NCBI GenBank assembly: GCA_041660165.1
Contig: JBAZWW010000001.1
Coordinates: 169,035-233,034 of the forward strand
Length of the DNA: 64,000 nt
Source of the DNA: Patescibacteria group bacterium
GTDB lineage: Bacteria > Patescibacteriota > Patescibacteriia > UBA9934
Reading direction: 5' to 3'
Shown: piece after piece, positions 1 through 64,000 of the stretch
How the letters are laid out: every line of letters starts with the position of its first letter
Numbering within the stretch: position 1 is the first letter of the stretch
Program-made: the position numbers and the translations under genes
Notes under the pieces: generated by a model
What the model saw: only the letters and a program-made list of their open reading frames with translations
Told to the model about the DNA's origin: nothing
The model's database searches: none

Positions 1-1
1 C

Positions 2-1165
2 GCCTCGCAGAATTACGGCATCAGCCCGCGCTTCCTCCTGGTTCTCCTCCAAAAAGAACAAAGCCTCATTTCTGATAATGACCCCTCAAGCAAACAGTTG
101 GATTGGGCCACAGGCTACGCCATTTGCGATTCATGCGACCTTGCTGACCCCGCGTTCAGCCGGTGGCAAGGCTTTGGCAAGCAAGTGAATTCCGCCGCGC
201 TCCAGTTTATGGATGGCTACATGGCGGACATTACGCAGAAAGGCAGAACCGCCGGCAGTTACGGCCCCGGCGTTCCAGTTGTCGTGGACGGCACCACAAT
301 TATTCCCGCAAACGCGGCTACGGCATCCCTCTACGCCTACACCCCGCACCTTCATGGCAACAAAAACTTTTCGGCTATTTGGAATTCTTGGTTTGGCCGT
401 GATTATCCGGACGGAACGCTCATGCAAGTCCCTGGCGAAAAGGGCGTCTGGCTCTTACAGGATGGCTACCGCCGAGCAATTACGAGCCAAGCGGCCTTGC
501 GTTCGCGCTTCAATGCTTCGCTCGTCGTGAATGTATCGCATGACGTTCTTGATCGTTTTCCAGACGGCCACGCCATCAGCCTGCCAAACTACACCATCGT
601 CAAAGACGATAACGGCAAGATCTCGCTTCTTGTTGATGATGCCCTGCGCCATATTGACACCATGGAAACGTATCACGCAGTTGGCTTCTCTGAGGACGAA
701 ATAGTCGGGATCTCAAACGATGAAGCCGGGCAATATGAGGTGGGCGAGGAAATTACGTCAAAATCCCTCTACCCCCAGGGACGGTTGCTCCAGCTCAAAA
801 CAAATGGCGCTGTGTTCTATGTTGCAGACGGGACGCGCCACGCCATACTTGACAAATCCGTCATGACAGCGCGGTTTCCCGGCGCAACGCTTTTCCCAAT
901 CGCTCCAGTGGAGGTCGAGCAATTCAAAGAAGGCAAAGCCCTTGGCATGCCGGACGGCTCGCTCGTAAAAATTCCTGATGACCCAACGGTATACGTCATC
1001 ACGGACGGAATGAAGCGCGCCATCCCCACAGAATCCATCTTCACGTCATACGGTTACGCTTGGAAAAATATTGTTACCGTCACGCCCTCAGTCTTAAAAC
1101 TGCATCCCCCTGGCGATCCCCTTTCAACCTCAGCAGACGATCAAGTAAAGACCGCCAACAGATAA
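2..1165 (+). CDS. hypothetical protein, 5' truncated by the window edge
   Basis: The reading frame is open from position 2 with no upstream stop; the ORF track Met is at 98. No recognisable catalytic motifs. Confidence 0.45.
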   Translation, partial: ASQNYGISPRFLLVLLQKEQSLISDNDPSSKQLDWATGYAICDSCDLADPAFSRWQGFGKQVNSAALQFMDGYMADITQKGRTAGSYGPGVPVVVDGTTIIPANAATASLYAYTPHLHGNKNFSAIWNSWFGRDYPDGTLMQVPGEKGVWLLQDGYRRAITSQAALRSRFNASLVVNVSHDVLDRFPDGHAISLPNYTIVKDDNGKISLLVDDALRHIDTMETYHAVGFSEDEIVGISNDEAGQYEVGEEITSKSLYPQGRLLQLKTNGAVFYVADGTRHAILDKSVMTARFPGATLFPIAPVEVEQFKEGKALGMPDGSLVKIPDDPTVYVITDGMKRAIPTESIFTSYGYAWKNIVTVTPSVLKLHPPGDPLSTSADDQVKTANR

Positions 1166-1169
1166 TCCT

Positions 1170-1925
1170 ATGCTTGTCTTTGCCGGCTTCATCCCGCATT
1201 CTCCGCTCCTCATGGAGAGCGTAAACACAAAGCGCCTTCATGAGGCAGACAAAACGCTGTCCGCGCTTGATGCGTTTGCTGATGAACTCTTCACAGCGCG
1301 TCCCGATACCATTGTCATTCTGGCTGAAAGCCCCACCATGTATGAGGACGCTTTTTCTCTCAATGTTGCGGATCCATTCACGGCGGATCTCTCGGCGGTG
1401 GGAGATCTTGGCTATCACAAAACGTATCACCCAGACTTTGGCTTTATTGATAGCCTGCAAAGATTCGCCCGCCAAAATAACGTTCCCGTTTCGCTTTCTA
1501 CGGATGAGCATCTGCCGTTTCAGACAACCGTCCCCCTGCATTTTGCCACTCGTCATCTCAAAGATGTCCGGGTCGTCCCCATCGCTCCCTGCAGTCTGGA
1601 CGGTAAGGCGCATTTTGCGTTCGGTAACACGCTTAAGCATTTAGTCATGGATAGTAACAAACGAATCGCAGTCATCGCCTCCGGTGACATGTCCCATGTT
1701 GAAGATGCAGTTTTTGACGAGCGTCTGCTCACCATCCTCAGGGAACATAACGCCTCCGGACTACTCCAGCTTGATCCTGATCTGATTGCAGGCGCAATAG
1801 ACACGTCCTACCGGCAAATCGCCATGCTCTTTGGCGTGCTTGATGGCGTTGGTACCACAGCCGAAGTGCTCAGCTATGAAAAACCTTTCGGCGCTGGTTT
1901 TGCGGTCGTGAACTTTATCCTGTGA
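1170..1925 (+). CDS. LigB-family (class III extradiol dioxygenase / MEMO1-like) protein
   Basis: An ASGDMSH motif (SxDxSH, typical of the LigB/MEMO fold) and DEHLPFQTTVPLHF. No radical-SAM partner is nearby. Confidence 0.5.
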   Translation: MLVFAGFIPHSPLLMESVNTKRLHEADKTLSALDAFADELFTARPDTIVILAESPTMYEDAFSLNVADPFTADLSAVGDLGYHKTYHPDFGFIDSLQRFARQNNVPVSLSTDEHLPFQTTVPLHFATRHLKDVRVVPIAPCSLDGKAHFAFGNTLKHLVMDSNKRIAVIASGDMSHVEDAVFDERLLTILREHNASGLLQLDPDLIAGAIDTSYRQIAMLFGVLDGVGTTAEVLSYEKPFGAGFAVVNFIL

Positions 1926-3718
1926 TCGCTGAAGTGTTTCCTAATCTTCGCCTCCCCCGCCGTTTTTCTTTTTTCGATTACAAAATTCCTGATTCAATGA
2001 CGGTTGCTGTTGGCGACCTGGTGGCGATTCCATTCCGCGGGCGCGAAATCATTGGTCTGGTTGCGCACACAAAAGAAACGTCCGCCGAGCGCAAGCTTTC
2101 ACAACTCGCAAACGTAGTCCACCGAAGCTGGTGCGAACCTGAGGACATCGTCCGCCTAGAAACCATCGCTCGCGCCATCGTGCAATCCCCCGCCAGCCTG
2201 TTTCACGGAATTTTCGATGGGGTAGGAACAAGTGATGCAAAACAAAATTACATAAGACTCTTATATAATTCGCTATCCGTAAAAAAAATTGACGTAGAGC
2301 AAGTGGGCGAGATCTTAAAATCCCCCGATCGAGTCCAGACCGTTTTCGGCGACAAAGTCCTCGGGGCAGTACTCGCAAGCGCGCTCGTCAAAACAACAAC
2401 GGGACAGTGTCTGTTCCTCGTCCCCACTGAAAAGGACGCGAAGGATCTGCAAACGGCTATCAAGTCCTCGGTTGTCTATCACGGTCACATTAAACCGAGG
2501 GACCGAGCCAGCATCGCTCGCGCCTGGCATGAGGGCAAGATCCGCATCCTTGTCGGCACGCGCGGAGCCTCACTCATCCCCGCGCATGAGCTGTCCGCCG
2601 TTGTCGTGCTCGACTCTGCAAACGACGAGCATGCCAGCACTCGCCGTAACCCGCGGTTTGACGCCCGCGAAGCCGTTAAACTACTGGCCTCCCAGCACTC
2701 CGCTCGCCTCTTCTTCGTGGATCCCCTCCCCCGGCTCGAAGAGCTCGCTCCCAGTCTCCCCGCCGTACGGGCGAGGCTCGCCTCGCCCCCTTCATTCCAG
2801 ATCATCGATCTCCGCAACGCTCTCCTCAGATCCGATGATCCCCTCTTAACCGAGCCCCTGCTTGAAGGCATAGAATCCGCTTTACAGAGCGGAAAAAAAG
2901 TGCTACTTTTTCTCAATCGCAAGGGCGTAGCCAAGCGTCTCCAGTGCGGAGCCTGCGGGCACATTCCCCTCTGCGGAACCTGCGGGAACGTTCCCTCCGT
3001 CAGGCTCGATGACCTGGTCTGCGATAGATGCGGAACAGAAATGTGGATCCCTAAAAATTGTCCAGCATGCGGAAAAGCAAAACTGGCCATGAAGGGCATA
3101 GGCGGAGCCAAGATTGCCGAGATCTTGCGCACACGGTTTTCTGACGCCACCGTTGGGCAAATCGAGAAGGGAAAAATTGAAAATCCCTACGCTCCCATCG
3201 TCATTGTCACCGAGTATTTCTTCAGCTCATTCCTTGATCCTTTCAAACACCTGAATCTTGGCCTAGTGGCCGACCTGGCCGGAGACATGGGCATTCACGG
3301 CGCGGACTTTCGCGGGGCCGAGAAAACCGCGCGCAAGTTGCATCGGTTACTCGCCTTCGCCAAACGCGAGAACGCCAACTGCATCTTGCAGACCTGGCTT
3401 CCTGATGTTCTGACGCCCATGTTGAATCTCGATACATTCATCAAAGACGAGCTCGAACTCCGTCAGCGCTATCAGCTCCCGCCGTTCTCCTCAAGATACG
3501 TCCTCGAAGGCGCCAAGATTGGAGAGCTCCCCGAAGCCCTGCGATCAATCGCCCGCGAACATGATGAAACAGTTGAAATTCGACCCCTCGTCACCTCGGG
3601 GTGTGATCCAACCCCTTCTAACCCTTTATCACCCTCTCTAACCCTCCTCCCAGATTCAGTGAAAATCACCCTCGATGGCCCCTATGAAATCCCTCCCCGT
3701 TCTCCACAACCCGAATAA
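1922..3718 (+). CDS. priA: primosomal protein N' (PriA)-like, helicase motifs degenerate
   Basis: The N-terminal 3'-DNA-binding domain (FDYKIPDSMTVAVGDLVAIPFRGREIIGLV) and the PriA Cys4-Cys4 zinc motif (CGACGHIPLCGTCG...CDRCG...CPACG) are present. The Walker A position reads ALVKTT instead of GxGKT. GTG start overlapping the upstream stop (GTGA). Confidence 0.6.
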   Translation: MIAEVFPNLRLPRRFSFFDYKIPDSMTVAVGDLVAIPFRGREIIGLVAHTKETSAERKLSQLANVVHRSWCEPEDIVRLETIARAIVQSPASLFHGIFDGVGTSDAKQNYIRLLYNSLSVKKIDVEQVGEILKSPDRVQTVFGDKVLGAVLASALVKTTTGQCLFLVPTEKDAKDLQTAIKSSVVYHGHIKPRDRASIARAWHEGKIRILVGTRGASLIPAHELSAVVVLDSANDEHASTRRNPRFDAREAVKLLASQHSARLFFVDPLPRLEELAPSLPAVRARLASPPSFQIIDLRNALLRSDDPLLTEPLLEGIESALQSGKKVLLFLNRKGVAKRLQCGACGHIPLCGTCGNVPSVRLDDLVCDRCGTEMWIPKNCPACGKAKLAMKGIGGAKIAEILRTRFSDATVGQIEKGKIENPYAPIVIVTEYFFSSFLDPFKHLNLGLVADLAGDMGIHGADFRGAEKTARKLHRLLAFAKRENANCILQTWLPDVLTPMLNLDTFIKDELELRQRYQLPPFSSRYVLEGAKIGELPEALRSIAREHDETVEIRPLVTSGCDPTPSNPLSPSLTLLPDSVKITLDGPYEIPPRSPQPE

Positions 3719-4163
3719 AGAACTTCGCGTTGTCTCCACGCCGGTTGCTTTGGATAGGCTGGGCACGAAAGACTTCAAAACGTTGGTTGGAGAGCTCAAG
3801 GCCACCATGAAAGAAGAAAACGGCGTTGGCATTGCGGCTCCGCAGGTAGGCGTTCATGATCGGCTGATCATTGCAGAAACAAAAGCCGGCCCAACCGCCT
3901 TCATCAATCCAGAAATTGTCGAACGTTCCTTTAAGCTAGTGGAGGGTGAAGAAGGCTGTCTGTCCGTCCCTGGGGTGTGGGGCCTTGTCAAACGCCACCG
4001 TTCAGTTACCGTTAAGGCTATCCAAGAGGACGGCACGCCCATTGGTCTGAAAGCCACGGGCTTGCTCGCTATCATTTTCCAACATGAAATCGACCACCTT
4101 GACGGCATCCTTTTTATTGACCGTGCCACAGAGTTGCGAAAGACCGGTTCATCCCGGATCTAA
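3675..4163 (+). CDS. def: peptide deformylase
   Basis: GIAAPQVG, EGCLSVPG and HEIDHLDG motifs. Confidence 0.92.
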   Translation: MAPMKSLPVLHNPNKELRVVSTPVALDRLGTKDFKTLVGELKATMKEENGVGIAAPQVGVHDRLIIAETKAGPTAFINPEIVERSFKLVEGEEGCLSVPGVWGLVKRHRSVTVKAIQEDGTPIGLKATGLLAIIFQHEIDHLDGILFIDRATELRKTGSSRI

Positions 4164-4170
4164 GCTCCGC

Positions 4171-5013
4171 GTGGCCTTCTTTGGCACGCCTGACTTCTCT
4201 GCCCGGTTCCTCCAGGGTCTTATTGAGGACCCGTATTTCGAGGTTGTTGGCGTCATTACACAACCGGATGAACCCGTTGGCCGAAAAAAGATTTTGACCG
4301 CTCCGCCAACTAAAATCCTGGCACTTGAAAAGTGTATTCAGGTCTTCCAACCCGTTAAAATGAAGGATGAGGAATTCCTGAAGGCTGTCGAGTCCCTCAA
4401 GGCCGACGTCTTCATAATCGTCGCTTACGGTCGTATCCTTCCCCAGGCGCTTCTCGAACTCCCCAGGTTAGGCTGTATCAATGTTCACCCCTCGCTCCTC
4501 CCCAAGTGGCGCGGACCGTCCCCCATGCAGTCAGCCATCGTCGCCGGAGACAGCGAGACAGGCATCTCGGTGATGAAAATCGACGCCGAGATGGACCATG
4601 GTCCAATCCTCGCGCAAAAGGCCATTGCGCTACAGCCGAGTGAAACCGTCGAGTCGCTGACCAACACCGTGGTTCACGTTGGCGTCCCCCTTTTACTCGA
4701 AACTCTGAAAACCTATCACGCCGGGATGATCAAACCGGTCGAACAGGATCACTCACGGGCCACTTTCTGCAAATTGCTTACCCGAGAAGACGGTCAGATC
4801 AACCTCGTCGACGACCCGAAAATCCTCGACCAAAAAATCCGCGCCTACAACCCTTGGCCAGGCACCTGGACAATTCTAGAACGCGCCGGCAAGCCTTTGC
4901 GCGTAAAAATCCTCAAAGCAAAACTCGAGCAGGGTATGCTCGAGCTTACTCAGGTCCAGCCCGAAGGCGGAAAGCCCATGACCTGGGCGGACTTTGAACG
5001 TGGGCAACGATAG
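4171..5013 (+). CDS. fmt: methionyl-tRNA formyltransferase
   Basis: RVAFFGTPDF and NVHPSLLPKWRGPSPMQSAI motifs. The ORF-track Met at 4084 would overlap def by 80 nt, so a GTG at 4171 just after the def stop is the more likely start. Confidence 0.88.
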   Translation: MAFFGTPDFSARFLQGLIEDPYFEVVGVITQPDEPVGRKKILTAPPTKILALEKCIQVFQPVKMKDEEFLKAVESLKADVFIIVAYGRILPQALLELPRLGCINVHPSLLPKWRGPSPMQSAIVAGDSETGISVMKIDAEMDHGPILAQKAIALQPSETVESLTNTVVHVGVPLLLETLKTYHAGMIKPVEQDHSRATFCKLLTREDGQINLVDDPKILDQKIRAYNPWPGTWTILERAGKPLRVKILKAKLEQGMLELTQVQPEGGKPMTWADFERGQR

Positions 5014-5016
5014 CTC

Positions 5017-5535
5017 TTAGAGTGGCAGAGCCGAAATTGTGTACGTCCCGGCACAGACCTCCTTTTCGGCGGCATCAGCGCAGGTGAGCGTGGCGGTGTC
5101 TGCACCGTAGGGCACCATCATTTTGCAATCTACATTCTTTCCGTCCACGGTTTTTCCCTTGAAGAGCATGCTTCCTGTGTTGGAGGATGAACGGTCATCA
5201 ATAACCGCACCCTTATCCATCATCATGAAATTATTTCCAGGAGCTGGCGGGGAATATGTAAGCGTGGAGTATGGAAGCTTCGTGACACAGGTGCCAGCAG
5301 GATTTGAAAACGTGAGCGCGCTGTACTTTCCAATGATGCCGAAAAGATCTGACTTCACTTCGGAAAACTTCACTGGGCCTTTTGGCGCTTCCGCAACAGG
5401 TGCCGGGACCTCGGCGGGAACGTTTGCTGTTGGAGCAACATTTGACGAAGGTGAAGGAGCCTGACCTGCACAGCCCGCGCCCGTAAGCGCCACAGCTACC
5501 ACCGCAACTCCGAGAAACTTCCGGTAATCCATCAT
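5017..5535 (-). CDS. hypothetical secreted protein / putative lipoprotein
   Basis: N-terminal signal peptide with an LTGAGC lipobox-like segment, followed by a Pro/Ala-rich region. Confidence 0.4.
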   Translation of the reverse strand: MMDYRKFLGVAVVAVALTGAGCAGQAPSPSSNVAPTANVPAEVPAPVAEAPKGPVKFSEVKSDLFGIIGKYSALTFSNPAGTCVTKLPYSTLTYSPPAPGNNFMMMDKGAVIDDRSSSNTGSMLFKGKTVDGKNVDCKMMVPYGADTATLTCADAAEKEVCAGTYTISALPL

Positions 5536-7118
5536 AAACCATTCTTAAAGAATTTCCTGAAGTATACCAGGGCCGGCTTAAGGGGTGAATACTCGTGATC
5601 AACAGCCTTCACTGTGACTATTTTTCCGCTCGCCCAGCTGTAGAAAATTACTGGTAAAAGGATAAGGCTGAGGCCAAGAGGGTGATTCAAATAAGGGGTG
5701 AAGATATGCGTCACCAGCACAAAAATAATCATCGAAATCATCCCGACAGGGATCCATCTGTCAGCAGATCCTTTTTGTAAAAGATACATTGTAGCGTTAG
5801 CAAAAGAGACGGCAATCGCAAGAACACCCAGAAGGCCGAACACACCCATTTTCAACCAAAGATCCTGATAGCCCCACTCGAATCTGTAGGTAGTCCACTC
5901 TCCAGTTCCATTAATAGCTCTCACTCTCGGATCATCAGATACGAACGTCACTTCTTTCCCAAACCCCGCTCCAATAATTGGCGACTTCATGATCTCGACC
6001 ATCATTGGCGGTAACAAATTCCAACGGCTCGACACAGCTAGTTCGCGCGCTCCCCCATCATCTCCTTTATAAAAGGGGCTGGCCGTAAAGTCAGGCCGAA
6101 TCGGCAACGGGAAAACAACAATGAGCCATAACAACCCTATGGCCGAGCATTGCATGAGACCGAGCACAAATGATCGCAGAACAATCGTCTTCAGCTTTGC
6201 TCGAGTAGCAACGAGCAAAATGATGAACACGAGCGCGCCAATGACCGCGCCGATCATAAAACTTCGGGACAAGCTCGCAGAAATGCCAGCAAGAAGAACG
6301 GCGTGAACAAGCCAAATGTTCTTCTCGATCTTCTCCGAAAAATACGTAGCCGAAGCAAAGATGAACTCAAAAGCAAGAACCACAATTTGGCTCTGCTCGA
6401 ATACTCGGAAGTACCAAGCACCCGTTGGGAATAAACCGGCGAGAGAACTCGGCGCTGTTAAGATGGTGATCTCGGCCAACCGCGCGTCCCGCACAAACGT
6501 GTAGAGATGCGAGAGGAACTTGCCGGGCAAATGCGTAAAGGCGAACAGAAGGCCGAGCGTTGACAAGGCAACCCAAACTGCCGAGACCGCCAGGGTCATC
6601 AGCATCAAGCGCTTCTTCTCACCGTCCCAAGCGATCGAGAGAATCGGCAAGATGTAGAGCACCAAGAGATACGAATTAAAATCGTCAAAGGCCTTGCCCG
6701 GTTCGTTCTGCAGAAAACCAACAATCCCGCCGAGCACAATCGCCGTACCGAATATAATCCACGGCACGTCTCGTCGAGGATTCAATCGCAGTGTCATCCT
6801 GAGCCCGTTCGACGGGCGAAGGATCTGAATTATCCATCCCAGCATCACCCCACCGAATATCACCATCCGAATGGACACCGGCAGACCAATCGACGACAGA
6901 TCAAACAAATGCCCGTGGCCACCAACGAATATCTCGAGGAATGCGAAGGCAAGTCCCCACTCAAGACGCTTAATTGAGAGACCGAGCGCCACCACGAACC
7001 CCGCGGATACGGGAATAATTGACCACCAAGAATGCTGGACAAGCACAGCCAAAAGATGCGCGCCTAGAAGACCGACGAGTACGTACAGTGATCGTTTGTC
7101 GAAGAATTGAGATAGCAT
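5532..7118 (-). CDS. O-antigen ligase (Wzy_C) family polytopic membrane protein
   Basis: About 12 TM helices and an SLSRSFMIGAVIG motif resembling the Wzy_C TxSRgaWlal signature. Start taken at Met22 of the ORF-track protein (MLSQFF) to avoid overlap with the DUF2207 gene. Contains an in-frame repeat-derived segment (see findings). Confidence 0.55.
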   Translation of the reverse strand: MLSQFFDKRSLYVLVGLLGAHLLAVLVQHSWWSIIPVSAGFVVALGLSIKRLEWGLAFAFLEIFVGGHGHLFDLSSIGLPVSIRMVIFGGVMLGWIIQILRPSNGLRMTLRLNPRRDVPWIIFGTAIVLGGIVGFLQNEPGKAFDDFNSYLLVLYILPILSIAWDGEKKRLMLMTLAVSAVWVALSTLGLLFAFTHLPGKFLSHLYTFVRDARLAEITILTAPSSLAGLFPTGAWYFRVFEQSQIVVLAFEFIFASATYFSEKIEKNIWLVHAVLLAGISASLSRSFMIGAVIGALVFIILLVATRAKLKTIVLRSFVLGLMQCSAIGLLWLIVVFPLPIRPDFTASPFYKGDDGGARELAVSSRWNLLPPMMVEIMKSPIIGAGFGKEVTFVSDDPRVRAINGTGEWTTYRFEWGYQDLWLKMGVFGLLGVLAIAVSFANATMYLLQKGSADRWIPVGMISMIIFVLVTHIFTPYLNHPLGLSLILLPVIFYSWASGKIVTVKAVDHEYSPLKPALVYFRKFFKNGL

Positions 7119-7119
7119 A

Positions 7120-8895
7120 TTACCAACTCCCTCCCCCGCCACCGCCCGAACCACCGCCCGACGAACCACCAGAAAACCCACTGCTCGAATGCGGAACCGA
7201 GCTTGTCACCACCTGGCTCCATGAATTATTCAACTGCGCCAGGTTATGCGTCAGCAACATACTTGAAAACGCTCCATGGTTGGCATCCTCATACCACGTT
7301 GGCGCGGTCTTATAGAGCCCCTCAAACTTCGTGGCCCACTGTTCCTCAGCCCCCAACACCATAGCGTACGGCAAGAACTTTTCAAACATTTCCGGCTCCA
7401 GCTTTGGCGCGTTCAAGAGCTTCAGCTTGTCCATCTCCGTCAGCTTCAAAAATTCCTGGAAGCCAGCAATCTTTGCTTGCGCGTCAGCTCCCTTTGGCGT
7501 CAATTGGTTTGTCAGCCGGCCGGAAATCATCATGCGAATAATCACAAACGCCACAATCGGGAACATGAGAAGAATGCCAAGCCCGGCGGTCAAGAAACTT
7601 ACAATGACCGTGCCCACAACCAGGACCGTTGAAATAATCGCCAGCTGTTTATTCATCTTGTCTGCCTTCTCCTTGGCGGAAATATCGAAATAACCCGCAG
7701 TCCGCAAATGCTCCTCTGTCTTGGCCGTAATGTCTTTAATCTGATCCTCGTAATCAAGAGCCTTCTCCATGAGATCACTGACGAGTATGCTCGAACGTTT
7801 GTCGAACAACATATCAAACAAAATCTTCTCACCAGGATGCTTCAACGATGAACCTTCCTTAAGTTTGACGAGCTCAAAATCTTTTTTATCAGGCCAAAAC
7901 GGAATCTCCTTTACGGTATAGCGAATTTTCAGGTAGCCTCGAACAGCGAGATCAAGGATGATCGATGAAACATCTTTCCTATCAACGGATCTATCGAGTA
8001 TTGTGCCCACATCAATCGGCGCCAAACCGTTCGGCGGTTCATACGCCACCACCACCGGCCCTTTGTATCCAGGCTTTGAGAAAATCCTTGAAATAGCAAA
8101 CACGATGAAGCCAATAAGAGAAATGATGAACAAAAGCGGAATTAACAGAAATAACCAATCAGTGCCGGACACCGTAATGTCCTGAATCGTGGAACGCAAT
8201 CCGTCGCTCGGAATAACAGTATCATTCACAATGCCAAGCGGAATGCCGAGTACAATTGTTAAGCCCTCGCCGGCCTCCAGCGGTTTGGTGGTGAAATAAA
8301 TCGCCTTCCCCGGGAAATCAGCCGGCGTGCATTGCTTGTCAGTGCTACCTGCCGGACCAGTAAAACAATCTACCTGCTCAGCCACTGCTGGACCAGGCAC
8401 AAAAACAGAAGCCGAGGCCTTTTTTATCCCTACCGGCCAACCGTTACCCGTCACATTCCAATACAGCTCGTCATGATCCTCAAATGGCCGAATGACATTC
8501 GTCACCGTGTAATCAATCACATACGTCTTCACTCCGCTCACTGTCTTGTTCGCCTCACCGATTTTAAGGTCGAGTATGCTGTTATTCGTTGACTCAACAT
8601 AATGGTACGGCTGGCCGTTTCCGTCTTTCACACTATTCACGCTGATGCCAATGTCAGGGCCGTCAACTGCGGTCAGCGGAATATCGCGAAAAATTCCGTG
8701 CTTCTGATTATCGCCAAAGTTATATTCAATGATCTCGGTCACCTGAATTGCGCCGTCCGCCTGGAGCACGATTGAGGAGGTAAAGTTATCAATCACCTCA
8801 TCACTCGCGTACGCGTTTGCATGAACCGCGAAAAATGCGAAAACGAAAACTCCAAGCGCGCACGCGATTCTGGCAATGCTTCGCTCAGGTTTCAT
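7120..8895 (-). CDS. DUF2207 domain membrane protein
   Basis: Signal peptide, extracellular domain, TM helices and a glycine-rich C-terminus (SGGSSGGGSGGGGGGSW). Lies downstream of LemA, as is typical. Confidence 0.75.
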   Translation of the reverse strand: MKPERSIARIACALGVFVFAFFAVHANAYASDEVIDNFTSSIVLQADGAIQVTEIIEYNFGDNQKHGIFRDIPLTAVDGPDIGISVNSVKDGNGQPYHYVESTNNSILDLKIGEANKTVSGVKTYVIDYTVTNVIRPFEDHDELYWNVTGNGWPVGIKKASASVFVPGPAVAEQVDCFTGPAGSTDKQCTPADFPGKAIYFTTKPLEAGEGLTIVLGIPLGIVNDTVIPSDGLRSTIQDITVSGTDWLFLLIPLLFIISLIGFIVFAISRIFSKPGYKGPVVVAYEPPNGLAPIDVGTILDRSVDRKDVSSIILDLAVRGYLKIRYTVKEIPFWPDKKDFELVKLKEGSSLKHPGEKILFDMLFDKRSSILVSDLMEKALDYEDQIKDITAKTEEHLRTAGYFDISAKEKADKMNKQLAIISTVLVVGTVIVSFLTAGLGILLMFPIVAFVIIRMMISGRLTNQLTPKGADAQAKIAGFQEFLKLTEMDKLKLLNAPKLEPEMFEKFLPYAMVLGAEEQWATKFEGLYKTAPTWYEDANHGAFSSMLLTHNLAQLNNSWSQVVTSSVPHSSSGFSGGSSGGGSGGGGGGSW

Positions 8896-8903
8896 AATCG
8901 TAT

Positions 8904-9467
8904 TTAGAAGGCTACGTTCACGTTCTGCTTTTCCTTCTCCTCGGCCCCAAAGAACTCGCCGGTCTTGAAACCGAGCAATGGAGCGATGATGTTCGAGGGG
9001 AAAACCTGCACCGCATTATTCATCTCACGCACCGTGGCATTGTAGTAACGACGAGCAGACTGAATGTCGTTTTCGAGAGAAGAGAGCTGTTCCTGAAGCT
9101 GTTTGAAATTTTCCGAGGCCTTGAGGTCAGGATAGCCCTCGGCCACTGCAAACAAGCTCTTGAGTGCGCCGGACAACATCGTTTCCGCTTGTGCTCGGCC
9201 AGCAATCGCTCCAGACGGAACGCTCATAGCGTTCGAGCGAGCCTTAGTCACTTCTTCGAGCACCGAGGACTCATGCGCTTTATAACCTTTTACGGTTTCG
9301 ACCAAGTTCGGCACAAGGTCATAACGTCGTTTTAACTGCACATCAATGTCTGACAGCGCGTTCTTCGTTCTGTTTCTGTAGCTCACAAGCTTGTTAAAGA
9401 TGAGCACAATCCAGCCAAGAATCAGCACCCCAACCACTAAAATAAGAATAGGCATATTGTCTGTCAT
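8904..9467 (-). CDS. lemA: LemA family protein
   Basis: N-terminal TM helix, then ALSDIDVQLKRRYDLVPNLVETVKGY, the conserved LemA core. Confidence 0.88.
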   Translation of the reverse strand: MTDNMPILILVVGVLILGWIVLIFNKLVSYRNRTKNALSDIDVQLKRRYDLVPNLVETVKGYKAHESSVLEEVTKARSNAMSVPSGAIAGRAQAETMLSGALKSLFAVAEGYPDLKASENFKQLQEQLSSLENDIQSARRYYNATVREMNNAVQVFPSNIIAPLLGFKTGEFFGAEEKEKQNVNVAF

Positions 9468-9545
9468 CTCGAGCGTAGCGAGAGATCTGATTGGCCGATG
9501 CCCCTGATTGCCAATTCAGATCCCTCCTTACGTCGGGATGACAAT
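9466..9545. repeat. palindromic dispersed repeat (GTCATCYYGAG...GAGAGATCTGATTGGCC family), hairpin-forming
   Basis: GTCATCTCGAGCGTAGCGAGAGATCTGATTGGCC pairs with GCCAATTCAGATCCCTCCTTACGTCGGGATGAC. Intergenic, between lemA and GT2. Confidence 0.7.
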
Positions 9546-9547
9546 AA

Positions 9548-10444
9548 TTAATTTCGTTTTAACCAAGCCGCTACATACGCCAGCACAATAAATTTTGGCG
9601 TGCAGGCCCAAAGTATAAGCCACGGAATAAGGCCGTGATGCTTTTTCATGTACTTGCGCAAACTCGTCCTAATCCATTTCTGCTTACGGAGCGTCGCTAC
9701 CTTGTTGAAGCTGTGGCCCTTGTGGTGGATGATCTCGCAATCGCCATAGGATCTAACTTTGAAGCCCGCATCAACCGCCACTTTGCAGTAGTCAACTTCC
9801 TCGAACCAAATGAAGTAACGCTCGTCGAGCAGGCCAACCTTGTCCATCAGTTCTCGGCGAATAAACATGAACGCGCCCATGATCGAATCAACATCTTGGG
9901 TTTTCAGAGGATCAACGTCGCGCATCATGTACCTGTCAACGGCCTTCAAGTGCTTGAACACGTGAGGTAGTTTGAACAGAATCTCAAGCTGATCGAGCAT
10001 CGTCGGGAACCGGCGAATACTCTCTTGATGCGAACCGTCGGGATATCTGATCACACAACTGCCAATACCCACCTCTTTATCTGCATCAAGGTGATCAATC
10101 ATCCGCTTCATCACTCCGGGCGGAACAATCGTATCCGGATTCAGCAGAAGCGCGTACCGTCCCGTGCATTGTCTCAACCCAACGTTGACCGCCGCTGCAA
10201 ACCCTCGATTCTCCGCGTTCACGATCACCTGCGCCTCCGGTAGGATTTCTCGAACAAACGCCGGCATCTTTTTGTCATTCGCATTATCAACCACCACGAC
10301 GTCAAAATTAACATCATGCGCCGCCGCTAGGCTCATAAAACACGCCCGCAAAACGTCCGGATCAGTTTTGTAGGTAACGATAACTATTGTTGTGTCTCTT
10401 AATTCGGCATTCATAGTGTTTGTCATTGTTGCATCATTCTCCAT
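9548..10444 (-). CDS. glycosyltransferase family 2
   Basis: IVIVTYKTD...VVVVDNAND and LLNPDT (DXD-like) motifs. Confidence 0.85.
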   Translation of the reverse strand: MENDATMTNTMNAELRDTTIVIVTYKTDPDVLRACFMSLAAAHDVNFDVVVVDNANDKKMPAFVREILPEAQVIVNAENRGFAAAVNVGLRQCTGRYALLLNPDTIVPPGVMKRMIDHLDADKEVGIGSCVIRYPDGSHQESIRRFPTMLDQLEILFKLPHVFKHLKAVDRYMMRDVDPLKTQDVDSIMGAFMFIRRELMDKVGLLDERYFIWFEEVDYCKVAVDAGFKVRSYGDCEIIHHKGHSFNKVATLRKQKWIRTSLRKYMKKHHGLIPWLILWACTPKFIVLAYVAAWLKRN

Positions 10445-10520
10445 CCTGAGCGAGAGCGAAGGATCCGCCTTTCCCAGCGGAGAGGGTCGGACCCTTCGGC
10501 CTAAGCCTCAGGGTGGGATG
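10439..10520. repeat. palindromic dispersed repeat, variant copy
   Basis: CATCCTGAGCGAGAGCGAAGGATCC ... GGACCCTTCGGCCTAAGCCTCAGGGTGGGATGG inverted repeat between the two GT2 genes. Confidence 0.6.
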
Positions 10521-10531
10521 GCTCTGCGCTG

Positions 10532-11239
10532 CTACAGACCGTGTTTCCTAGCAATAATCTCTCTCGCCTCAGTGTACTTCTTTATGCTCTTTGGTTGCCA
10601 GGGCGAGTATTGCCAAGGAATCCTGTAGGCGAGTTTTGGCAGCCAGGCCGAGCCGATCCTCGATACCCCGTCAATCCGCACGTGGAAGAGAACTCCCGGC
10701 ACGAGTATCCCTCGATGCCCCCGCTCAAGCATGGTCAACCACACGTCCCAGTCTTGCAGACGCTTGATCTGCTCGTCAAACCCCGGAAAATCTGCCCGCC
10801 GAATGAGCGAGGTGGTGTGGGCAAAGTTCATCTTCCGTATCTTCTCATCACTAAACGGCGTCCCCCAAAATGTCTTCCAGCCAAACGTAAAACCAGAATA
10901 GGCATAACTGGCCTGCGGATTTTGTATAAGACTCTTATGCATTTTTTCGAGCATCTCGTTCTCCATGACAATATCCGCATCGCAAAAAATGACATACTCG
11001 CCTCTACTCTCGGCGAACCCTCGGTTCCTTGCCGGATTCGAGCCTTTATTTTCTTGACGAACAACCTTAATCTTGCCGGCGTATTTTTCGAGTACTTTCA
11101 ATGTCTCATCCGTAGACCCGTCATCAACCACAATGATTTCGATCTCCTTATATGTTTGGTCGAGTACCGAATCAATACACCCCGGCAGTGAGCCCGCGTG
11201 CTGATACGTTGGAATGATGACTGAAATAAGTGGTTCCAT
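10532..11239 (-). CDS. glycosyltransferase family 2
   Basis: ISVIIPTYQHAGSL...IIVVDDGSTDET and FCDADI motifs. Confidence 0.85.
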   Translation of the reverse strand: MEPLISVIIPTYQHAGSLPGCIDSVLDQTYKEIEIIVVDDGSTDETLKVLEKYAGKIKVVRQENKGSNPARNRGFAESRGEYVIFCDADIVMENEMLEKMHKSLIQNPQASYAYSGFTFGWKTFWGTPFSDEKIRKMNFAHTTSLIRRADFPGFDEQIKRLQDWDVWLTMLERGHRGILVPGVLFHVRIDGVSRIGSAWLPKLAYRIPWQYSPWQPKSIKKYTEAREIIARKHGL

Positions 11240-11242
11240 AAC

Positions 11243-11272
11243 CTGTTATAACCCTCTATAACCCTCTATAAC
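11243..11272. repeat. tandem 10-bp repeat ATAACCCTCT x3
   Basis: Direct tandem copies between the GT2 start and the GT4 stop. The GT4 stop codon lies inside the repeat. Confidence 0.7.
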
Positions 11273-12462
11273 CCTCTCACCATGATGATCCCCCTCAGCT
11301 TACTCGTTTGCACTTCTCTTGTGAACTGCTCCAACACTCGTACCCGTCCGCGTGATCCGAGCTTTGATCGGAGTGCCGGATTTTCTACGAGTTTCCTAAT
11401 CGCCGCCTCGATCTCTTCGATGTGGTCATTCACAAGCAACCCCGTTTCTCCGTCGAGTACCGCTTCGACAACGCCCCCAATGTTCGTCGCCACCACCGGC
11501 AAACCGAACAAATTGGCTTCGAGGTACACGATTCCAAATCCTTCGCGATCAGTTTCAGACCGAGTAGTCGGCATCACAAAAATATCCGCTGATGCATAAA
11601 TCCCTGGCAGGTCTTCATCACTCGCGTTCAGAATCATTGTTACTCGATCACTCAATCCTCGGCGAGCAATCTCGGTTTCGAGCCTCTCACGCATCGGCCC
11701 ATCACCCACAATTGTATATTTAACGCCTGGCAAATGTTCCAGTATTTCAAGCACCTTCAGGTGCCCCTTTCTCTCAACCAGCCTCGCCACCGTCAACAGC
11801 ATTATCGTATAGTTATTTACCTTGTCATCTCGACCCATTCTGTCGTCTAGACCCATTCTGTCATCTCGACCCATTCTGTCATCTCGAGCAGAGCGAGAGA
11901 TCTGATTGGTCGACAGTGAGATGGGTACCCCAAGCGCCCCGCTGGCCAGCTTCAGCAACTCTTTCAGATCAACCAGCCCCACGCCCTTCCTCACGGATTT
12001 CGACGCCTCCACAAACACATCACTCACCGGCGGGTAGACCGTCAGGATGCGCCGTAAGGGTCGAGCCATGTCTCGACCCCGTACGAACCGCTCCACCTCG
12101 CCCCTCAAAGCCTCCGAATTCGTCACGATCAGGTCAGCACCTCGCAGAATCCTCCTGGACAACCATCTCTTCCACGCATTTCGTCTGGCGAGATCAAAAT
12201 CCATGCTATGCAGGAATATGCCGTACGGACGAGAAAATATCCACGCCACCGTTCCCACTGGCAAAATATGATTCACGAAATACAGATCTGCATCTTTTCG
12301 AGACTTCCAAAAAAATGAAAATAATTCCTTGTAGCCAGGTTTCTTGGACAGCTCAACCACTTTCACCTCGTGCGGGTATGTTTCAACAACCGCCGAAAGA
12401 TAGCGGGCCACGCCTCCTCGCTCTGAAAGCGCACCAAGCATTGGAGCAATCACGCGCCTCAT
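11266..12462 (-). CDS. glycosyltransferase family 4 with repeat-derived interdomain insertion
   Basis: The C-terminal domain has EGFGIVYLEANLFGLPVVATNIGG. The linker contains RDDRMGRDDRMGLDDRMGRDDK, encoded by the tandem/dispersed repeat at 11824-11925. Confidence 0.85.
   Translation of the reverse strand: MRRVIAPMLGALSERGGVARYLSAVVETYPHEVKVVELSKKPGYKELFSFFWKSRKDADLYFVNHILPVGTVAWIFSRPYGIFLHSMDFDLARRNAWKRWLSRRILRGADLIVTNSEALRGEVERFVRGRDMARPLRRILTVYPPVSDVFVEASKSVRKGVGLVDLKELLKLASGALGVPISLSTNQISRSARDDRMGRDDRMGLDDRMGRDDKVNNYTIMLLTVARLVERKGHLKVLEILEHLPGVKYTIVGDGPMRERLETEIARRGLSDRVTMILNASDEDLPGIYASADIFVMPTTRSETDREGFGIVYLEANLFGLPVVATNIGGVVEAVLDGETGLLVNDHIEEIEAAIRKLVENPALRSKLGSRGRVRVLEQFTREVQTSKLRGIIMVRGL
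11824..11925. repeat. tandem 18-bp repeat x3 plus dispersed palindromic repeat core, inside the GT4 CDS
   Basis: GTCATCTCGACCCATTCT / GTCGTCTAGACCCATTCT / GTCATCTCGACCCATTCT, then GTCATCTCGAGCAGAGCGAGAGATCTGATTGGTCGAC. In frame, the repeat length is a multiple of 3. Confidence 0.75.
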
Positions 12463-13952
12463 ACCGTTTCAGAAACTTCCTCGCGGATGCCGTTAGCTCG
12501 GAGCCGAGGAACGAGTTGCCACAGTGCGCGCAAATGGTCGAGCGTTATTGACCGCGTTGCAAAGGCCACGGCAAAAAAGACAACCGCCCCAATCGGCACC
12601 GTAATGATCCACGGCAAGAACATTTTCACGACGAGTACCACGCTGGCCATGACGGCCCCGGAAGCGAACGAACCGCCAACGGCAGTGATGAAGTCATACA
12701 TGGGAACCTTAATAATTTTAAATGAGAGGACGTAACCCGCAAAAAACATAAATGAGAAGCTGATCAGCGCTGAGACTGCTGCGCCCGGAATGCCGAGCCG
12801 AGGGATCAGCAGTAAGTTTGCCACGAGATTGATAACCATGGTCACACCCATGATGCCGGTCTTGAGCGCTTGACGACCACTAGCGTTAAGAAGTGCACCG
12901 ATGGGAAAATCAAGGAAGATAAAGAGCAGGGCAAAGACGAGGATTTGGAGCGTAGGCGCAGCTGCGGCAAACTTACTGCCGTAGAAAAACTGAATAATCT
13001 CAGGCGCTAGGGCAAACAAACCAAAGACAACGGGTGCCGCGAGCAGAGCAAGATACCACTCGGCTGAGAGGAATGTCTTCTTGAGCGCCTCGGGATCCTT
13101 CACCTGCGCGCTCATGGTTGGATACAAAGCGCCGATGAAAGCGAGGGGCAAAAACTGGAAAGAGTACGCCAGCTTGTAGGCCACAGCGTATACGCCCACT
13201 GCCCCGGCACCGAGCACCATGTTCAGCGTGAAGGAATCGACATAGGAATAGATTTTGACAAACACGGCCGCCACAAAAAACATGCTGGCCATCTTGAACG
13301 GCTTCCAGCCAAGTGAAAAACTCGGAACGAGCGCTTTTATTCCCAGACGTCGAACAACATGAAATAAGGCGAACAACGCATTCCAGCCACTACCGATAAT
13401 CAGAGCAACAATCAGCAACAACATGAGCATTAAACCGGCTACTGCGCCACCATTCGGCGGAAGTAAAAACAAAGCAGATAAACCAACAACCGTGGTGATC
13501 GCCTGTCCGACAAAAATCCCGATGGACTCGAACTTCAAATTCTGTTGACCCCTAAGCACGCCGTACATGGACAATGAGATGGTGTCGAGGAGCATCACAA
13601 ATACCGCCAGCTCCGTCAGCATAGTCGCCTCTACACTGAAACCCAGCAACCGAGGGGCCACGAAAGCCAGAACAACCGTCACCGGCATGAGCACGAGTTT
13701 GTTCGCCAAGACGTTTCTGGCGTATTCCAGCGCCTTCCCCGGCTCCTTAGCCACTTCTCGAACCAAGACCGAGGTCAGACCAACGTCATCAATCGCGCCA
13801 ATAGTCGTAGTCAGTGCCAGGGCCAAAAAGTAGGAACCCGTTGCATCTTCCCCAATCGTCCGCGCAATCACCGCAAAGTACAAAAACGCCACCGCTTTCT
13901 GCCCAATAGACGCCGCCGTCAAAAGGAACGTATTCCTGGCAAGTTGAGACAT
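12459..13952 (-). CDS. polysaccharide biosynthesis protein / oligosaccharide flippase (Wzx family)
   Basis: About 14 TM helices and a Wzx/MOP-like N-terminus (NTFLLTAASIGQKAVAFLYFAVIAR). Confidence 0.78.
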   Translation of the reverse strand: MSQLARNTFLLTAASIGQKAVAFLYFAVIARTIGEDATGSYFLALALTTTIGAIDDVGLTSVLVREVAKEPGKALEYARNVLANKLVLMPVTVVLAFVAPRLLGFSVEATMLTELAVFVMLLDTISLSMYGVLRGQQNLKFESIGIFVGQAITTVVGLSALFLLPPNGGAVAGLMLMLLLIVALIIGSGWNALFALFHVVRRLGIKALVPSFSLGWKPFKMASMFFVAAVFVKIYSYVDSFTLNMVLGAGAVGVYAVAYKLAYSFQFLPLAFIGALYPTMSAQVKDPEALKKTFLSAEWYLALLAAPVVFGLFALAPEIIQFFYGSKFAAAAPTLQILVFALLFIFLDFPIGALLNASGRQALKTGIMGVTMVINLVANLLLIPRLGIPGAAVSALISFSFMFFAGYVLSFKIIKVPMYDFITAVGGSFASGAVMASVVLVVKMFLPWIITVPIGAVVFFAVAFATRSITLDHLRALWQLVPRLRANGIREEVSETV

Positions 13953-14055
13953 ATTTACCCACTATACTACGCCAAAACCCCCAAAATAACAAAGAGCCCC
14001 GCGCCGTTCCCGGCAGGGCCCTTGAGGACGCTAAATCTTTGCGTCCAAGCCTGAA

Positions 14056-14544
14056 TCAGTCCTCCGCGGGATCTTCTTCGAGGATGAAGTAAGACTCCGC
14101 TTCTTCGATGTCAATCACGTGGGTACCCACGTAGTCAATTTCGGCCGTTTTGATGCTAACGCGCATCTCTACGCCGTCCACAAGTTCGCGGTCACCGTCT
14201 GCGTAGTGCCAGCTGAGCGCGAGTGTCGTAGCCGGGGCCATGATCTGGTCAAACACGAGCGACAGCAGAAGATCGCCGTCCCGGTCTTCGTCGTTCTCGA
14301 CGAAGAAGGAGTGCAGATCAATCAGCTGATCCTTGGCGACCAGTTGTGGCTGAATGCTGTTCTCGAACTCGTAGTTTTCCTCGCCCGAGGTCGCGTTGAC
14401 GTCGAGCGATACCCGAACCATGTCGTCCGCCGCGCTCAGAAAGGTGACGAGTGAAAAGGTCACGTCGTCCTTCACGGTGAGACCATCCTCACACTGTACA
14501 TTCTCCACCACCGCCCCATCTGCCTTCCACACAACGATCTTCAT
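14056..14544 (-). CDS. hypothetical acidic protein
   Basis: ORF with a strongly acidic composition; no motif recognised. Confidence 0.4.
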   Translation of the reverse strand: MKIVVWKADGAVVENVQCEDGLTVKDDVTFSLVTFLSAADDMVRVSLDVNATSGEENYEFENSIQPQLVAKDQLIDLHSFFVENDEDRDGDLLLSLVFDQIMAPATTLALSWHYADGDRELVDGVEMRVSIKTAEIDYVGTHVIDIEEAESYFILEEDPAED

Positions 14545-14679
14545 GGCATCCTCCCTTTCGTTGACCGCGTCAGGTTAGTCAAATCCGGCCTCCCTGTCAA
14601 AACAAAGAGCGCGTCCAACGGGTGGCGGTGTCAGACGACACTCTTTGTTTGCCACTCGCGAACGCGCGAGCCTTCCTTC

Positions 14680-15255
14680 CTATCGTGGTTCAAGCGCCAC
14701 AACATAATCCCCGTCGCTCACGCATCCTTCGAACGTGAGGACGACTCCCGTTGCCGTGCGATACGTCATCCGCACGAGTGTTGACGTGAGATCATCGCTG
14801 TCCGAATCGGGATCCGGCAACAGCTCAAACTCCGAGTACATAGCAATGATCTGCTCCGCAATCTCCTCCATGAGTTCTCCAGAATCTGGCGCGGAACCCC
14901 ACACTGCAGACAAACCGTCTACGAAGGATCGGCGATCAATTTCCCGGCCATTGAAGACGTCCGAAAACGAAATAGCGTCATCATCGGTGTCGAACAGTTC
15001 ACTCCTGCTTTCGTTGGTCGCGGAGAAATCGATGATGAATTGATCGGGCACTTCATCATCAAACTCCACCGAGATCATGAATCCGCCGCTCGATTTTACT
15101 CGCCACAGAGGCGACTCCTTGACCGGAATATTGCAACCCCGTCCTTCAGCGTAACGGATGACCTCGCCCATATTCACCTCCCGCCAGACAGAATGACAAC
15201 AAAACTCACTTTCGTCAAAAACAAAACACGGCCATTCGTATATGGCCATGCTCAT
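14680..15255 (-). CDS. hypothetical acidic protein
   Basis: ORF with Asp/Glu-rich patches (DPDSDSDD); no motif recognised. Confidence 0.4.
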   Translation of the reverse strand: MSMAIYEWPCFVFDESEFCCHSVWREVNMGEVIRYAEGRGCNIPVKESPLWRVKSSGGFMISVEFDDEVPDQFIIDFSATNESRSELFDTDDDAISFSDVFNGREIDRRSFVDGLSAVWGSAPDSGELMEEIAEQIIAMYSEFELLPDPDSDSDDLTSTLVRMTYRTATGVVLTFEGCVSDGDYVVALEPR

Positions 15256-15653
15256 CTCGATATATTATGTCACGTGACCATACACTTCCCGAGCCCATTC
15301 ATTTTTTACGTGGTTTTGTCCACGACAACTCAGGCAAGAGCTCAATATACGAATTGAGTTTTTCAGATCATTCGTCGCTTCCCCCGAATCGAGTGGGGAG
15401 TTATCGTCCCGGATGCCGACAAAAACATCGGCTTAGCAAGGCTTCTCCACGAATCTTTCCCTCCCTTTTGCGAGGAATGGTTCAAGCTTCACTTCGATTG
15501 GCCACGCTGCCTCAGTCCATAACGCCCGGGACGATCAAAATTGCTTTCATAGACTAAGTCTATTAAGAATTCATCGCCCCATTCGGGACAATCCGAGTAT
15601 ATACGAAACCGAACAGAACACAAACATGGATATACCCAAGACAAAAAATCAGA

Positions 15654-16304
15654 TCAAACGGTATGACTATCTTTTGCGACGTGCATATCAATATCCTTTG
15701 GATTAAAGCCAAGCTCTGGAAGAATGCGATCTCTCAAGTCAATTGCCGCGACAAAAAGAAGTGCAGGAATATCGGCGCCAACTTTAAATGCACCTTCCTT
15801 AAGTTTTTCTACAATGTCAGGACACGTGCGTTGTAAGTCTCCCATCACCTCATACAGAACCTGTTCAGCATCGAATGCATTTTTTGGTGCACGCTCTCGT
15901 ACCTTGGCAATAATGATTTCACGTTTACCGTCAATTATTTCTTTGATCCCGCTATTATTAAGTATCTCCTTGCCCAAGGTGTTCAGCTGTCTGGGTGAAT
16001 GGGCTGGCGCAACTCGGTCTCTCCATAATGTTTCGACCTTGGTTTCAACTGACATAAACCTCTCTCGTATGTCTTTAAGATCTGGCTCTATCCGATCCTT
16101 TAAAGTAGCCGCGACATTTGCAACTTGAGTCTTCAGTGTCCCCCAGGCAACTCCAACGCCAATCAGGATCACAGCCACTCCCAAAGCCGACTCGACCAAT
16201 CCAATCTGAATTACAGGCTGCTGAGTTTTTGCAGTTTCAGTCGTCGGAACGGCAGTGCCCACTGAAGGTTGGGCACTAAATGTTTGCAACATTGCGTTGG
16301 CCAT
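15654..16304 (-). CDS. hypothetical membrane-anchored protein
   Basis: Single N-terminal TM helix (LVESALGVAVILIGVGVAWG). Confidence 0.4.
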   Translation of the reverse strand: MANAMLQTFSAQPSVGTAVPTTETAKTQQPVIQIGLVESALGVAVILIGVGVAWGTLKTQVANVAATLKDRIEPDLKDIRERFMSVETKVETLWRDRVAPAHSPRQLNTLGKEILNNSGIKEIIDGKREIIIAKVRERAPKNAFDAEQVLYEVMGDLQRTCPDIVEKLKEGAFKVGADIPALLFVAAIDLRDRILPELGFNPKDIDMHVAKDSHTV

Positions 16305-16408
16305 ATCTAGTTTAATTATACTCTTACCCGCGCCATTTTTTTCGTCAAGAAGATTATACCCGTTTCAATGCAAAACCCCCCGATTGCTCGAGGAGTTTCT
16401 GTCAGGTA

Positions 16409-17455
16409 CTAGTGCTGAGGTTCCATCTTCTCGGTCACCATTTTAACGAACATGATGATGAAGATACCGGCCACTACGGTCACGGCTTGGTGGATGGAGT
16501 TAAACAAGAACATTTGCTGAACTGCCACAGCAGCCAGGGAGTCATTGATTCGTGGCAAGACTGAATTGCCCAGGTCCATGATCAGATCAAAAATATAGAA
16601 GCCGATAATAATTTTCTGACCCTTTGCGCGTTCATCCTCATGAACATGATGAGCAGTAGCTACCTCATTCCAAAAAGCTGGATAGGTTAGAATGGGGTGA
16701 ATCAGGTTATAAACAGGAATGATGTGCCCCCACACCAGCCATTCTGGTGATGACTTCATGTGGTGATGGTATGACAGATTCCGAGCAGCCCGGCCAAGCC
16801 AGAAAAGGTAGATGATGGCGGAGACAAAGTAGCCCAATCCAGCCAATCCACCGATTGCTGACCCAATAAAAGTACGTGGAGTGAAAAATGGGACGGTGGA
16901 ATAAACCTGAAAGTACTCGTACACTCCAAACACTGCACCAATAGCCGAACAGATGACCGCCAAACCAGCAAAAATCATGAAGGCTTTGTACAGACCTTGC
17001 AATGATTTAGGTTGACCGGCGTGATGAGCAGTCTCTTCAGATGAGGTGGTAGCAATGAGATAAAGACCAACGGGGGTTCCAATAACAATACCGAGAAGTG
17101 CCAGAACCCCAAGCAGGCCAAGGAACACCTGCATCAAACGGCCCACCGAAGAGGTAAGTGATCCATCATCGGACTGCGATGCACCATCCGCAGGCTGAAT
17201 GATATCGTCTGGGTTGTACATGAGGTCGCTCCTTGTGAGCGGCGCTGCATGAGCGGATGGGATGCCCAACAAAGTTTGTTCCGACCAGGTAGACGAGTCC
17301 AACCGTGCGCCGTTCAGCTGAGAGATGACGAATGATGAGATCGCATAAAGCGATAACGTGAAGATCAACGTCACCCATGGCACTACCAGGAGCAACACCC
17401 CAATCAGTCTTCTATTTTTCATAGTCAAAGTAAAATATTTGCTCAACAATAACAC
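16409..17455 (-). CDS. hypothetical polytopic membrane protein
   Basis: Multiple TM helices and a His-rich loop (HHHMKSS, AHHVHED). Confidence 0.45.
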   Translation of the reverse strand: MLLLSKYFTLTMKNRRLIGVLLLVVPWVTLIFTLSLYAISSFVISQLNGARLDSSTWSEQTLLGIPSAHAAPLTRSDLMYNPDDIIQPADGASQSDDGSLTSSVGRLMQVFLGLLGVLALLGIVIGTPVGLYLIATTSSEETAHHAGQPKSLQGLYKAFMIFAGLAVICSAIGAVFGVYEYFQVYSTVPFFTPRTFIGSAIGGLAGLGYFVSAIIYLFWLGRAARNLSYHHHMKSSPEWLVWGHIIPVYNLIHPILTYPAFWNEVATAHHVHEDERAKGQKIIIGFYIFDLIMDLGNSVLPRINDSLAAVAVQQMFLFNSIHQAVTVVAGIFIIMFVKMVTEKMEPQH

Positions 17456-17491
17456 AAAAGACGGAAAAGCTCCGTCTTTTGTAGTAACTGA

Positions 17492-17896
17492 TTATCGCTT
17501 TCTCCACTGTGGTGAGCGTCTTGCACCGTGTTTGCCTGGCTTCTTTCTCTCTTTCTTTCTTGGATCGCGGGTCAGCATGTGCTTAGCTTTGAGAGCTGGG
17601 CGCAAGGCGATGTCGAGTTTGAGCAAAGCGCGGGCAATAGCAAGACGCGTGGCGTCTGCCTGGCCAATCATGCCTCCGCCGGAGGTTTTGACTGACACGT
17701 CAACGGTTTCAGTCTTACCAACTTCTGCAAGCGGACGAAGCACCATGTAGCGGAGCGTAGCCGTAGTGAAGAAGTCTTCAAAGGCTTTGCCGTTCACGGT
17801 AATAGTCCCCTTGCCACCGGTAGTGATGCGGGCTTGGGCCACGGCCGTTTTTCGGCGTCCTAATGCTTGGAAATATTTGTCAGCCATATTATTCAA
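17492..17896 (-). CDS. rpsI: 30S ribosomal protein S9
   Basis: Ends ...KKPGKHGARRSPQWRKR, the typical S9 C-terminus. Confidence 0.95.
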   Translation of the reverse strand: MNNMADKYFQALGRRKTAVAQARITTGGKGTITVNGKAFEDFFTTATLRYMVLRPLAEVGKTETVDVSVKTSGGGMIGQADATRLAIARALLKLDIALRPALKAKHMLTRDPRKKERKKPGKHGARRSPQWRKR

Positions 17897-18245
17897 TGTT
17901 CAAGCGCATGAGTCTTGCTTTGCGGTGCTTGGTCTTTGGGAGCATACGGGACACCGCCATGCGAAGAACATCCGTAGGATCATTCGCCCACATCTGAGCC
18001 AATGACTTGGTGCGCAGACCACCCGGATGAGCGGTGTGGTGCTGGTACACTTTCTGATCCATTTTCTTGCCTGTCAAAATCATCTTGTCTGCGTTCGTTA
18101 CTTTGACGAATTCGCCGGAGTCAACGTTTGTCTCATATGATGGGCTGGTTTTGCCAATCAAGTGAGAAGCGATGTTGGACGCCAAACGACCGACAATTTT
18201 GCCGGAAGCGTCAAAGGTCACAGTTTTGCGTATAATGTTTGCCAT
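17889..18245 (-). CDS. rplM: 50S ribosomal protein L13
   Basis: MANIIRKTVTFDASGKIVGRLAS...; start set at the Met that matches L13 N-termini. Confidence 0.93.
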   Translation of the reverse strand: MANIIRKTVTFDASGKIVGRLASNIASHLIGKTSPSYETNVDSGEFVKVTNADKMILTGKKMDQKVYQHHTAHPGGLRTKSLAQMWANDPTDVLRMAVSRMLPKTKHRKARLMRLNIE

Positions 18246-18246
18246 A

Positions 18247-18597
18247 TTAGACAAGTTCAATCAGCGCGGTTTCGGCCCGGTCTCCCTGGCGTGTTCCAAG
18301 CTTGGTAATGCGAATGTATCCGCCATTTCTGTCCTTAAAGCGAGGTCCAAGCACATCCATCAGCTTTTCCACCGGCTGGTCCGTAAGGAAAAACGCCTTC
18401 AAAAAACGACGTGCAGAAAGATCACCCCGACGGCTGACGGTGATGAGCTTCTCAATAATGGGGCGAGCGTACTTTGCTCGGCCCAAACTGGTTTCAATTC
18501 GCTCGTGCGTAATGAGTGCCTGGGCCAAGTCCCGCATGAGGGCCTTTCTGGCTGACGGCTTACGTCCGAGGATTTTCTTCTTAGATCTATGGCGCAT
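18247..18597 (-). CDS. rplQ: 50S ribosomal protein L17
   Basis: MRHRSKKKILGRKPSARKALMRDLAQALITHERIETS. Confidence 0.95.
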   Translation of the reverse strand: MRHRSKKKILGRKPSARKALMRDLAQALITHERIETSLGRAKYARPIIEKLITVSRRGDLSARRFLKAFFLTDQPVEKLMDVLGPRFKDRNGGYIRITKLGTRQGDRAETALIELV

Positions 18598-18598
18598 A

Positions 18599-19348
18599 TT
18601 ACTCTTCCTTAGGCGCTTCCTCCGACGCGCGGGCGACTTGTTCTGTTAATTCAGCGTTGTTGAGCTGTCCCTGAATCCACGTGAAGTGGTTCAGGAGAAT
18701 CTTGGTAGCTTGTTCTACGGCTTCCTGCGGAGAGACCGTGCCATCAGTGGCAATGGTCATGAGGAGCTTGTCGTAGTTGGTAATCTCTCCCACGCGCGTG
18801 TTCTCTACCTTAAGTCCAACGGATCGAACCGGGCTGAACATGGCGTCTATGGCGATCACGCCAATTTCCGTTGGCGCTTCTTCCCGCTCTTCAGTGGGCA
18901 GATAGCCTCGGCCCTTGGAAACAGTGATTTCCATGTCGAGCGTAGCCTTCTCATCCGTGATCGTGGCTAGGACCAGGTCCTTGTTCAAAATCTCTACGTC
19001 GGCGTTGGCCGTAATGTCTGCACCAGTCACCGCTCCCCCGCCTGTTTTCACAAGCTTGAGAACCACCGGCTCATCAGAGTGACAGCGGAGGCGGAGCTTT
19101 TTCAAGTTCAGCATCACATCGAGCACGTCTTCCTTAACACCGCTAACGGCGGAAAACTCGTGTTGAACACCCTTGATCTTCATGGCGGTCACCGCACCTC
19201 CCGGAAGAGATGACAGAAGCACTCGGCGGAGAGCATTCCCTACCGTGGTGCCGTACCCGTGGTGAAGCGGCTCAATAGTGAGCACAGCCTCATGGTCATG
19301 AGCGCCTGGGGTGAAATACATCTTTGAAGGCAGGAAAATGGTCTCCAT
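18599..19348 (-). CDS. rpoA: DNA-directed RNA polymerase subunit alpha, N-terminal domain only
   Basis: Alpha-NTD motifs (GYGTTVGNALRRVLLSSLPGGAVTAMKIKGVQHEF). The 249 aa contain no C-terminal domain. Confidence 0.88.
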   Translation of the reverse strand: METIFLPSKMYFTPGAHDHEAVLTIEPLHHGYGTTVGNALRRVLLSSLPGGAVTAMKIKGVQHEFSAVSGVKEDVLDVMLNLKKLRLRCHSDEPVVLKLVKTGGGAVTGADITANADVEILNKDLVLATITDEKATLDMEITVSKGRGYLPTEEREEAPTEIGVIAIDAMFSPVRSVGLKVENTRVGEITNYDKLLMTIATDGTVSPQEAVEQATKILLNHFTWIQGQLNNAELTEQVARASEEAPKEE

Positions 19349-19377
19349 ACATCGTAATTAGGCGGTAAGCTCAGGGC

Positions 19378-20001
19378 TTAGCGCATTGAATAGAATTCAA
19401 CGATGAGTGTCGGGTCAAATACTTCCTTAAGGTCCTCGCCCATAGGGAGACTGACAACTTTCCCCTTCATAGTCTCCTCTCTATGAAGCCAACCCGGAAC
19501 TTTCTGCGTCTTCTGACGTTCAGCCAAGTCAGCAAACAATTTCTTGGCTTGCTTGTTGGTTCTGACTTCTACAATATCACCCACGTTCACCTGGTATGAC
19601 GGAATGTTCACTTTCTCACCGTTTACGAGGAACATGCAGTGGCTCACCATCTGTCTTGCCTGTGGGCGAGTGATAGCAAAACCCATGCGGAAAACCACGT
19701 TATCCAAACGTGTTTCCAAAGAACGGCTCAAATGCTCACCGGTATTTCCGGCCAGCTTCTTGGCTTTTTCAAAGTAATTGCGGAACTGGCGTTCCATGAC
19801 GCCGTAGAGGCGCTTAGCCTTCTGCTTCTCACGCAACTGAACGCCGTAGGCGCTCACCTTTGGCGGACGTCCGCCTGGTTTGCCGTGCACGCCAGGAGCG
19901 TAGGCGCGCTTCTGCATAACCTTAAGAACGCTGGCGCTGGCTGACAGCGCAACGCCTTCTCTTCGGCTCATCTTTCCTCTAGCTATTTGTGTTCTTCCCA
20001 T
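19378..20001 (-). CDS. rpsD: 30S ribosomal protein S4
   Basis: S4 domain RLDNVVFRMGFAITRPQARQMVSHCMFLVNGEKVNIPSYQV. Confidence 0.92.
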   Translation of the reverse strand: MGRTQIARGKMSRREGVALSASASVLKVMQKRAYAPGVHGKPGGRPPKVSAYGVQLREKQKAKRLYGVMERQFRNYFEKAKKLAGNTGEHLSRSLETRLDNVVFRMGFAITRPQARQMVSHCMFLVNGEKVNIPSYQVNVGDIVEVRTNKQAKKLFADLAERQKTQKVPGWLHREETMKGKVVSLPMGEDLKEVFDPTLIVEFYSMR

Positions 20002-20004
20002 ATT

Positions 20005-20478
20005 TTATACGCGACGAGCTCGGCGAGGCCGGCATCCGTTGTGAGGGATTGGCGTCAAGTCCTTAATAGAGAGCACGTTCAGACCGGCACCGTTCAGGGC
20101 GCGGAGCGCTCCGTCACGGCCGTTCCCGATTCCGGAAACGTAGACCTGCACATCACGCAATCCGTAAGGGGCAGCTTTGTCAGCAGCCTTTTTCACTACC
20201 ATGGAGGCAGCGTACGGCGTGGCCTTCTTAGGACCGCGGAAACCGCAATTTCCTGCAGATGCCCAAGCGAGCAAGTTTCCGTTCTGATCAGTCAGGGACA
20301 CGATCGTGTTGTTGTAGCTGGCATGAACGTAGGCCCGGCCGGCTGGGACTTGGCGCAAAGCGCGCTTCTTGCCCTTGGCGGTCATCACCTTGTCAGACTT
20401 TGCTTTTGAGGCAAGTTCCGCTTCCGTTACCATTGGTACTTCAACCGGAGCGTCAGTTTTGAGAATTTCGTCAGCCAT
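20005..20478 (-). CDS. rpsK: 30S ribosomal protein S11
   Basis: HASYNNTIVSLTDQNGNLLAWASAGNCGFRGPKKATPYAA. The real start may be the internal Met at 20385. Confidence 0.93.
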   Translation of the reverse strand: MADEILKTDAPVEVPMVTEAELASKAKSDKVMTAKGKKRALRQVPAGRAYVHASYNNTIVSLTDQNGNLLAWASAGNCGFRGPKKATPYAASMVVKKAADKAAPYGLRDVQVYVSGIGNGRDGALRALNGAGLNVLSIKDLTPIPHNGCRPRRARRV

Positions 20479-20484
20479 AGGAGA

Positions 20485-20871
20485 TTATGTCTTTGTAAGA
20501 ACACGTCGGCCGCTTCCTGCAGTCTTACGGACGTTTCCGCGAACGGTGCGGGAGTTGCTCTTTGTACGCTGACCTCTGACCGGCAAACCCTTGGCGTGGC
20601 GCTGGCCACGGCGGGCGCCAATGTCTTTCAGACGCTTAATATTCGAAAGAATCTCGCGTCTGAGTTCGCCCTCAACATGGAACTCCTTTTCCACAATAGT
20701 GCGGATAGCGTTCTCTTGATCCGCCGTCAAATCTTTGACGCGAATGCTCTCATCTACACCGGCCTTTTTAAGGACCTGGGCAGCACGCGTCTGGCCAACT
20801 CCAAAAATGTATTGGAGGGCAATGACAATGCGCTTCTGATTCGGAATGGTGACACCAGCGATACGTGCCAT
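20485..20871 (-). CDS. rpsM: 30S ribosomal protein S13
   Basis: [26 protein letters not shown]; start set at this Met rather than the longer ORF-track start. Confidence 0.93.
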
Positions 20872-20875
20872 AAGG

Positions 20876-20989
20876 TTAGCCTTGACGTTGCTTATGTTTC
20901 GGAATCTTGCAAATGACGCGAACACGTCCTTCCCTTCGGATGACGCGACAGTCACGGCAGATTGGTTTCACAGACGAGCGGACTTTCAT
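20876..20989 (-). CDS. rpmJ: 50S ribosomal protein L36
   Basis: Manual translation of the minus strand gives [37 protein letters not shown] (37 aa). This is below the ORF-track size cutoff and sits in the canonical infA-rpmJ-rpsM position. Confidence 0.85.
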
Positions 20990-21063
20990 AATATAAATGC
21001 GTTTCAGTACGCAAAATCATCCTAAAAAACGGATGATTCTGTAGAAGCTAGAGATGCCATCCG

Positions 21064-21279
21064 TTAAAAACGGAATGTGATTCTAGCCTTGGTGAGATCA
21101 TAAGGACTGATCTCACACTTGACGTCATCTCCCGGCATGACCCGGATGCGGTTCTTGCGCAGTTTGCCTGCCAAGTACCCAATGACTTCCATGTCGTTCT
21201 CTAAGGTAATGCGGAACGCACCACCTGGGAGCGCTTCCAACACCTCACCTCTCATCTCAAGAAAATCTTTTTCGGGCAT
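21064..21279 (-). CDS. infA: translation initiation factor IF-1
   Basis: [71 protein letters not shown]. Confidence 0.9.
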
Positions 21280-21474
21280 AGCCGAAGTAAATATACTAGA
21301 GATTGCAGGGGTTAGGCAAGCAAATGCTCCATAGGAAAGCGGGGGAAGTGTACTTGGCGCAGTAATTAGTGTCAAGAAAAGGCTGTGGAGGCTTACCAAA
21401 AGTGGACGAATCCGTTATTAAATGACAAACTTTGCCAGCCTTATTGGCGAGTAACCCTGAACCGTGAGGACATC

Positions 21475-22443
21475 ATGGGTACCAAGAAAGAAACCGACAC
21501 CACGATCCCCGTCGAGGAATACGTCAGGCAGTTCCGGGAACGGGGTTGGTGCCAGCTCGAAGATCGGGATGACGACGGAGACACCGCCGCCCGCAAGTGG
21601 TTCGATCGCATCTGCGATCCGAATCTGACCTATGAAGAGGCAACGCATCTCTTGGGCTTAGCGTTTCTCGGAGAACGCGATCGGAACAAATCCATCGTTC
21701 GTTTTCTTATGGGGATCGCCCGGTTCCCGGATATCGCCCATGGCGAGTACAACAACGCCGGCGATCTGAGCGGAAGCCTGCAGGAATGGGCGTACGGCGT
21801 ACTCGTCGACGCCGAATTCCTGTGGCAATCAAACGACAAGGAAAACGAAGACTGGTCCCTGGACCGCGAAATCATCGCGTTTCTCCGCACCAGGTTCGAT
21901 CGGCGCAGGGAAAAGGCCGTGCGCAAGGTCGTGCGCAGGTACCTCGAGTTCGACGCCGGGAATTCCGGTGACGAATCGGACGCACGCCGTTATGAGAACA
22001 TCACGACCATGGTTCCGAGCCTGCTCGTGCTCGCAGTCCTGAACGGCAAGCCGAAGAAAAGCGGGCTTTGGCCAGACGCGAAGTACATGAACTCCGAACG
22101 ATTCGGTCACATTTACGAGGCGCGCCAAACGGCAATCGTGAAAGCGCTCGAAGCCATTGTGTTCGGCAACGGCAGGGTGGTCCGCTCGCAGATCGCGACC
22201 GGCACGATCCCAAATGAATACACCTGGGCCGTTCAAGAGCTGATGCTCTACTATCCGCGACGGGCTAAGGAGATCAGGGAACGGCTCGATGGATTTGCGA
22301 ACGAGCTGAGCATGAACGCTCGCCAAGAATACAAGAACGGCAAGCCGTTGTCCGAGATCATCACGACACTGAAGGTCGGCGACAAAGAGATCAACCTCAA
22401 GGCGCTCGAAGACGAGCTGGCCCAGCTCCCCACCTTCCGCTAG
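21475..22443 (+). CDS. hypothetical protein (GC-rich, likely foreign origin)
   Basis: Start chosen at an ATG preceded by a GAGGA Shine-Dalgarno. High GC3 codon usage unlike the neighbours. Followed by a GACCCCGT...ATGGGGTC hairpin terminator. Confidence 0.5.
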   Translation: MGTKKETDTTIPVEEYVRQFRERGWCQLEDRDDDGDTAARKWFDRICDPNLTYEEATHLLGLAFLGERDRNKSIVRFLMGIARFPDIAHGEYNNAGDLSGSLQEWAYGVLVDAEFLWQSNDKENEDWSLDREIIAFLRTRFDRRREKAVRKVVRRYLEFDAGNSGDESDARRYENITTMVPSLLVLAVLNGKPKKSGLWPDAKYMNSERFGHIYEARQTAIVKALEAIVFGNGRVVRSQIATGTIPNEYTWAVQELMLYYPRRAKEIRERLDGFANELSMNARQEYKNGKPLSEIITTLKVGDKEINLKALEDELAQLPTFR

Positions 22444-22587
22444 GCCTCAACAACGTCAGCCACGTCTCCGTGAAGACCCCGTCCGCACCGCTGTGCAGAT
22501 GGGGTCAAATTGTTTCAAAATTGGACGGAATCTCACTTTTTCGCCATAATCCGCCGGCCGAATCAACCTACTCCCTTGGAGGATTCA

Positions 22588-23346
22588 ATGGCCCTGATGG
22601 GAACCGGTAACGAACCGGCCTTCAAACGTTCCGCGCTACTGTTGGCAAGCTTTGTCACCGACAAAGATAATGAACATTCCGTCTTGCTCGATCACCCGCA
22701 TAACATCATGCTCAACTGGCCGATGCGGAGTTGTGCGGACGTATGGAATGAAGGCGCCAAGGCTCGTCCAATGATTCTCTGCGAACTCATCGAGAGACTT
22801 GAGTGCGCAACCTCGTGGCCCGGTGAACGGAGCTCGAACGAAGAGGGATTCCTCCGGGAATGCTTCCAGAGAATTCGGCCGGAGACCCCGGACCTGATGG
22901 TGGCGATTGAGCACGCACTGCCCGCGCTCATCCGCCTGGTGTTCGAGCGTCATCCGGACGTTCACATCTGGAGGAAGGCCGACGAGGTGGCCACGGTGGC
23001 GGGGATCAAGCTCCGCGACGATTGGAATGAACTCGTCCTTGCAACGCTCGAAGATTACGTCCGCATGAATGAAAAGGTTCTGCGTAAAGATCTCATCGCC
23101 AGGCGAATCGATAAGATCGAGCGCCGGCGGGCCGTGGACGTGCTCATCGTAGCGTTCGTGCGCAAGAGGCACGATCTGCAAGTCAGGATTGACGCGATCA
23201 ACGCGCACCTGGCTGAGCTTGCACAAGACCTCTACTGGGAGAACGCAACGTCGAGAGAAGCGAAAGCGGCCAAACGCCCGTTCGTGAAGGAGCTGAATGA
23301 GCTGATGCTCGAACTCAACTCCCTTCCGCTCCTCGACAGACTCTAG
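22588..23346 (+). CDS. hypothetical protein (GC-rich, likely foreign origin)
   Basis: ATG preceded by a GGAGGA SD. The same terminator motif as the upstream gene lies at 23380-23430. Confidence 0.5.
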   Translation: MALMGTGNEPAFKRSALLLASFVTDKDNEHSVLLDHPHNIMLNWPMRSCADVWNEGAKARPMILCELIERLECATSWPGERSSNEEGFLRECFQRIRPETPDLMVAIEHALPALIRLVFERHPDVHIWRKADEVATVAGIKLRDDWNELVLATLEDYVRMNEKVLRKDLIARRIDKIERRRAVDVLIVAFVRKRHDLQVRIDAINAHLAELAQDLYWENATSREAKAAKRPFVKELNELMLELNSLPLLDRL

Positions 23347-23473
23347 CCGATCAAGAACGTTCGACTGCTCGTCAATTCTCGTGACCGAAGACCCCGTCCG
23401 CCCGCGCGCGAATGGGGTCGTACTGTTTTATATAAGACTCTTATTATATTAGATGCTTATATAATCCCCTCGG

Positions 23474-24334
23474 CTATATTTTATTACTGGATTCAAAATG
23501 ACGAACCGCATACTCGACAATCGCCTTGGCCACATCAATACCAGTAGTTTGTTCGAGTGTTTTGAAACCAGGATTCGCGTTTACCTCCATGATGAGCGGA
23601 CCGCAGTTTGAGCGCAAAATGTCTACGCCGGCAATGTCGAGGTTCATCACTCGTGTAGCTTTAATCGCGAGCTCGCGTTCCTCGGCGGTCAGCTCAACCG
23701 ACTGGCCAGTCCCGCCGGCATTGCTCCGCACATCCCCCGCCGGGGCGTCTAGTTGCATGGACGCAATAACCTCGTTGCCGATGACAAAGGCTCGGATGTC
23801 CGAGTGATTAGCCTCGGCAATAAACTCTTCGACAATAAATGGATTCTGGTCGCGCACCGATAAATAATCGGTGATTGGTTTCATCACTTCCTCGCTCGGC
23901 GCAAAAAACACACCCTTGCCTCTGGTACCGAATGGGACTTTTATCATCACCGGAAAACCCAGCTCTCGTGCACAACTCGTAGCCGTCCACGTATCCTGTA
24001 CTATCGCGCCTTTCGGCATCGGAATTCCGACATCGAGCAGGTCAAGCCTCTGCAATAATTTATTTTTCGTGCGCAACACTTGGCCGTTCACTAATCGAAT
24101 ACCGGACGCTCGCAGTCCGTCATAAATCGCCTGGTGGTGCGACGGTTCTTCCGTAAAATTTGGTCGAACAATAATGACGTCAAACCTCTTCAGCTCGTCT
24201 CTCGGCGGGATCGAAATCGAGCGCTCATATACTCGAACAGCTTCATGCCCCAAAGCCCGCACCGCTTCTTCAAGCCGTGATGCTCCAGAAAACTCTTCAA
24301 ATTGTTCATTAGAAACCAAAATCCCAACGCGCAT
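23474..24334 (-). CDS. rimK: RimK-family ATP-grasp ligase (alpha-L-glutamate ligase-like)
   Basis: ATP-grasp motifs (PVMIKVPFGTRGKGVF, IVEEFI, GVDILRS..GPLIMEVNANPGF). Confidence 0.75.
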   Translation of the reverse strand: MRVGILVSNEQFEEFSGASRLEEAVRALGHEAVRVYERSISIPPRDELKRFDVIIVRPNFTEEPSHHQAIYDGLRASGIRLVNGQVLRTKNKLLQRLDLLDVGIPMPKGAIVQDTWTATSCARELGFPVMIKVPFGTRGKGVFFAPSEEVMKPITDYLSVRDQNPFIVEEFIAEANHSDIRAFVIGNEVIASMQLDAPAGDVRSNAGGTGQSVELTAEERELAIKATRVMNLDIAGVDILRSNCGPLIMEVNANPGFKTLEQTTGIDVAKAIVEYAVRHFESSNKI

Positions 24335-24381
24335 ATGGTCTAACCGTAGCGCATCGGAATAATGATGGCAAACAACGCTCA

Positions 24382-25356
24382 CTATTGAGCAGGATGAAAA
24401 TCATCCTCCGTCTTCGTAATGTGCAGAGGAGAATAACAACCATGTACTACGTCACCGTCTGGTTGCTGTTTAAGCTCAACCCACATTTTTCCAGCCACAG
24501 CTGGATCAATACCTACTCCGGTCGGAATAGTCTCGCCAAGTGATACATGATAGGCACCATCCTTCATAGGGGTAACACTGGCCTCGTATGATTTTAATCC
24601 TTCGAGAATTTCCTTTGAGCCGCCATCAACGGCGAAAATATGGCATGTGCTAACTCCGGCAAAAGGACGGTCATCTCGAACCTCGGTTCCAATGTAACGC
24701 CCGGTAACATACCCGGCAGTTGGAGTGACGGCCAATCTGAGTGAATTTTTGACGAGCAACCAGTTCGGATCGTTGGCCTCGTTTGGTTTTTCGTACTCAT
24801 ATCTCACTTCATAGCCACCGATAAACAAAACCTCCTGATATCGCGGAATGAACACCGCATCGTCAGTGGCAGTCAAACGCAGGCGAGTTACTTTTTGCCC
24901 GTTAATAGTGATTTCGTCGGAAAGATATTCTTTGTACTGATCTCGTTCGTACGGCGCATAAATGGCCTCGCCCTCATCCTGGGCGTACACGCTGATTCCC
25001 CCACTCATTGTCGAACCCTCTGCCGGACTATGCATCTCAATTGGATTCGGGCTGATACGAGCTGTAAATTCCGGTAGAACGCGCTTTGGGTTATCGTAAA
25101 TGGCCGTAGTGAAGACATGCCAACCCTCAGGATATTGCAATGACAGTTTGCCAACAGCAAGCGTATGCGGTTCGCTTGAAGTAGATACCAGCGAGTTCGT
25201 GCTCGTCGAGATTACATTCGGAATCTGCGTTGCTACGAGGAGCGACCCGAATGCGAGGCCGACAACGGAGCCGAGCAGGATGCCCGGAATAAAATGGGCA
25301 AGAAAGAGAGATTTGGGTTGCATATGCGGGAAGTATACACGAATCCAATCCGCCAC
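24382..25356 (-). CDS. hypothetical secreted / membrane-anchored protein
   Basis: N-terminal TM/signal segment (FLAHFIPGILLGSVVGLAFGSLLVA); no known motif. Confidence 0.4.
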   Translation of the reverse strand: MADWIRVYFPHMQPKSLFLAHFIPGILLGSVVGLAFGSLLVATQIPNVISTSTNSLVSTSSEPHTLAVGKLSLQYPEGWHVFTTAIYDNPKRVLPEFTARISPNPIEMHSPAEGSTMSGGISVYAQDEGEAIYAPYERDQYKEYLSDEITINGQKVTRLRLTATDDAVFIPRYQEVLFIGGYEVRYEYEKPNEANDPNWLLVKNSLRLAVTPTAGYVTGRYIGTEVRDDRPFAGVSTCHIFAVDGGSKEILEGLKSYEASVTPMKDGAYHVSLGETIPTGVGIDPAVAGKMWVELKQQPDGDVVHGCYSPLHITKTEDDFHPAQ

Positions 25357-25413
25357 CTCTAGATCCTTCGCCTACGCTCAGGATCGAATACCACGCAACG
25401 CCACATACAAATA

Positions 25414-27189
25414 TTATCCGAGGATCGCCTTAATTCTCCGCACGCCCGATGACACTGCTTCTTCTTTTTGGATTTTGAATCCGCCAAGTTCGCCAGTATG
25501 TTGCACGTGGGGGCCGCCACAGATTTCTTTCGAGTAATCACCAATGGAGTAGACGTTTATCTTGCCTCCGATATTGGCGTACTTGTCCTCAAACAATCCG
25601 ATCGCACCACTAGCTTTCGCTTCTTCAACAGTCAACTGCTCAGCCTTCACGGGCATGTCTTTTTTGATCTGCTCGTTGACAATGGCCTCAACTTTTGCCA
25701 ACTCGTCCGGCGTCATCTTGGTGTTGTGCGAGAAGTCGAAACGCAAACGCTCGGCAGTAATGTTGCTGCCCTTCTGTTCAACATGGGGACCGAGAACGTC
25801 GCGCAGAGCTTGATGCAAAATGTGCGTCGCGGTGTGTAGGCGAGTTGTTTCGATGGAATGGTCAGCGAGACCACCGGCGAATTTCTTTTCGGCACCTTGG
25901 CGAGAAAGGTCCTGGTGCTTCTTGAACTCGGCAGCGAATGCTTCACGATCAACCTCTTGACCTTGTTCGTGCGCCAGCTCGTGTGTGACCTCGAGCGGAA
26001 AACCGTACGACTGGTAAAGGTTGAACGCATCCTCGCCGGAAATTGCCTTGTTGCGCTCGAACATCTTCTGGAATTCCCTCAGTCCTTGGGCGAGTGTCTT
26101 CTCAAATTTCTTCGCCTCAGTTTCTATGCCGAGAACTATCGCGTCTCGTTTTTCGATCAGCATTGGATACGCCTCGCCGAGGGACGCCACAACATCATCA
26201 ACAATCGGCGGAACGAGCTTGTCGGATTCGATGCCCAGCTTCTTCGCGTGACGGATCGCCCGGCGGATGAGACGACGCAGGATGTAACCCTGGTCCTTGT
26301 TTGATGGCTCGACACCATCCATAAACATGATCGAGGAAGCTCGAAGGTGATCGGCGATGATCCTCATTGACTTGGTTGTCTCCGGCGCTGCGCCATATTC
26401 CAAACCGGATAAATACATAAGAGTCTTATGTAATCCGGTGAACAATTCCGTCTCGTATACATTCGCGCGGTGTTGTAACGCAACGATCGTGCGTTCCATG
26501 CCCATACCGGTGTCCACACTGCCGTTTACAAGCGGGGTTAAAACCCCGCCTTCGTCCTTGTTGAATTGCATGAACACGTTGTTCCAAATTTCCATCCAGC
26601 GATTGTCTTTTGGATCGTAAACTGCTGGCGGTTCTTCAGCACTGGTCCAATAAAAAATCTCCGTGTCCGGTCCGCACGGACCAGTTTTCCCCGCTGGTCC
26701 CCACCAGTTGTCCTCGCGGCCGAGTTTTGCAATGCGCTCGACGGATACGCCAAGACGAATCCAATGATCGTATGCCTCTTGGTCAAATGGCGTGTTCGCG
26801 TCGCCTTCGAAAACTGTAAATGACAAATGCGATAACGGGATGTTGAGCCAATCCTTGCTCGTCAAAAACTCGAATGACCACTCGATAGATTCTTTTTTGA
26901 AATAGTCGCCGAGCGACCAGTTGCCGAGCATGGTGAAAAAAGTGAGGTGCGTGTTATCACCCACGTCATCAATGTCGCCGGTTCTGATACAGCGCTGGTA
27001 ATCAACCAAGCGCTTGCCCGCCGGGTGAGGCTCGCCGAGCAAATACGGGACGAGCGGATGCATGCCCGCCGTGGTAAAAAGCACAGTCGGATCATTCACC
27101 GGCACCACGGAGGCGGAGGGAATCTCCACGTGGCCCTTCGATTTGAAAAACTCAATGTACTTTTTGCGGAGCTCATTCGCGGTGATCAT
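25414..27189 (-). CDS. alaS: alanine--tRNA ligase, short form lacking the C-terminal C-Ala domain
   Basis: MITANELRKKYIEFFKSKGH, FTTAGMHP and GNWSLGDYFK in the catalytic core, and the editing-domain HTATHIL...CGGPHV. About 590 aa from the proper Met. Confidence 0.9.
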   Translation of the reverse strand: MITANELRKKYIEFFKSKGHVEIPSASVVPVNDPTVLFTTAGMHPLVPYLLGEPHPAGKRLVDYQRCIRTGDIDDVGDNTHLTFFTMLGNWSLGDYFKKESIEWSFEFLTSKDWLNIPLSHLSFTVFEGDANTPFDQEAYDHWIRLGVSVERIAKLGREDNWWGPAGKTGPCGPDTEIFYWTSAEEPPAVYDPKDNRWMEIWNNVFMQFNKDEGGVLTPLVNGSVDTGMGMERTIVALQHRANVYETELFTGLHKTLMYLSGLEYGAAPETTKSMRIIADHLRASSIMFMDGVEPSNKDQGYILRRLIRRAIRHAKKLGIESDKLVPPIVDDVVASLGEAYPMLIEKRDAIVLGIETEAKKFEKTLAQGLREFQKMFERNKAISGEDAFNLYQSYGFPLEVTHELAHEQGQEVDREAFAAEFKKHQDLSRQGAEKKFAGGLADHSIETTRLHTATHILHQALRDVLGPHVEQKGSNITAERLRFDFSHNTKMTPDELAKVEAIVNEQIKKDMPVKAEQLTVEEAKASGAIGLFEDKYANIGGKINVYSIGDYSKEICGGPHVQHTGELGGFKIQKEEAVSSGVRRIKAILG

Positions 27190-27595
27190 AGATGAGAAAA
27201 GAGTAGCGTAACTTGCAAACTTTCGCAATAAATACAAATGCCGTATGACCCGCGCCGTCTGTGGCAGGCCAAACGGCATCGCGCAAACGAGCGCGTTACT
27301 CCCTGAATCTTCCGACAGCCCAGACAAAGGCCGAAACGAAAGAAAGGAAACCGAGGAGGACGACGACGCCGAGCACCACGTCGCTCGGTGACGAATGGTA
27401 ATCGCCAGCCGGACTGTACGGCAAATCCGGAAACGCGTTCGCAACGGAAACGAAAAACTGGAGCACGGACACCTCCTGGAGCGATCTTAACAGACTCGCA
27501 AGTATTTTCAACTGTCCAAAAACACAACCGCGCCCGCAGTCGAACTCCCCGTTTGGGAATCCTGGCCACGAGCGCAGTACGCGCGGACGTACGAA

Positions 27596-28648
27596 CTACA
27601 GATCGTCAGTCATTCCGCGAAGCCTCTGAGTCGTCCCGAACCGATTCATGGTCAGGACAACGCTGACGCAGTGGGGCGCGTACCCCAGCGTCTTCCGCCA
27701 AGCGATAATGGCCGTCCGCAGTGCACCGCACATTGTCGTCTCGAACACCGTATCAACCTGATCCTTTGTCTTCCCGTCGTCGTCGTACTCGACGATGACG
27801 TTCAGAATCAGGCAGTGATCCACGGCGTGCTCGAACACCACTTTCGTAGCGGAGAGCGGGGCCGTCTTCAGCATGAGCTCCAGCGCCGGAAGCTGTTCGT
27901 CGAGAGTCGCCAACCGCTCAGTCATCAGCACCGCCATTTGTCGGGCAGACGCGGACGCGTTCGTGGCGCCGGTAGCCGTCAAAAACGGAGCGATCATTCG
28001 GAAGTCATAAACCGCGTCAGCAAGACTCCGATTCTTCGCCCAAGCAACAGCCAAGGCGTCAAACATCCACTGCGCACCGTTACAAAGAGACTGCTTGTTC
28101 GCCACCCTGCTCTCCGCCCACAGGTAGGTCGTCAAAATCCTCTTTGGACTAATCACGCCGAGCTTGAATTCCTCGCGAACGGCGTCCATGGTGATCCGAG
28201 CAATATCGCCGTCGATGCTAGCGATGCTCTGCCAAACGCAGGCAAAAAGACGCTCGGCCTCCGTGTCATCAGTGGTTTGTTTCCACCGCTGGATGATCCA
28301 CTTGACCAAAGCCTGTCTTGCCTTCGGAAGCGAGTGATTCAGTTGCCCGAGCGCCTCCGCATAAAGCCGAGTGAAGACGATGCTCAGCCGGGCATCTATT
28401 GCTCTCTGAACGTGGTCAGAAATACGCCAACCCTCAACGTCCATCACCCTATACTCCGTCTCCTGCCCAACCTTACGCACATAGCCCATGAGACGGAGCG
28501 CCAGCTCATCGTCGTTCGGACCCAACTCTCCGAAGAGCCAAACCAGTGCCTCAAGCGGGGTCCTATCGCCACCAGCCAGGCAACGAAATACGAAGTGGTC
28601 GCCGTTGTCCGTCATTATCTTTTGCAACAGCACAAACCGCTTATCCAT
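27596..28648 (-). CDS. hypothetical protein (GC-rich)
   Basis: ORF; it shares a loose LFGE...RLMGYVR-type motif with the 21475 protein. Confidence 0.45.
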   Translation of the reverse strand: MDKRFVLLQKIMTDNGDHFVFRCLAGGDRTPLEALVWLFGELGPNDDELALRLMGYVRKVGQETEYRVMDVEGWRISDHVQRAIDARLSIVFTRLYAEALGQLNHSLPKARQALVKWIIQRWKQTTDDTEAERLFACVWQSIASIDGDIARITMDAVREEFKLGVISPKRILTTYLWAESRVANKQSLCNGAQWMFDALAVAWAKNRSLADAVYDFRMIAPFLTATGATNASASARQMAVLMTERLATLDEQLPALELMLKTAPLSATKVVFEHAVDHCLILNVIVEYDDDGKTKDQVDTVFETTMCGALRTAIIAWRKTLGYAPHCVSVVLTMNRFGTTQRLRGMTDDL

Positions 28649-28762
28649 TTTCACTCCCTCCGGCCACAACCGGATATATGCCGGGGCCGCAACCCCGGTC
28701 TGGTTATGCCCTCCCGCAAGAGGACAGGTATTTTATAGCCCCGTTAAAAAAGTTTTGCAATT

Positions 28763-30385
28763 TTACGTCGTCACATTCCCCATGTCCCCCACCTCAGCGG
28801 GTCTCGCCGATTTCAAGAACTTACCCTGCAGGCCAGAAATAATACTACGCAGTTCCGGACTCTTCATGAAATAAGCTGAGAGCAAGTAGACGCCTCCGCC
28901 CAGGATGCTCGACAAAGAAAACTGGATAAAGACGTGGGCAAAGGTGTCGAGTTCGAACAGTTGCACTAAACCGTACTTCACGCCTTGAGTAACGAACGCA
29001 CACAAAATTCCAGCCAGAGAAAAAATGAACAGCGAGTAGGCAATTTTTCTTTCGTCGAGTCCGCCAAGTTTGCGGTGCAGTAACACCCAGAGAAAGGCGG
29101 TTTCGATCATTGAAGAAACCGAGAAACCGATCGCTAGGCCGAAAATTCCGTACGCATGTGAGAGCGGGAGGGCCAGGCCGGCGGTGAGTACGCAACCAAT
29201 GACCGCAAAGATGAAAGGCGTGGTTGAGTCCTCCATGGCGTAATACGCTCGAATCAAAATATACGTAGCGGACTGCGCAAAGAAACTGAGCGCAAAGATG
29301 GCGAGCGTATCCGCAATGATGGTGGTGCTCCCCCAATCAAGGCCTTCAGAACCGTAGACCACGCGCACAATTTGCGCTCGCAAAAGCAAAAAGAGAACGG
29401 TAGCAGGAATCATGAAAAACATAACCTGGCGCATGGTCAGCGAGAATGACGCGCGCATGCCGGCAATATCTTTCTCTGCCAGCCGTTCGCAAAAAGTGGG
29501 ATAGGCCGCAATCGCATACGACACCGCGATAATTCCGATCGGTACAAAATTGAGCGTGTAGGCGAGGGTTAAATTCGTGACAGAACCAGCCACGCCGAGC
29601 GTGGCGATCACGCTCATAATCAGAAACTCGGCTTGATTCACGGCCAGCCCCACCACGCGCGGAATGGTTTGCTTGGCCGTGACAAGGAGATCAGGATCCT
29701 TCAGTCTAATATACGGCTGATAGCGGTAGCCAATGGCAATTGCGCCAACCAGCTGAACGAGCATGTGAAGAGCAGAGCCGATGACCACGCCCCAGGCCAA
29801 GCCAATCGGCCCCATGACCGGCGTCAAAAACACCGCGCCAATAACAATGCCGGCGTTGTACACAATCGGCGCAAAGGCGGGCAGGAAAAATCGCTTCACG
29901 CCCTGGAGCACGGAACCAAAAACAATACTCGCCGCAAAGAATAATTGCCCCAAGAAAATAACGCGCGTCATGTTCACTAGCGCCGAAAGTTTATCGGCCG
30001 ACCAGGTTGGAGCAAGGAGAGGCGCAATCTGCGGAGCGAATAAAATAGCCACCGCCGATAGCACCGCAAACAAAACGATCACCACGTGAAGCACATTGTT
30101 CGTGTACTTCCAAGCCCTGGTCTTATCATCCGTTACCCACGCCTTAGTGAAGAGCGGGATAAAACTCGCCGACACCGCACCAACCACCAGCAATTGAAAA
30201 AACAAATCCGGCAAACGAAACGACTGATAGTAAATGTCCAAGGTACTCGAAAGATTAGGCGGAAAAACAGAGATGAGAATACGGTCGCGCAAAAGTCCCG
30301 CAAAGCGGGACAGGAGGGACATTGCGCCAACAATGAAGGCCGCGGACGCTACCGTGGTTGAGGACTGGAAAAGCCTGCGGATCAT
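28763..30385 (-). CDS. murJ: lipid II flippase MurJ
   Basis: The N-terminus (ASAAFIVGAMSLLSRFAGLLRDRILISVF) matches the MurJ/MviN signature; about 14 TM helices. Confidence 0.85.
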   Translation of the reverse strand: MIRRLFQSSTTVASAAFIVGAMSLLSRFAGLLRDRILISVFPPNLSSTLDIYYQSFRLPDLFFQLLVVGAVSASFIPLFTKAWVTDDKTRAWKYTNNVLHVVIVLFAVLSAVAILFAPQIAPLLAPTWSADKLSALVNMTRVIFLGQLFFAASIVFGSVLQGVKRFFLPAFAPIVYNAGIVIGAVFLTPVMGPIGLAWGVVIGSALHMLVQLVGAIAIGYRYQPYIRLKDPDLLVTAKQTIPRVVGLAVNQAEFLIMSVIATLGVAGSVTNLTLAYTLNFVPIGIIAVSYAIAAYPTFCERLAEKDIAGMRASFSLTMRQVMFFMIPATVLFLLLRAQIVRVVYGSEGLDWGSTTIIADTLAIFALSFFAQSATYILIRAYYAMEDSTTPFIFAVIGCVLTAGLALPLSHAYGIFGLAIGFSVSSMIETAFLWVLLHRKLGGLDERKIAYSLFIFSLAGILCAFVTQGVKYGLVQLFELDTFAHVFIQFSLSSILGGGVYLLSAYFMKSPELRSIISGLQGKFLKSARPAEVGDMGNVTT

Positions 30386-31620
30386 ACCCGTTCACGTCTG
30401 AGGCGGTAGAGGAAAAGAATCAAAGCGATGAGAATAAGAATGAGAAGCCCAATAGCCAAATCAACCAGCGGGTTCGACAAATGAAAGAATGAGATAGCAA
30501 TCAACTGCGTATCCGCGTACATCTTGCCATCATCCGTAGCTACCGCCAGCGTCACCTTATAATCCCCGGCGCGCGGAAAAACGTGCGTTACCTTGCTATC
30601 AGTACTCGTCGAGCCGTCGCCAAAATCCCAGGCAAACGCGCCCGCCACCTCACCCTGCGGTTTTGCGTCAAACTCGTATGTCCGCCAATCAATCTGCCGG
30701 TAAGTAAAGCGAGCGTCTGGCGAAAGCTTGAGATCGCCCAGCGTAAGGAGCGTGGGCTCGACGGAGAGGCTCGCCTCACCCGCACCTACCGAAGAATCCG
30801 CAAGCAATCTTGGGTTGCCGTCTCCAGCTCCCCCATTATCGGGCGTACTGGTCTCAACCGGTTCCGCCCCGCCCATAGCATCCGTCACACCCGCAACAGC
30901 CGGAACGGGATTCACGGGAGCTAGAGGGGCTTTTGACACAGTGGGCGCAATCGCCACCGTCACCGGCGGAGGGTTAGTCGAGCGAGTGGGATCAAGCGGG
31001 AACGCATCGCTTCCGTCAGGGCTTCCGTCTCCGTCAGTGTCCGCGTTTGTGGGCGAGGTTCCATTCTTCACTTCAGTGGTATCAGGAATGCCGTCATTGT
31101 CATCATCGGCGTCGCACGCATTACCAAGCCCATCGTGATTGGTATCGAGTTGATCCGCATTGCTCACGTCCACGCAGTTATCAACGTCATCGGCAATGCC
31201 GTCACGATCACCGTCTACAAGCACAGTGAACATGGCGGTGGTCGCCACGTCATTATCCGCATTCACATCCGGAGGCTGGGCGCCCTGAATGACCGCGCGA
31301 ATGTTAAATGACGCCTGAGGAACCGTGAAATCAACATACACGTCATCCCCATTACTACCGGCCACCACGGATACTACTTGAGATGTGCCAACCAGCCTGT
31401 CGCCCTGATAAAAGAAAACCTGTGCGGTGTCATCTACCTCGCCCATATTCTTTATGGTGGCGTAGATGCGAATGGTATCTCCGGCGTAAAGAACCGTTTT
31501 TGAAAGATGGATACTGCTGGCGCTGATGGACAGGTCAGGCGAAGCGGCAAACAAGGCAATTGGCGAAATGGCGAGACCAAGCACGGCGGACGCCACCGCG
31601 GAAATCATCATTGAGCGCAT
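30382..31620 (-). CDS. cell-surface protein with PKD domain and thrombospondin type-3 (Ca-binding) repeats, C-terminal TM anchor
   Basis: WDFGDGSTS (PKD), DTDGDGSPDGSD/DDDNDGIPD (TSP3-like) and a C-terminal hydrophobic helix. Start moved to the internal Met (MRSMMISAV signal peptide) to remove a 137-nt overlap with the upstream GT2. Confidence 0.55.
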   Translation of the reverse strand: MRSMMISAVASAVLGLAISPIALFAASPDLSISASSIHLSKTVLYAGDTIRIYATIKNMGEVDDTAQVFFYQGDRLVGTSQVVSVVAGSNGDDVYVDFTVPQASFNIRAVIQGAQPPDVNADNDVATTAMFTVLVDGDRDGIADDVDNCVDVSNADQLDTNHDGLGNACDADDDNDGIPDTTEVKNGTSPTNADTDGDGSPDGSDAFPLDPTRSTNPPPVTVAIAPTVSKAPLAPVNPVPAVAGVTDAMGGAEPVETSTPDNGGAGDGNPRLLADSSVGAGEASLSVEPTLLTLGDLKLSPDARFTYRQIDWRTYEFDAKPQGEVAGAFAWDFGDGSTSTDSKVTHVFPRAGDYKVTLAVATDDGKMYADTQLIAISFFHLSNPLVDLAIGLLILILIALILFLYRLRRERV

Positions 31621-31633
31621 ATAGACTATTGTA

Positions 31634-32359
31634 CTACGCCTTACCTTCGGCTTTGGCAGTGTAACCAAATTCGTACTTAAACCAGTTGTGCCTGATGGGA
31701 CCAAGGAATAAGATGTGCAATTCCGCCAACATATACTTAAAAACTGTAGTGAGCTCCCCGTCCCGTGCAAGCCGTCTGTTCGTCACAATAATTTTCACGC
31801 CATTGATGACGCCGAACTTCATCACTCTATTAGCCCGCTTCCCATAATCATTGTCCTCGCAAAAAAGAACCGTTGGGTCAAAACCCTTCACCGCTTCATG
31901 CACCCATCGGCGCACAAGAATGCATCCGCCCATAGCGTGCGAATTTTTCCCGCCCCAAAATCTGACATACGCGTTGTACACCTGGTGGCCAAAGTGCTGA
32001 GCAGGTGATCCTTTGTCTAGCTCAAGATCAAACGTTGCTACCCCGAGTTGTCTTCGCTCAAAATCCGCAATCGCTATTTCGAAAAATTTCGGATCAGCAA
32101 GTACGATGTCCGCGTCAATGAAAAAAATAAAATCGCTCTTTGTAGCTTGCGCCCCGGCGTTTCTCCCCGGCCCCGGCAATCCGCCTTCAACTACTCGGAC
32201 TCCCCCAGCTTCAGCAATCCTGGTCGTGGCATCAGTTGATCCAGCATCGGCCAGCACGATCTCAATTGGTTGCACCGTCTGCTTTTTGATCGAGGCCAAA
32301 AGCCCCGGCAAAAAATCCTCTTCATCCTTAGCAGGAATCACTACAACAAATGAGGGCAT
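31634..32359 (-). CDS. glycosyltransferase family 2
   Basis: FVVVIPAKDEEDFLP...ADAGSTDAT...FIDADI. Confidence 0.75.
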   Translation of the reverse strand: MPSFVVVIPAKDEEDFLPGLLASIKKQTVQPIEIVLADAGSTDATTRIAEAGGVRVVEGGLPGPGRNAGAQATKSDFIFFIDADIVLADPKFFEIAIADFERRQLGVATFDLELDKGSPAQHFGHQVYNAYVRFWGGKNSHAMGGCILVRRWVHEAVKGFDPTVLFCEDNDYGKRANRVMKFGVINGVKIIVTNRRLARDGELTTVFKYMLAELHILFLGPIRHNWFKYEFGYTAKAEGKA

Positions 32360-32412
32360 AGATAGCTATAGGATAGCAAAAACAAAAAACCGGCGCAATT
32401 GCCGGCTTTCTG

Positions 32413-32489
32413 TGGTGCGTCCAGCACGATTCGAACGTGCGGCCTCTTCCTTCGGAGGGAAGCGCTCTATCCATCTGAGCTATGAACGC
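32413..32489 (-). tRNA. tRNA-Arg (anticodon CCG)
   Basis: Hand-folded cloverleaf: acceptor GCGTTCA/TGGACGC, D-stem GCTC/GAGC, anticodon stem CTTCC/GGAAG with loop CTCCGAA, T-loop TTCGAAT, encoded CCA. Confidence 0.88.
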
Positions 32490-32905
32490 AAAATATACAT
32501 CGCAATACCAGAAGCGACTGAAACATTTAAGGACTGCTTCTTAGCCATCGGAATCGTTACCAGCCCGTCGAGTAGTCCGCGGGTGGCCTCGTCTATACCT
32601 TCTACCTCGTTGCCAAGGACCAGGGCGAGCTTGCCTGGTTCGATACGCTCGATAAGTTCTCCGCCCGTTTCCAAACCGAGCACACGATAGCCGTTTTGTT
32701 TCAAATCCGCAATGACATCATCAATATCGCCTACCTCCCAGTTGACGAGTTGCTCGGCCCCGAGTGCCACCTTAGCAATCTCTTTTCGCGGAGGCTTCTC
32801 AGTAAAGCCCGTCAGATAAAGCTTCTCAACACCAAACGCAGCGGCGTTGCGAAAAATCGAGCCAATGTTATGCAAACTGCGGATGTTATGGGCGATGACA
32901 ATCAT
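32480..32905 (-). CDS. SpoU/TrmH-family RNA 2'-O-methyltransferase
   Basis: IVIAHNIRSLHNIGSIFRNAAAFGV...LVLGNEVEGI...IPMAKKQSLNVSVA (SPOUT motifs). Confidence 0.75.
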   Translation of the reverse strand: MIVIAHNIRSLHNIGSIFRNAAAFGVEKLYLTGFTEKPPRKEIAKVALGAEQLVNWEVGDIDDVIADLKQNGYRVLGLETGGELIERIEPGKLALVLGNEVEGIDEATRGLLDGLVTIPMAKKQSLNVSVASGIAMYILRS

Positions 32906-32982
32906 AGGCAGACCAAAGTCTAACGAATTTCTTCACAACCCACAAATATTTGGTATATTTACCTTGGCCTAGGAGGGCCGCC

Positions 32983-33330
32983 ATGAATGGGTCACCACCG
33001 CCCGCCGACAGAGCGCAACTGCTCGCCGGCATGGACAGAGACATCGGCGCCGTAGCGTCCTTGGTCTGGAACAACCAGATCACTTGGGACACACTGATTG
33101 CGTTGCACGCCTCCGCACCACTCCCCGCAGGAAAGGGGTGGGCGCGGAAACAGCAAGAAGAGCGGTTGGCTCTGGCACTACGCAACCACCTGACCGAGCA
33201 GTTCGGCCAGGAAGCAACTTTTTCGAGCGTTGTCCTCGACACGCTCATCAATCACCTCTTCGACCGAGGACCCTTGATTGTGCTCGCGGAACTGAGAGCG
33301 GTCAGCGAGCCCAGCAAGATCCCGGCCTAG
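32983..33330 (+). CDS. hypothetical small protein
   Basis: GC-rich ORF in an otherwise gene-free gap. The opposite-strand ORF looks like low-complexity junk. Confidence 0.3.
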   Translation: MNGSPPPADRAQLLAGMDRDIGAVASLVWNNQITWDTLIALHASAPLPAGKGWARKQQEERLALALRNHLTEQFGQEATFSSVVLDTLINHLFDRGPLIVLAELRAVSEPSKIPA

Positions 33331-33441
33331 GATACAACCGTTGTTCTCCCGCCTCTCGTGTCCGCGGAGCCCCTCCCCGCGGACACTTCCCATTTAAATT
33401 GACGTTCGGCAGAATTTTCCGTATAGTTCGCCCAAATTTCT

Positions 33442-34656
33442 ATGCAATGCCCAAACCCTGAACGCTGTGGCTCCTGTGGCTGGTCCCACATCCCGTATGA
33501 AAAACAGCTCAAACAAAAGCTGTCAGACATAAACGGCTCTTTTGCCATCAAAAAACTTGATCTGCACGTGGATGAGATTTTGGCCTCGCCCATCACCCAC
33601 CACTACCGCAACCGCATGGATTTTGTAATTGACTGGCAGGGCAATGTTGGTCTGCGTGAAAAGGGCAAGTGGTGGAGCGTCATTGATAACCATCCGTGTT
33701 TCATTGCCGATCAGAAGATCGAGGACCATTTCTTCCTGGCTCGCCAGTGGGCCAAAACCTGCGGACTTTCTTTTTACGATCGCAAAGCAAACGTTGGCTT
33801 CTTGCGCTACGCGGTTATCCGCTCAACCTCGCTTGGTGAAACCATGGTCATTATTGTGACGAGTGCTCCAAAAGATGCTGATGAGGAAGCCAGCGCCAAG
33901 AAAGCGCTCGAGTCCCTCGCCGGAAGCTCGAAACCCACCACGCTCGTCTGGTCCATCAATCACACCATCAGCGACGTTTCTTTCGGCGACGAGCTGAGAG
34001 TAATTTCAGGTCCAGGCGTGATCGAGGAAACAATTGCCGGCTATCACTACAAGATTTCGCCCAACGCATTCTTCCAAACAAATCCGAAGGGCGCAGAAAT
34101 GTTGCTCGACACCGTGCGCGAATTTGCTACCACCACCCCCGGACCAGCATCAGACACAACCCTGCTCGATCTTTACTGCGGAACCGGCTTCTTTGCGGTT
34201 GCCCTCGCTCCATCCTTCAAACGAACAATCGGTGTTGAAATGGTGCCGGAAGCTATCAAAGACGCTCGCGTCAACGCTGAATTGAACGGGGCAACGGTCG
34301 AGTTCCACGATGCCAAAACTGAAGACTTCGACTGGAAATCCCTCGGCGCCGAAGTGGTAATTCTCGATCCTCCCCGTGGCGGAATGGTCGATAAGGCCCT
34401 CCAGGACGTCATCAAGGCGCGTCCGACAACAATCGTTTACGTCTCCTGCAACTACAAAAACTTTGCCCGCGAAATGGTCATTCTCCAGGCCTACTACTCC
34501 GTAGAAGCCATCAGGGCTATCGACATGTTCCCTCACACTCCCCACGTCGAGCTCGTCATAAAACTCGTCCGCCATCCCTCCGACCCCACCGCCCTCGACC
34601 CAGCGTCTGATACTGGCGAGCCGAGTGTCACGAAAAAGAAAGAGACGGCTGATTAA
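33442..34656 (+). CDS. RlmD/RumA-family 23S rRNA (uracil-C5)-methyltransferase
   Basis: N-terminal Cys cluster (CPNPERCGSCGW) and SAM-MTase motifs (LDLYCGTGFFAVALA, VILDPPRGG). Confidence 0.8.
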   Translation: MQCPNPERCGSCGWSHIPYEKQLKQKLSDINGSFAIKKLDLHVDEILASPITHHYRNRMDFVIDWQGNVGLREKGKWWSVIDNHPCFIADQKIEDHFFLARQWAKTCGLSFYDRKANVGFLRYAVIRSTSLGETMVIIVTSAPKDADEEASAKKALESLAGSSKPTTLVWSINHTISDVSFGDELRVISGPGVIEETIAGYHYKISPNAFFQTNPKGAEMLLDTVREFATTTPGPASDTTLLDLYCGTGFFAVALAPSFKRTIGVEMVPEAIKDARVNAELNGATVEFHDAKTEDFDWKSLGAEVVILDPPRGGMVDKALQDVIKARPTTIVYVSCNYKNFAREMVILQAYYSVEAIRAIDMFPHTPHVELVIKLVRHPSDPTALDPASDTGEPSVTKKKETAD

Positions 34657-34865
34657 GAACCCGTGCAAATAAAAAAAATTTCCGAAAAGCAAACAACCGG
34701 GCATAGGCCACGGTTGTGCGAAGTCCTCCGAAGAGGAACGTGGTGATGATTCGGTTGGGGATAGAACCCATATGCACTCGGCTTAAGCGCCTGATGCTCG
34801 AATCACCACCTGTTGCAGTTAAATGTGACCGCCTAGCACGGCCTTCAGGAAGCTGCGCGTTTTTC

Positions 34866-35305
34866 GGTTTTTTTTAATCCATCCCCCCAGCTAGGCCTTC
34901 GGTACGGGATGGTTTGCCTACTTTGTGGTCAATTACGACCACGTTCAGAGTTTCCTCGGTGGGCCCACCAAGTACGACTCTGTCACCAACAAATTCGTTC
35001 AGGCCGTTGGTGATTTTTTCCTTACCCCGGTTGTCACCCTCGAGCTCGGACACGCGTCAGGCACAGCCCGTCGCGCAATTGTAGCAGCGCTTCGATTATT
35101 GAGGGCCCCTTTACGGCTCCTCCTCGGCTCCGTTGACGACTCTTCGTCCGTTTGATGCTGGCGCGCTCAATTAGCCGCCATACCATCACCGGGCGTGACG
35201 TATGATCGATACCACCCATGATCTTGATGTCAGAGGGGCGATTCGACCATTTCAACTGACCGCTCAAACTCCGATAGCTTCGGGCAATCCCAGTACCATC
35301 GGACA
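34866..35305 (-). ncRNA. candidate structured noncoding RNA 1 (unidentified)
   Basis: Sigma70-like promoter on the minus strand (TTGACA, 17 nt, TATGCT at 35340-35312) inside the CCGGCTTGACAGAAGCCGG palindrome. No credible ORF or RBS; the 3' end is uncertain. Confidence 0.25.
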
Positions 35306-35410
35306 AAGAGTAGCATAGCAAAAATTCCGGCTTCTGTCAAGCCGGGGAAGCTGAAACGAGGCTATGACTAGCTATAAAGGAGCAATAGGCTATAAAGCCT
35401 AAAAACGAAT

Positions 35411-35896
35411 AATGACCGAGAAGCTTGCGCTACTCGGTCATTACGTTTTACGTGATTCGCACTGCGAGTACTCTATGGCTTTTGGCCAGAATGCTTCGCA
35501 GTCGAACTGTGAGATGTATGCGTCGGTCGCTTGACCGATACAGGCTGTGAAAGCCATACCCCCGTGAGGGCGCAATGCGGGGGCCTGTGGAACACCCCGG
35601 TTCGATTCGTTCACTCCCTAGTGTTTTCACATTCCCCCAAGCCATCTCAGCCGGGGATCCACAACACTTTGGAGCGAGTTCCCGATCACCCGAGCAGTCT
35701 TTTCGGTGCAGCGGTATCGGGCCCGCGCACCTATCCCTGTTTCGTGACGTGTTGTTGAGACACGTTTGTTACGCCGGGCAGTTCGCGCGACAATTGGCAT
35801 TTAACGTCTGTACCTGTCCGCAGAGCTTGTTACAGCTTGCTTCAGGACTGCCTAATGACAGACGGTCACGACATAGCTTTCGCTACTCCGAGACGA
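35411..35896 (-). ncRNA. candidate structured noncoding RNA 2 (unidentified)
   Basis: Minus-strand promoter (TTGACA, 17 nt, TAGATT at ~35930-35902) inside a second copy of the CCGGCTTGACAAAAGCCGG palindrome. Ends at the strong hairpin + U-run terminator AATGACCGAG...CTCGGTCATT at 35411-35450. Confidence 0.28.
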
Positions 35897-36023
35897 AAAG
35901 TAATCTACCAACAACTCCGGCTTTTGTCAAGCCGGAAAGGCCATAAATTGGCTAATATCCTTGACTTTATTAGAAAAGTCATATAGTCTTCCTAAGCGAG
36001 TTTCACGCTACCGGAGGACAAAA

Positions 36024-36710
36024 ATGATCAGTCTGACGTTCCTTTCCTTGAGTGCCCTGGCCGGCGGAGGCGGAATCAAGTGGGCGGATCTGGGCGATTC
36101 CTGCCTGGGCCCATCCCCCTTCACCCCGAACTCGGGCGCATGCTGTGAACCCATGCTCCGTGCGGACTTCATGTCTGCCCGTTGCGTGAATGTCCCTGCG
36201 CTCCTCTCGGACATTGAGGACAACGCGTTCATCCAGATGAACGTCGGGGGCAAGGTGCGAATCTACTGGGTGAAGGACGGCGAACGCCATCTCATCCCTG
36301 ACAAGAGCACCGCCGAGAGCTGGTTCTCGGACCGCGGGAACGAGCTGTGCGAGCAGGTCTACAGCGTCCCCGCCTTGCTCGGCGAAACCACTCCGGAAGG
36401 TAACCACGTCACGCTCCGGCCCGGCAGTGGGATCATCAAGATCTCGTCCGAAGCCAAGCTGTATGTGGTCGAAGAACCGTCAATCCTCCGACGGATCACC
36501 TACGCGCAGGCAGAGGACATCTACGGGCCGTCCTGGATCCTGTACGTCCGAACTGTGAACGACTTCACGTTCTTGGACTACTGCATCGGACCAGACCTCA
36601 TGGCCGGCGAGCCGTACGACTGGCAGACCGTGTCGGACGGCGCCATGCTCTCTGACGCCGTCGGAGTGCCGATCTGTCCGCGCGCTGACAGAAACGAATC
36701 GTTACCGTAG
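36024..36710 (+). CDS. hypothetical secreted cysteine-rich protein
   Basis: GGAGGA SD before the ATG, signal peptide MISLTFLSLSALAGGGG, and 10 Cys residues. Confidence 0.45.
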   Translation: MISLTFLSLSALAGGGGIKWADLGDSCLGPSPFTPNSGACCEPMLRADFMSARCVNVPALLSDIEDNAFIQMNVGGKVRIYWVKDGERHLIPDKSTAESWFSDRGNELCEQVYSVPALLGETTPEGNHVTLRPGSGIIKISSEAKLYVVEEPSILRRITYAQAEDIYGPSWILYVRTVNDFTFLDYCIGPDLMAGEPYDWQTVSDGAMLSDAVGVPICPRADRNESLP

Positions 36711-36736
36711 AACGGCCGCGCGCCGATCTTGCGAAT

Positions 36737-36770
36737 ATAAAACCCGAGACCTCCTGTCTCGGGTTTGCTG
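36737..36770. terminator. bidirectional intrinsic terminator
   Basis: AAACCCGAGAC-ctcct-GTCTCGGGTTT hairpin flanked by A/T runs, sitting between convergent genes. Confidence 0.6.
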
Positions 36771-36780
36771 TTTCTATAAA

Positions 36781-37641
36781 CTATTTCCCAAATCTTCTCT
36801 GTCTCGCCTGGAACGAACGCAACGCTCGCAGAAAATCAATTCGCCGAAAGGCCGGCCAATTCACGTCGAGAAAATAATACTCGCTGTACGCCGCCTGCCA
36901 AAGGAGGAAGCCGGAGAGACGAACCTCGCCGGACGTACGAATGATGAAATCGGGATCGGGGACATTGCAGGAATAAAGATTGGCCGAGAGTGACTCCTCG
37001 GTCAAACCATTAACCGCCTCGCCGAAAGACTTCCCTGACTGTTCAGCACTCGTCAGATACGCTTTGGCTGCATCCACGATCTCCTCGCGACCGCCGTACC
37101 CAAGAGCGAGCTGGACGAGCATGCCTTTTCTCTCGGCGGTAGTTGTTTCAAGTTCGGCAAGTGCTCGTTGTACTTCTTCGGGCATCTGCTCGGTCCGGCC
37201 AATCACCTTCACACGAATGTCGTGCTTCTTGAAATCCTCGTCCAACATCATGGCCTTGGCTTGCTCGACAATTATATCCATCAGCGCTTTCACCTCAGAC
37301 GGCTCGCGCGAAAAATTCTGCGTGCTGAAACCCCAGACAGTAACCACGGGAATCTTAAATTCGATACACCACGAAAAAAGCTGTTTCACTTTCTTCGCCC
37401 CGTATTTATGGCCCTCGACAATTGGCAGACCAAGAGACTTGGCGTATCGCCTGTTGCCGTCAAGAATTACGCCGAGATGCCGTGGCGCAGGACCAAGCAA
37501 CAATTTCTGTGCCAGCCGACGCTCGTACACCTCGTACAAGATTCTTTTAACAATTGCTTTGGGAATATTTTTCATAAATGCACCATAAACGCGAAAGGGT
37601 CGAGACATGGCTCGACCCCTACGCCAAACATCCTTACACAT
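36781..37641 (-). CDS. uppS: isoprenyl transferase (undecaprenyl diphosphate synthase)
   Basis: HLGVILDGNRRYAKSLG and IIRTSGEVRLSGFLLWQAAYSEYYF motifs. Confidence 0.85.
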   Translation of the reverse strand: MCKDVWRRGRAMSRPFRVYGAFMKNIPKAIVKRILYEVYERRLAQKLLLGPAPRHLGVILDGNRRYAKSLGLPIVEGHKYGAKKVKQLFSWCIEFKIPVVTVWGFSTQNFSREPSEVKALMDIIVEQAKAMMLDEDFKKHDIRVKVIGRTEQMPEEVQRALAELETTTAERKGMLVQLALGYGGREEIVDAAKAYLTSAEQSGKSFGEAVNGLTEESLSANLYSCNVPDPDFIIRTSGEVRLSGFLLWQAAYSEYYFLDVNWPAFRRIDFLRALRSFQARQRRFGK

Positions 37642-37647
37642 CGACTC

Positions 37648-38424
37648 TTACACCTTCAAGGCCTCTGGGCGCATGGCTGTCAGCTTGCGGTAAATGTATG
37701 CAAAGCCGAAGACATAAACCATCACAAAAGCACAGTATGCAACAATGCTGGCAATTCCGAGGAGAAGGAACAGGATGGTTCCAAGGATCGCCACAATCTT
37801 CGTGACGAACATAGCAACCGTTGCCAAGATCATCATCGCAACTCCCAAAGCCATGCCCAAGCCAACAACTGCCAGAAGGTACCAGAACATATTCATGCGG
37901 TTGCCTTCCGTCAAAGCCATGCTGGCTTTCATGGCATCAATTGGCGAGAGTTTCTTCTCAACAGCAACAAATGGCGCGTAGCCAAACATGAGGGCAGCAA
38001 TGATTCCTGGAACAACAAACAACACGGAGCCGATACCAACCACGATTGCAAGCAGGATCAAGATCGCCACCATGTATGCCACCTCCAGCCAGCTGGAAGT
38101 GAAAATAGCCTGGAGCGAAACTTCCTTCCCGTCAACCGCGTTCAACGAAAGGCGCACAATAGCAATCACGGCAATTCCCTCCCAAGCAAGGTTCAAAAGG
38201 AAAAAGACAAACTGGAAAATGGAACTGTGAATCGCCCCGCCAACGGCACTCAATAAACCACTGACAACGGCAATCCCAATAATGGCCAAAACATAGCTTA
38301 CCCAATACTTCTGCGTCACTTCCCAACCCTTATCAAGCACCTCTTTCACGGTAAACGCTTGCTTGGCACCTGCGGATGAATCCATAGTATGGGTTATGAT
38401 TATTGCCGGCATAGTATCATACAT
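37648..38424 (-). CDS. hypothetical polytopic membrane protein
   Basis: 6-7 TM helices; no motif recognised. Confidence 0.45.
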   Translation of the reverse strand: MYDTMPAIIITHTMDSSAGAKQAFTVKEVLDKGWEVTQKYWVSYVLAIIGIAVVSGLLSAVGGAIHSSIFQFVFFLLNLAWEGIAVIAIVRLSLNAVDGKEVSLQAIFTSSWLEVAYMVAILILLAIVVGIGSVLFVVPGIIAALMFGYAPFVAVEKKLSPIDAMKASMALTEGNRMNMFWYLLAVVGLGMALGVAMMILATVAMFVTKIVAILGTILFLLLGIASIVAYCAFVMVYVFGFAYIYRKLTAMRPEALKV

Positions 38425-38463
38425 TGACTAAAAGCCAAATGGCAGGCACACTTAACCCCTTCT

Positions 38464-39315
38464 ATGAAATCAGGATTCGTTGCCATCATCGGCCGGTCAA
38501 ACGTTGGGAAATCCACCCTCATGAACACCATGGTGGGCTCAAAAGTGGCTATCACTTCCCCAAAACCGCAAACCACCCGCCAGCCCGTCCAGGGCGTTAT
38601 TACGCGTCCCGAAGGCCAGATTGTCTTTGTGGATACCCCGGGTATCATGCAGAAATCCCGCGACCAGCTGACCTCTCGGCTTCTCCAGTACGCCAAGGAG
38701 TCGCTTAGGGAAGTTGATGCCATCATGTACGTGGTCGATCCGACTCGTGCAATCGGCGACGAAGAAAAACAGGCGTTCAAGTTGATTGAAAATATTCAAA
38801 AGCCAAAATTGCTGGTCATCAACAAGGTAGACGACAAATCTTCCCGCAATTTTATTGACTACTACCGGGACCTGGCCAAAAAGTTTGATGCCTACGCGGA
38901 GGTATCCGGCATGACCGGCAAAGACGTTGATACAATCGAGCGCTGGATTTTTACTATTCTCAAAGAGGGCGAGTACATGTATCCCGAGTTTCAGACCACC
39001 AACCTGTCAAATGAAGAATGGATGGCTGAACTAATCCGCGAAAAATTGTATCTCCGCCTGCGCGAGGAGGTTCCGTATTCAACTCATGTGGAAGTCGAGG
39101 AAATCGAAACCCGGAAAAACGGTAGCGTCTACGTGCGCGCCGTGATCTACACCAGCTCCGAACGTTACAAGCCCATGATCATTGGCCGGGGCGGACAAGG
39201 CATCAAGGAAATTGGCCAGTCAACGCGCAATGAGCTAGAAGCCGTCACTGGCCGGAAGCATTATCTGGAACTGGATGTTCAAGTGGATTCTCACTGGGTT
39301 GATAAACTGACGTAA
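38464..39315 (+). CDS. era: GTPase Era
   Basis: G1 motif GRSNVGKST, G3 DTPG, G4 NKVD and a C-terminal KH domain. Confidence 0.9.
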   Translation: MKSGFVAIIGRSNVGKSTLMNTMVGSKVAITSPKPQTTRQPVQGVITRPEGQIVFVDTPGIMQKSRDQLTSRLLQYAKESLREVDAIMYVVDPTRAIGDEEKQAFKLIENIQKPKLLVINKVDDKSSRNFIDYYRDLAKKFDAYAEVSGMTGKDVDTIERWIFTILKEGEYMYPEFQTTNLSNEEWMAELIREKLYLRLREEVPYSTHVEVEEIETRKNGSVYVRAVIYTSSERYKPMIIGRGGQGIKEIGQSTRNELEAVTGRKHYLELDVQVDSHWVDKLT

Positions 39316-40183
39316 TCGAATAGCCAAGAACCTCCTTCAGCTCGGTCAGCGAGAAGAACATTTGCGGGCCAAGGGCCCACGGCAACATGGTTACTTTGAG
39401 AATAATCGGATTATCCGGATTTGCAAGGATCGAGTAATGTGCAAACGCATTGCTGGCCTCGAGCGTCTTTACCTTTACATCTGTCCCATTCAATTGAATC
39501 ACCGCGCTCCCAAAATTTCCGGAGGCGGTGAGTTTTGTAAAATCTTTGTTCGAGGTCGGTTGCTCGGCAATCTTTCCTTGTAGTCTGTCGAGTGCCGATT
39601 TGGCCGAGTCAGAAAAATCAATCACCCCTTTCAGGGTTGAATCGAAGAGTCCGAGCTGAATGTGCGAAGCTCTGGTAGTAGCTAGCTCGTCATACTGCGC
39701 CTTTGAGAGCCACAATAAACTATTGCTCGATTCCGAGACGTCGATCTCCCCTTCCGGCCAATAGGTTGGCAAGAGAATTCTTTCGGCATTATCTAGCGAG
39801 TGTGAACTGACTACGCCTTTTTCCGACACGCCTTCAAGAACCGGTTCAGGAATTTTCACGTCCTCGCCCACGGGCGCATGCGTCATGGCATACTCCCGCG
39901 CACTCTTGCTGGCCTCCGTCTCTCGCTTCACATCCATAGCCCAGGACAACACCGCGTACTTGCCCGCCTGGTGCTCTTCAACCGTGACGTGCTTCACCAG
40001 AGGCGCACCGCCTATACCCCAAGCCGAAATTCCCTGTGACAGATCAAACGAACTACCAAGAGGCAGATCAAGCGCCTCGGCCTCATATTCAACCGCCTGT
40101 TTGCCAAACGGAAGCGCCACACAGCCGGCGCCGAGAAAAAGCAAGATCGAGACCGCCATGGCTATTCGGTGCTGTCCTGGCAT
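39245..40183 (-). CDS. hypothetical lipoprotein
   Basis: Signal peptide with LGAGC. The 3' end overlaps the era 3' end by about 70 nt. Confidence 0.4.
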   Translation of the reverse strand: MPGQHRIAMAVSILLFLGAGCVALPFGKQAVEYEAEALDLPLGSSFDLSQGISAWGIGGAPLVKHVTVEEHQAGKYAVLSWAMDVKRETEASKSAREYAMTHAPVGEDVKIPEPVLEGVSEKGVVSSHSLDNAERILLPTYWPEGEIDVSESSNSLLWLSKAQYDELATTRASHIQLGLFDSTLKGVIDFSDSAKSALDRLQGKIAEQPTSNKDFTKLTASGNFGSAVIQLNGTDVKVKTLEASNAFAHYSILANPDNPIILKVTMLPWALGPQMFFSLTELKEVLGYSITSVYQPSENPLEHPVPDNASGQ

Positions 40184-40189
40184 AGTGCG

Positions 40190-40459
40190 CTATGATCCCA
40201 CCTTCTCTCCCTTCGCCCACGCAATAAGTTTTGCTTTGCTGGCCGACCCGCACAAAAACTCATCTGTTTCTGTGTTATAGAAATATGGCACGCCTCCGCA
40301 CCGGCTCTTATCTACGTCTTCCATTTTTTTCAAATTTTCCTCATCATTCCAAACCTCAAATTTCTCAACGGTGACGCCGAGTTCTTTCTCAACCTCCGCT
40401 ACAAGCGGTTTCATAGTGATGCAATGCGGGCACGTTTCACCGAAATATTCTTGGAGCAT
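40190..40459 (-). CDS. thioredoxin/glutaredoxin-like small redox protein
   Basis: TCPHC active-site motif near the N-terminus; 89 aa. Confidence 0.7.
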   Translation of the reverse strand: MLQEYFGETCPHCITMKPLVAEVEKELGVTVEKFEVWNDEENLKKMEDVDKSRCGGVPYFYNTETDEFLCGSASKAKLIAWAKGEKVGS

Positions 40460-40465
40460 AGAGCA

Positions 40466-40551
40466 TTGTCATCTCGAGCTTAGCGAGAGATCTGAATTGG
40501 CCGACCAATCAGATCTCTCCTTACGTCGGGATGACACAATAATTATGACAA
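40466..40551. repeat. palindromic dispersed repeat copy
   Basis: GTCATCTCGAGCTTAGCGAGAGATCTGAATTGGCCGACCAATCAGATCTCTCCTTACGTCGGGATGAC, just upstream of the thioredoxin-like gene start. Confidence 0.7.
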
Positions 40552-40733
40552 CTCGATTTTACCACGCCTCACGGGAATAAACCCGTCATCCACAAGTCCG
40601 TCGAGGATTTCGTTTAATTGTTCGGGATCCGGAAGTGAAATTTCCTATTTAATGGTATTGCGTCGTAAAACGTTCACCGCCCTGACACCTGAAACCTGAC
40701 ACCTGATTTCCCTCGTGTTACGATCACAGACGT

Positions 40734-41297
40734 ATGCGTCGTTTCATCATCCCCGCCATCATCTTTGTCCTCAGCCTGGGGCTTTTAGTGTTTGCTCGAC
40801 TAAATGCTCCTGAACAAACAAGTGCTCGACTATTTAATATGACCGCCAATCATGGTTTGCTGGCGGTCGAAAATCCCTCACGCCGAGTCATTCACAGAGG
40901 TGAAGATCTCAAAACCGATACAAATGAATGGCGAGCATATAAGATCAGCGTAAACGGAGTCGATACTTTACTTTGGCTCGATGAAAACACGATTCTCACC
41001 TTAGAAGATTCGTCCGGTCCAATGCCAAAATTCGCCTTACGACAAGGACGAGTAGTCGTTCAAAATTCGGCGAGCATAATGGTTCGAAACACTGAAATAA
41101 AAAATTCCGGCACGGTTTCCCTGGTCTTTTATTCATGGCTCGACAAACTCGATGTTGCTTATCTCGAAACCAGCGAGAGCTACACACTCGACACCCTCCA
41201 TCCCGAAACTTCACACGTTGAAACGACATTCAATCCATTCGCGTCTTCTGCGAGTGATTTCTATAAATGGGCGCTCGGTACTCAGTTTCCTAACTAG
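40734..41297 (+). CDS. hypothetical membrane-anchored protein
   Basis: N-terminal TM helix (IIPAIIFVLSLGLLVFA). Confidence 0.4.
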   Translation: MRRFIIPAIIFVLSLGLLVFARLNAPEQTSARLFNMTANHGLLAVENPSRRVIHRGEDLKTDTNEWRAYKISVNGVDTLLWLDENTILTLEDSSGPMPKFALRQGRVVVQNSASIMVRNTEIKNSGTVSLVFYSWLDKLDVAYLETSESYTLDTLHPETSHVETTFNPFASSASDFYKWALGTQFPN

Positions 41298-42637
41298 AGC
41301 TCGAAAATTTCGTTCAGTCTCGGTACGATCACTTCTGCGTTTGAAGACTTGGCCAGGTATTCTTTGAACAATTCTTTCGCGTGCATTTCCCCGTGAACGA
41401 GGAATACTTTTTTAATCGTCCCGGATTTTGCCTGGAGCCAGCGCGCCAATTTCGCTCGGTCGCCATGAGCAGAAAAGGATTCAATCTCGCCAACTTCTGC
41501 GTGAACAGCAATTTCTTCGCCGTAGATTTTCACGCTCGGCACCTTTTCCATGATCTTTCGGCCGAGTGTTCCCGGCGCTTGAAAACCAATAACGAGCAAA
41601 CCCGATTTCTCATCAGGCAGGTATCGGCTCAAATGGTGAAGCACGCGCCCGCCCGTCATCATGCCGTTTCCCGCAATGATAATCTTCGGCCGGTGATCCT
41701 CGTTAATAGCCTTCGATTGATCAACGGCCAGAGTGGTCTTCAGTCCAGGAAAATGATAAAAATCCTTCCCCGCCATAGCGGGATGGTCGAGCAACAAGTA
41801 CTCCGGAAATTTTCGATAAATATCCGTGGCGCGAATGGCCAACGGACTATCCAGGTAGATCGGAACTTGCGGGATCTCCTTCGCCGTAATTAAATTGTCG
41901 AGCTCGTAAAGAAGCTCCTGCGTGCGCTCGACGGAAAAAGCAGGAATAATAAGCGTCCCTTGGCGCCCGATGATTTTCTTTACGAAGTCTGCCAAGTGCC
42001 CAGCTCGAGCTCGCGTGGGTTCATGGTCCCGATCTCCGTACGTGGTTTCACACACCACGTAATCAGCGTGGTGAAGCAACTCCGTCTCGCCAAGGATGGG
42101 CGTGTCATCATTGCCGATATCGCCCGAAAACACCGTGCGCTTTCCTTCGCAATCAACAGAAATAAAGGCCGAGCCAAGAATGTGACCGGCATCATGGAAC
42201 ATAACCGTCACCCCAGGCGCGGGAGAAAATTCCGTGTGGTATCCGATCCCCTGTACCAGCCCCATGGCCTTATCTTTGTCAATCTTCCCATACGGAACAG
42301 GGTCTCCACAGCGCTTGGCGTTCTCCGTCATGATGTTCAGCGAGTCATCAAGAATGATGTTCGCCAAATCTTTGGTGGGCGGAGTCATATAAATCGGACC
42401 ACCATACCCAAGATTCACGAGCTCAGGGAGACGGCCGACGTGATCAAAGTGCGCGTGCGTCACAAGCACGGCCGTGAGCGTCTTTGGCTCAAACGAAAAC
42501 GGATCCAGGCTCCGGAGCATGCACATGCGCTCCCCCTGTTTCATTCCGCAATCAATCAGGATTTTCGCCTCGCCCGTTTCCAGCAAGAAACATGACCCCG
42601 TCACTTCTTCTGTGGCGCCGTGAAAAGAAAGACGCAT
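41294..42637 (-). CDS. MBL-fold beta-CASP family ribonuclease (RNase J / CPSF-like)
   Basis: HAHFDHVG (the HxHxDH metallo-beta-lactamase motif) plus beta-CASP and RMMBL-like C-terminal regions. Confidence 0.75.
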   Translation of the reverse strand: MRLSFHGATEEVTGSCFLLETGEAKILIDCGMKQGERMCMLRSLDPFSFEPKTLTAVLVTHAHFDHVGRLPELVNLGYGGPIYMTPPTKDLANIILDDSLNIMTENAKRCGDPVPYGKIDKDKAMGLVQGIGYHTEFSPAPGVTVMFHDAGHILGSAFISVDCEGKRTVFSGDIGNDDTPILGETELLHHADYVVCETTYGDRDHEPTRARAGHLADFVKKIIGRQGTLIIPAFSVERTQELLYELDNLITAKEIPQVPIYLDSPLAIRATDIYRKFPEYLLLDHPAMAGKDFYHFPGLKTTLAVDQSKAINEDHRPKIIIAGNGMMTGGRVLHHLSRYLPDEKSGLLVIGFQAPGTLGRKIMEKVPSVKIYGEEIAVHAEVGEIESFSAHGDRAKLARWLQAKSGTIKKVFLVHGEMHAKELFKEYLAKSSNAEVIVPRLNEIFEL

Positions 42638-42640
42638 ACG

Positions 42641-42871
42641 CTAACCCTGCGCTTCCAGCCGTTTCATGTACTCGGCAAAACGCGCCTTCAGTACGTCAGC
42701 GTGTGCATCAAGCCCCTGATCATCATGAAGCTCACCGATTTCACGGTGTTCTTCAATCACCTCGTCAACAAGGTCAAAGTACGCCGACTCTTCATTGATC
42801 CCCTGCTCAACCCCGGCCGAAACAACTTCCTCAAACAAGTCCTCAAGTGAAAAGATGATATTTTCCGTCAT
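42641..42871 (-). CDS. hypothetical small acidic protein
   Basis: 76 aa and highly acidic; lies immediately upstream of the beta-CASP RNase with a 3-nt gap. Confidence 0.4.
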   Translation of the reverse strand: MTENIIFSLEDLFEEVVSAGVEQGINEESAYFDLVDEVIEEHREIGELHDDQGLDAHADVLKARFAEYMKRLEAQG

Positions 42872-42950
42872 AGATACGGAAAGTATATACTAGGACGCAT
42901 CAGAGAACGAGGACAGAGCGGGGATAGTCCTCTCGTTGACGCAGATGACC

Positions 42951-42990
42951 ATATTATATAAGATACTTATATAATAAGAGTCTTATATAT
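42951..42990. promoter_or_regulatory. AT-rich palindromic element containing ATAAGAGTCTTAT, upstream of the MarR gene
   Basis: TATATAAGATACTTATATAATAAGAGTCTTATATAT. A paralogous element lies at 47141-47183 upstream of dus, and a related one at 23428-23465. Confidence 0.45.
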
Positions 42991-43038
42991 TCCTCCCTCT
43001 AAGTATCTCCTTTCGTTATTCTCCTTATTCCCTTCTCT

Positions 43039-43476
43039 ATGGCTCCTCCCCTCGAACGATCAAAAGTTCTCGAACAACTCTTTGAGGACTTCGCCATCAT
43101 CAAGCGCAAGTTCTCACGCGAGAGTCCAACGCACGCCCATCTTCTCGCTCACTCGCAGTGGATTGCGCTCGGAATTATCTTCAAGCAAGGCCCGCTGACG
43201 ATTAAGGCGCTGACCAAAGAACTGAACGTCAGCCAAAGTGCCGCTACGCAGGTGGTAGATTCGCTGGTAGAGAAAAAATTGGTGACGCGAATTGAAAACA
43301 AGAAAGACCGCCGAAGCGTGAGTATCATCCTCGCGCCAAGTGCGCGGGCTATGGCCGTCAAGATGAAACAGCGCATCATCAAGAATCTCACGGAAGTTTT
43401 TTCTCCTCTCTCTGATGAGGAGTTCAAAACATACGCCAAGCTTCACCGAAGAATCGCCGAAAATATCAAACCGTAG
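43039..43476 (+). CDS. MarR family transcriptional regulator
   Basis: Winged-HTH region LTIKALTKELNVSQSAATQVVDSLVEKKLVTRIENKKDRRSV. Confidence 0.8.
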   Translation: MAPPLERSKVLEQLFEDFAIIKRKFSRESPTHAHLLAHSQWIALGIIFKQGPLTIKALTKELNVSQSAATQVVDSLVEKKLVTRIENKKDRRSVSIILAPSARAMAVKMKQRIIKNLTEVFSPLSDEEFKTYAKLHRRIAENIKP

Positions 43477-43479
43477 CGT

Positions 43480-45213
43480 ATGAAGTTTCCTCTTTCTAAG
43501 AAATGGATAATGTTCCTGACCGGCCTCGTCCTTGTCATTCTTGCTGTTGGATACTTTGCCACCCGCAGTTCCGGAAAAGAAATCTACGTTACAGACGCCG
43601 TCAAGCGCGCGGATATCAAAAAAACTGTTGACATTACCGGCTCCCTCTCTCCCCTCTCGCATGCAGATTTGAGTTTTCAGTCAAACGGCAACGTGGCCGG
43701 TATTTTTGTGTCCGTAGGCCAGCTAGTAAAAAGGGGCCAGCCGTTAGCCAGTCTGTCCGCTTCTGATCTCTCGGCCGACGCCAGACGCGCGCAGGCTGAC
43801 CTTGATCTTGCCCTGGCCAGTCCTAAACCGGAGGATATTGCCTCTGCAAAGGCGGACGTTACGAGCGCTGACGTAGCCGTACGCAATGCGGAGACTGCGC
43901 TTTCCATCACAAAGACAGTGAATACCGTAGACCTCAAAAATGCGGATGATGCCGTTATCAAAGCAAAAGAAGACCAGGCAACATCGCTTGCAGATACATT
44001 GCGTGCTGTCACGACCGCCCTCCAGACGGGAGTCATTCAAATCCGTACAGGGCTTTCAAAGGCAGACCAGTTGCTCGGTATTGAAAATACGCTATTCAAT
44101 GATGATTTTGAACGGGAATTCAGCGCGGAAAATCCCCAAGCACTTCAGAGCGCAAAGGATGCCTTCGCTAAAGCCGTGGTTGATCGGAATCTGGCGGAAA
44201 CCGCCGTGGTAGCGTCATCCAGCACTGCGATTGCGCTGACCACGCGCGCGCTGGAAGAAACGTCTGACACGCTCCTGTATACCCGGCAGGCGCTTGATGC
44301 CACGGCCGCAGACTCCCAAGCTCTCTCGCTCGACGATATCGTAGCCTATAAAACAACCATTGACACCGCGCGCACAAATGTAGAATCCGCCCGCTCGGCT
44401 CTCTCTACAGCTGTAGATGCACAAACTGCGGAGACAACCGCATCCGCCCACACGGTGCTCACCGCAGAATTAAACGCAGAGAGCGCGCAAGCAAATGCAA
44501 ACAAAGCCGAGGCGAGCGCCAACGCCAACGTGCTCACCACAAAAGCCGAGCTTCAGAAGGCCAACTCAGCCTATGAGAAGGTCATAGCTCCCCCGCGTAA
44601 CGTAGACATTGCTCCGTATCTTGCGTCCCGCGACGGCGCAACAGCCCGCTACCTGAAAACCGAAATCGTCTCGCCCATTGACGGAAAAATTGGCAAAGTG
44701 GATGTGAAGCTTGGCGAGGCCGTCACTACCGGCACCGCCGTCATCTCTGTTGAGCCAACGTCCGCTACCGCCTACGAAGTGGCGGTTGATGTTCCGGAAA
44801 GCGATGTGGCGCATCTGGCGCTTGGCGATACCGCAACTATTACCTTTGACGCCTTTGGCGCCGATGTAGTCTTCACCGGGTCTCTCTCATCGCTTGATCG
44901 TTCTGAAAAATTGATTGAAGGCGTGGTTTTTTATCAGGCAAAAATTGCCGTGACCGATGGCCCGCGCCTGAATGACCTCAGAAACGGCATGTCCGCGGAC
45001 GTCACGGTACTTACTGATTCAAAATCGAATGTCCTCACTGTCCCCACCAGATCAATCCTTGAAATCAACGGCCAAAAACTTGTTCGCATACTTGTCAACG
45101 ATGCAATTCAAGAGAAACCCGTTGTCGTTGGCTTGCGCGGAGATAACAGCATCTCGGAAATCCTCTCCGGCCTGGCGGAGGGAGACGTGGTGGTTGTCAG
45201 CATCAAAAAATAA
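43480..45213 (+). CDS. efflux periplasmic adaptor (HlyD/MacA family) with very long Ala-rich coiled coil
   Basis: N-terminal TM helix, beta-barrel/lipoyl-like ends and about 250 aa of coiled coil. Confidence 0.7.
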   Translation: MKFPLSKKWIMFLTGLVLVILAVGYFATRSSGKEIYVTDAVKRADIKKTVDITGSLSPLSHADLSFQSNGNVAGIFVSVGQLVKRGQPLASLSASDLSADARRAQADLDLALASPKPEDIASAKADVTSADVAVRNAETALSITKTVNTVDLKNADDAVIKAKEDQATSLADTLRAVTTALQTGVIQIRTGLSKADQLLGIENTLFNDDFEREFSAENPQALQSAKDAFAKAVVDRNLAETAVVASSSTAIALTTRALEETSDTLLYTRQALDATAADSQALSLDDIVAYKTTIDTARTNVESARSALSTAVDAQTAETTASAHTVLTAELNAESAQANANKAEASANANVLTTKAELQKANSAYEKVIAPPRNVDIAPYLASRDGATARYLKTEIVSPIDGKIGKVDVKLGEAVTTGTAVISVEPTSATAYEVAVDVPESDVAHLALGDTATITFDAFGADVVFTGSLSSLDRSEKLIEGVVFYQAKIAVTDGPRLNDLRNGMSADVTVLTDSKSNVLTVPTRSILEINGQKLVRILVNDAIQEKPVVVGLRGDNSISEILSGLAEGDVVVVSIKK

Positions 45214-45214
45214 T

Positions 45215-45904
45215 GTGGCCCCGCACCTCATTCAACTCAAAAACATTTCCAAGGAGTACGTGAACGGAGACGTGATCACGCCCGTCCTTCATAACATCAA
45301 CCTGCTCATCGAGCGGGGCGAATTTGTGGCGCTCATGGGGCCGTCCGGAAGCGGAAAATCCACACTCATGCATATTCTGGGATTTCTTGATCAGCCCACC
45401 ACGGGCAAATACGTGTTCAACGGAGAGAACGTGGCCGAAGCCGATGCACACGCCCTAGCCAAACGCCGACTCAAGGACGTGGGTTTCGTTTTTCAAGCCT
45501 TTCATCTCCTCCCCCATGCCACCGTCCTTGAGAATGTAATGTTGCCCCTGGTGTATCAAGGCGTGAGCAATGGCGAGCGCAAACGCGTGGCTATGAAAGC
45601 GCTTGAAGCCGTTGGGCTAGGCGATCGCGCGTCCCACTTGCCCAACCATATCAGCGGAGGCCAGCGCCAGCGCGTGGCGATTGCGCGCGCCCTTGTGAAT
45701 GATCCCTCGGTGATCTTTGCTGACGAGCCTACAGGAAACCTTGACTCAAAATCTTCCGAGCAAGTCATGGAAATCCTCGAAAAACTGCATAAGGATGGCC
45801 GAACAATTGTCATGGTTACCCATGAGCATGACGTGGCCGAACACGCGAAACGCATTCTCCAAATGAAAGACGGGGTCATTCTCAAGGACTCGAAACATCT
45901 ATGA
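45215..45904 (+). CDS. ABC transporter ATP-binding protein (MacB-type ATPase, separate polypeptide)
   Basis: Walker A GPSGSGKST, signature LSGGQRQR and Walker B IFADEPTGNLD. Probable GTG start at 45215 just after the adaptor stop. Confidence 0.85.
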   Translation: MAPHLIQLKNISKEYVNGDVITPVLHNINLLIERGEFVALMGPSGSGKSTLMHILGFLDQPTTGKYVFNGENVAEADAHALAKRRLKDVGFVFQAFHLLPHATVLENVMLPLVYQGVSNGERKRVAMKALEAVGLGDRASHLPNHISGGQRQRVAIARALVNDPSVIFADEPTGNLDSKSSEQVMEILEKLHKDGRTIVMVTHEHDVAEHAKRILQMKDGVILKDSKHL

Positions 45905-47133
45905 ACCTCCGCGATCTCACGGGTTCTGCCACCACGTCCCTCATCCAAAATAAGTCGAGGTCTGTTTTAACGATCCTTGGCATTGTCATTGGTATTGCCG
46001 CCGTCATCCTCATGCTCTCCATTGGCCAAGGCGCCCAAGCACTCATCTTGAACCAGGTGGCGAGTTTGGGATCAGACCAGATATTTATTGCCCCAGGCGC
46101 TAGCGAAACCTCTGGCGGTCCGCCAACCCCATTTGTAAAGCAGTCACTTAAATATAACGACGTCAAAGAGCTTCGCAAGCGAGGCCCGTTTAGCTTTGTG
46201 GCTGCCCAGCTCATTTCTACGGGGACGGTAGAAAGTGCGGATGCCAGCAAGGTGTCATCAATCGTTGGCGCTGATGAATTTCAACTCCTGGTGTTCCCGG
46301 CTGAGGTTGCGTCAGGGCGCTTCCTTGATAACACCGACGTAACAGACTACGCCAAGGTGGCGGTGATTGGCATAGACATTGCCTCAGATCTTTTTGGAGA
46401 CTCAGATCCCATCAACCAAAAAATTACGATCAACAAAGTAAACCTCCGCGTCATTGGCGTCATGGAAAGACAGGGTTCCCGGTTCTTCCAAAATGTGGAT
46501 GGCTATGTGTACCTGCCCGTCACCACCGCGCAACGCGACGTGCTGGGAGTGGACTACATTTCTTACATTGCCGCCCGCGCTACGGGAGACCTGGTGTACG
46601 CCAAAGAGGAGGCAACGATGATCATGCGGGACCAGCACGATATTAACAATCCCCAAAATGACCTCTCAAAAGATGACTTTCACATCCAGAGCCAGGAAGA
46701 CGCGGTGGCCACCATTGGCATAGTTGGGACCGCGCTCAGCGTGCTTTTGGCATCTATCGCTGCTATCTCGCTCTTGGTTGGCGGAATCGGCATCATGAAC
46801 ATCATGCTCGTGTCTGTAACTGAACGCACCAAAGAAATCGGTCTGCGAAAAGCTATTGGCGCAACCGAGCAAGAAATCCTCCGCCAGTTCCTGCTCGAAG
46901 CCGTCATCCTCACCTCATTCGGCGGAGTGGTGGGCGTCCTTCTTGGCGTGACAGCCTCCTATCTCATCGCTTTCGGCGCCTCGTACTTCGTAGCGGGCTG
47001 GCGCGTGATTATCCCGCCATCTGCGATTGTTGCCTCCGTCCTTGTCTCTACCGCCGTCGGCCTCGGCTTCGGCTACTATCCAGCGCGTCGAGCAGCTAAA
47101 CTGGATCCGATTGAGGCGCTCAGATATGAATAA
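45901..47133 (+). CDS. ABC transporter permease (FtsX/MacB family)
   Basis: N-terminal TM helix, large periplasmic domain and a C-terminal FtsX 3-TM bundle. ATGA start-stop overlap. Confidence 0.85.
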   Translation: MNLRDLTGSATTSLIQNKSRSVLTILGIVIGIAAVILMLSIGQGAQALILNQVASLGSDQIFIAPGASETSGGPPTPFVKQSLKYNDVKELRKRGPFSFVAAQLISTGTVESADASKVSSIVGADEFQLLVFPAEVASGRFLDNTDVTDYAKVAVIGIDIASDLFGDSDPINQKITINKVNLRVIGVMERQGSRFFQNVDGYVYLPVTTAQRDVLGVDYISYIAARATGDLVYAKEEATMIMRDQHDINNPQNDLSKDDFHIQSQEDAVATIGIVGTALSVLLASIAAISLLVGGIGIMNIMLVSVTERTKEIGLRKAIGATEQEILRQFLLEAVILTSFGGVVGVLLGVTASYLIAFGASYFVAGWRVIIPPSAIVASVLVSTAVGLGFGYYPARRAAKLDPIEALRYE

Positions 47134-47172
47134 TCTTCGAAATTTATATAAGTATCTAATATAATAAGAGAC

Positions 47173-48141
47173 TTGTCTATTATGGATCTCGATTGGAAAT
47201 CCCTCCCCCGCCCGATTATCGCCCTTTCCCCCATGGCTGACATGACGGACTCGGCTTTTTGCCGTTTGGTGAAAAAACTCAGTGGAGTTGACGCACCGGT
47301 TGTGTTTCGCGAGATGGTGTCGAGCGAGGCCGTAGTTCGCGGGAACGAAAAAACCCTCGGCATGACTGCCATTCATCCCGACGAGAGACCGCTCGTTCAA
47401 CAAATCTTCGGTTCAGATCCCTCAACGATGGCGGAAGCCGGTAGAATTATCGAGGCCGAGCATCACCCCGAAGGCTTTGATATCAACATGGGCTGTCCCG
47501 TGTACAAAATCGTCCACAATTTTAACGGCGCAGCGCTCATGAAGGATCCCGCCCTAGCCGGCCGAATTATCGAAGCAATGAAAAAGGCCATCACCGTTCC
47601 CCTCTCCGTGAAAATCCGCCTTGGCTGGTCAGACCCCCGCGAGTGCCTCGAGTTCGTAAAAGTACTCGAAGAAGCTGGCGCTGATCTCATCACCATTCAT
47701 GGTCGAACAAAAACCCAAGGTTACTCCGGCGTGGCTGACTGGGCCATGGTTGGCGAGGCAAAAAAACAAGTGAAGATTCCCGTGCTTTGTAACGGCGACG
47801 TTCATACCGCCGAACGGATCGTCGAGGCTCTTAAAGTGTCCGGCGCTGACGGCGTCCTAATCGCTCGTGGCGCCCTTGGCAACCCCTGGATCTTCCGCGA
47901 CTACGCCCTGCTGGCCAGGGGCGAGACTCCGCCCGTCATCACACTCGAAGAACGCATCAGAATAGTGAAACGGCACCTCGACCTACATCTCGAAGAGTAC
48001 GGCGACCACGGTGTCCACACCTTCCGCAAGCATCTCTCTTGGTACTTCAAAGGTCTTCCTGGCGCCAAGGCATATAGAGACCCCATGATGCGGGCTAATA
48101 CAAAGGACGAGCTGCTGAAAATATTAAATGAGGTAAAATAA
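47173..48141 (+). CDS. dus: tRNA-dihydrouridine synthase
   Basis: IALSPMADMTDSAFCRL and DINMGCP motifs. Confidence 0.85.
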   Translation: MSIMDLDWKSLPRPIIALSPMADMTDSAFCRLVKKLSGVDAPVVFREMVSSEAVVRGNEKTLGMTAIHPDERPLVQQIFGSDPSTMAEAGRIIEAEHHPEGFDINMGCPVYKIVHNFNGAALMKDPALAGRIIEAMKKAITVPLSVKIRLGWSDPRECLEFVKVLEEAGADLITIHGRTKTQGYSGVADWAMVGEAKKQVKIPVLCNGDVHTAERIVEALKVSGADGVLIARGALGNPWIFRDYALLARGETPPVITLEERIRIVKRHLDLHLEEYGDHGVHTFRKHLSWYFKGLPGAKAYRDPMMRANTKDELLKILNEVK

Positions 48142-48269
48142 GGTGGATTAACACAGATCGCGAAACGAGACAGATTTTACACAGATCAAAAGCGCAGGGA
48201 ATAATTCCCTGCGCTTTTCCATCTCATCTGTGTTAAATCTGTCCCGCACCTTGATCTGTGTAAATCCCC

Positions 48270-48422
48270 CTAAACAGTTTCGACTCCTTCTTCAGCCTCA
48301 TCTTCATCCTCGTCCTCATCCTCGTCTTCATCGTCACTATCGCCAACGGCGTCATCCTCTCCGTCCATAGTCACTGGGGCCAATACGATGAACTCAAGCT
48401 CCGTCACCTCTTGTGTGGGCAT
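48270..48422 (-). CDS. possible small DE-rich acidic protein (50 aa)
   Basis: Manual translation gives MPTQEVTELEFIVLAPVTMDGEDDAVGDSDDEDEDEDEDEDEAEEGVETV. Below the ORF-track cutoff; no strong RBS. Confidence 0.25.
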   Translation of the reverse strand: MPTQEVTELEFIVLAPVTMDGEDDAVGDSDDEDEDEDEDEDEAEEGVETV

Positions 48423-48548
48423 ACGTTATATGAAAATTAAGTGCCGACATAGTATAGCCTGTCCAATATTTTGCAAGGGGGTCACCCCCACCTAAAACTG
48501 TGGATATTTTTGGGCGAGTGTATACTAGGGACATAAAGCGCTTGAACT

Positions 48549-50801
48549 ATGTCTAAACGAGCACGAACCCCATTTGATTTTGGCTTTGACCCAGAGCCGG
48601 CCGAAGGCCCAAAAAGAACATTCTTTTATGAAGTTCTTGGCGCCCTGCCCACAGATAGTGACCGGGAAATTAGAACAAAATGGATTAAAACCTTGAAGAC
48701 CAGTCATCCTGATAAAGGAGGAAACACAAGATGGATGGGCATTATCAACAACGTCTACGAGACGTATTTTAAGGACAAAACTGCCCGTGCCGTGTATGAC
48801 GAAAATCACCCGCTTGATAGACAACGATGGGAGCAACAAGAACAAAATGTCAGAGAACAAATTGCGGAGGATGCCCGCCTGACGACAATAGAAAAGGAGG
48901 CTGCCGAGAAAAAAGCGGAGGCAGAAAAAATTCAAAAAGAAGCTGATGCCGAAAAAGAACGGCTCGCCAAAGAAACACGCGAGCGCGAACAAGCAAAAGT
49001 TGACGCTAGAAAGAAAGCGCAAGAAAAACGCCAAAGAGACGCAGTCGAAAAACAAGCAGCCACAGACGCTGCTCAGCTTGAGGCCGCTAAGCTGGAAGCA
49101 GAAAGACTGCAAAGAGAGGCGATAGAGAAAGCGCCGGCAGAAGCCAGAGACAAAGCCAACGACGACGCGCGTAAAAAAGCCGAGATAGATGCCGCTTGGG
49201 CCGCCCAGGAAGCACAGGGTAGAGTCGAAGCAGAGCAGGCGGCCAGAGATGAGGCAGACAAGATCAAACGGGAAGCGGAAGAAGAAACTGCCAGACTAAA
49301 GGCGGAGGCCGAAAGAATAGAGCGCGAGGCAAAGGAGGCGGAGACAATAGCCCAAGAAAAAGCTGAGCGAGTAGCGGCGGCTAAAAAAGACATGGTGCAG
49401 TTGAGACGAACGCTCGGCAGTACGGAATATTGGAAGGATCCCACGCCTTCAAGAGATGCGCTCCAGAGGGCGCTAGATAATTTGGAGATGGATTTTCCTG
49501 ATCTCAATGAAGCGCAAAAGGATACTCGAACAAAGATTGAAGAGCATCTGGAACCGGCAGAAAAAGCGGAGTTCCGCGAATTACTCGCGAAGTATTTTGA
49601 ACTCAAAAAAATTGCCGGGCTTCCCCCGCCAGAGAAACAGCCTGAGAAAACAAAAAGGGAAAAAAGGCTGGTGGAAATCCTCAAACAGCTGGATAACAAA
49701 GAATTCTGGAAAAAAGGAGACCCCGGCGTAGAATTTGCGGACGCGCTTGCACTCCTTGCGGGAGACCCTGCCATGGAGGCAAAATTCGGGCAGGAACTCC
49801 AGGCCAAGAAAAAATCCGTGGAAGGCTTCCTGAACCTCGGCTCATTCGACTCCCACCGGAAATTCACAAAACTTCTGGATGAATGGGAGGCCACAAAGAA
49901 TACCCCAGAAGACGCCCTGGAACGCTTCTCAGCAAACAAAGAGGCCATGAAAATGCAATGGGACCTGGATCAAATACTCGCTGAAAATGAAGAGAGTTCA
50001 GGATCGGGCCTCTACATCACGGGCGCAGAAACCGAGGCAGAATTTAGAAAGAACATACCGAAGGACAAGGTGGATGACGTCATGAGGATTGCCAATCACA
50101 TCAAAGAATTCTATGAAGGAGCCGAGTGGATGACGCCAGCAAAAAAAGCAGCCAAACTTGAGGAGGAGAAAAGGGCGGTTGATGAGGCTAAAAAAGCCCA
50201 AGACGCGTTAGCAGTCGAGCAAGCCGAAAAAGAAGCAAAACGGAAAAAGCTTGAAGACGAAGCGGCGGAAAGACAACGGCAGGCAGATGCTATAGACGCG
50301 GAAATCCTGGCCAAAGAAGCGGAAGAAGCAGCAAAAAAGAGCGCGGAGGCTAAAACTAAACTGTCTCCTCTCTTTGCGCACCTGGGAATTGAGCTGGCGG
50401 AACTGGTGGCCGGCCACAAACGAAACCTTGATGCATTTCTGGCGGAAAAGAGTGCGCTCATTGAGGCGGAAACTGAACTGCTGAGCGATGCGGAGAAGGC
50501 GTCCTACTTTGAACAGCTTGATCAAGCAGTTGCCCTAGCGAAAAAGAATAAATTCGAGATGATTGCAAAAGAATTTCATGACGGTATAACAAAAGAAATA
50601 GCTGAGCACTCACGTATACATCCGAACAGTAGAACCCGGATATCTAAAGAGCGCCTAACAGAAGTGAAAGACAATTTCATTTGGGAGTTACGCCAACTTC
50701 TTCCATTTGATGCCTGGCAAAAAGAATACAACGAGCTCTGTAAGGCACTCGGCGTAAAACAAGAAGAACTCAAACGAGAAAAATACGAAAAACACTCGTA
50801 A
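48549..50801 (+). CDS. J-domain protein with about 650-aa charged (E/K/A-rich) coiled-coil region
   Basis: N-terminal J domain (YEVLGALPTDSDREIRTKWIKTLKTSHPDKGG with the HPD tripeptide), then an extended repetitive EAxKxAE-type helix. Confidence 0.6.
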   Translation: MSKRARTPFDFGFDPEPAEGPKRTFFYEVLGALPTDSDREIRTKWIKTLKTSHPDKGGNTRWMGIINNVYETYFKDKTARAVYDENHPLDRQRWEQQEQNVREQIAEDARLTTIEKEAAEKKAEAEKIQKEADAEKERLAKETREREQAKVDARKKAQEKRQRDAVEKQAATDAAQLEAAKLEAERLQREAIEKAPAEARDKANDDARKKAEIDAAWAAQEAQGRVEAEQAARDEADKIKREAEEETARLKAEAERIEREAKEAETIAQEKAERVAAAKKDMVQLRRTLGSTEYWKDPTPSRDALQRALDNLEMDFPDLNEAQKDTRTKIEEHLEPAEKAEFRELLAKYFELKKIAGLPPPEKQPEKTKREKRLVEILKQLDNKEFWKKGDPGVEFADALALLAGDPAMEAKFGQELQAKKKSVEGFLNLGSFDSHRKFTKLLDEWEATKNTPEDALERFSANKEAMKMQWDLDQILAENEESSGSGLYITGAETEAEFRKNIPKDKVDDVMRIANHIKEFYEGAEWMTPAKKAAKLEEEKRAVDEAKKAQDALAVEQAEKEAKRKKLEDEAAERQRQADAIDAEILAKEAEEAAKKSAEAKTKLSPLFAHLGIELAELVAGHKRNLDAFLAEKSALIEAETELLSDAEKASYFEQLDQAVALAKKNKFEMIAKEFHDGITKEIAEHSRIHPNSRTRISKERLTEVKDNFIWELRQLLPFDAWQKEYNELCKALGVKQEELKREKYEKHS

Positions 50802-50822
50802 CCCAAATCTTTCGCTAAAAGA

Positions 50823-52082
50823 TCAAACAAAGAACCGCGTTACAAGCGCATCCGCGTACTCTGACGTCAGACCAACGGTGCTAAAATTCATCACCTCGCC
50901 GGCGTAGTAGGTATGGCGGGCGCCTTGAAGGGCCTCGACCTTATCGAAGTACCCGGCGCGGAATTCGTGAGGGGAAACATGTGGGAAATACTTCCAGCGT
51001 GAAACGCTATAGACCGTTTCAAGAGATCCGCCCATTTTACTTATGAGATTTGATGCCTCTTGAATGAGGTCTTTATCGGTTTGATGAAACTCGGCTAACG
51101 AGTAAAAGGTGTAAACATCCGCATCCGCATGGCGGTGATGCCAAAAGACCGGTTTGCCGGCGCGCTCAGGGCTGAAGTTGCCCGGCACGTAGCCGTCACC
51201 ATCGGGAAAATCCTTGATCGAGCAAGCGACAGTGCAGTAATTCACGTACTCAATTTTTGAAAATAGCGCCCGCTCTTCAGCCGTTGCGTCGAGATATTGG
51301 AGCGCCTCGTCAAGCGGTGAGGTGAGGATGAGCTCGTCAAACTCCTCCGTGCCCTGTTGCGTTGTTATCCGCACTAATTCGGCGCGTTCGATTTTCGTAA
51401 TCTCCGTATTCAATCTAACATCGAGCACTGAGGCAACGGCCGTCCACAAATGCTGGATGCCTTCGGGCAAGCGGTAAATCTTCCGCCTCATAAACGCCAT
51501 GAGCATTGGTCGCCGATAATACTTGAGCACGTAGACCGCAGGAATGCGCTCGAAATAATCGTAGCCGAAGCCCGTAAAAAAGAGCGCAAGTTCCTTGGCC
51601 AAATTCTCGATGTGATGCACGCGAGCAAACTCCGCAAACGGCGCCATGAGCGATTTGTTCGTTCGAGCAAGACCGGGCTTCCCCGCAGAGCCATATCGCC
51701 AAGAAAGCACATAATAGACCGCGAGCTCTTTCAAAAGGCGAACTGTCTGGCGCGCGGTTCGCTTTGGCATGGGCGCCCCCGTTTCACCGTTCACGTGTGT
51801 ACTGTGTCCAAACGGCACGCGCGCGAGCGGAACCCCAAATTCCTTGGCCAGCTTCAAAACTACCCGGTTGTCTTCTGAGACAATGCCGGCTCCAAGCTCG
51901 TAGTTCCGGCCCTCAATCTCTACCGTACAGCACTTCCCGCCCACGCGATCCGCCCGCTCGAAAACAACAACGTGCTTGTAGCCGAGTATCTTGAGCGCAT
52001 GACCAGCTGATAATCCAGCCGCCCCAGCGCCAATAATGGCAATCCGCCGGTTTAGCCCTTGATTGCTTTTTTGATGGTCCAT
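50823..52082 (-). CDS. FAD-dependent oxidoreductase (amine oxidase / protoporphyrinogen oxidase-like)
   Basis: Dinucleotide-binding IAIIGAGAAGLSAGHAL...VVFERADRVGGK. Confidence 0.7.
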   Translation of the reverse strand: MDHQKSNQGLNRRIAIIGAGAAGLSAGHALKILGYKHVVVFERADRVGGKCCTVEIEGRNYELGAGIVSEDNRVVLKLAKEFGVPLARVPFGHSTHVNGETGAPMPKRTARQTVRLLKELAVYYVLSWRYGSAGKPGLARTNKSLMAPFAEFARVHHIENLAKELALFFTGFGYDYFERIPAVYVLKYYRRPMLMAFMRRKIYRLPEGIQHLWTAVASVLDVRLNTEITKIERAELVRITTQQGTEEFDELILTSPLDEALQYLDATAEERALFSKIEYVNYCTVACSIKDFPDGDGYVPGNFSPERAGKPVFWHHRHADADVYTFYSLAEFHQTDKDLIQEASNLISKMGGSLETVYSVSRWKYFPHVSPHEFRAGYFDKVEALQGARHTYYAGEVMNFSTVGLTSEYADALVTRFFV

Positions 52083-53665
52083 ATCACGTTTTTCTTGAGG
52101 ATGGCGGAAGCGCAAAGCACGCCTCCCATAACCCCGCCGGAAATACTCGCAATCATGGCATCTTGGCCCGTCAAAAAAAGATTCTTTACAGGCGTGTACG
52201 GCTTCAAGAATTCCTGCCGGAAGCGCTTGGGCGTATGCGCGGTGCCATAAATCTCGCCCGAAGGATGAGCCACATAATGCTGAGCGGAAAGCGGAGATGA
52301 CACCTCGAAGTAATCTACTTTGCCACGAAGCTGAGGAGCCACGCGGTACAGAATCTCAAGCATCCTCTCCGCTGTCCGCGCCTTCATGGCTTCATAGTCT
52401 TCCCCGCGTCCGTGCTTTTTCGTTCCGTTCCACTCCGCAAACCACGTAAATGGCACGAGGATAATCACCTCGGCCGTAGAACGCCCGGGATGCGTCACCG
52501 GCGACTGCGGATCCTTAGCCGAAGGAAAAGAAGCGAAGGCCACCGGGATCGGCGCATCAATGCCCGTGGCCAATTTCTGATTCGCCACGTGGTCATACTC
52601 GTCGGGGAAAATCCAATAGTTACACCTTGGCAAATGGAGAGTCTCATTGCTCTCCTTAAAGCCCACATACAAACCCATGTGCGCCAAAGACGGGGTCAAA
52701 TTTTCAAGCATAGCCTCAAGCCCGTGCCTTCGACGAACGTTCTCAGATAAAAGCGAGTGAAACGTATTCACCACGCCCGCATCAGAAATAATCCGCTTCG
52801 CGCGAAGCACAGTTCCGTCTTCCATAAGTACCCCAACCGCCGTGTTCCCCTCGACAACGATCTCTTTCACCCGCGCAGAGGCCACCACCGCTCCCCCGGC
52901 CTCTTCAATCACCGGAATCACCGTCTCCGCAAACTTTGGCGCGCCTCCCACGGGATAACCCGCGCCTTCCATGTAATGGTTGGCTAAAACCGCATGCATG
53001 TAAAAACTACTCTCAGCAGGCTGAAGTCCGTAATCTCCGTACTGCGCCGTTAAAACGCCAATGAGCTGTTCGTTCCTCGTGATACTCCGCAATACCTCGA
53101 GTGTTGTCTTGTCCGAGTACGCCAGCACGCCTTTGCGCAACCATCCGCCAAAAATCTTCGCCAGGAACGGCGGAAGCACTTTTTCTACGTAGAAAGACGT
53201 CCCAAGAGCCGTTACTTGGTCGAGTAATGCAAAATACACATCAATGGACTGCCCGTCTTCCGCAGACGGAAAATAGCCCTTCAACGCCTTCAGCAAGTTG
53301 TTTCTCCCCCGCGGAAATTGATATTCCTTTTCACCAAACACTACGCGGTCATACACGTCATCAAGCGGAGCCCATTCAAGTTTTTCTTTGGTAATGTAAC
53401 GAAAAACCTTGTTCAAAAGCGTTCCGGCAATGTGTACCTGGCCAACATAGTGCAGGCCCACGTCCCACGCATATCCCTTGCGCTGGAAGGCGTGCGTATA
53501 CCCACCAATGACAAAATGCTGTTCAAGAACCAGCACCCTCTTCCCCGCCTGCGCCAGAAGCGAGGCCACGCTTAACCCGCCCGTTCCGGAACCAATGACA
53601 ATAGCGTCAAAAACATCCTTGCTCGCTTCTTGCCGTTTAAACAGCAAATATGATTGGCTAGGCAT
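52052..53665 (-). CDS. phytoene desaturase (CrtI) family FAD-dependent oxidoreductase
   Basis: DAIVIGSGTGGLSVASLLAQAGKRVLVLEQHFVIGGY, and the length fits CrtI-like proteins. Confidence 0.7.
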   Translation of the reverse strand: MPSQSYLLFKRQEASKDVFDAIVIGSGTGGLSVASLLAQAGKRVLVLEQHFVIGGYTHAFQRKGYAWDVGLHYVGQVHIAGTLLNKVFRYITKEKLEWAPLDDVYDRVVFGEKEYQFPRGRNNLLKALKGYFPSAEDGQSIDVYFALLDQVTALGTSFYVEKVLPPFLAKIFGGWLRKGVLAYSDKTTLEVLRSITRNEQLIGVLTAQYGDYGLQPAESSFYMHAVLANHYMEGAGYPVGGAPKFAETVIPVIEEAGGAVVASARVKEIVVEGNTAVGVLMEDGTVLRAKRIISDAGVVNTFHSLLSENVRRRHGLEAMLENLTPSLAHMGLYVGFKESNETLHLPRCNYWIFPDEYDHVANQKLATGIDAPIPVAFASFPSAKDPQSPVTHPGRSTAEVIILVPFTWFAEWNGTKKHGRGEDYEAMKARTAERMLEILYRVAPQLRGKVDYFEVSSPLSAQHYVAHPSGEIYGTAHTPKRFRQEFLKPYTPVKNLFLTGQDAMIASISGGVMGGVLCASAILKKNVIWTIKKAIKG

Positions 53666-53846
53666 GAAAGGGTAATAAGAGAATTACTAGGCCAAAGTCT
53701 ATCATATTCGGGGAAAAGTCAAAAAAACAAGCGCTCAACTACTTCACGGAATAAGGACCTGAGACAAAGGAATCAGTCTTGAAATATTCAAAAACCGTCC
53801 GGACCACATTCGCGGAAAACCGCGACACGATCCGAACGGCACGGCC

Positions 53847-54428
53847 TCAACCGAGTGATCTCACATAACCCTCATAGATCGCGAAGGCGACCCCAGGGAT
53901 CTTCCCTTCTTGGGAAACAAGGCTCATGTCACAAGCCTCGTCGAACTCACCCGACGAAAACCTTCGCAACTCCTCCACCGCGCTCTTCATCCGCCTACCG
54001 CCATGATCACGACCATCGCCAGCCAGGCGCGAGCGCAGGACATCGATCGATGGTGGTGCGACGTAAACGACGTACAGCTGTCGCGGAAAGGCTTGCGTCA
54101 TAACCGCCAGCCGATCAATCGGCCAGTCAAGCACCGGAAAGTCGCCTTTTTCCAGTGCGCCAACGATCGGAGCCGATGGCGTTCCGTAACGAATGCCACC
54201 GAACAGTTCGTTGACCACGAGAAGCTCACCCTGAAACGACATCTGATCAATCTGTTCGGCACTGATCGAAACCTTATTCCTCTCGCCCACACGAAGAGGC
54301 CTGGTCATGTAAGGCGAGATATAGGTGAACCGGCCGTCGAGACGCGTGAGCTCTTCAATGATCGTGCTCTTACCGACACCCGAAGGACCGAGTAGAAGCA
54401 GGAACTTACTCACGACTCCTCCTCGCAT
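53847..54428 (-). CDS. gmk: guanylate kinase
   Basis: P-loop GPSGVGKST, YMTRPLRVGE (NMP-binding) and RSRLAGDGRD (lid). Confidence 0.75.
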   Translation of the reverse strand: MRGGVVSKFLLLLGPSGVGKSTIIEELTRLDGRFTYISPYMTRPLRVGERNKVSISAEQIDQMSFQGELLVVNELFGGIRYGTPSAPIVGALEKGDFPVLDWPIDRLAVMTQAFPRQLYVVYVAPPSIDVLRSRLAGDGRDHGGRRMKSAVEELRRFSSGEFDEACDMSLVSQEGKIPGVAFAIYEGYVRSLG

Positions 54429-55218
54429 CGTTGAGAGTGTCCTTCATCTTGATGGTGGCGGTTTCAACCGCCGACCACCAGGAGGCATCACTCGTCGGGT
54501 ACAGAAGTCCGCGCGATGAATTGACTAAAACCCCGATACCCTCAGAGTTCAACAAATCGCGCAGGCAATCGGACTGGCCGCCCTGAGCACCAACGCCCGC
54601 GAGCAGGATTGGCATCGAGTCTGGAATCAGCGGACGAAGCTTGGCCATCGCCAGCCCCGCAGTCGACGAAAGCACGGGGATCATGTTGTCACCGCTGTTC
54701 CAGCGCGTAACCACGAGATCAAGCACGTGTTGCCAGAAAGGACGCCCATCCTGGAGCGTAACGTCTTGGACGATCCCGCCGGAAACATTACTCGTCTTCA
54801 CGAGCACGACGATCGCTTTATCCTGCAGCTTGCTCAAGGGCAAGATGACGTCGTCACCCATGTACGGGTTGACCACGACACCGTCCGCTTGAATCAGACC
54901 GAAGATATTTTCGATATAGGCATCCATCGTGTTCTCGATATCGCCGATCTTGCAGTCCACGATAACTGGTACCTCCGGCTGCGTATCGTGCACGTACCGA
55001 ACGATTTCCTGAAGCACAGCGTGCCCTGCAGGCAGTACGTCGAAGAATGCCTTCTGAGCCTTGTACGCACAGACATGCGATCCGGTCGCATCGACCACTC
55101 CACGAAGGAACCTGAGGATCTTCTCTTCATCCGATCCAAAGGCTTCGAGCAGTTCGACAGGTAGCTTCCGCAGGTCGGGATCAAGTCCCGCACAGAGAAG
55201 CGTCCCCGGCGAACGCAT
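54406..55218 (-). CDS. pyrF: orotidine 5'-phosphate decarboxylase
   Basis: LCAGLDPD...VIVDCKIGDIENTM; start set at the internal Met (MRSPGTLL). Confidence 0.75.
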   Translation of the reverse strand: MRSPGTLLCAGLDPDLRKLPVELLEAFGSDEEKILRFLRGVVDATGSHVCAYKAQKAFFDVLPAGHAVLQEIVRYVHDTQPEVPVIVDCKIGDIENTMDAYIENIFGLIQADGVVVNPYMGDDVILPLSKLQDKAIVVLVKTSNVSGGIVQDVTLQDGRPFWQHVLDLVVTRWNSGDNMIPVLSSTAGLAMAKLRPLIPDSMPILLAGVGAQGGQSDCLRDLLNSEGIGVLVNSSRGLLYPTSDASWWSAVETATIKMKDTLNDARRSRE

Positions 55219-55249
55219 CCGCTTCAGAATCTGATCCTTTGCTCGCACG

Positions 55250-55903
55250 TTATCCTCCACTCGCCTTCTTGGCGAGACCGTGATGGTTAAGAAACTCTCC
55301 CTTTGCGAGCAGATGCGCCGCAGTGTGTTCAGTCGGCTTGATGAGGATGGGTACGAGATCCTCCGCGACCGTATATCCATTCTCACCGAACACACCAACC
55401 TTCTCGGGATTGTTGGTAGCCAGGTTGACGGTACACGTCGACGGAATGCCGAAGAACTTCAGAACACAGACAACACCAGAGTACGTACGAACGTCGATGA
55501 CCCCACCGGGAGCCAAGAGGCTCGCCGACTCGACGGTGTGCACATTGAGCGTTTCCTGGAGCCACAGGGTTGCGAGCTTGAACGTCAACCCCATCCCACG
55601 ACCGTCCTGTCGTGGAATGTTGATGATCATTCCTTCGCCGATCTCCGCAAGCGTCCGCATGGCGAGCTTCAGCTGTCCGCAGCACTCGCAGGTCAAATCC
55701 CCGAAGACCTGACCGGTCTCGCACCCCGAATCGGTGCGCAAGACAAGCCGATCATCTCGACGAAAAACCGGACACAGAGTCTCAAGGTCGAGTTCGGCCT
55801 TGACGAGTACAGAATATTTTTCCCACGAATCATCGATGGCGAAATTGTACTGCCAGAACTTCCCGTATTCCGTCTGCAGCACACCGATACCCCTCCTTTC
55901 CAC
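55250..55903 (-). CDS. GTP cyclohydrolase II (RibA)-like protein
   Basis: The zinc-ligand pattern C-x10-C-x-C is conserved (DSGCETGQVFGDLTCEC) and the RQDGRGMGL motif is present. The canonical HSEC is replaced by DSGC. Confidence 0.6.
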   Translation of the reverse strand: MERRGIGVLQTEYGKFWQYNFAIDDSWEKYSVLVKAELDLETLCPVFRRDDRLVLRTDSGCETGQVFGDLTCECCGQLKLAMRTLAEIGEGMIINIPRQDGRGMGLTFKLATLWLQETLNVHTVESASLLAPGGVIDVRTYSGVVCVLKFFGIPSTCTVNLATNNPEKVGVFGENGYTVAEDLVPILIKPTEHTAAHLLAKGEFLNHHGLAKKASGG

Positions 55904-56072
55904 AGCATAGAACCGGTTGGTTCCCCCCTTCGACGACCGCGATGCGCTTCTGGAACGGTTCCATCGAACGCTTGACGAGTTCGAGGAAGGCCGCGACCTC
56001 CTCCGCAGACTTACCAGACTTCCGAATGATGCCGTCCATGTCGGGTGGCTTAACCGTAATAGACATATGCAC
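55830..56072 (-). CDS. hypothetical small protein
   Basis: ORF overlapping the RibA-like N-terminus by about 70 nt. It is uncertain which start is real. Confidence 0.25.
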   Translation of the reverse strand: MHMSITVKPPDMDGIIRKSGKSAEEVAAFLELVKRSMEPFQKRIAVVEGGNQPVLCCGKEGYRCAADGIREVLAVQFRHR

Positions 56073-56096
56073 CTCCCTTAGATCAAGATGGACTTT

Positions 56097-56525
56097 CTAA
56101 TCAGAGCGCGGATACGTTCCGTCGCTGATCTTCTTCGCAAAAGAACCGTGCACCATACGGAAGGCCAAACGGTTCTCAGGTGCGTAAACCATCGGGATAC
56201 CGATACGCGCGTGGCACTTCGGACACTCCAAATTCGGAACATCGCGGATGCTACAACACGTATACTGAAGAGTCGCAAGCGCGGACGGAGCGAAGACCCG
56301 ATCGAGGTACATCCGCAAGAGCGCTCCTGGACCATCCTTCTGATAGAGCGCGACGTGCTCCCCGCATGCGCTGCAAAACACGTCAAGAAAACGTGAATTA
56401 CCGCCACGCGCCCTCGAATAACGGTCCTTCTTGAAAGCGTGCTTGCTGTCAGGCTGTTCATTCGACATAGCCTCTCCTTTGTTCATTTCAACAAAATTGT
56501 CAATGAACTGACCAAAAACTAGCAT
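56097..56525 (-). CDS. zinc-ribbon protein (two CxxC pairs), unknown function
   Basis: CSACG...CPKCH; has a paralog immediately upstream. Confidence 0.5.
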   Translation of the reverse strand: MLVFGQFIDNFVEMNKGEAMSNEQPDSKHAFKKDRYSRARGGNSRFLDVFCSACGEHVALYQKDGPGALLRMYLDRVFAPSALATLQYTCCSIRDVPNLECPKCHARIGIPMVYAPENRLAFRMVHGSFAKKISDGTYPRSD

Positions 56526-56587
56526 TTTTTTTGTGAATTACGCAAGTATCAGTGTCCCTGAAAACATTGGCCTTAAGCAACGATTCT

Positions 56588-56920
56588 TTATCGCCGAGGC
56601 GACGGGTATACCCCAGTACCCACCCTTTTAACTACTGACCCCTGATAGAGACGAATAGCGGGACGCTTTTCTTTCTGGTAAATATAAAACGTCCCGATCA
56701 CTTTTTCGCACTATGGACATACGAATTCACCTTTTGAAGACCGCGAAATAGACGGGGCACAAATACGATCCAAATAAAGACGCCTTAATTCACCCGGCCC
56801 GTCCTTCTGATAAAGAACGAGGTATCCCCCACAACTTTCACAAAAAACATTTAAGAACCGCGAATAATGTCCTCTCTTTTCTCTATAAACGTCCTTCTTC
56901 AGGATAAATTGCTTAGGCAT
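56588..56920 (-). pseudogene. paralog of the 56097 zinc-ribbon gene carrying an in-frame TAG
   Basis: The two copies align along the full length (SRFLNVFCESCGGYLVLYQKDGPGELRRLYLDRICAPS ... CP*CEKVIGTFYIYQKEKRPAIRLYQGSVVKRVGTGVYPSPRR). The amber codon at 56711-56713 replaces the Lys of CPKC. Confidence 0.5.
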
Positions 56921-57137
56921 ATAACTGTTTGATTCTAGAATCTGATTCTACAGTAAATTGATAAACCAGTGAAGACACTCCCCAACGTTTCGCCAATCGA
57001 AAACCCGCCTTCATTGCTGGATGCGGACTTTCTTAGTCACCCCCTATTCCAGTCTGTAGAAACCACAAAGGTCCTTCGACTCGGCTGGGTAACCTCGTTC
57101 AGGACAAAATAATTCCACCGCTAGGGTGGAATTATTT

Positions 57138-57211
57138 TGGTTCCGAGACATGGATTCGAACCATGATTAGAGGATTCAGAGTCCTCTGTCCTGCCGTTAG
57201 ACGATCTCGGA
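57138..57211 (-). tRNA. tRNA-Gln (anticodon CUG)
   Basis: Hand-folded: acceptor TCCGAGA/TCTCGGA, anticodon stem GAGGA/TCCTC with loop CTCTGAA, T-loop TTCGAAT, CCA encoded. Upstream minus-strand TTGACA-17-TATTCT promoter and a downstream AATTCCACC...GGTGGAATT terminator. Confidence 0.85.
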
Positions 57212-57269
57212 ATAGACCTTTGTCGAGTGGTAGAATACGGGCTTTTGAGCGAGGTGTCAAAATGCTAGA

Positions 57270-58127
57270 ATGGATCAGACCTCTATGATGACCCTCTTTG
57301 CCGAATCAGCCAAACACCTCAAAAAGGGTAAAACTGCTCGTTACACGAAATACGCGTTTGCGAGCGGAGAAGTTGCCTGTACTTTGCAGGCGAATGTTCG
57401 AGGTAAGGGATCTCGAGTGATTGCAAACATTACTCCTGATCCCGCGTCATTTTTCGAGGTCCTAGCCCTGCATCAATTACTCAAGGATCGCGAAGCCTCG
57501 ACGATCACCCTCGTCCTCCCCTACTTGAGCTACGCGCGCGAAGACCGCTCTACGGATAACGCGCAGGCTTCGCTTGGCCTTATGGTGGCCGAGCATTTGA
57601 GAGCGACGGGGGCGAATATTTCGGTGCTCGACCTGCATAGCCAAAAAGTCCTCAAAGCGCTCGGCGGGCGAGCAACGGAAATCACCGCCATCCCTCTCTT
57701 GGCCAAAGAAGTTGGCAAACTCGGACCGGTGGATGTTGTGGTGGCCCCCGACAATGGCGCTGTTCATCGAGCAGGGCGATTTGCCAAAGAACTGCCCGGG
57801 TCTCCTCGAATAGCAACGATTATCAAAACTCGCCCAGCACCTGGCACAGCCAAAGCCGGAAAACTAACAGGCAAGGTAAAGGGCGCCCACTGTGTCATCG
57901 TAGACGACATGATTGATACCGGCGGAACTATTGCCGAGGCCGTTCGATTGCTCACGAAGCACGGCGCCAAAAGCATCCGCGTAGCCGTCACTCACGGCAT
58001 CTTCTCAAAGAATGCCAAGGCACGGCTTGCTTCCCTGCCGGTAACGGCCATTTTCGTCACCAACTCCCTCCCGCAAAAACCCCATAAGAAGTTCGTCATT
58101 GTTGATATAAGCGGACTTCTCACATAA
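57270..58127 (+). CDS. prs: ribose-phosphate pyrophosphokinase
   Basis: LPYLSYAREDR, DLHS and VIVDDMIDTGGT (PRPP-binding) motifs. Confidence 0.8.
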   Translation: MDQTSMMTLFAESAKHLKKGKTARYTKYAFASGEVACTLQANVRGKGSRVIANITPDPASFFEVLALHQLLKDREASTITLVLPYLSYAREDRSTDNAQASLGLMVAEHLRATGANISVLDLHSQKVLKALGGRATEITAIPLLAKEVGKLGPVDVVVAPDNGAVHRAGRFAKELPGSPRIATIIKTRPAPGTAKAGKLTGKVKGAHCVIVDDMIDTGGTIAEAVRLLTKHGAKSIRVAVTHGIFSKNAKARLASLPVTAIFVTNSLPQKPHKKFVIVDISGLLT

Positions 58128-58143
58128 AGGAAACCCTATACTT

Positions 58144-59856
58144 TTACAAAACCTGTCCGCCAAAAGCCTCAACCAAAGTATCAACGGGATTTGTTTCTTC
58201 TTTGCCTTTTTCAAGGACGCAGACAATGGCCTTGGGCATGGCTTGCATGACGTTGCCAATGGCTTCTTGGAGGAGACGGATGGCTTTGTGCTCTTCCATG
58301 GCCTTAACATGAAACATGTAGGATAGGCTGATGGTCAGTGTGTCTCCGTCAATCGCTACCGGCTTGGACGAGTTCAAGATCATCGGTAGGGACATGTTGC
58401 GCTCAGCCACGTAGGCACAGCAACGGCCCCATTTTTCTTGGAGGTCGGCGAGAGTGAAGGGGAGGGTTAGAGAAGGTGATAAAGGGTTAGAAAGGGTTTG
58501 ATCCACCCCGACGACAGGAGGGGTAGCCTTGGTGCTATCAATGGGAGATGGTGGAAGATCGAAATCGGACGTCTGGAAAGCGCTTGCCGGCTCTGGAATC
58601 GGTGGTCGAGAGACTGGGATTGAGGCGATAGGCATTGGCTCGTTTCCTCGCCCCGCTAGGGGAGCCTCGCCCGTAGGCTGCAGAGGGCTGCGGCCGAGGG
58701 AGGGCAGGAGAGGGGCTGGTGGGATGGGAGCGGATTGAACGGCGATAGGAGCTACGGGGGCGCTCGAACAGGTCTCGACAATTGCGATCTCCAGTGGCAA
58801 CTGCGGAATCGAGCTCAAACTTGGCCGAAATCTTGCCGACAACATTAAGTCGAGAAACCGGCGGTGATCACTCGCAGTTCCGAGCTTGGCTGTCTCGGCT
58901 AATCGCTTGAGCGTGCCGGGATCGTATTCCTCGTTGCTCGAGAACCCGAGAGACGCGAACATCATAGTCCGCACGTACTCAAGAATCTCATCGAGCAGAT
59001 GACGAACGGATCCGCCCTGCTCAACAAACTCGTCTAATATTCGCAACGCCTCCGGGGCGTCTTTTTTGGTAACAGCCTGAACCAACTCAACCACAATTTC
59101 TGTGTGCGTTGCCGGCAAAATAATCGAGGCCTCCTTCTCAGTCACGGTTTTCTCACCGAGCGCAAATAGCTGACCGAGCAAACTCTCAGCATCACGCAAA
59201 CAGCCTTCGGATAGTCGAGCAATAGAAACGAACACCGACGGCTCAACCGCCACGCCCTCAGCTTTCGAGATTGTTTCGAGTCTCTCGATCATCTCTTTCG
59301 GCGGAACTCGATGAAAATCAAACCGCTGGCAACGCGAAATAATGGTCGCCGGAATTTTGTGAAGCTCGGTGGTGGCGAGAATAAAAACTACGTGCGCCGG
59401 CGGTTCTTCAAGCGTTTTCAAGAGCGCGTTGAAACTTCCCGTCGAAAACATGTGCACCTCATCAATAATAAAAACCTTGAACTTCCCACGCGACGGGGCG
59501 GTCCGAACATTCTCGATGATGTTTTCTCTTGTTTCATCCACCTTCGTCTGGCTAGCGGCATCGATCTCAATGATGTCCATCATTCGTCCTTGTTTCGTTT
59601 CAAGACAAGACCAGCAGGTATTGCACGGCTCACTCTGTCCAGCTTGCCTAGTCTCGCAATTCAAAGCCTTGGCGAGCAATCTCGCAATGGTCGTCTTACC
59701 CACGCCTCGCGGACCCGCAAACAGATACGCATGCGCCACACTCCCCTGCGCCAGCTGGTTCGTTACGGTGCGCACCACATGTCCCTGTTCCGCCACCTCG
59801 GCAAAGGTATTAGGTCGGTATTTTCTATACAGTGCTTCGGCCATAGTATGTGTCAT
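58144..59856 (-). CDS. dnaX: DNA polymerase III subunit gamma/tau
   Basis: YRPNTFAEV, GPRGVGKTT, the Cys4 zinc module and domain III. The proline-rich linker includes the repeat-derived SNPLSPSLTLP. Confidence 0.9.
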   Translation of the reverse strand: MTHTMAEALYRKYRPNTFAEVAEQGHVVRTVTNQLAQGSVAHAYLFAGPRGVGKTTIARLLAKALNCETRQAGQSEPCNTCWSCLETKQGRMMDIIEIDAASQTKVDETRENIIENVRTAPSRGKFKVFIIDEVHMFSTGSFNALLKTLEEPPAHVVFILATTELHKIPATIISRCQRFDFHRVPPKEMIERLETISKAEGVAVEPSVFVSIARLSEGCLRDAESLLGQLFALGEKTVTEKEASIILPATHTEIVVELVQAVTKKDAPEALRILDEFVEQGGSVRHLLDEILEYVRTMMFASLGFSSNEEYDPGTLKRLAETAKLGTASDHRRFLDLMLSARFRPSLSSIPQLPLEIAIVETCSSAPVAPIAVQSAPIPPAPLLPSLGRSPLQPTGEAPLAGRGNEPMPIASIPVSRPPIPEPASAFQTSDFDLPPSPIDSTKATPPVVGVDQTLSNPLSPSLTLPFTLADLQEKWGRCCAYVAERNMSLPMILNSSKPVAIDGDTLTISLSYMFHVKAMEEHKAIRLLQEAIGNVMQAMPKAIVCVLEKGKEETNPVDTLVEAFGGQVL

Positions 59857-59861
59857 CCTGA

Positions 59862-60160
59862 GACCTATCTCTGTGTCATCTCGAGTCCCGTCCGACGGGA
59901 CGAGAGATCTAATTGGCCGTCAGTTTCTCCAGCATCTTATGTCGATCTAGCATAAAAGACAAACCACTCACCCCCACCCTTTTCCCCTCAATAAATGAAA
60001 ATCAGATCTCTCGGCCTTCAGACGGCCTCGAGATGACAAGAGCTGACCGATCCACCAATTCTACCCCTCCTATCGTCGGGGTAGGACAGCCTGAATCGGC
60101 CGATCAGATCCCTCGGGCGTAGCCCTACGGGCGAGCCTTCGTTAGCGCTCAGGATGACAC
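59862..60160. repeat. cluster of two or three palindromic dispersed repeat copies between dnaX and the VirD4-like gene
   Basis: GTCATCCTGAGACC..., GTCATCTCGAGTCCCGTCCGACGGGACGAGAGATCTAATTGGCCGTCAG, and the reverse-orientation copy ...GCGCTCAGGATGACAC at 60120-60160. Confidence 0.65.
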
Positions 60161-60197
60161 TGAAACTCGAAAAGACAGCAACAGTCACCCAAAGACT

Positions 60198-62795
60198 CTA
60201 GGCGACCGGTGGCGGGGGTGGGGCGGTGATCTTTTTGCCCTTAGGGCCAAGACCGGCGCGTTCTGTAATTTCGGCAGAGACCTCATCCTTATCACGGCCG
60301 TATTGGATACGCGAAATCTCCTTGAGGGCAGCACCCACCCTCTTATTGCCTACCTGTTTAGGAAACACCTTAATGTTAAACGGCTTGCCCTGTGAGCCAT
60401 CAATGATCAGCTTCACATTCCATGTCAACGCAGAGTTATTCATCAAATCATACCCGCTGAAGGTGGGCTCGAAAATCTTGGCAAGGACCTCAGTATCCTC
60501 CGGACCAACGCGCGAAACAAAGTATGAGCCAACGTTACCAAGCACCGCATCACGAATCTCTGTCTTTCCGTCCTTTACCAGCTGGCCCATGTACTGGTGA
60601 GCCATGATTAAGCTTAGTTTGTATTTTCTAGCTTCAGAAAGAATGGTGGCAATAGACGGCGTGATGAAGTTCTGGAACTCGTCAATATAGAGATAGAACG
60701 GCCGGCGCTTTTCCTCAGGCATGTCCGCGCGGGCAAAGGCGGCCATCTGCAATTTTGAAACTAGAATCAAACCGAGCAAGTTGGCATTCACGTCGCCCGT
60801 TTTTCCTTTCGACAAATTCACGAGCAGAATCTTGCCGTTATCCATGATATCGCGGAAATTGAAAGCTGACTTGGTCTGGCCAATGATATTGCGCATCATC
60901 TCGTTCTCAACAAACCTGCCAACCTTGGAAACAAGGTAGCCCATCATTTCACTCTTGTGATAATCGCTCGTTTTGGCCATTTCATCTTCCCAGAACGAAC
61001 GAACAACAGGGTCTTTCACCTTATCTACCCATTTCTTTTGGAACGCCTCATCCGCAATCATGCGCGGGATCTCAATCAGCGTGCCAGGGTTCTCAACATC
61101 AGCCATGAGCGTCAGCATGTAATTGCGCATGTTGTGCTCAAACATCGGGCCGATCATTTCCGGCGGGAAGAGCATATAAAACACACTGATCATTTCCTGC
61201 ACAGCAAAATCGCGCATCCCCTCATTTGGCGCCTCAAGCATGTTGAGTCCCATCGGCTTGTCCGTATCCGACGGATTGAAATAAATGACATCGTCAATCC
61301 TATCCTTTGGAATAAGTTCGAGTAATCCGTCAGCCAAGTCCCCGTGCGGATCAATGACCGCAATGCCCCGGCCCGCACGGATATCCTGCACTGCAAGATT
61401 CTTAATGAATTCAGATTTACCAGTACCCGTTTTACCAATGATGTACGTATGGCGAAGACGATCAGCCTCTTTGATGAAAATATCCGTCTTCTTTCCGCGA
61501 TATTCGTTGTAGCCGAGTAATAATCCCTCGGTAGGGATGTTGGTTGGCGGTGGGGCCGAACGGGCATGCATCCAGCGGATGTTAGGCGTTTCACTCGTAG
61601 GTAGCGGAAGATGCCAAAGACTCGTCAGCTCCTCAGTATTCAGAACAAGTTTGTAACCCTCAGAAAATGTGCGGAAAATAAACGCCTCAATCAGCGCCCG
61701 CTTTGATCCGGGGATGCTCTTCTCAAGCGAATTGCCGTACTCGTAAATGTTGTACTGGCCAAAAGCCTGAATGACGTTTGAAAGGGCCAGCTGAGCGGAT
61801 TCGGCCGTGGCAGAAGAAGCTACGATGCGAATATTGGATTCAAGTCCTGCTTTGCTGAGCTTATTTTCTATACCCTCAAGCATCTTTGTTTCAGCCGCAG
61901 ACATCTTGCGTTCGCGCAACTTTTCTTTCTCTTTCTCATGAGTCTTTTCAGAAAAGAACCAATCACGCCAGCCCTCGCCAGCGTTCCCCTTCAAAGCCTG
62001 CTCCAGCGTCATCCCTTTCTGCATGTTCTTCACAATCTTCATGCCCGGTTCCCGCCAAGAATGATGCGTAGGGCGAACAAGAAACTGAATAGCCACGCCA
62101 TCGCCATCAGGGACCTTTGACAAGGCATTCGTCAAAGCGTTCAGCGGATCAACTTCGATTTCTTTATAGGTCTTCAAAGGGAATGCACTCTTGCGTTTGA
62201 ACTTCAAATACCCGCCAAGTACCACGCCCGTTGGGGAAAACATGTTGTAGTCGCCGACGTCTTCCATTTCTGCATCTGGATACTGCGCGTGCATCTGCTC
62301 AGAAAAAAACTCTTGATACTTGAGCGGAATAGTCACGTAAAAACTGATGAGCTTCTCCATGGCCACAATCTCAAAAGAGAAAACGTCAGACTCGCCGTAC
62401 AGCCAGGCATGCAGACCGTGATCCGGCTTCAAACCGCCGAGCGCTGAAAAAATGGACTCGCCAACAGCCACTTTTTCCTTTGTGATCTGGGCCGTAGGAA
62501 TCTGCCTAGCTTCTTCCTCCGAACGAAACTTTGGCAAAATGATGCGAAGCGTCACCAGCCGGTCCTCTCCCCCGCGGGCATGCGCCTGCGCGTGGAGTTT
62601 TGCTCGCAAAATGTTAATACCGATAATGAAAATAACGGCAAGAACCACAGCGCCTATTAAAAACGGCAAGTACTGAGCAAAGCCCGAACTTTGCGCCGTG
62701 ACTATAATCTGGCCGGTGTCCGTAGACCCAAAAAGCGGATCTTGCCCAAGACCGGTATCAAGCTGGGCCAATAATGTTCCTCCAAGTAAAATCAC
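60198..62795 (-). CDS. VirD4/TraD-like (type IV coupling protein / HerA-FtsK superfamily) ATPase with N-terminal TM helices
   Basis: Walker A IGKTGTGKSEF, VIDPHGD, Walker B-like FYLYIDEFQNF and a C-terminal polyproline tail. Confidence 0.6.
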   Translation of the reverse strand: MILLGGTLLAQLDTGLGQDPLFGSTDTGQIIVTAQSSGFAQYLPFLIGAVVLAVIFIIGINILRAKLHAQAHARGGEDRLVTLRIILPKFRSEEEARQIPTAQITKEKVAVGESIFSALGGLKPDHGLHAWLYGESDVFSFEIVAMEKLISFYVTIPLKYQEFFSEQMHAQYPDAEMEDVGDYNMFSPTGVVLGGYLKFKRKSAFPLKTYKEIEVDPLNALTNALSKVPDGDGVAIQFLVRPTHHSWREPGMKIVKNMQKGMTLEQALKGNAGEGWRDWFFSEKTHEKEKEKLRERKMSAAETKMLEGIENKLSKAGLESNIRIVASSATAESAQLALSNVIQAFGQYNIYEYGNSLEKSIPGSKRALIEAFIFRTFSEGYKLVLNTEELTSLWHLPLPTSETPNIRWMHARSAPPPTNIPTEGLLLGYNEYRGKKTDIFIKEADRLRHTYIIGKTGTGKSEFIKNLAVQDIRAGRGIAVIDPHGDLADGLLELIPKDRIDDVIYFNPSDTDKPMGLNMLEAPNEGMRDFAVQEMISVFYMLFPPEMIGPMFEHNMRNYMLTLMADVENPGTLIEIPRMIADEAFQKKWVDKVKDPVVRSFWEDEMAKTSDYHKSEMMGYLVSKVGRFVENEMMRNIIGQTKSAFNFRDIMDNGKILLVNLSKGKTGDVNANLLGLILVSKLQMAAFARADMPEEKRRPFYLYIDEFQNFITPSIATILSEARKYKLSLIMAHQYMGQLVKDGKTEIRDAVLGNVGSYFVSRVGPEDTEVLAKIFEPTFSGYDLMNNSALTWNVKLIIDGSQGKPFNIKVFPKQVGNKRVGAALKEISRIQYGRDKDEVSAEITERAGLGPKGKKITAPPPPPVA

Positions 62796-63328
62796 ATGGT
62801 GTCTCGGCCAGCATGGGCCCGTTCCTCTACGAATTTAGCAAGCTCGGTCTCTTTGATTGAAGCTTCCTGTGTCTGGTAAGAACGCTCGACATTGGGGATA
62901 ATCCCAAGCCATTTTCTGACGCCCTTCAGCGCCTTATGGGGCCTGTAATGACCCGTACTGATGTCTTTCGCAAGCTCCGCCTCAAGCGTCTCCCCCTCTT
63001 CTTTCATCTTCTGTTGAATAGCGGGCGTCTGCGCCTCCCACAGCTTCATCATTTTTTTGTCTACCAGAATGCCATCTATTTTCTCGACCACCTGATCCTT
63101 CATGGCAGGAATCCGCACCACCGCTGGCGCCCTAGCAACCTCGACTGCCGGTGAAGGGACAACCGGCTCCGGGGGAGTCTCGACCGCTGGCATGACGGCC
63201 TCAGAGGCTGGAGCTGGCGCAAGCTCAACACCAGCCGGCTTTTCCGGTGTACCTTCAACCACGTTCTCTAGGGTATCCACCGGTTTAGCCGGCGCTACCT
63301 CCGGAATAGGGACAATCGGGAATTCCAT
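62792..63328 (-). CDS. hypothetical protein (Pro/Ala-rich N-terminus) co-transcribed with the coupling-ATPase-like gene
   Basis: ORF with a 4-nt overlap (ATGA) with the downstream ATPase. Confidence 0.4.
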   Translation of the reverse strand: MEFPIVPIPEVAPAKPVDTLENVVEGTPEKPAGVELAPAPASEAVMPAVETPPEPVVPSPAVEVARAPAVVRIPAMKDQVVEKIDGILVDKKMMKLWEAQTPAIQQKMKEEGETLEAELAKDISTGHYRPHKALKGVRKWLGIIPNVERSYQTQEASIKETELAKFVEERAHAGRDTM

Positions 63329-63350
63329 GGGGGTATTTTAACACGAGTCC

Positions 63351-63385
63351 GGGCAGGCATTGACAAAAACTCCCCTTTCTGGTAT
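63351..63385 (+). promoter_or_regulatory. near-consensus sigma70 promoter
   Basis: TTGACA aaaactcccctttctgg TATACT: consensus -35, a 17-nt spacer and a near-consensus -10. Confidence 0.5.
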
Positions 63386-63391
63386 ACTAAT

Positions 63392-63650
63392 CACTTCTTG
63401 AATACGTGACTTTTTCCAAAAAGCCAGTCGTTTCAGAGGTTTCTTCAGCGCTACAGCTTGTTACGCAGTAGAAAGGCACGCACCGGTATTCACTGCGCAA
63501 AGACTCACGTCCCGCGCGCAGGCATAAGCATACTATCTAAACCCCCATTCTCGCTTGAAACGTCTAGACGTTTCTTGTCTTGATCAGGGTTAAGTGCCAC
63601 ATCAAAAACCCGCCGTTGTCCCTTCATGGGCTCTGCGGGATTTTTGTTTC
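63392..63650 (+). ncRNA. candidate small noncoding RNA (~250 nt), unidentified
   Basis: Promoter at 63351-63385 and an intrinsic terminator CCCGC...GCGGGATTTTTGTTT at about 63600-63650. No ORF of any size with an RBS. Confidence 0.3.
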
Positions 63651-64000
63651 TATTCGAATTCTACAATCATTGGCAAGTGGTCGGAAATGGCCACCTTTGG
63701 TACCGCAAAACTCTTCACCGTTACGTCCGGCGAGACGAGCATGTAATCCGCAAAACGAAGCGGCTTCGTATAGAGCGCGCCACGAGTGTCAGTGATCCCA
63801 TACTTAGTGATGAGGTTCACCATACCCTCTTCAATAATCTTTAGGCTATCAGTACCTGGCAATAGATTAAAATCTCCCGCAAGAATCTTAGGCCCCTTAA
63901 TCTGATCAAGAAACTTCCGAATATTCGTAGATTGCAAAATGCGGTCAGGCGCATCACCTTTGCCTTGGCCGGTCCAAATCCCGTGAAAATTACAAACAGT
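63650..64000 (-). CDS. endonuclease/exonuclease/phosphatase (EEP) family protein, 5' part beyond the window
   Basis: C-terminal EEP motifs (LAGDFNLLPG, SDHLPMIVEF). Confidence 0.55.
   Translation of the reverse strand, partial: TVCNFHGIWTGQGKGDAPDRILQSTNIRKFLDQIKGPKILAGDFNLLPGTDSLKIIEEGMVNLITKYGITDTRGALYTKPLRFADYMLVSPDVTVKSFAVPKVAISDHLPMIVEFE

Follow-up and report, generated by a model that had tools for sequence, protein, structure and literature searches.

Two candidate genes for structured noncoding RNAs in a gene-poor island of a Candidatus Uhrbacteria genome

What occupies ∼1.3 kb of apparently gene-free sequence in a member of CPR/Patescibacteria, whose genomes are very small and gene-dense? 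The island in question lies in a Candidatus Uhrbacteria (CPR) MAG, within the 64,000-nt stretch of DNA analyzed here (the window; about a quarter of its contig). No gene was called in it in either of two independent assemblies of this genome (ENA and Logan), and its sequence was identical between two samples. Island ORFs had no Pfam matches, the longest of them and the neighboring gene matched neither Pfam nor PHROGs, and codon usage was that of noncoding sequence in all island ORFs save one of 59 codons. A first-pass annotation had described the island as protein-free, with no ORF preceded by a ribosome-binding site. The absence of called genes and Pfam matches agrees with that description, but the 59-codon ORF has gene-like codon usage, and a missing ribosome-binding site is unusable as a noncoding criterion because Shine-Dalgarno motifs precede just 5 of the window's 35 genes. 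From the sequence analyses below, we favor (with a probability of roughly 60%) the reading that the island comprises two paralogous, independently transcribed genes for structured noncoding RNAs, here termed units A and B (Table 1), and that these represent a new, lineage-restricted gene family so far found in a single sub-clade of Candidatus Uhrbacteria. Each unit shows the general layout of a noncoding RNA gene: a dedicated promoter and an intrinsic terminator share a strand, and no ORF is conserved.

The palindrome CCGGCTTNTGTCAAGCCGG occurs exactly twice in the 64 kb (chance expectation, 0.10), at 35327 to 35345 and 35917 to 35935; both copies had been noted at first pass, with the second misplaced at 35908 to 35930. 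On the minus strand each copy sets TTGACA 17 nt from TATGCT or TAGATT, as had been proposed, and a TG extended −10 element is present in both cases. Extended −10 consensus sites of this type (TTGACA-17 nt-TGn-TAnnnT) number only three in the whole window, and the promoter regions of the two units form a 63-nt direct repeat (71% identity, 590 nt apart). The promoter layout of unit A recurs in 15 related units; in a comparison of promoters, 14 units had in common a GCTAATATTAGC-like element farther upstream, the −35 box, a 17-nt spacer with a T-tract, TGn and the −10 box. A hairpin presents the −35 box in its loop, and this hairpin serves in relatives to terminate transcription of uppS, the gene upstream. 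Judged by these elements, the units clearly start at near-consensus sigma-70 promoters. At other loci in relatives, comparably strong promoters drive protein genes; a promoter of this type therefore does not by itself mark an RNA gene. At the other end, the strong minus-strand terminator reported near 35411 to 35450 is present but ends unit A, whose promoter is at 35930, and not the downstream unit to which it had been assigned; unit B has a terminator of its own, missed at first pass, in the position of relatives' unit terminators, abutting the 3′ end of rumA. The hairpin in the promoter of unit B, with its T-run, also resembles a second terminator for unit A. A CCATCCC/GGGATGG hairpin in unit B had been placed at 34861 to 34893; it exists, at the position given in Table 1.

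Table 1 Features of the island and its flanks (window positions; transcripts and folds are predictions from sequence)
Feature	Position	Strand	Remarks
rumA-like RNA m5U methyltransferase gene (PF05958)	33442..34656	+	convergent with units
Gene-poor island	34657..36023		between rumA-like gene and inserted small gene
Unit B transcript (predicted, ∼620-635 nt)	34670..35305	-	promoter and terminator; ends predicted from sequence
Unit B intrinsic terminator	34670..34717	-	stem 34717-34693, U-rich tail to ∼34670; -16 kcal/mol
Unit B 3′ domain	34742..34810	-	closing 12-bp helix GGUGGUGAUUCG/CGAAUCAUCACC
Unit B A-rich single-stranded linker	34858..34875	-	predicted fold
59-codon ORF	34874..35053	-	GTG start; inside unit B
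Unit B CCAUCCC...GGGAUGG hairpin	34879..34912	-	
M5 module GGGCUGUGCC..CGCGUGUCCGAGCUCGAG	35039..35069	-	unit B; common to L002 unit
Unit B 5′ stem-loop	35271..35302	-	predicted fold
Unit B promoter	35312..35372	-	palindrome, hairpin, -35, TGC, -10
Unit B TGC	35320-35318	-	then -10 TATGCT 35317-35312
Unit B promoter hairpin	35345-35327	-	loop holds -35 TTGACA (35340-35335), plus T-run
Unit B upstream palindrome GCTAGTCATAGC	35372-35361	-	
Unit A transcript (predicted, ∼497 nt)	35399..35895	-	same-strand promoter and terminator; ends predicted from sequence
Unit A intrinsic terminator	35399..35443	-	stem 35443-35410, U-tract to 35399; -25.2 kcal/mol
M3 module	35445..35521	-	unit A; long bulged hairpin; CM R1 71 bits, E 5e-15
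UCGGGUGAUCGGGAAC segment	35678..35693	-	unit A; common to L083 unit
H1 hairpin ACGUGU-loop-ACACGU	35747..35765	-	unit A; single occurrence in window (chance expectation, 0.07)
Unit A 5′ stem-loop UAGC-GAAA-GCUA	35874..35885	-	predicted fold
Unit A promoter	35902..35960	-	half-palindrome, hairpin, -35, extended -10, -10
Unit A extended -10 TGG	35910-35908	-	then -10 TAGATT 35907-35902
Unit A promoter hairpin	35937-35915	-	loop holds -35 TTGACA (35930-35925)
Unit A upstream half-palindrome GATATTAGCC	35959-35950	-	
Next gene past island	36024..36710	+	inserted small gene
uppS	36781..37608	-	in relatives unit promoter starts ∼30 nt or less past its stop codon

Across 14 related lineages, 16 units with the promoter-body-terminator layout were identified; nearly all lie between uppS and rumA, and each closes with a Rho-independent terminator just short of the convergent rumA. 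Other gaps downstream of rumA (80 loci) held mostly small genes or unrelated repeats, L006 being the exception with a unit. The units span 250 to 660 nt without a common core, and their sequence turns over far faster than that of the flanking genes. Bodies were nearly unalignable outside short modules, the promoter region being by far the best-conserved part: blastn and nhmmer searches with whole units against the 80 rumA loci returned almost no matches, and MAFFT alignment of whole units was uninformative outside the modules, with no global consensus structure derivable. Folding set the strands apart: in 13 of 15 units the sense-strand z-score lay between −2.4 and −5.8, and in 13 of 15 it was more negative than that of the antisense strand. 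For unit A the minimum free energy (MFE) z-score was −5.0 with its terminator and −3.0 without; for unit B it was −5.45 and −4.7, respectively, against −1.9 on the antisense strand. The sense strand had 26 GNRA/YNCG tetraloops, the antisense strand 5 and shuffled sequences 3.4, an ∼8-fold enrichment confined to the sense strand, and the commonest predicted hairpin loops across 15 units were GAAA, GCAA, CUCG, UUCG and UACG. The L084 unit, which has lost module M3, showed no excess folding.

Three modules recur within these bodies. M3 (∼75 nt) has a UUCG...CGAA base, a bulged G, a variable helix and a tip of the form YUC-UGRC-tetraloop-GYCA-UU-GAG. In an alignment of nine related sequences, 91.4% of cells were paired, versus 25 to 42% in slid controls, and double changes affected 11 of 21 pairs, a value reached by 0 of 500 shuffles. 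By this comparison, at least this one module is plainly a hairpin under conservation, its base pairs maintained by compensatory changes; conservation of this kind could be demonstrated for M3 and not for the RNA as a whole. M3 is absent from 7 of the 16 units, unit B included. The H1 pattern, searched for in ∼1 Mb of related loci, fell only within units (L001, L003, L006, L083, L087 and L098). M5 is 89% identical over 35 nt between unit B and the L002 unit, RNAs that are otherwise unalignable, and its outer stem contains one compensatory change, read directly off the sequences. L002, the nearest single-copy relative, carries M5 and M3 in one RNA; here M5 is in unit B, and M3 and H1 are in unit A. 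Order also varies, H1 lying 5′ of M3 in unit A and L087 and 3′ of M3 in L003 and L083. On the alignments, the bodies are evidently mosaics, in which a handful of conserved hairpins (M3, H1 and M5) is embedded in structured sequence that changes rapidly.

Neutral decay would offer another account, in which the bodies drift without function and only the promoter/terminator hairpin matters, as terminator of uppS and insulator between the convergent genes uppS and rumA. Such decay would fit a promoter region far better conserved than the rest, bodies almost beyond alignment, the L084 unit with neither M3 nor excess folding, and the complete loss of the unit from some relatives. However, drifting bodies of 250 to 650 nt would not retain z-scores of −3 to −6 and an 8-fold excess of tetraloops, both specific to the sense strand, nor compensatory changes in M3 or 19- to 35-nt islands of near-identity (H1 and M5), and a consensus extended −10 promoter would be superfluous behind a hairpin that served only to terminate uppS. 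We consider decay improbable.

Equally doubtful, in our judgment, is that unit B, or both units, are mRNAs or dual-function RNAs for a small protein such as the 59-residue product of the ORF in unit B. The codon-usage score of this ORF (0.36) is as high as that of real genes and was reached by 0 of 130 shadow ORFs, and its lack of a Shine-Dalgarno motif is no argument against it, because most genes of the genome have none; yet one such outlier is unsurprising given that ∼50 ORFs were scored. Its start codon is GTG, versus ATG in 32 of the 35 window genes, and lies inside the conserved GC-rich M5 hairpin, from which the frame runs across four perfect hairpins. The counterpart in L002 has only 35 codons and a score of −0.06, and six-frame peptide comparison across units found frame-specific conservation in no frame. 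Homologues were absent from a word search of 5.8 billion proteins and from Pfam and PHROGs; exhaustive HMMER searches gave two weak matches, both to long repeat proteins. The ORF is probably not translated.

If the units encode RNA, they might belong to a known class. Rfam, run at gathering score over the whole window and at E ≤ 10 over the island, returned only two tRNAs and a chance snoRNA match, and ARAGORN found two tRNAs and no tmRNA. At E ≤ 10, positions 34500 to 36100 matched neither RNase P RNA (RF00010/RF00011) nor tmRNA, SRP RNA (helix 8 motif/covariance model) or 6S RNA, so no ordinary RNase P, tmRNA or SRP gene was assigned to the locus. The first reading of the sequence, which had matched the units to none of these four RNAs, is thereby borne out, with the proviso that RF00013 is known to miss divergent 6S members, so that its silence is not absolute. 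Scans of 12 homologous loci (gathering score; E ≤ 5 on 7 of the 12) yielded tRNAs and terminator-like noise only. Covariance models of OLE, ROOL, GOLLD, HEARO and raiA matched neither the units nor the homologous loci. A hammerhead-like string in L108 had a core mismatch and scored 21 bits only. The P4 strands of RNase P (GGAAAGUCC-like and ACAGAAcccGGCUUA-like), which should flank the specificity and catalytic domains, were absent from the transcribed strand; partial matches occurred only on the plus strand, at 34722 and 34754 to 34786, 35 nt apart and antisense to unit B. Two resemblances listed at first pass did not hold up: the P4-like AGAACCC..GGCTTA and the “T-loop-like” GGTTCGATTC both lie on the plus strand, antisense to the units, and neither has model support.

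The case for a highly diverged RNase P RNA, tmRNA, SRP RNA or 6S RNA that standard models miss draws on precedent: of 35 RNase P RNAs in CPR genomes, 10 scored under the Rfam cutoffs and had to be refolded by hand (Lui et al. 2021, PMC8172020). It also draws on promoters of the stable-RNA type and on the absence of these four RNAs from the rest of the 64-kb window, although housekeeping RNA genes can lie outside a window that covers about a quarter of the contig. The diverged CPR RNase P RNAs share with the units a CPR host and a structured RNA, but they were still found by RF00010 at lowered thresholds and retained the conserved core (PMC8172020), whereas the units gave no RF00010 signal at E ≤ 10, have no P4 on the transcribed strand, and are duplicated genes at a dispensable locus. 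An RNase P gene would be expected as one essential copy in every genome of the clade, at this locus or another; among the loci compared, the site corresponding to the island lacks a unit in L005, L102/L103, L104 and the P0010 contig, relatives whose UppS is 66 to 85% identical (85% in one of them), and carries two in the window and in L100. Units of 250 to 660 nt with different modules, no common core and fast turnover complete the contrast. With Rfam and ARAGORN finding none of these RNAs in the units, the site vacant in relatives and duplication having occurred twice, we hold it to be highly improbable that the units are divergent housekeeping RNAs. Of the two suggestions initially made for the island, it is the other, novel large structured RNAs, that the data favor: 16 units with a conserved architecture, covariation in M3, sense-specific folding with tetraloops and no Rfam family.

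The distribution of the units allows a further alternative, namely that they are accessory or conflict RNA cassettes (anti-phage, symbiosis-related or selfish) located in an intergenic hot spot, where gain, loss, duplication and recombination between lineages would proceed under diversifying and not purifying selection. Occupied and empty sites are interleaved among close relatives, the order of H1 and M3 differs between lineages, turnover is much above that of the flanking genes, and a foreign-looking gene is inserted beside unit A. Tandem duplication, moreover, arose twice, that in L100 being independent of the one in the window. Set against this, no integrase, transposase, reverse transcriptase, toxin or defense gene was linked to a unit at any locus, no terminal repeats or target-site duplications were seen, and the position between uppS and rumA is fixed. 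Blastn of the units against phages and plasmids found no match, and scans of viral contigs (a 17-mer, a degenerate M3 tip and H1) gave only chance matches, as judged by eye and by CM. A cassette origin is, on balance, unlikely. The patchy, narrow family fits a dispensable element as well as a useful one.

As a noncoding RNA family, the units resemble several known systems in part. OLE, ROOL, GOLLD and raiA RNAs (RF01071, RF03087, RF01998 and RF03072) are likewise several hundred nucleotides long, free-standing, untranslated, lineage-restricted and built of tetraloop-capped helices, and their biochemistry was not known at discovery; OLE adjoins isoprenoid-pathway genes, and the units here adjoin uppS. 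Unlike the units, which share short modules only within a narrow clade and are freely duplicated and lost, these RNAs conserve a global architecture across many genera. Tandem paralogous sRNA genes (PrrF1/PrrF2, OmrA/OmrB, the multiple RsmX genes and Qrr1-5) encode RNAs of 80 to 150 nt that act via a short seed or repeated GGA loops. Like them, the units lie head to tail, with a promoter and a Rho-independent terminator apiece; duplication recurs in different lineages, and the promoter region, which includes an upstream palindromic element, is better kept than the body. The units differ in length (250 to 660 nt), in lacking a repeated loop motif and in that complements of their conserved single-stranded lead were not enriched near start codons in the window; the long-range partner of this CAUYUCAC lead was inconsistent across units. 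A sponge RNA of the CsrB/RsmZ type was considered and rejected, as the predicted loops of 15 units have no recurrent motif, GGA or other, in common. 6S RNA is an ∼180-nt rod with a central bubble. With it and other RNA-polymerase-binding RNAs of the Ms1 type, the units would share strong (predicted) transcription, stability, fast evolution and resistance to sequence searches, but they are 1.5 to 3.5 times longer, their MFE structures are multi-branched and RF00013 was empty. Several units start with ACUCUUUGU or ACUUUUUGU, whose CUCUUU core recalls the BoxA consensus GYTCTTTAANA, which is gammaproteobacterial and may not be that of Uhrbacteria; this is a resemblance only, missing in L087, L098 and L108 among others. 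BoxA-led transcripts (rRNA operons and CRISPR arrays) are, as the units would be, long and untranslated and in need of protection from Rho (PMC5725501, PMC7665894).

Taken as structured RNA genes, the units most likely encode stable scaffold or protein-binding RNAs acting in trans. The RNAs would be abundant, one or more proteins, or tertiary contacts, might dock on their sequence-invariant bulged hairpins, and the variable tetraloop-capped helices could form the scaffold; each tandem copy may have kept a share of the modules once united in one ancestral RNA. A bolder version, which we regard as a long shot, is that the units are CPR-specific, fast-evolving mosaic “ornate” RNAs that assemble into a higher-order particle (RNA-only or RNP), with A and B as two subunits sharing out the ancestral modules and with assembly or docking taking place at the invariant hairpins H1 and M3 and at CGAGCUCG, a self-complementary stretch of M5.

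We found no paper on a non-housekeeping RNA in CPR/Patescibacteria in the searchable literature. Some 1.3 kb of this genome is given over to two RNAs, whose promoters are two of the three consensus extended −10 sites in 64 kb, and this suggests heavy investment in an RNA-based function. M3, with its covariation, and the sequence-invariant H1 and M5 could be used to fish for partners and, as search models, to map the family across Uhrbacteria. The family also offers a compact example of modules being kept while their order and spacers change, with repeated tandem duplication and an apparent partition of modules between paralogues. Should the unit RNAs prove to be dispensable local elements, their interest would be mainly evolutionary; if they do form a particle, a major component of the cell, in an organism with an ∼1-Mb genome, would have escaped notice until now.

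Flanking proteins assign the window to a Candidatus Uhrbacteria MAG (Patescibacteria/CPR) with the gene order era, UPF0259-type membrane protein gene, uppS, island, rumA (convergent) and SpoU methylase gene. Between rumA and the next gene the island carries short ORFs only, and no gene was called in it in either of two independent assemblies of this genome, across which its sequence is identical, in agreement with the first-pass annotation. The palindrome CCGGCTTNTGTCAAGCCGG occurs twice in the 64 kb (0.10 copies expected by chance), as had been noted, although several coordinates, including those of the second copy, needed correction (see table). On the minus strand, the loop of each copy contains TTGACA, separated by 17 nt from the -10 hexamer TATGCT or TAGATT, which is extended by a TG; this bears out the proposal of two promoter-bounded units, A and B. 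A strict search (TTGAC[AG]-N14-TGn-TAnnnT, both strands) gave three matches in the window, two of them these promoters, whose regions form a 63-nt direct repeat (71% identity, spacing 590 nt). The strong terminator already described is real and ends unit A, whereas that of unit B had been overlooked. Transcript extents were predicted from promoter and terminator positions, and these signals mark A and B as separate, free-standing transcription units whose promoters are very strong and whose terminators are good.

Positions in the window of the predicted units, their modules and neighboring features
Feature	Position	Strand	Remarks
rumA-like gene	33442-34656	+	
Palindrome copies	35327-35345; 35917-35935		
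Unit A promoter	35930	minus	
Unit A predicted transcript	35895 to 35399	minus	~497 nt
Unit A terminator	35443-35410	minus	strong; stem + U-run
Unit A H1	35765-35747	minus	
Unit A M3	35521-35445	minus	
Unit A 3' tail	35394-35407		U-rich, CGUUUUUAGGCUUU
Unit B promoter	35340	minus	
Unit B predicted transcript	35305 to 34670	minus	~630 nt
Unit B terminator	34717-34693	minus	stem + U-rich tail to ~34670
Unit B M5	35069-35039	minus	
Unit B linker	34858-34871		A-rich, AAAACCGAAAAACG
ORF in unit B	35053-34874	minus	59 codons, GTG start
Extra gene	36024-36710	+	228 codons
Promoter-like site of extra gene	~35963-35991		TTGACT..TATAGT
Small ORF	32983-33330	+	115 codons
Third extended -10 promoter	63360-63388	+	TTGACA-N14-TGG-TATACT
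Hairpin + T-run	~63611-63650		
tRNA-Gln	57138-57211	minus	
tRNA-Gln promoter	57260-57232		TTGACA-17-TATTCT
Region downstream of tRNA-Gln	56525-57138	minus	~600 nt

With rumA and uppS as anchors, single promoter-body-terminator units were located in the related loci L001 (=L099), L002, L003, L004, L006, L083, L084, L085, L087 (=L086/L109/L110), L098, L105 (=L106/L107) and L108, and two tandem units in L100, giving, with the window's two, 16 units in 14 lineages. Every unit in relatives is encoded on the same strand as uppS, in the interval from its stop codon to the rumA end. Fourteen units have in common a -35 TTGAC(A/G), a 17-nt spacer with terminal T-tract, TGn and a -10 TAnnnT, plus an upstream GCTAATATTAGC-like palindrome overlapping the uppS stop codon; the L006 promoter has the same layout. 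Where a unit lies directly 3' of uppS, the hairpin around the -35 box and the T-tract form an intrinsic terminator for uppS, which makes the palindrome a terminator and promoter in one. Empty sites were seen in L005, L102/L103 (UppS 85% identical), L104 and on the P0010 contig. Third-party MAG records with close relatives of the locus (L001, L007, L008, L012 and many more) bear the title "uncultured Gammaproteobacteria bacterium," an evident mislabeling at source. Gaps that follow rumA in other Uhrbacteria (L014 7167-7951, L019 7170-7471, L040 7128-7612) hold unrelated short repeats and palindromes, such as GAGGTTGAACCTCGAGGTTCAACCTCG in L040 and repeated AAGCTAAGCTT in L019, and are not members of the family.

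In the window, an extra gene sits between uppS and unit A, the T-run at the unit A promoter has decayed, and unit A is no longer preceded by a same-strand gene. The extra gene has a signal-peptide-like N-terminus, no match in Pfam or PHROGs, and lies in the highest 1-kb GC bin of the composition profile (0.586, 36001-37000). Its absence from the uppS-rumA interval of all examined relatives gives it the appearance of a recent insertion that parted uppS from unit A. Its promoter-like site is divergent from the unit A promoter. The small ORF between the SpoU methylase gene and rumA is conserved, with gene calls of 97-115 residues in several relatives as well, and has no Pfam match.

Transcripts from the promoter strand are shown by folding predictions to be structured in the sense orientation: with terminators removed, sense z-scores were -2.4 to -5.8 in 13/15 units (unit A, -3.0; unit B, -4.7) and more negative than antisense in 13/15. 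GNRA/YNCG tetraloops numbered 26 in predicted sense hairpins versus 3.4 in dinucleotide shuffles and 5 in antisense; the loops have no common motif. Whole units can hardly be aligned, even where the RumA and UppS of two genomes are 85% identical. Covariation analysis succeeded for one of three conserved modules and not for complete units. That module, M3, present in nine units, is an irregular ~75-nt hairpin whose UUCG/CGAA base leads through a bulged G and a variable helix to the tip YUC-UGRC-tetraloop-GYCA-UU-GAG. In the nine-sequence alignment, 91.4% of cells were paired (25-42% with slid partners) and 11/21 pairs showed double compensatory changes (1-4 in slid controls), values matched by none of 500 shuffles. 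Drifting, non-functional transcription units, which would account for unalignable bodies and sit less easily beside M3, rank third in likelihood among four alternatives. The sequence-invariant H1 (ACGUGU-loop-ACRCGU) was confined to units (unit A, L001, L003, L006, L083, L087 and L098) when ~1 Mb of related loci and the window were scanned; its position relative to M3 is 5' or 3', depending on the lineage. M5 (GGGCUGUGCC..CGCGUGUCCGAGCUCGAG) is common to unit B and L002 (89% identity over 35 nt). The RNA units are shown to contain, in all, one hairpin backed by covariation and two elements of invariant sequence.

M5 and M3 occur within one RNA in L002, the nearest relative with a single copy; in the window, unit B has M5 only and unit A H1 and M3 only. 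Such a distribution fits a duplication after which the modules were partitioned; the duplication may pre- or postdate the L002 split. An independent tandem duplication was observed in L100 (3315-4372, +), where copies of 316 and 658 nt both contain M3 and are almost the same in their 3' end and terminator, and differ in their 5' parts. The family is shown to be mosaic, lineage-restricted, repeatedly duplicated and sometimes lost. The unit A tail is complementary (12/14) to the unit B linker, which could be chance A-run/U-run pairing or an A-B contact.

Second in likelihood among the alternatives, unit B would be an mRNA for a small protein or one with a dual function. When all units were compared in six frames, similarity appeared in several frames and both strands simultaneously, indicating nucleotide rather than peptide conservation. 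Under a codon-usage table trained on 28 long window genes, island ORFs of ≥40 codons scored as noncoding, including the longest (123 codons, -0.18), except the 59-codon ORF of unit B (+0.36, reached by 0/130 shadow ORFs) and its antisense partner. This ORF is not conserved in L002, starts within the M5 hairpin and spans four perfect hairpins; it had no homologue in a word search of proteins, Pfam and PHROGs, and exhaustive HMMER searching gave two weak matches, both long repeat proteins. It stands as a caveat on the noncoding reading of unit B. The earlier argument from missing ribosome-binding sites is unusable, because only 5/35 window genes, among them the extra gene (strong GGAGG), carry a Shine-Dalgarno-like motif; in several, a -10-like box (TATAAT, TATAGT, CATAAT) lies 6-14 nt before ATG, which suggests that leaderless or non-SD initiation is the rule in this organism.

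Diverged housekeeping RNAs, one of two options raised in the first-pass annotation, are the least likely of the four. This rival was taken seriously because diverged RNase P RNAs below Rfam thresholds are reported from CPR genomes; these keep a core and are still recovered by RF00010 at lowered thresholds (PMC8172020). In contrast, the units show no RF00010 signal, and their transcribed strand lacks P4 strands; the "T-loop" and "P4-like" strings noted earlier both lie on the antisense strand. Rfam 15 had no match in the island at E≤10 or in any homologous unit, and ARAGORN found no tmRNA in the window. Lacking a model match in these scans, duplicated with differing content and with the site empty in several relatives, the units are very unlikely to be diverged housekeeping RNAs. 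Several begin with ACUCUUUGU, whose CUCUUU core is common to the BoxA consensus GYTCTTTAANA (PMC5725501), a gammaproteobacterial consensus that may not be the host's; BoxA shields long untranslated RNAs from Rho (PMC7665894). Some units lack this start.

Elsewhere in the window, the third extended -10 promoter is followed by ~255 nt without an ORF and then a hairpin and T-run. The predicted transcript starts AAUCACUUCUUGAAU and contains CCCCCAUUCUCGCUUGAAACG, reminiscent of the M3 lead; the region (63360-63650) has no Rfam match at E≤10 and a folding z-score of only -1.65, and may be another small RNA gene. A stretch without a long ORF also lies downstream of tRNA-Gln on the same strand, where Rfam gives the tRNA alone.

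The island's units are genuine features and do not represent an ordinary housekeeping RNA. An accessory or conflict-related cassette is the likeliest of the four alternatives; the patchy occurrence would suit it, and searches of phages, plasmids and viral contigs turned up no match above chance level. Judged from sequence comparison, the best description of the units is a new and narrow structured-ncRNA gene family, represented here by two diverged tandem paralogues, an interpretation that upholds the novel-RNA option raised earlier; we found no description of such an RNA in the searchable literature. As to function, we infer abundant, stable, trans-acting RNAs in which invariant bulged hairpins would be recognition sites for protein(s) or tertiary/quaternary contacts, variable tetraloop-capped helices would act as scaffold, and units A and B would divide the functions of one ancestral RNA. 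Orphan structured ncRNA genes are an already known kind; what is new here is the family, its mosaic behavior and its setting in a CPR genome.

Follow-up and report, generated by a model that had tools for sequence, protein, structure and literature searches.

A 13-bp palindrome recurring in a 64-kb stretch of a Patescibacteria genome (the whole stretch analysed, hereafter the window) is probably the operator of an adjacent MarR-type repressor, which would thereby control its own gene, a downstream efflux cassette and dus, a tRNA dihydrouridine synthase gene. This reading comes from comparison of sequences. Such an operator, for the regulator encoded at 43039, was one of the readings offered by the original prediction; comparative evidence now strongly supports it for the elements close to promoters, while taken alone it does not account for four perfect copies located outside promoters.

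The palindrome, ATAAGASTCTTAT (ATAAGA-S-TCTTAT), has five exact copies in the window, starting at 2252, 10926, 23432, 26417 and 42974, all as originally predicted. Dinucleotide-preserving shuffles of the window hold a mean of 0.02 copies, and none of 100 reaches five. The over-representation first reported thus stands; the chance expectation given with it (0.002) becomes 0.001-0.02 for the exact 13-mer, varying with the null model. In a census of all 6-N(0-4)-6 palindromes, ATAAGA-S-TCTTAT was the sole recurring one in the window. Allowing up to two mismatches to the 13-mer adds just 42958 and 47164, that is, the two imperfect relatives already recognized, at 42958-42970 (ATAAGATACTTAT) and 47164-47176 (ATAAGAGACTTGT); a third imperfect relative is found at 23448-23460 (ATTAGATGCTTAT). 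The relaxed form ATAAG-N3-CTTAT has six perfect sites in the window and four with one mismatch (three of these four within the composite elements described below), and falls to background level at two mismatches. The distribution of site quality is bimodal: isolated sites are all perfect, with no excess of singletons carrying one or two mismatches. We extended the search by 18 kb, about 9 kb on each side of the window on the same 229-kb metagenomic contig (ENA ERZ27249449 k141_176793, to part of which the window is identical; 82 kb in total), and found no further copy of the 13-mer in the added flanks. The motif centre reads GASTC, and we considered a link to GANTC methylation or restriction, yet GANTC is not notably avoided (observed/expected ratio of 0.87) and this candidate was dropped.

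Intergenic occurrences belong to a composite block of about 35-40 bp, TTATATAAG-nnn-CTwATATAATAAGAGwCTTrT, in which two ATAAG-N3-CTTAT palindromes start 16 bp apart with TATAAT in between, the whole forming a 35-bp palindrome. There are three such blocks in the window: composite A upstream of marR, composite C upstream of dus, and composite B' in a spacer between convergent genes. They had been described as paralogous AT-rich elements, which is correct over about 40 bp and not beyond, the likeness ending at the block edges. The features of the marR-dus region are the following, L009 being the contig of a relative discussed below:

42641-42871, - strand: divergent gene for a 76-aa acidic protein, sharing a 167-bp intergenic region with marR
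42936-42941, + strand: -35 hexamer TTGACG of the predicted marR promoter (promoter scan TTGACG-17-TAAGAT); the block CGTTGACGC is kept in L009
42958-42970 and 42974-42986, + strand: composite A, upstream of marR
42958-42970: putative auxiliary operator site ATAAGATACTTAT, identical in L009
42974-42986: putative main operator site, the perfect palindrome ATAAGAGTCTTAT, with one change (T to A) in L009
43039-43476, + strand: marR, encoding the proposed binder, a winged-helix regulator of the MarR family (145 aa; Pfam PF01047, E=1.6e-13)
43480-47133, + strand: efflux cassette, noted as co-transcribed with marR; the order marR-adaptor-ABC-FtsX is also found in loci L105 and L108
43480-45213, + strand: HlyD/YknX-like adaptor
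45260-45904, + strand: ABC ATPase
45901-47133, + strand: MacB/FtsX permease
47148-47176, + strand: composite C, upstream of dus, made of an auxiliary site ATAAGTATCTAAT (47148-47160), TATAAT (47160-47165) and a main site ATAAGAGACTTGT (47164-47176)
47182-48141, + strand: dus (tRNA dihydrouridine synthase), predicted second target, with its ATG 5 nt after the main site

Composite A lies within the predicted promoter of marR. Given the promoter match TTGACG-17-TAAGAT, the -10 element is the left half of the first palindrome (TAAGAT, 42959-42964), and the main site covers the predicted transcription start. The regulator's own promoter thus contains a palindromic operator candidate that overlaps the -10 and start region. 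The main site ends 52 bp before the marR ATG (not 64 bp, as first stated). At dus, whose called ATG is at 47182 and not at 47173, the promoter scan returned TCGAAA-17-TATAAT, again with the second palindrome over the start.

The MarR protein scores well above the cut-offs of two Pfam families (50.8 bits for PF01047, cut-off 24.6; 47.6 bits for PF12802, cut-off 27), and its best sequence matches in the PDB are MarR-family chains; SlyA, too, is among its PDB matches. All its NCBIfam equivalog matches are far below cut-offs, and even the best, SlyA, reaches 40 bits against a cut-off of 120, so that it is not a SlyA member. Among the named subfamilies (MarR proper, SlyA, OhrR, AdcR, HpaR, FabT) none claims it, and we class it as a generic MarR-family protein whose subfamily is uncharacterised. 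Only 3 nt separate marR from the adaptor gene, and the two together with the ABC ATPase and permease genes form a classic regulator-plus-efflux arrangement. The divergent gene may be co-regulated with marR. Its product was considered as an alternative binder; being acidic and devoid of any Pfam domain, it is unlikely to bind DNA.

Is the composite tied to this type of regulator outside the window? We addressed the question in both directions. From DNA to protein, the pattern TAAGNNNCTWATATAATAAGNNNCTT (20 specified positions, for which we estimate a chance expectation below 1 under uniform composition) was scanned over one genome per species in 185,579 species. It returned 10 matches, six of which sit 9-20 bp upstream of a MarR-family gene of 145-186 aa; the corresponding genomes are labelled Magasanikbacteria, Saccharibacteria, Peribacteria, an Armatimonadota MAG and two Gammaproteobacteria MAGs. 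Three other matches, within AT-rich sequence of Clostridia type, seem fortuitous, and the fourth non-MarR match, in Chryseotalea (L018), has no MarR gene downstream. The window's own organism does not figure among the GTDB species representatives with a match. The six MarR proteins found in this way are only 28-37% identical to that of the window. They share with it the recognition helix I/V-T/S-x-S-A-A-T/S-Q-L/V-x-D/E-x-L-V and a DRR wing, and the window's own helix, VSQSAATQVVDSLV, and wing, KDRR, are common to the regulators found beside the same operator elsewhere. In three of the six loci, MdlB-type ABC exporter genes come next after marR.

In the opposite direction, a profile built from the seven proteins retrieved a small family, 123 clusters at E <= 1e-10, from which we took seven members, none of them chosen by its DNA. 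Six gave upstream sequence; for the seventh, P0144, the gene list has marR followed by an ABC exporter. Palindromes are present 5-31 bp before the ATG in all six, overlapping a TTGAC-type promoter, and in all but one of them the sites form a pair with the 16-bp spacing. Most are followed by exporter genes, of ABC or MFS type:

L105: GTAAGCTACTTAT-ata-GTAAGCAGCTTGT upstream; marR-adaptor-ABC-FtsX, the same order as in the window
L106: a degenerate pair upstream; marR-MFS
L108: ATTAGGGACTAAT upstream; marR-adaptor-ABC-FtsX
L110 and L113 (Armatimonadota): TTGACA-16-TATAAT with two sites immediately after; Fe-S assembly genes downstream
L112: two sites upstream; an ABC exporter pair

As a control we took the DNA flanking alaS in 80 relatives, 1.1 Mb in which no gene of this MarR subfamily occurs. 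It contains no composite (versus 0.2 per shuffle replicate) and a single exact 13-mer. Counting both searches, 12 loci other than the window show the two-site layout at their marR promoters. The association between this MarR subfamily and the operator thus holds whichever way one searches, and in more than one phylum.

The distance between site and start codon in the window, 52 bp, is longer than the 5-31 bp seen in the other lineages, an observation that we counted against the operator reading.

The same palindromes could belong to some other DNA-binding protein, either another regulator or a chromosome organizer of the ParB, Noc or MatP type, the marR sites then reflecting regulatory cross-talk. 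The parS, NBS and matS sites of these organizers are, like the motif here, exact palindromes of 13-16 bp found both in genes and between them, at one per several kb. The centre of the motif gives a further argument: A-S-T is common to all five perfect copies, and it is free, hence dispensable, at the marR promoters of other lineages, which means that the protein of this lineage reads the centre, that the copies share an origin, or that another factor is involved. Nevertheless, in both search directions the motif goes together with a single MarR subfamily, in several phyla, and is missing where the gene is missing. It bears no similarity to the canonical parS TGTTNCACGTGAAACA and is unlike NBS and matS as well; the linked gene here is marR and not one of ParB, Noc or MatP type, and no candidate gene for another binder was identified in the 82 kb. 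We therefore regard a different binder as very unlikely, and keep the MarR protein as the probable one.

A phylogenetic footprint is available for the window's own lineage. In a search of 5.8 billion clusters, the window MarR has one close homologue only, at 90% identity, on contigs (L009-L011) of about 82% nucleotide identity to the window. In L009, dus directly follows marR, with no efflux cassette between the two, and the two-palindrome composite precedes both genes. When the regions upstream of marR are aligned, the -35 block is conserved, as are 36 of the 38 positions of the composite, whereas the 13 bp between them are unrecognisable. The operator is thus better kept than its flanks, and it accompanies the regulator across lineages. 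With the genome scan, the reverse test and the L009 footprint pointing the same way, the MarR-operator reading is well supported.

How might such a system work? By analogy with other MarR proteins, we infer binding, repression and release by a ligand. The 13-bp palindrome would be the highest-affinity form of a half-site pair, (A/G)TAAG-N3-CTTA(T/C), recognized by a dimer of the MarR repressor. At both marR-hlyD-ABC-ftsX and dus, the paired palindromes are 16 bp apart, approximately one and a half helical turns, and could accommodate two dimers; as the sites lie over the -10 element and the start of transcription, the bound dimers would occlude RNA polymerase. Repression would then extend to the marR-adaptor-ABC-FtsX genes and, in this lineage, to dus, until a ligand frees the repressor; the likely candidate is a molecule that the pump exports.

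A MarR repressor that controls its own gene through a two-site operator ahead of an efflux operon is a textbook system. Escherichia coli MarR binds two sites, I and II, in marO. There, as in MexR, MepR and EmrR/MprA, a winged-helix dimer is encoded by the first gene of an efflux operon, and the marO type also has two (pseudo)palindromic sites in the regulator's own promoter, over the -35/-10/start region. Sequence identity to these regulators is low, however, with no NCBIfam equivalog at cut-off for the window protein. The operator also differs from the marO type (ATAAG-N3-CTTAT, with a fixed 16-bp spacing), as does the pump, which is a MacB/YknXYZ-type ABC transporter in Patescibacteria; dus appears as an additional target, and perfect copies occur inside unrelated genes. 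What is new is the operator sequence, the MarR subfamily and their spread over Patescibacteria and Armatimonadota. To our knowledge, regulatory motifs are almost unknown for Patescibacteria, and none of the papers in the literature that we searched links a MarR operator to this group. The pairing of subfamily and operator in several candidate phyla and Armatimonadota, tied to exporter operons and, in Armatimonadota, placed before Fe-S assembly genes, provides a testable regulon seed in organisms that are hard to culture.

SlyA and RovA offer another point of comparison, and the resemblance of the 5-N3-5 layout to SlyA geometry speaks for the operator reading. The SlyA consensus, TTAGCAAGCTAA (PMC2156107, PMC5797941), is likewise a short AT-rich palindrome with 5-bp half-sites, but its spacer is 2 bp instead of 3 bp here. 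SlyA-like TTAG/CTAA half-sites do occur in the present subfamily (ATTAGCACCTAAT in L112, ATTAGGGACTAAT in L108). No evidence of countersilencing or of an H-NS partner was found here.

Composite B' differs from the two others in not lying at a promoter:

23432-23460, - strand: orphan composite B', with a perfect site (23432-23444) and an auxiliary site ATTAGATGCTTAT (23448-23460)

It lies between the ends of two convergent genes (a rimK-like gene with its stop at 23474 and a gene for a 252-aa protein with its stop at 23346). We found neither a -35 element nor a downstream ORF, and Rfam and ARAGORN reported no small RNA or tRNA downstream. Over a common 27-nt core, TTATATAAG-Y-ATCTAATATAATAAGAG, B' and C differ at a single position, and their near-identity suggests one local duplication.

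Such a recent-looking duplication could also be the mark of a palindromic mobile repeat, REP- or MITE-like, that resembles an operator by shared origin. The location of B' at convergent gene ends is the usual one for REP elements, the composite as a whole is a 35-bp palindrome, and singletons that are all perfect are what one expects of young copies. The original prediction had itself asked whether the copies might be fragments of one mobile sequence with longer shared flanks, which is not what we see: likeness is limited to about 40 bp in the composites and to at most 18 bp in the singletons. Target-site duplications are lacking, and priA, the GT2 glycosyltransferase gene and alaS show no difference in length from their homologues, so the sites arose by substitution and not by insertion. 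Moreover, the composite is ancient, being tied to marR promoters in many lineages, and its pattern has 0 matches in viral contigs. A mobile origin is accordingly a reading to which we give little credence, and the operator reading remains the one we follow.

A replication fork-trap of the RTP/Ter type was also considered and rejected: the composites occur in both orientations, GC skew is monotonic in the window, and linkage to marR is a better fit.

The perfect copies away from promoters are four in number, one in the convergent spacer (23432, within B') and three inside genes:

2252-2264: in priA, codon 111, phase 0, ATA AGA CTC TTA TAT = IRLLY, in a hypervariable linker after the 3'-DNA-binding domain
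10926-10938: in the GT2 glycosyltransferase gene, codon 101, phase 1, CAT AAG AGT CTT ATA = HKSLI, in a stretch where homologues differ
26417-26429: in alaS, codon 254, phase 1, CAT AAG ACT CTT ATG = HKTLM, the palindrome here reaching 19 bp (TACATAAGAGTCTTATGTA)

This longer alaS palindrome, part of the original prediction, is real. The coding copies had also been said to fall in different reading frames and peptides; this is true of priA, but the GT2 and alaS copies are both in phase 1 and encode similar peptides. A local repressor does not need these off-promoter copies, which we also counted against the operator reading.

The history of the alaS copy is the easiest to follow. It is missing in relatives with 79-82% AlaS identity, where the protein segment reads ILKQLEE or ILKKLEQ versus LHKTLMY in the window, with no length change. 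Since residues changed and length did not, this lineage gained the site by substitutions that replaced ancestral residues. For priA and GT2 the comparison is a protein-level one, the nearest relatives being 59-65% identical. In 108.7 kb of DNA from the other MarR-bearing loci, no perfect site was found besides those of the marR promoters, which makes the orphan copies peculiar to the window's genome. Most simply, they would be further high-affinity sites for the same MarR protein, gained in this lineage and kept by selection on DNA.

Could the coding copies act in RNA instead, as mRNA hairpins? The alaS copy does fold strongly (-16.2 kcal/mol, z = -3.7). The two others do no better than shuffles (z = -0.2 in priA, z = +1.3 in GT2), and a 6-bp stem cannot close over a 1-nt loop, so that the chance of this reading seems almost nil.

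A DNA uptake signal, comparable to Neisseria DUS or Pasteurellaceae USS, was another suggestion of the original prediction. Such signals are brief exact sequences, found within genes too wherever the protein tolerates them; so are the copies here, made at the expense of protein sequence, and some Patescibacteria have been reported to be naturally competent. The density is against it: DUS and USS reach about one copy per kb and the motif about one per 16 kb over the 82 kb, making it at least 10 times sparser. We know of no uptake signal that is palindromic. Furthermore, half of the occurrences are promoter site pairs of fixed layout, which accompany a MarR gene even in distant phyla, and the motif is not enriched in the 1.1 Mb from relatives, nor present at all in the three closest (AlaS 79-82%, about 26 kb only). 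The gene calls for the 82 kb, a part of the genome only, include no com or pil genes. An uptake function thus appears highly improbable. The site for a nucleoid protein that had been proposed beside it draws no direct support from the results here.

One further reading accepts that the MarR protein binds the motif and adds a second, genome-wide role in this lineage: a local efflux repressor would have been recruited as a roadblock, as an affinity sink that titrates the protein, or as a factor anchoring or bridging the nucleoid, with its operators written by selection into variable parts of the essential genes priA and alaS, into GT2 and into the spacer, in place of ancestral amino acids in the genes. 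The perfect off-promoter copies would then be the core of that role and not incidental extra sites. In favour of such a role, the four off-promoter perfect copies compare with about 0.02 expected, and the singletons include no population of weak sites. The copies are in segments where the protein is variable and residues are altered with respect to relatives, which points to selection on DNA. There is also a precedent, as MarR-family local repressors are known to gain many chromosomal sites and to become global regulators, in the case of SlyA/RovA (PMC6401476). Conversely, the additional copies are missing from the 108.7 kb of other MarR-bearing loci, and the copy count covers 82 kb of the genome; composites A and C are on the + strand and B' on the - strand, and a polar function is unlikely for elements found in both orientations. 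We hold this wider role to be possible, although doubtful. The intragenic perfect copies are the only unusual element of the system, and if they are functional, they would illustrate the co-option of a regulator in a minimal genome, where a repressor of efflux would have come to act among very few other regulators.

The MarR subfamily, whose members share the recognition helix and DRR wing of the window protein, has representatives in Armatimonadota at the following loci, the first two picked by protein similarity and the third by the composite-pattern scan:

L110, 3940-6420, Armatimonadota subfamily locus
L113, 9940-11580, Armatimonadota subfamily locus
L015, 1334-3030, Armatimonadota subfamily locus

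These proteins are 186 aa long and carry a C-terminal extension with Cys, and genes for Fe-S cluster proteins (an Mrp/NBP35-type ATPase and NifU) lie downstream of theirs. Their promoters read TTGACA-16-TATAAT, followed immediately by the same two-site operator. The Armatimonadota members may be MarR-type Fe-S or redox regulators.

Nearer to the window, gene order around marR varies. A 3.7-kb adaptor-ABC-FtsX cassette separates marR from dus in the window (43476-47182); dus directly follows marR in L009 (2827-2894), a relative 82% identical to it. The cassette was probably lost by this relative, since the distant subfamily members L105 and L108 have it.

Among other loci with the composite pattern, a low-GC Coprovivens (Clostridia-type) genome, L022, has composite-like copies at 3730-3760 and 4993-5024, with 1.26 kb between them and shared flanks; no MarR gene adjoins either copy. 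Two MAGs labelled 'uncultured Gammaproteobacteria' (L020 and L023) have a marR promoter and gene whose layout almost matches the one in a Magasanikbacteria MAG (L017), and their contigs may be mis-binned or mislabelled.

In the 1.1 Mb of DNA around alaS of 80 relatives, the 13-mer has a sole exact match, ATAAGACTCTTAT, against about 0.08 expected by our estimate. It lies at 9971-9983 of L073, a distant Patescibacteria relative whose AlaS is 55% identical, 17 nt 5' of the alaS ATG, where it overlaps a TTGAAT-17-TATAAT promoter. Its position near alaS may be due to chance. The pairing is a curious one: this copy is upstream of alaS, the window copy inside it.

The second most over-represented word set in the window derives from an intergenic family of long hairpin repeats of about 70 nt, TGTCATCYYGA..GAGAGATCTGATTGG / CCAATCAGATCTCTCG..TCGAGATGACA, which looks REP-like or terminator-like:

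9462-9545, hairpin repeat
11823-11905, hairpin repeat, with GACAGAATGGGTC sub-repeats
40467-40540, hairpin repeat
59852-60040, hairpin repeat
6793, partial copy
60149, partial copy

GCNGC is strongly under-represented across the whole window: it occurs 99 times where 346 would be expected, a ratio of 0.29. For other 5-bp palindromes the ratio lies between 0.77 and 1.1. The deficit suggests that an Fnu4HI-type restriction site is avoided.

The PriA homologue (1922-3718, 598 aa) has the 3'-DNA-binding domain as its sole Pfam match, with no helicase domain at E <= 0.001; its Cys-rich zinc-binding region and C-terminal part are well conserved across relatives. At the other end of the window is a further gene product:

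within 60198-63328, VirD4/TraG-like coupling protein, 865 aa, matching TrwB_AAD_bind and T4SS-DNA_transf

It is adjoined by a 178-aa protein without assigned function.
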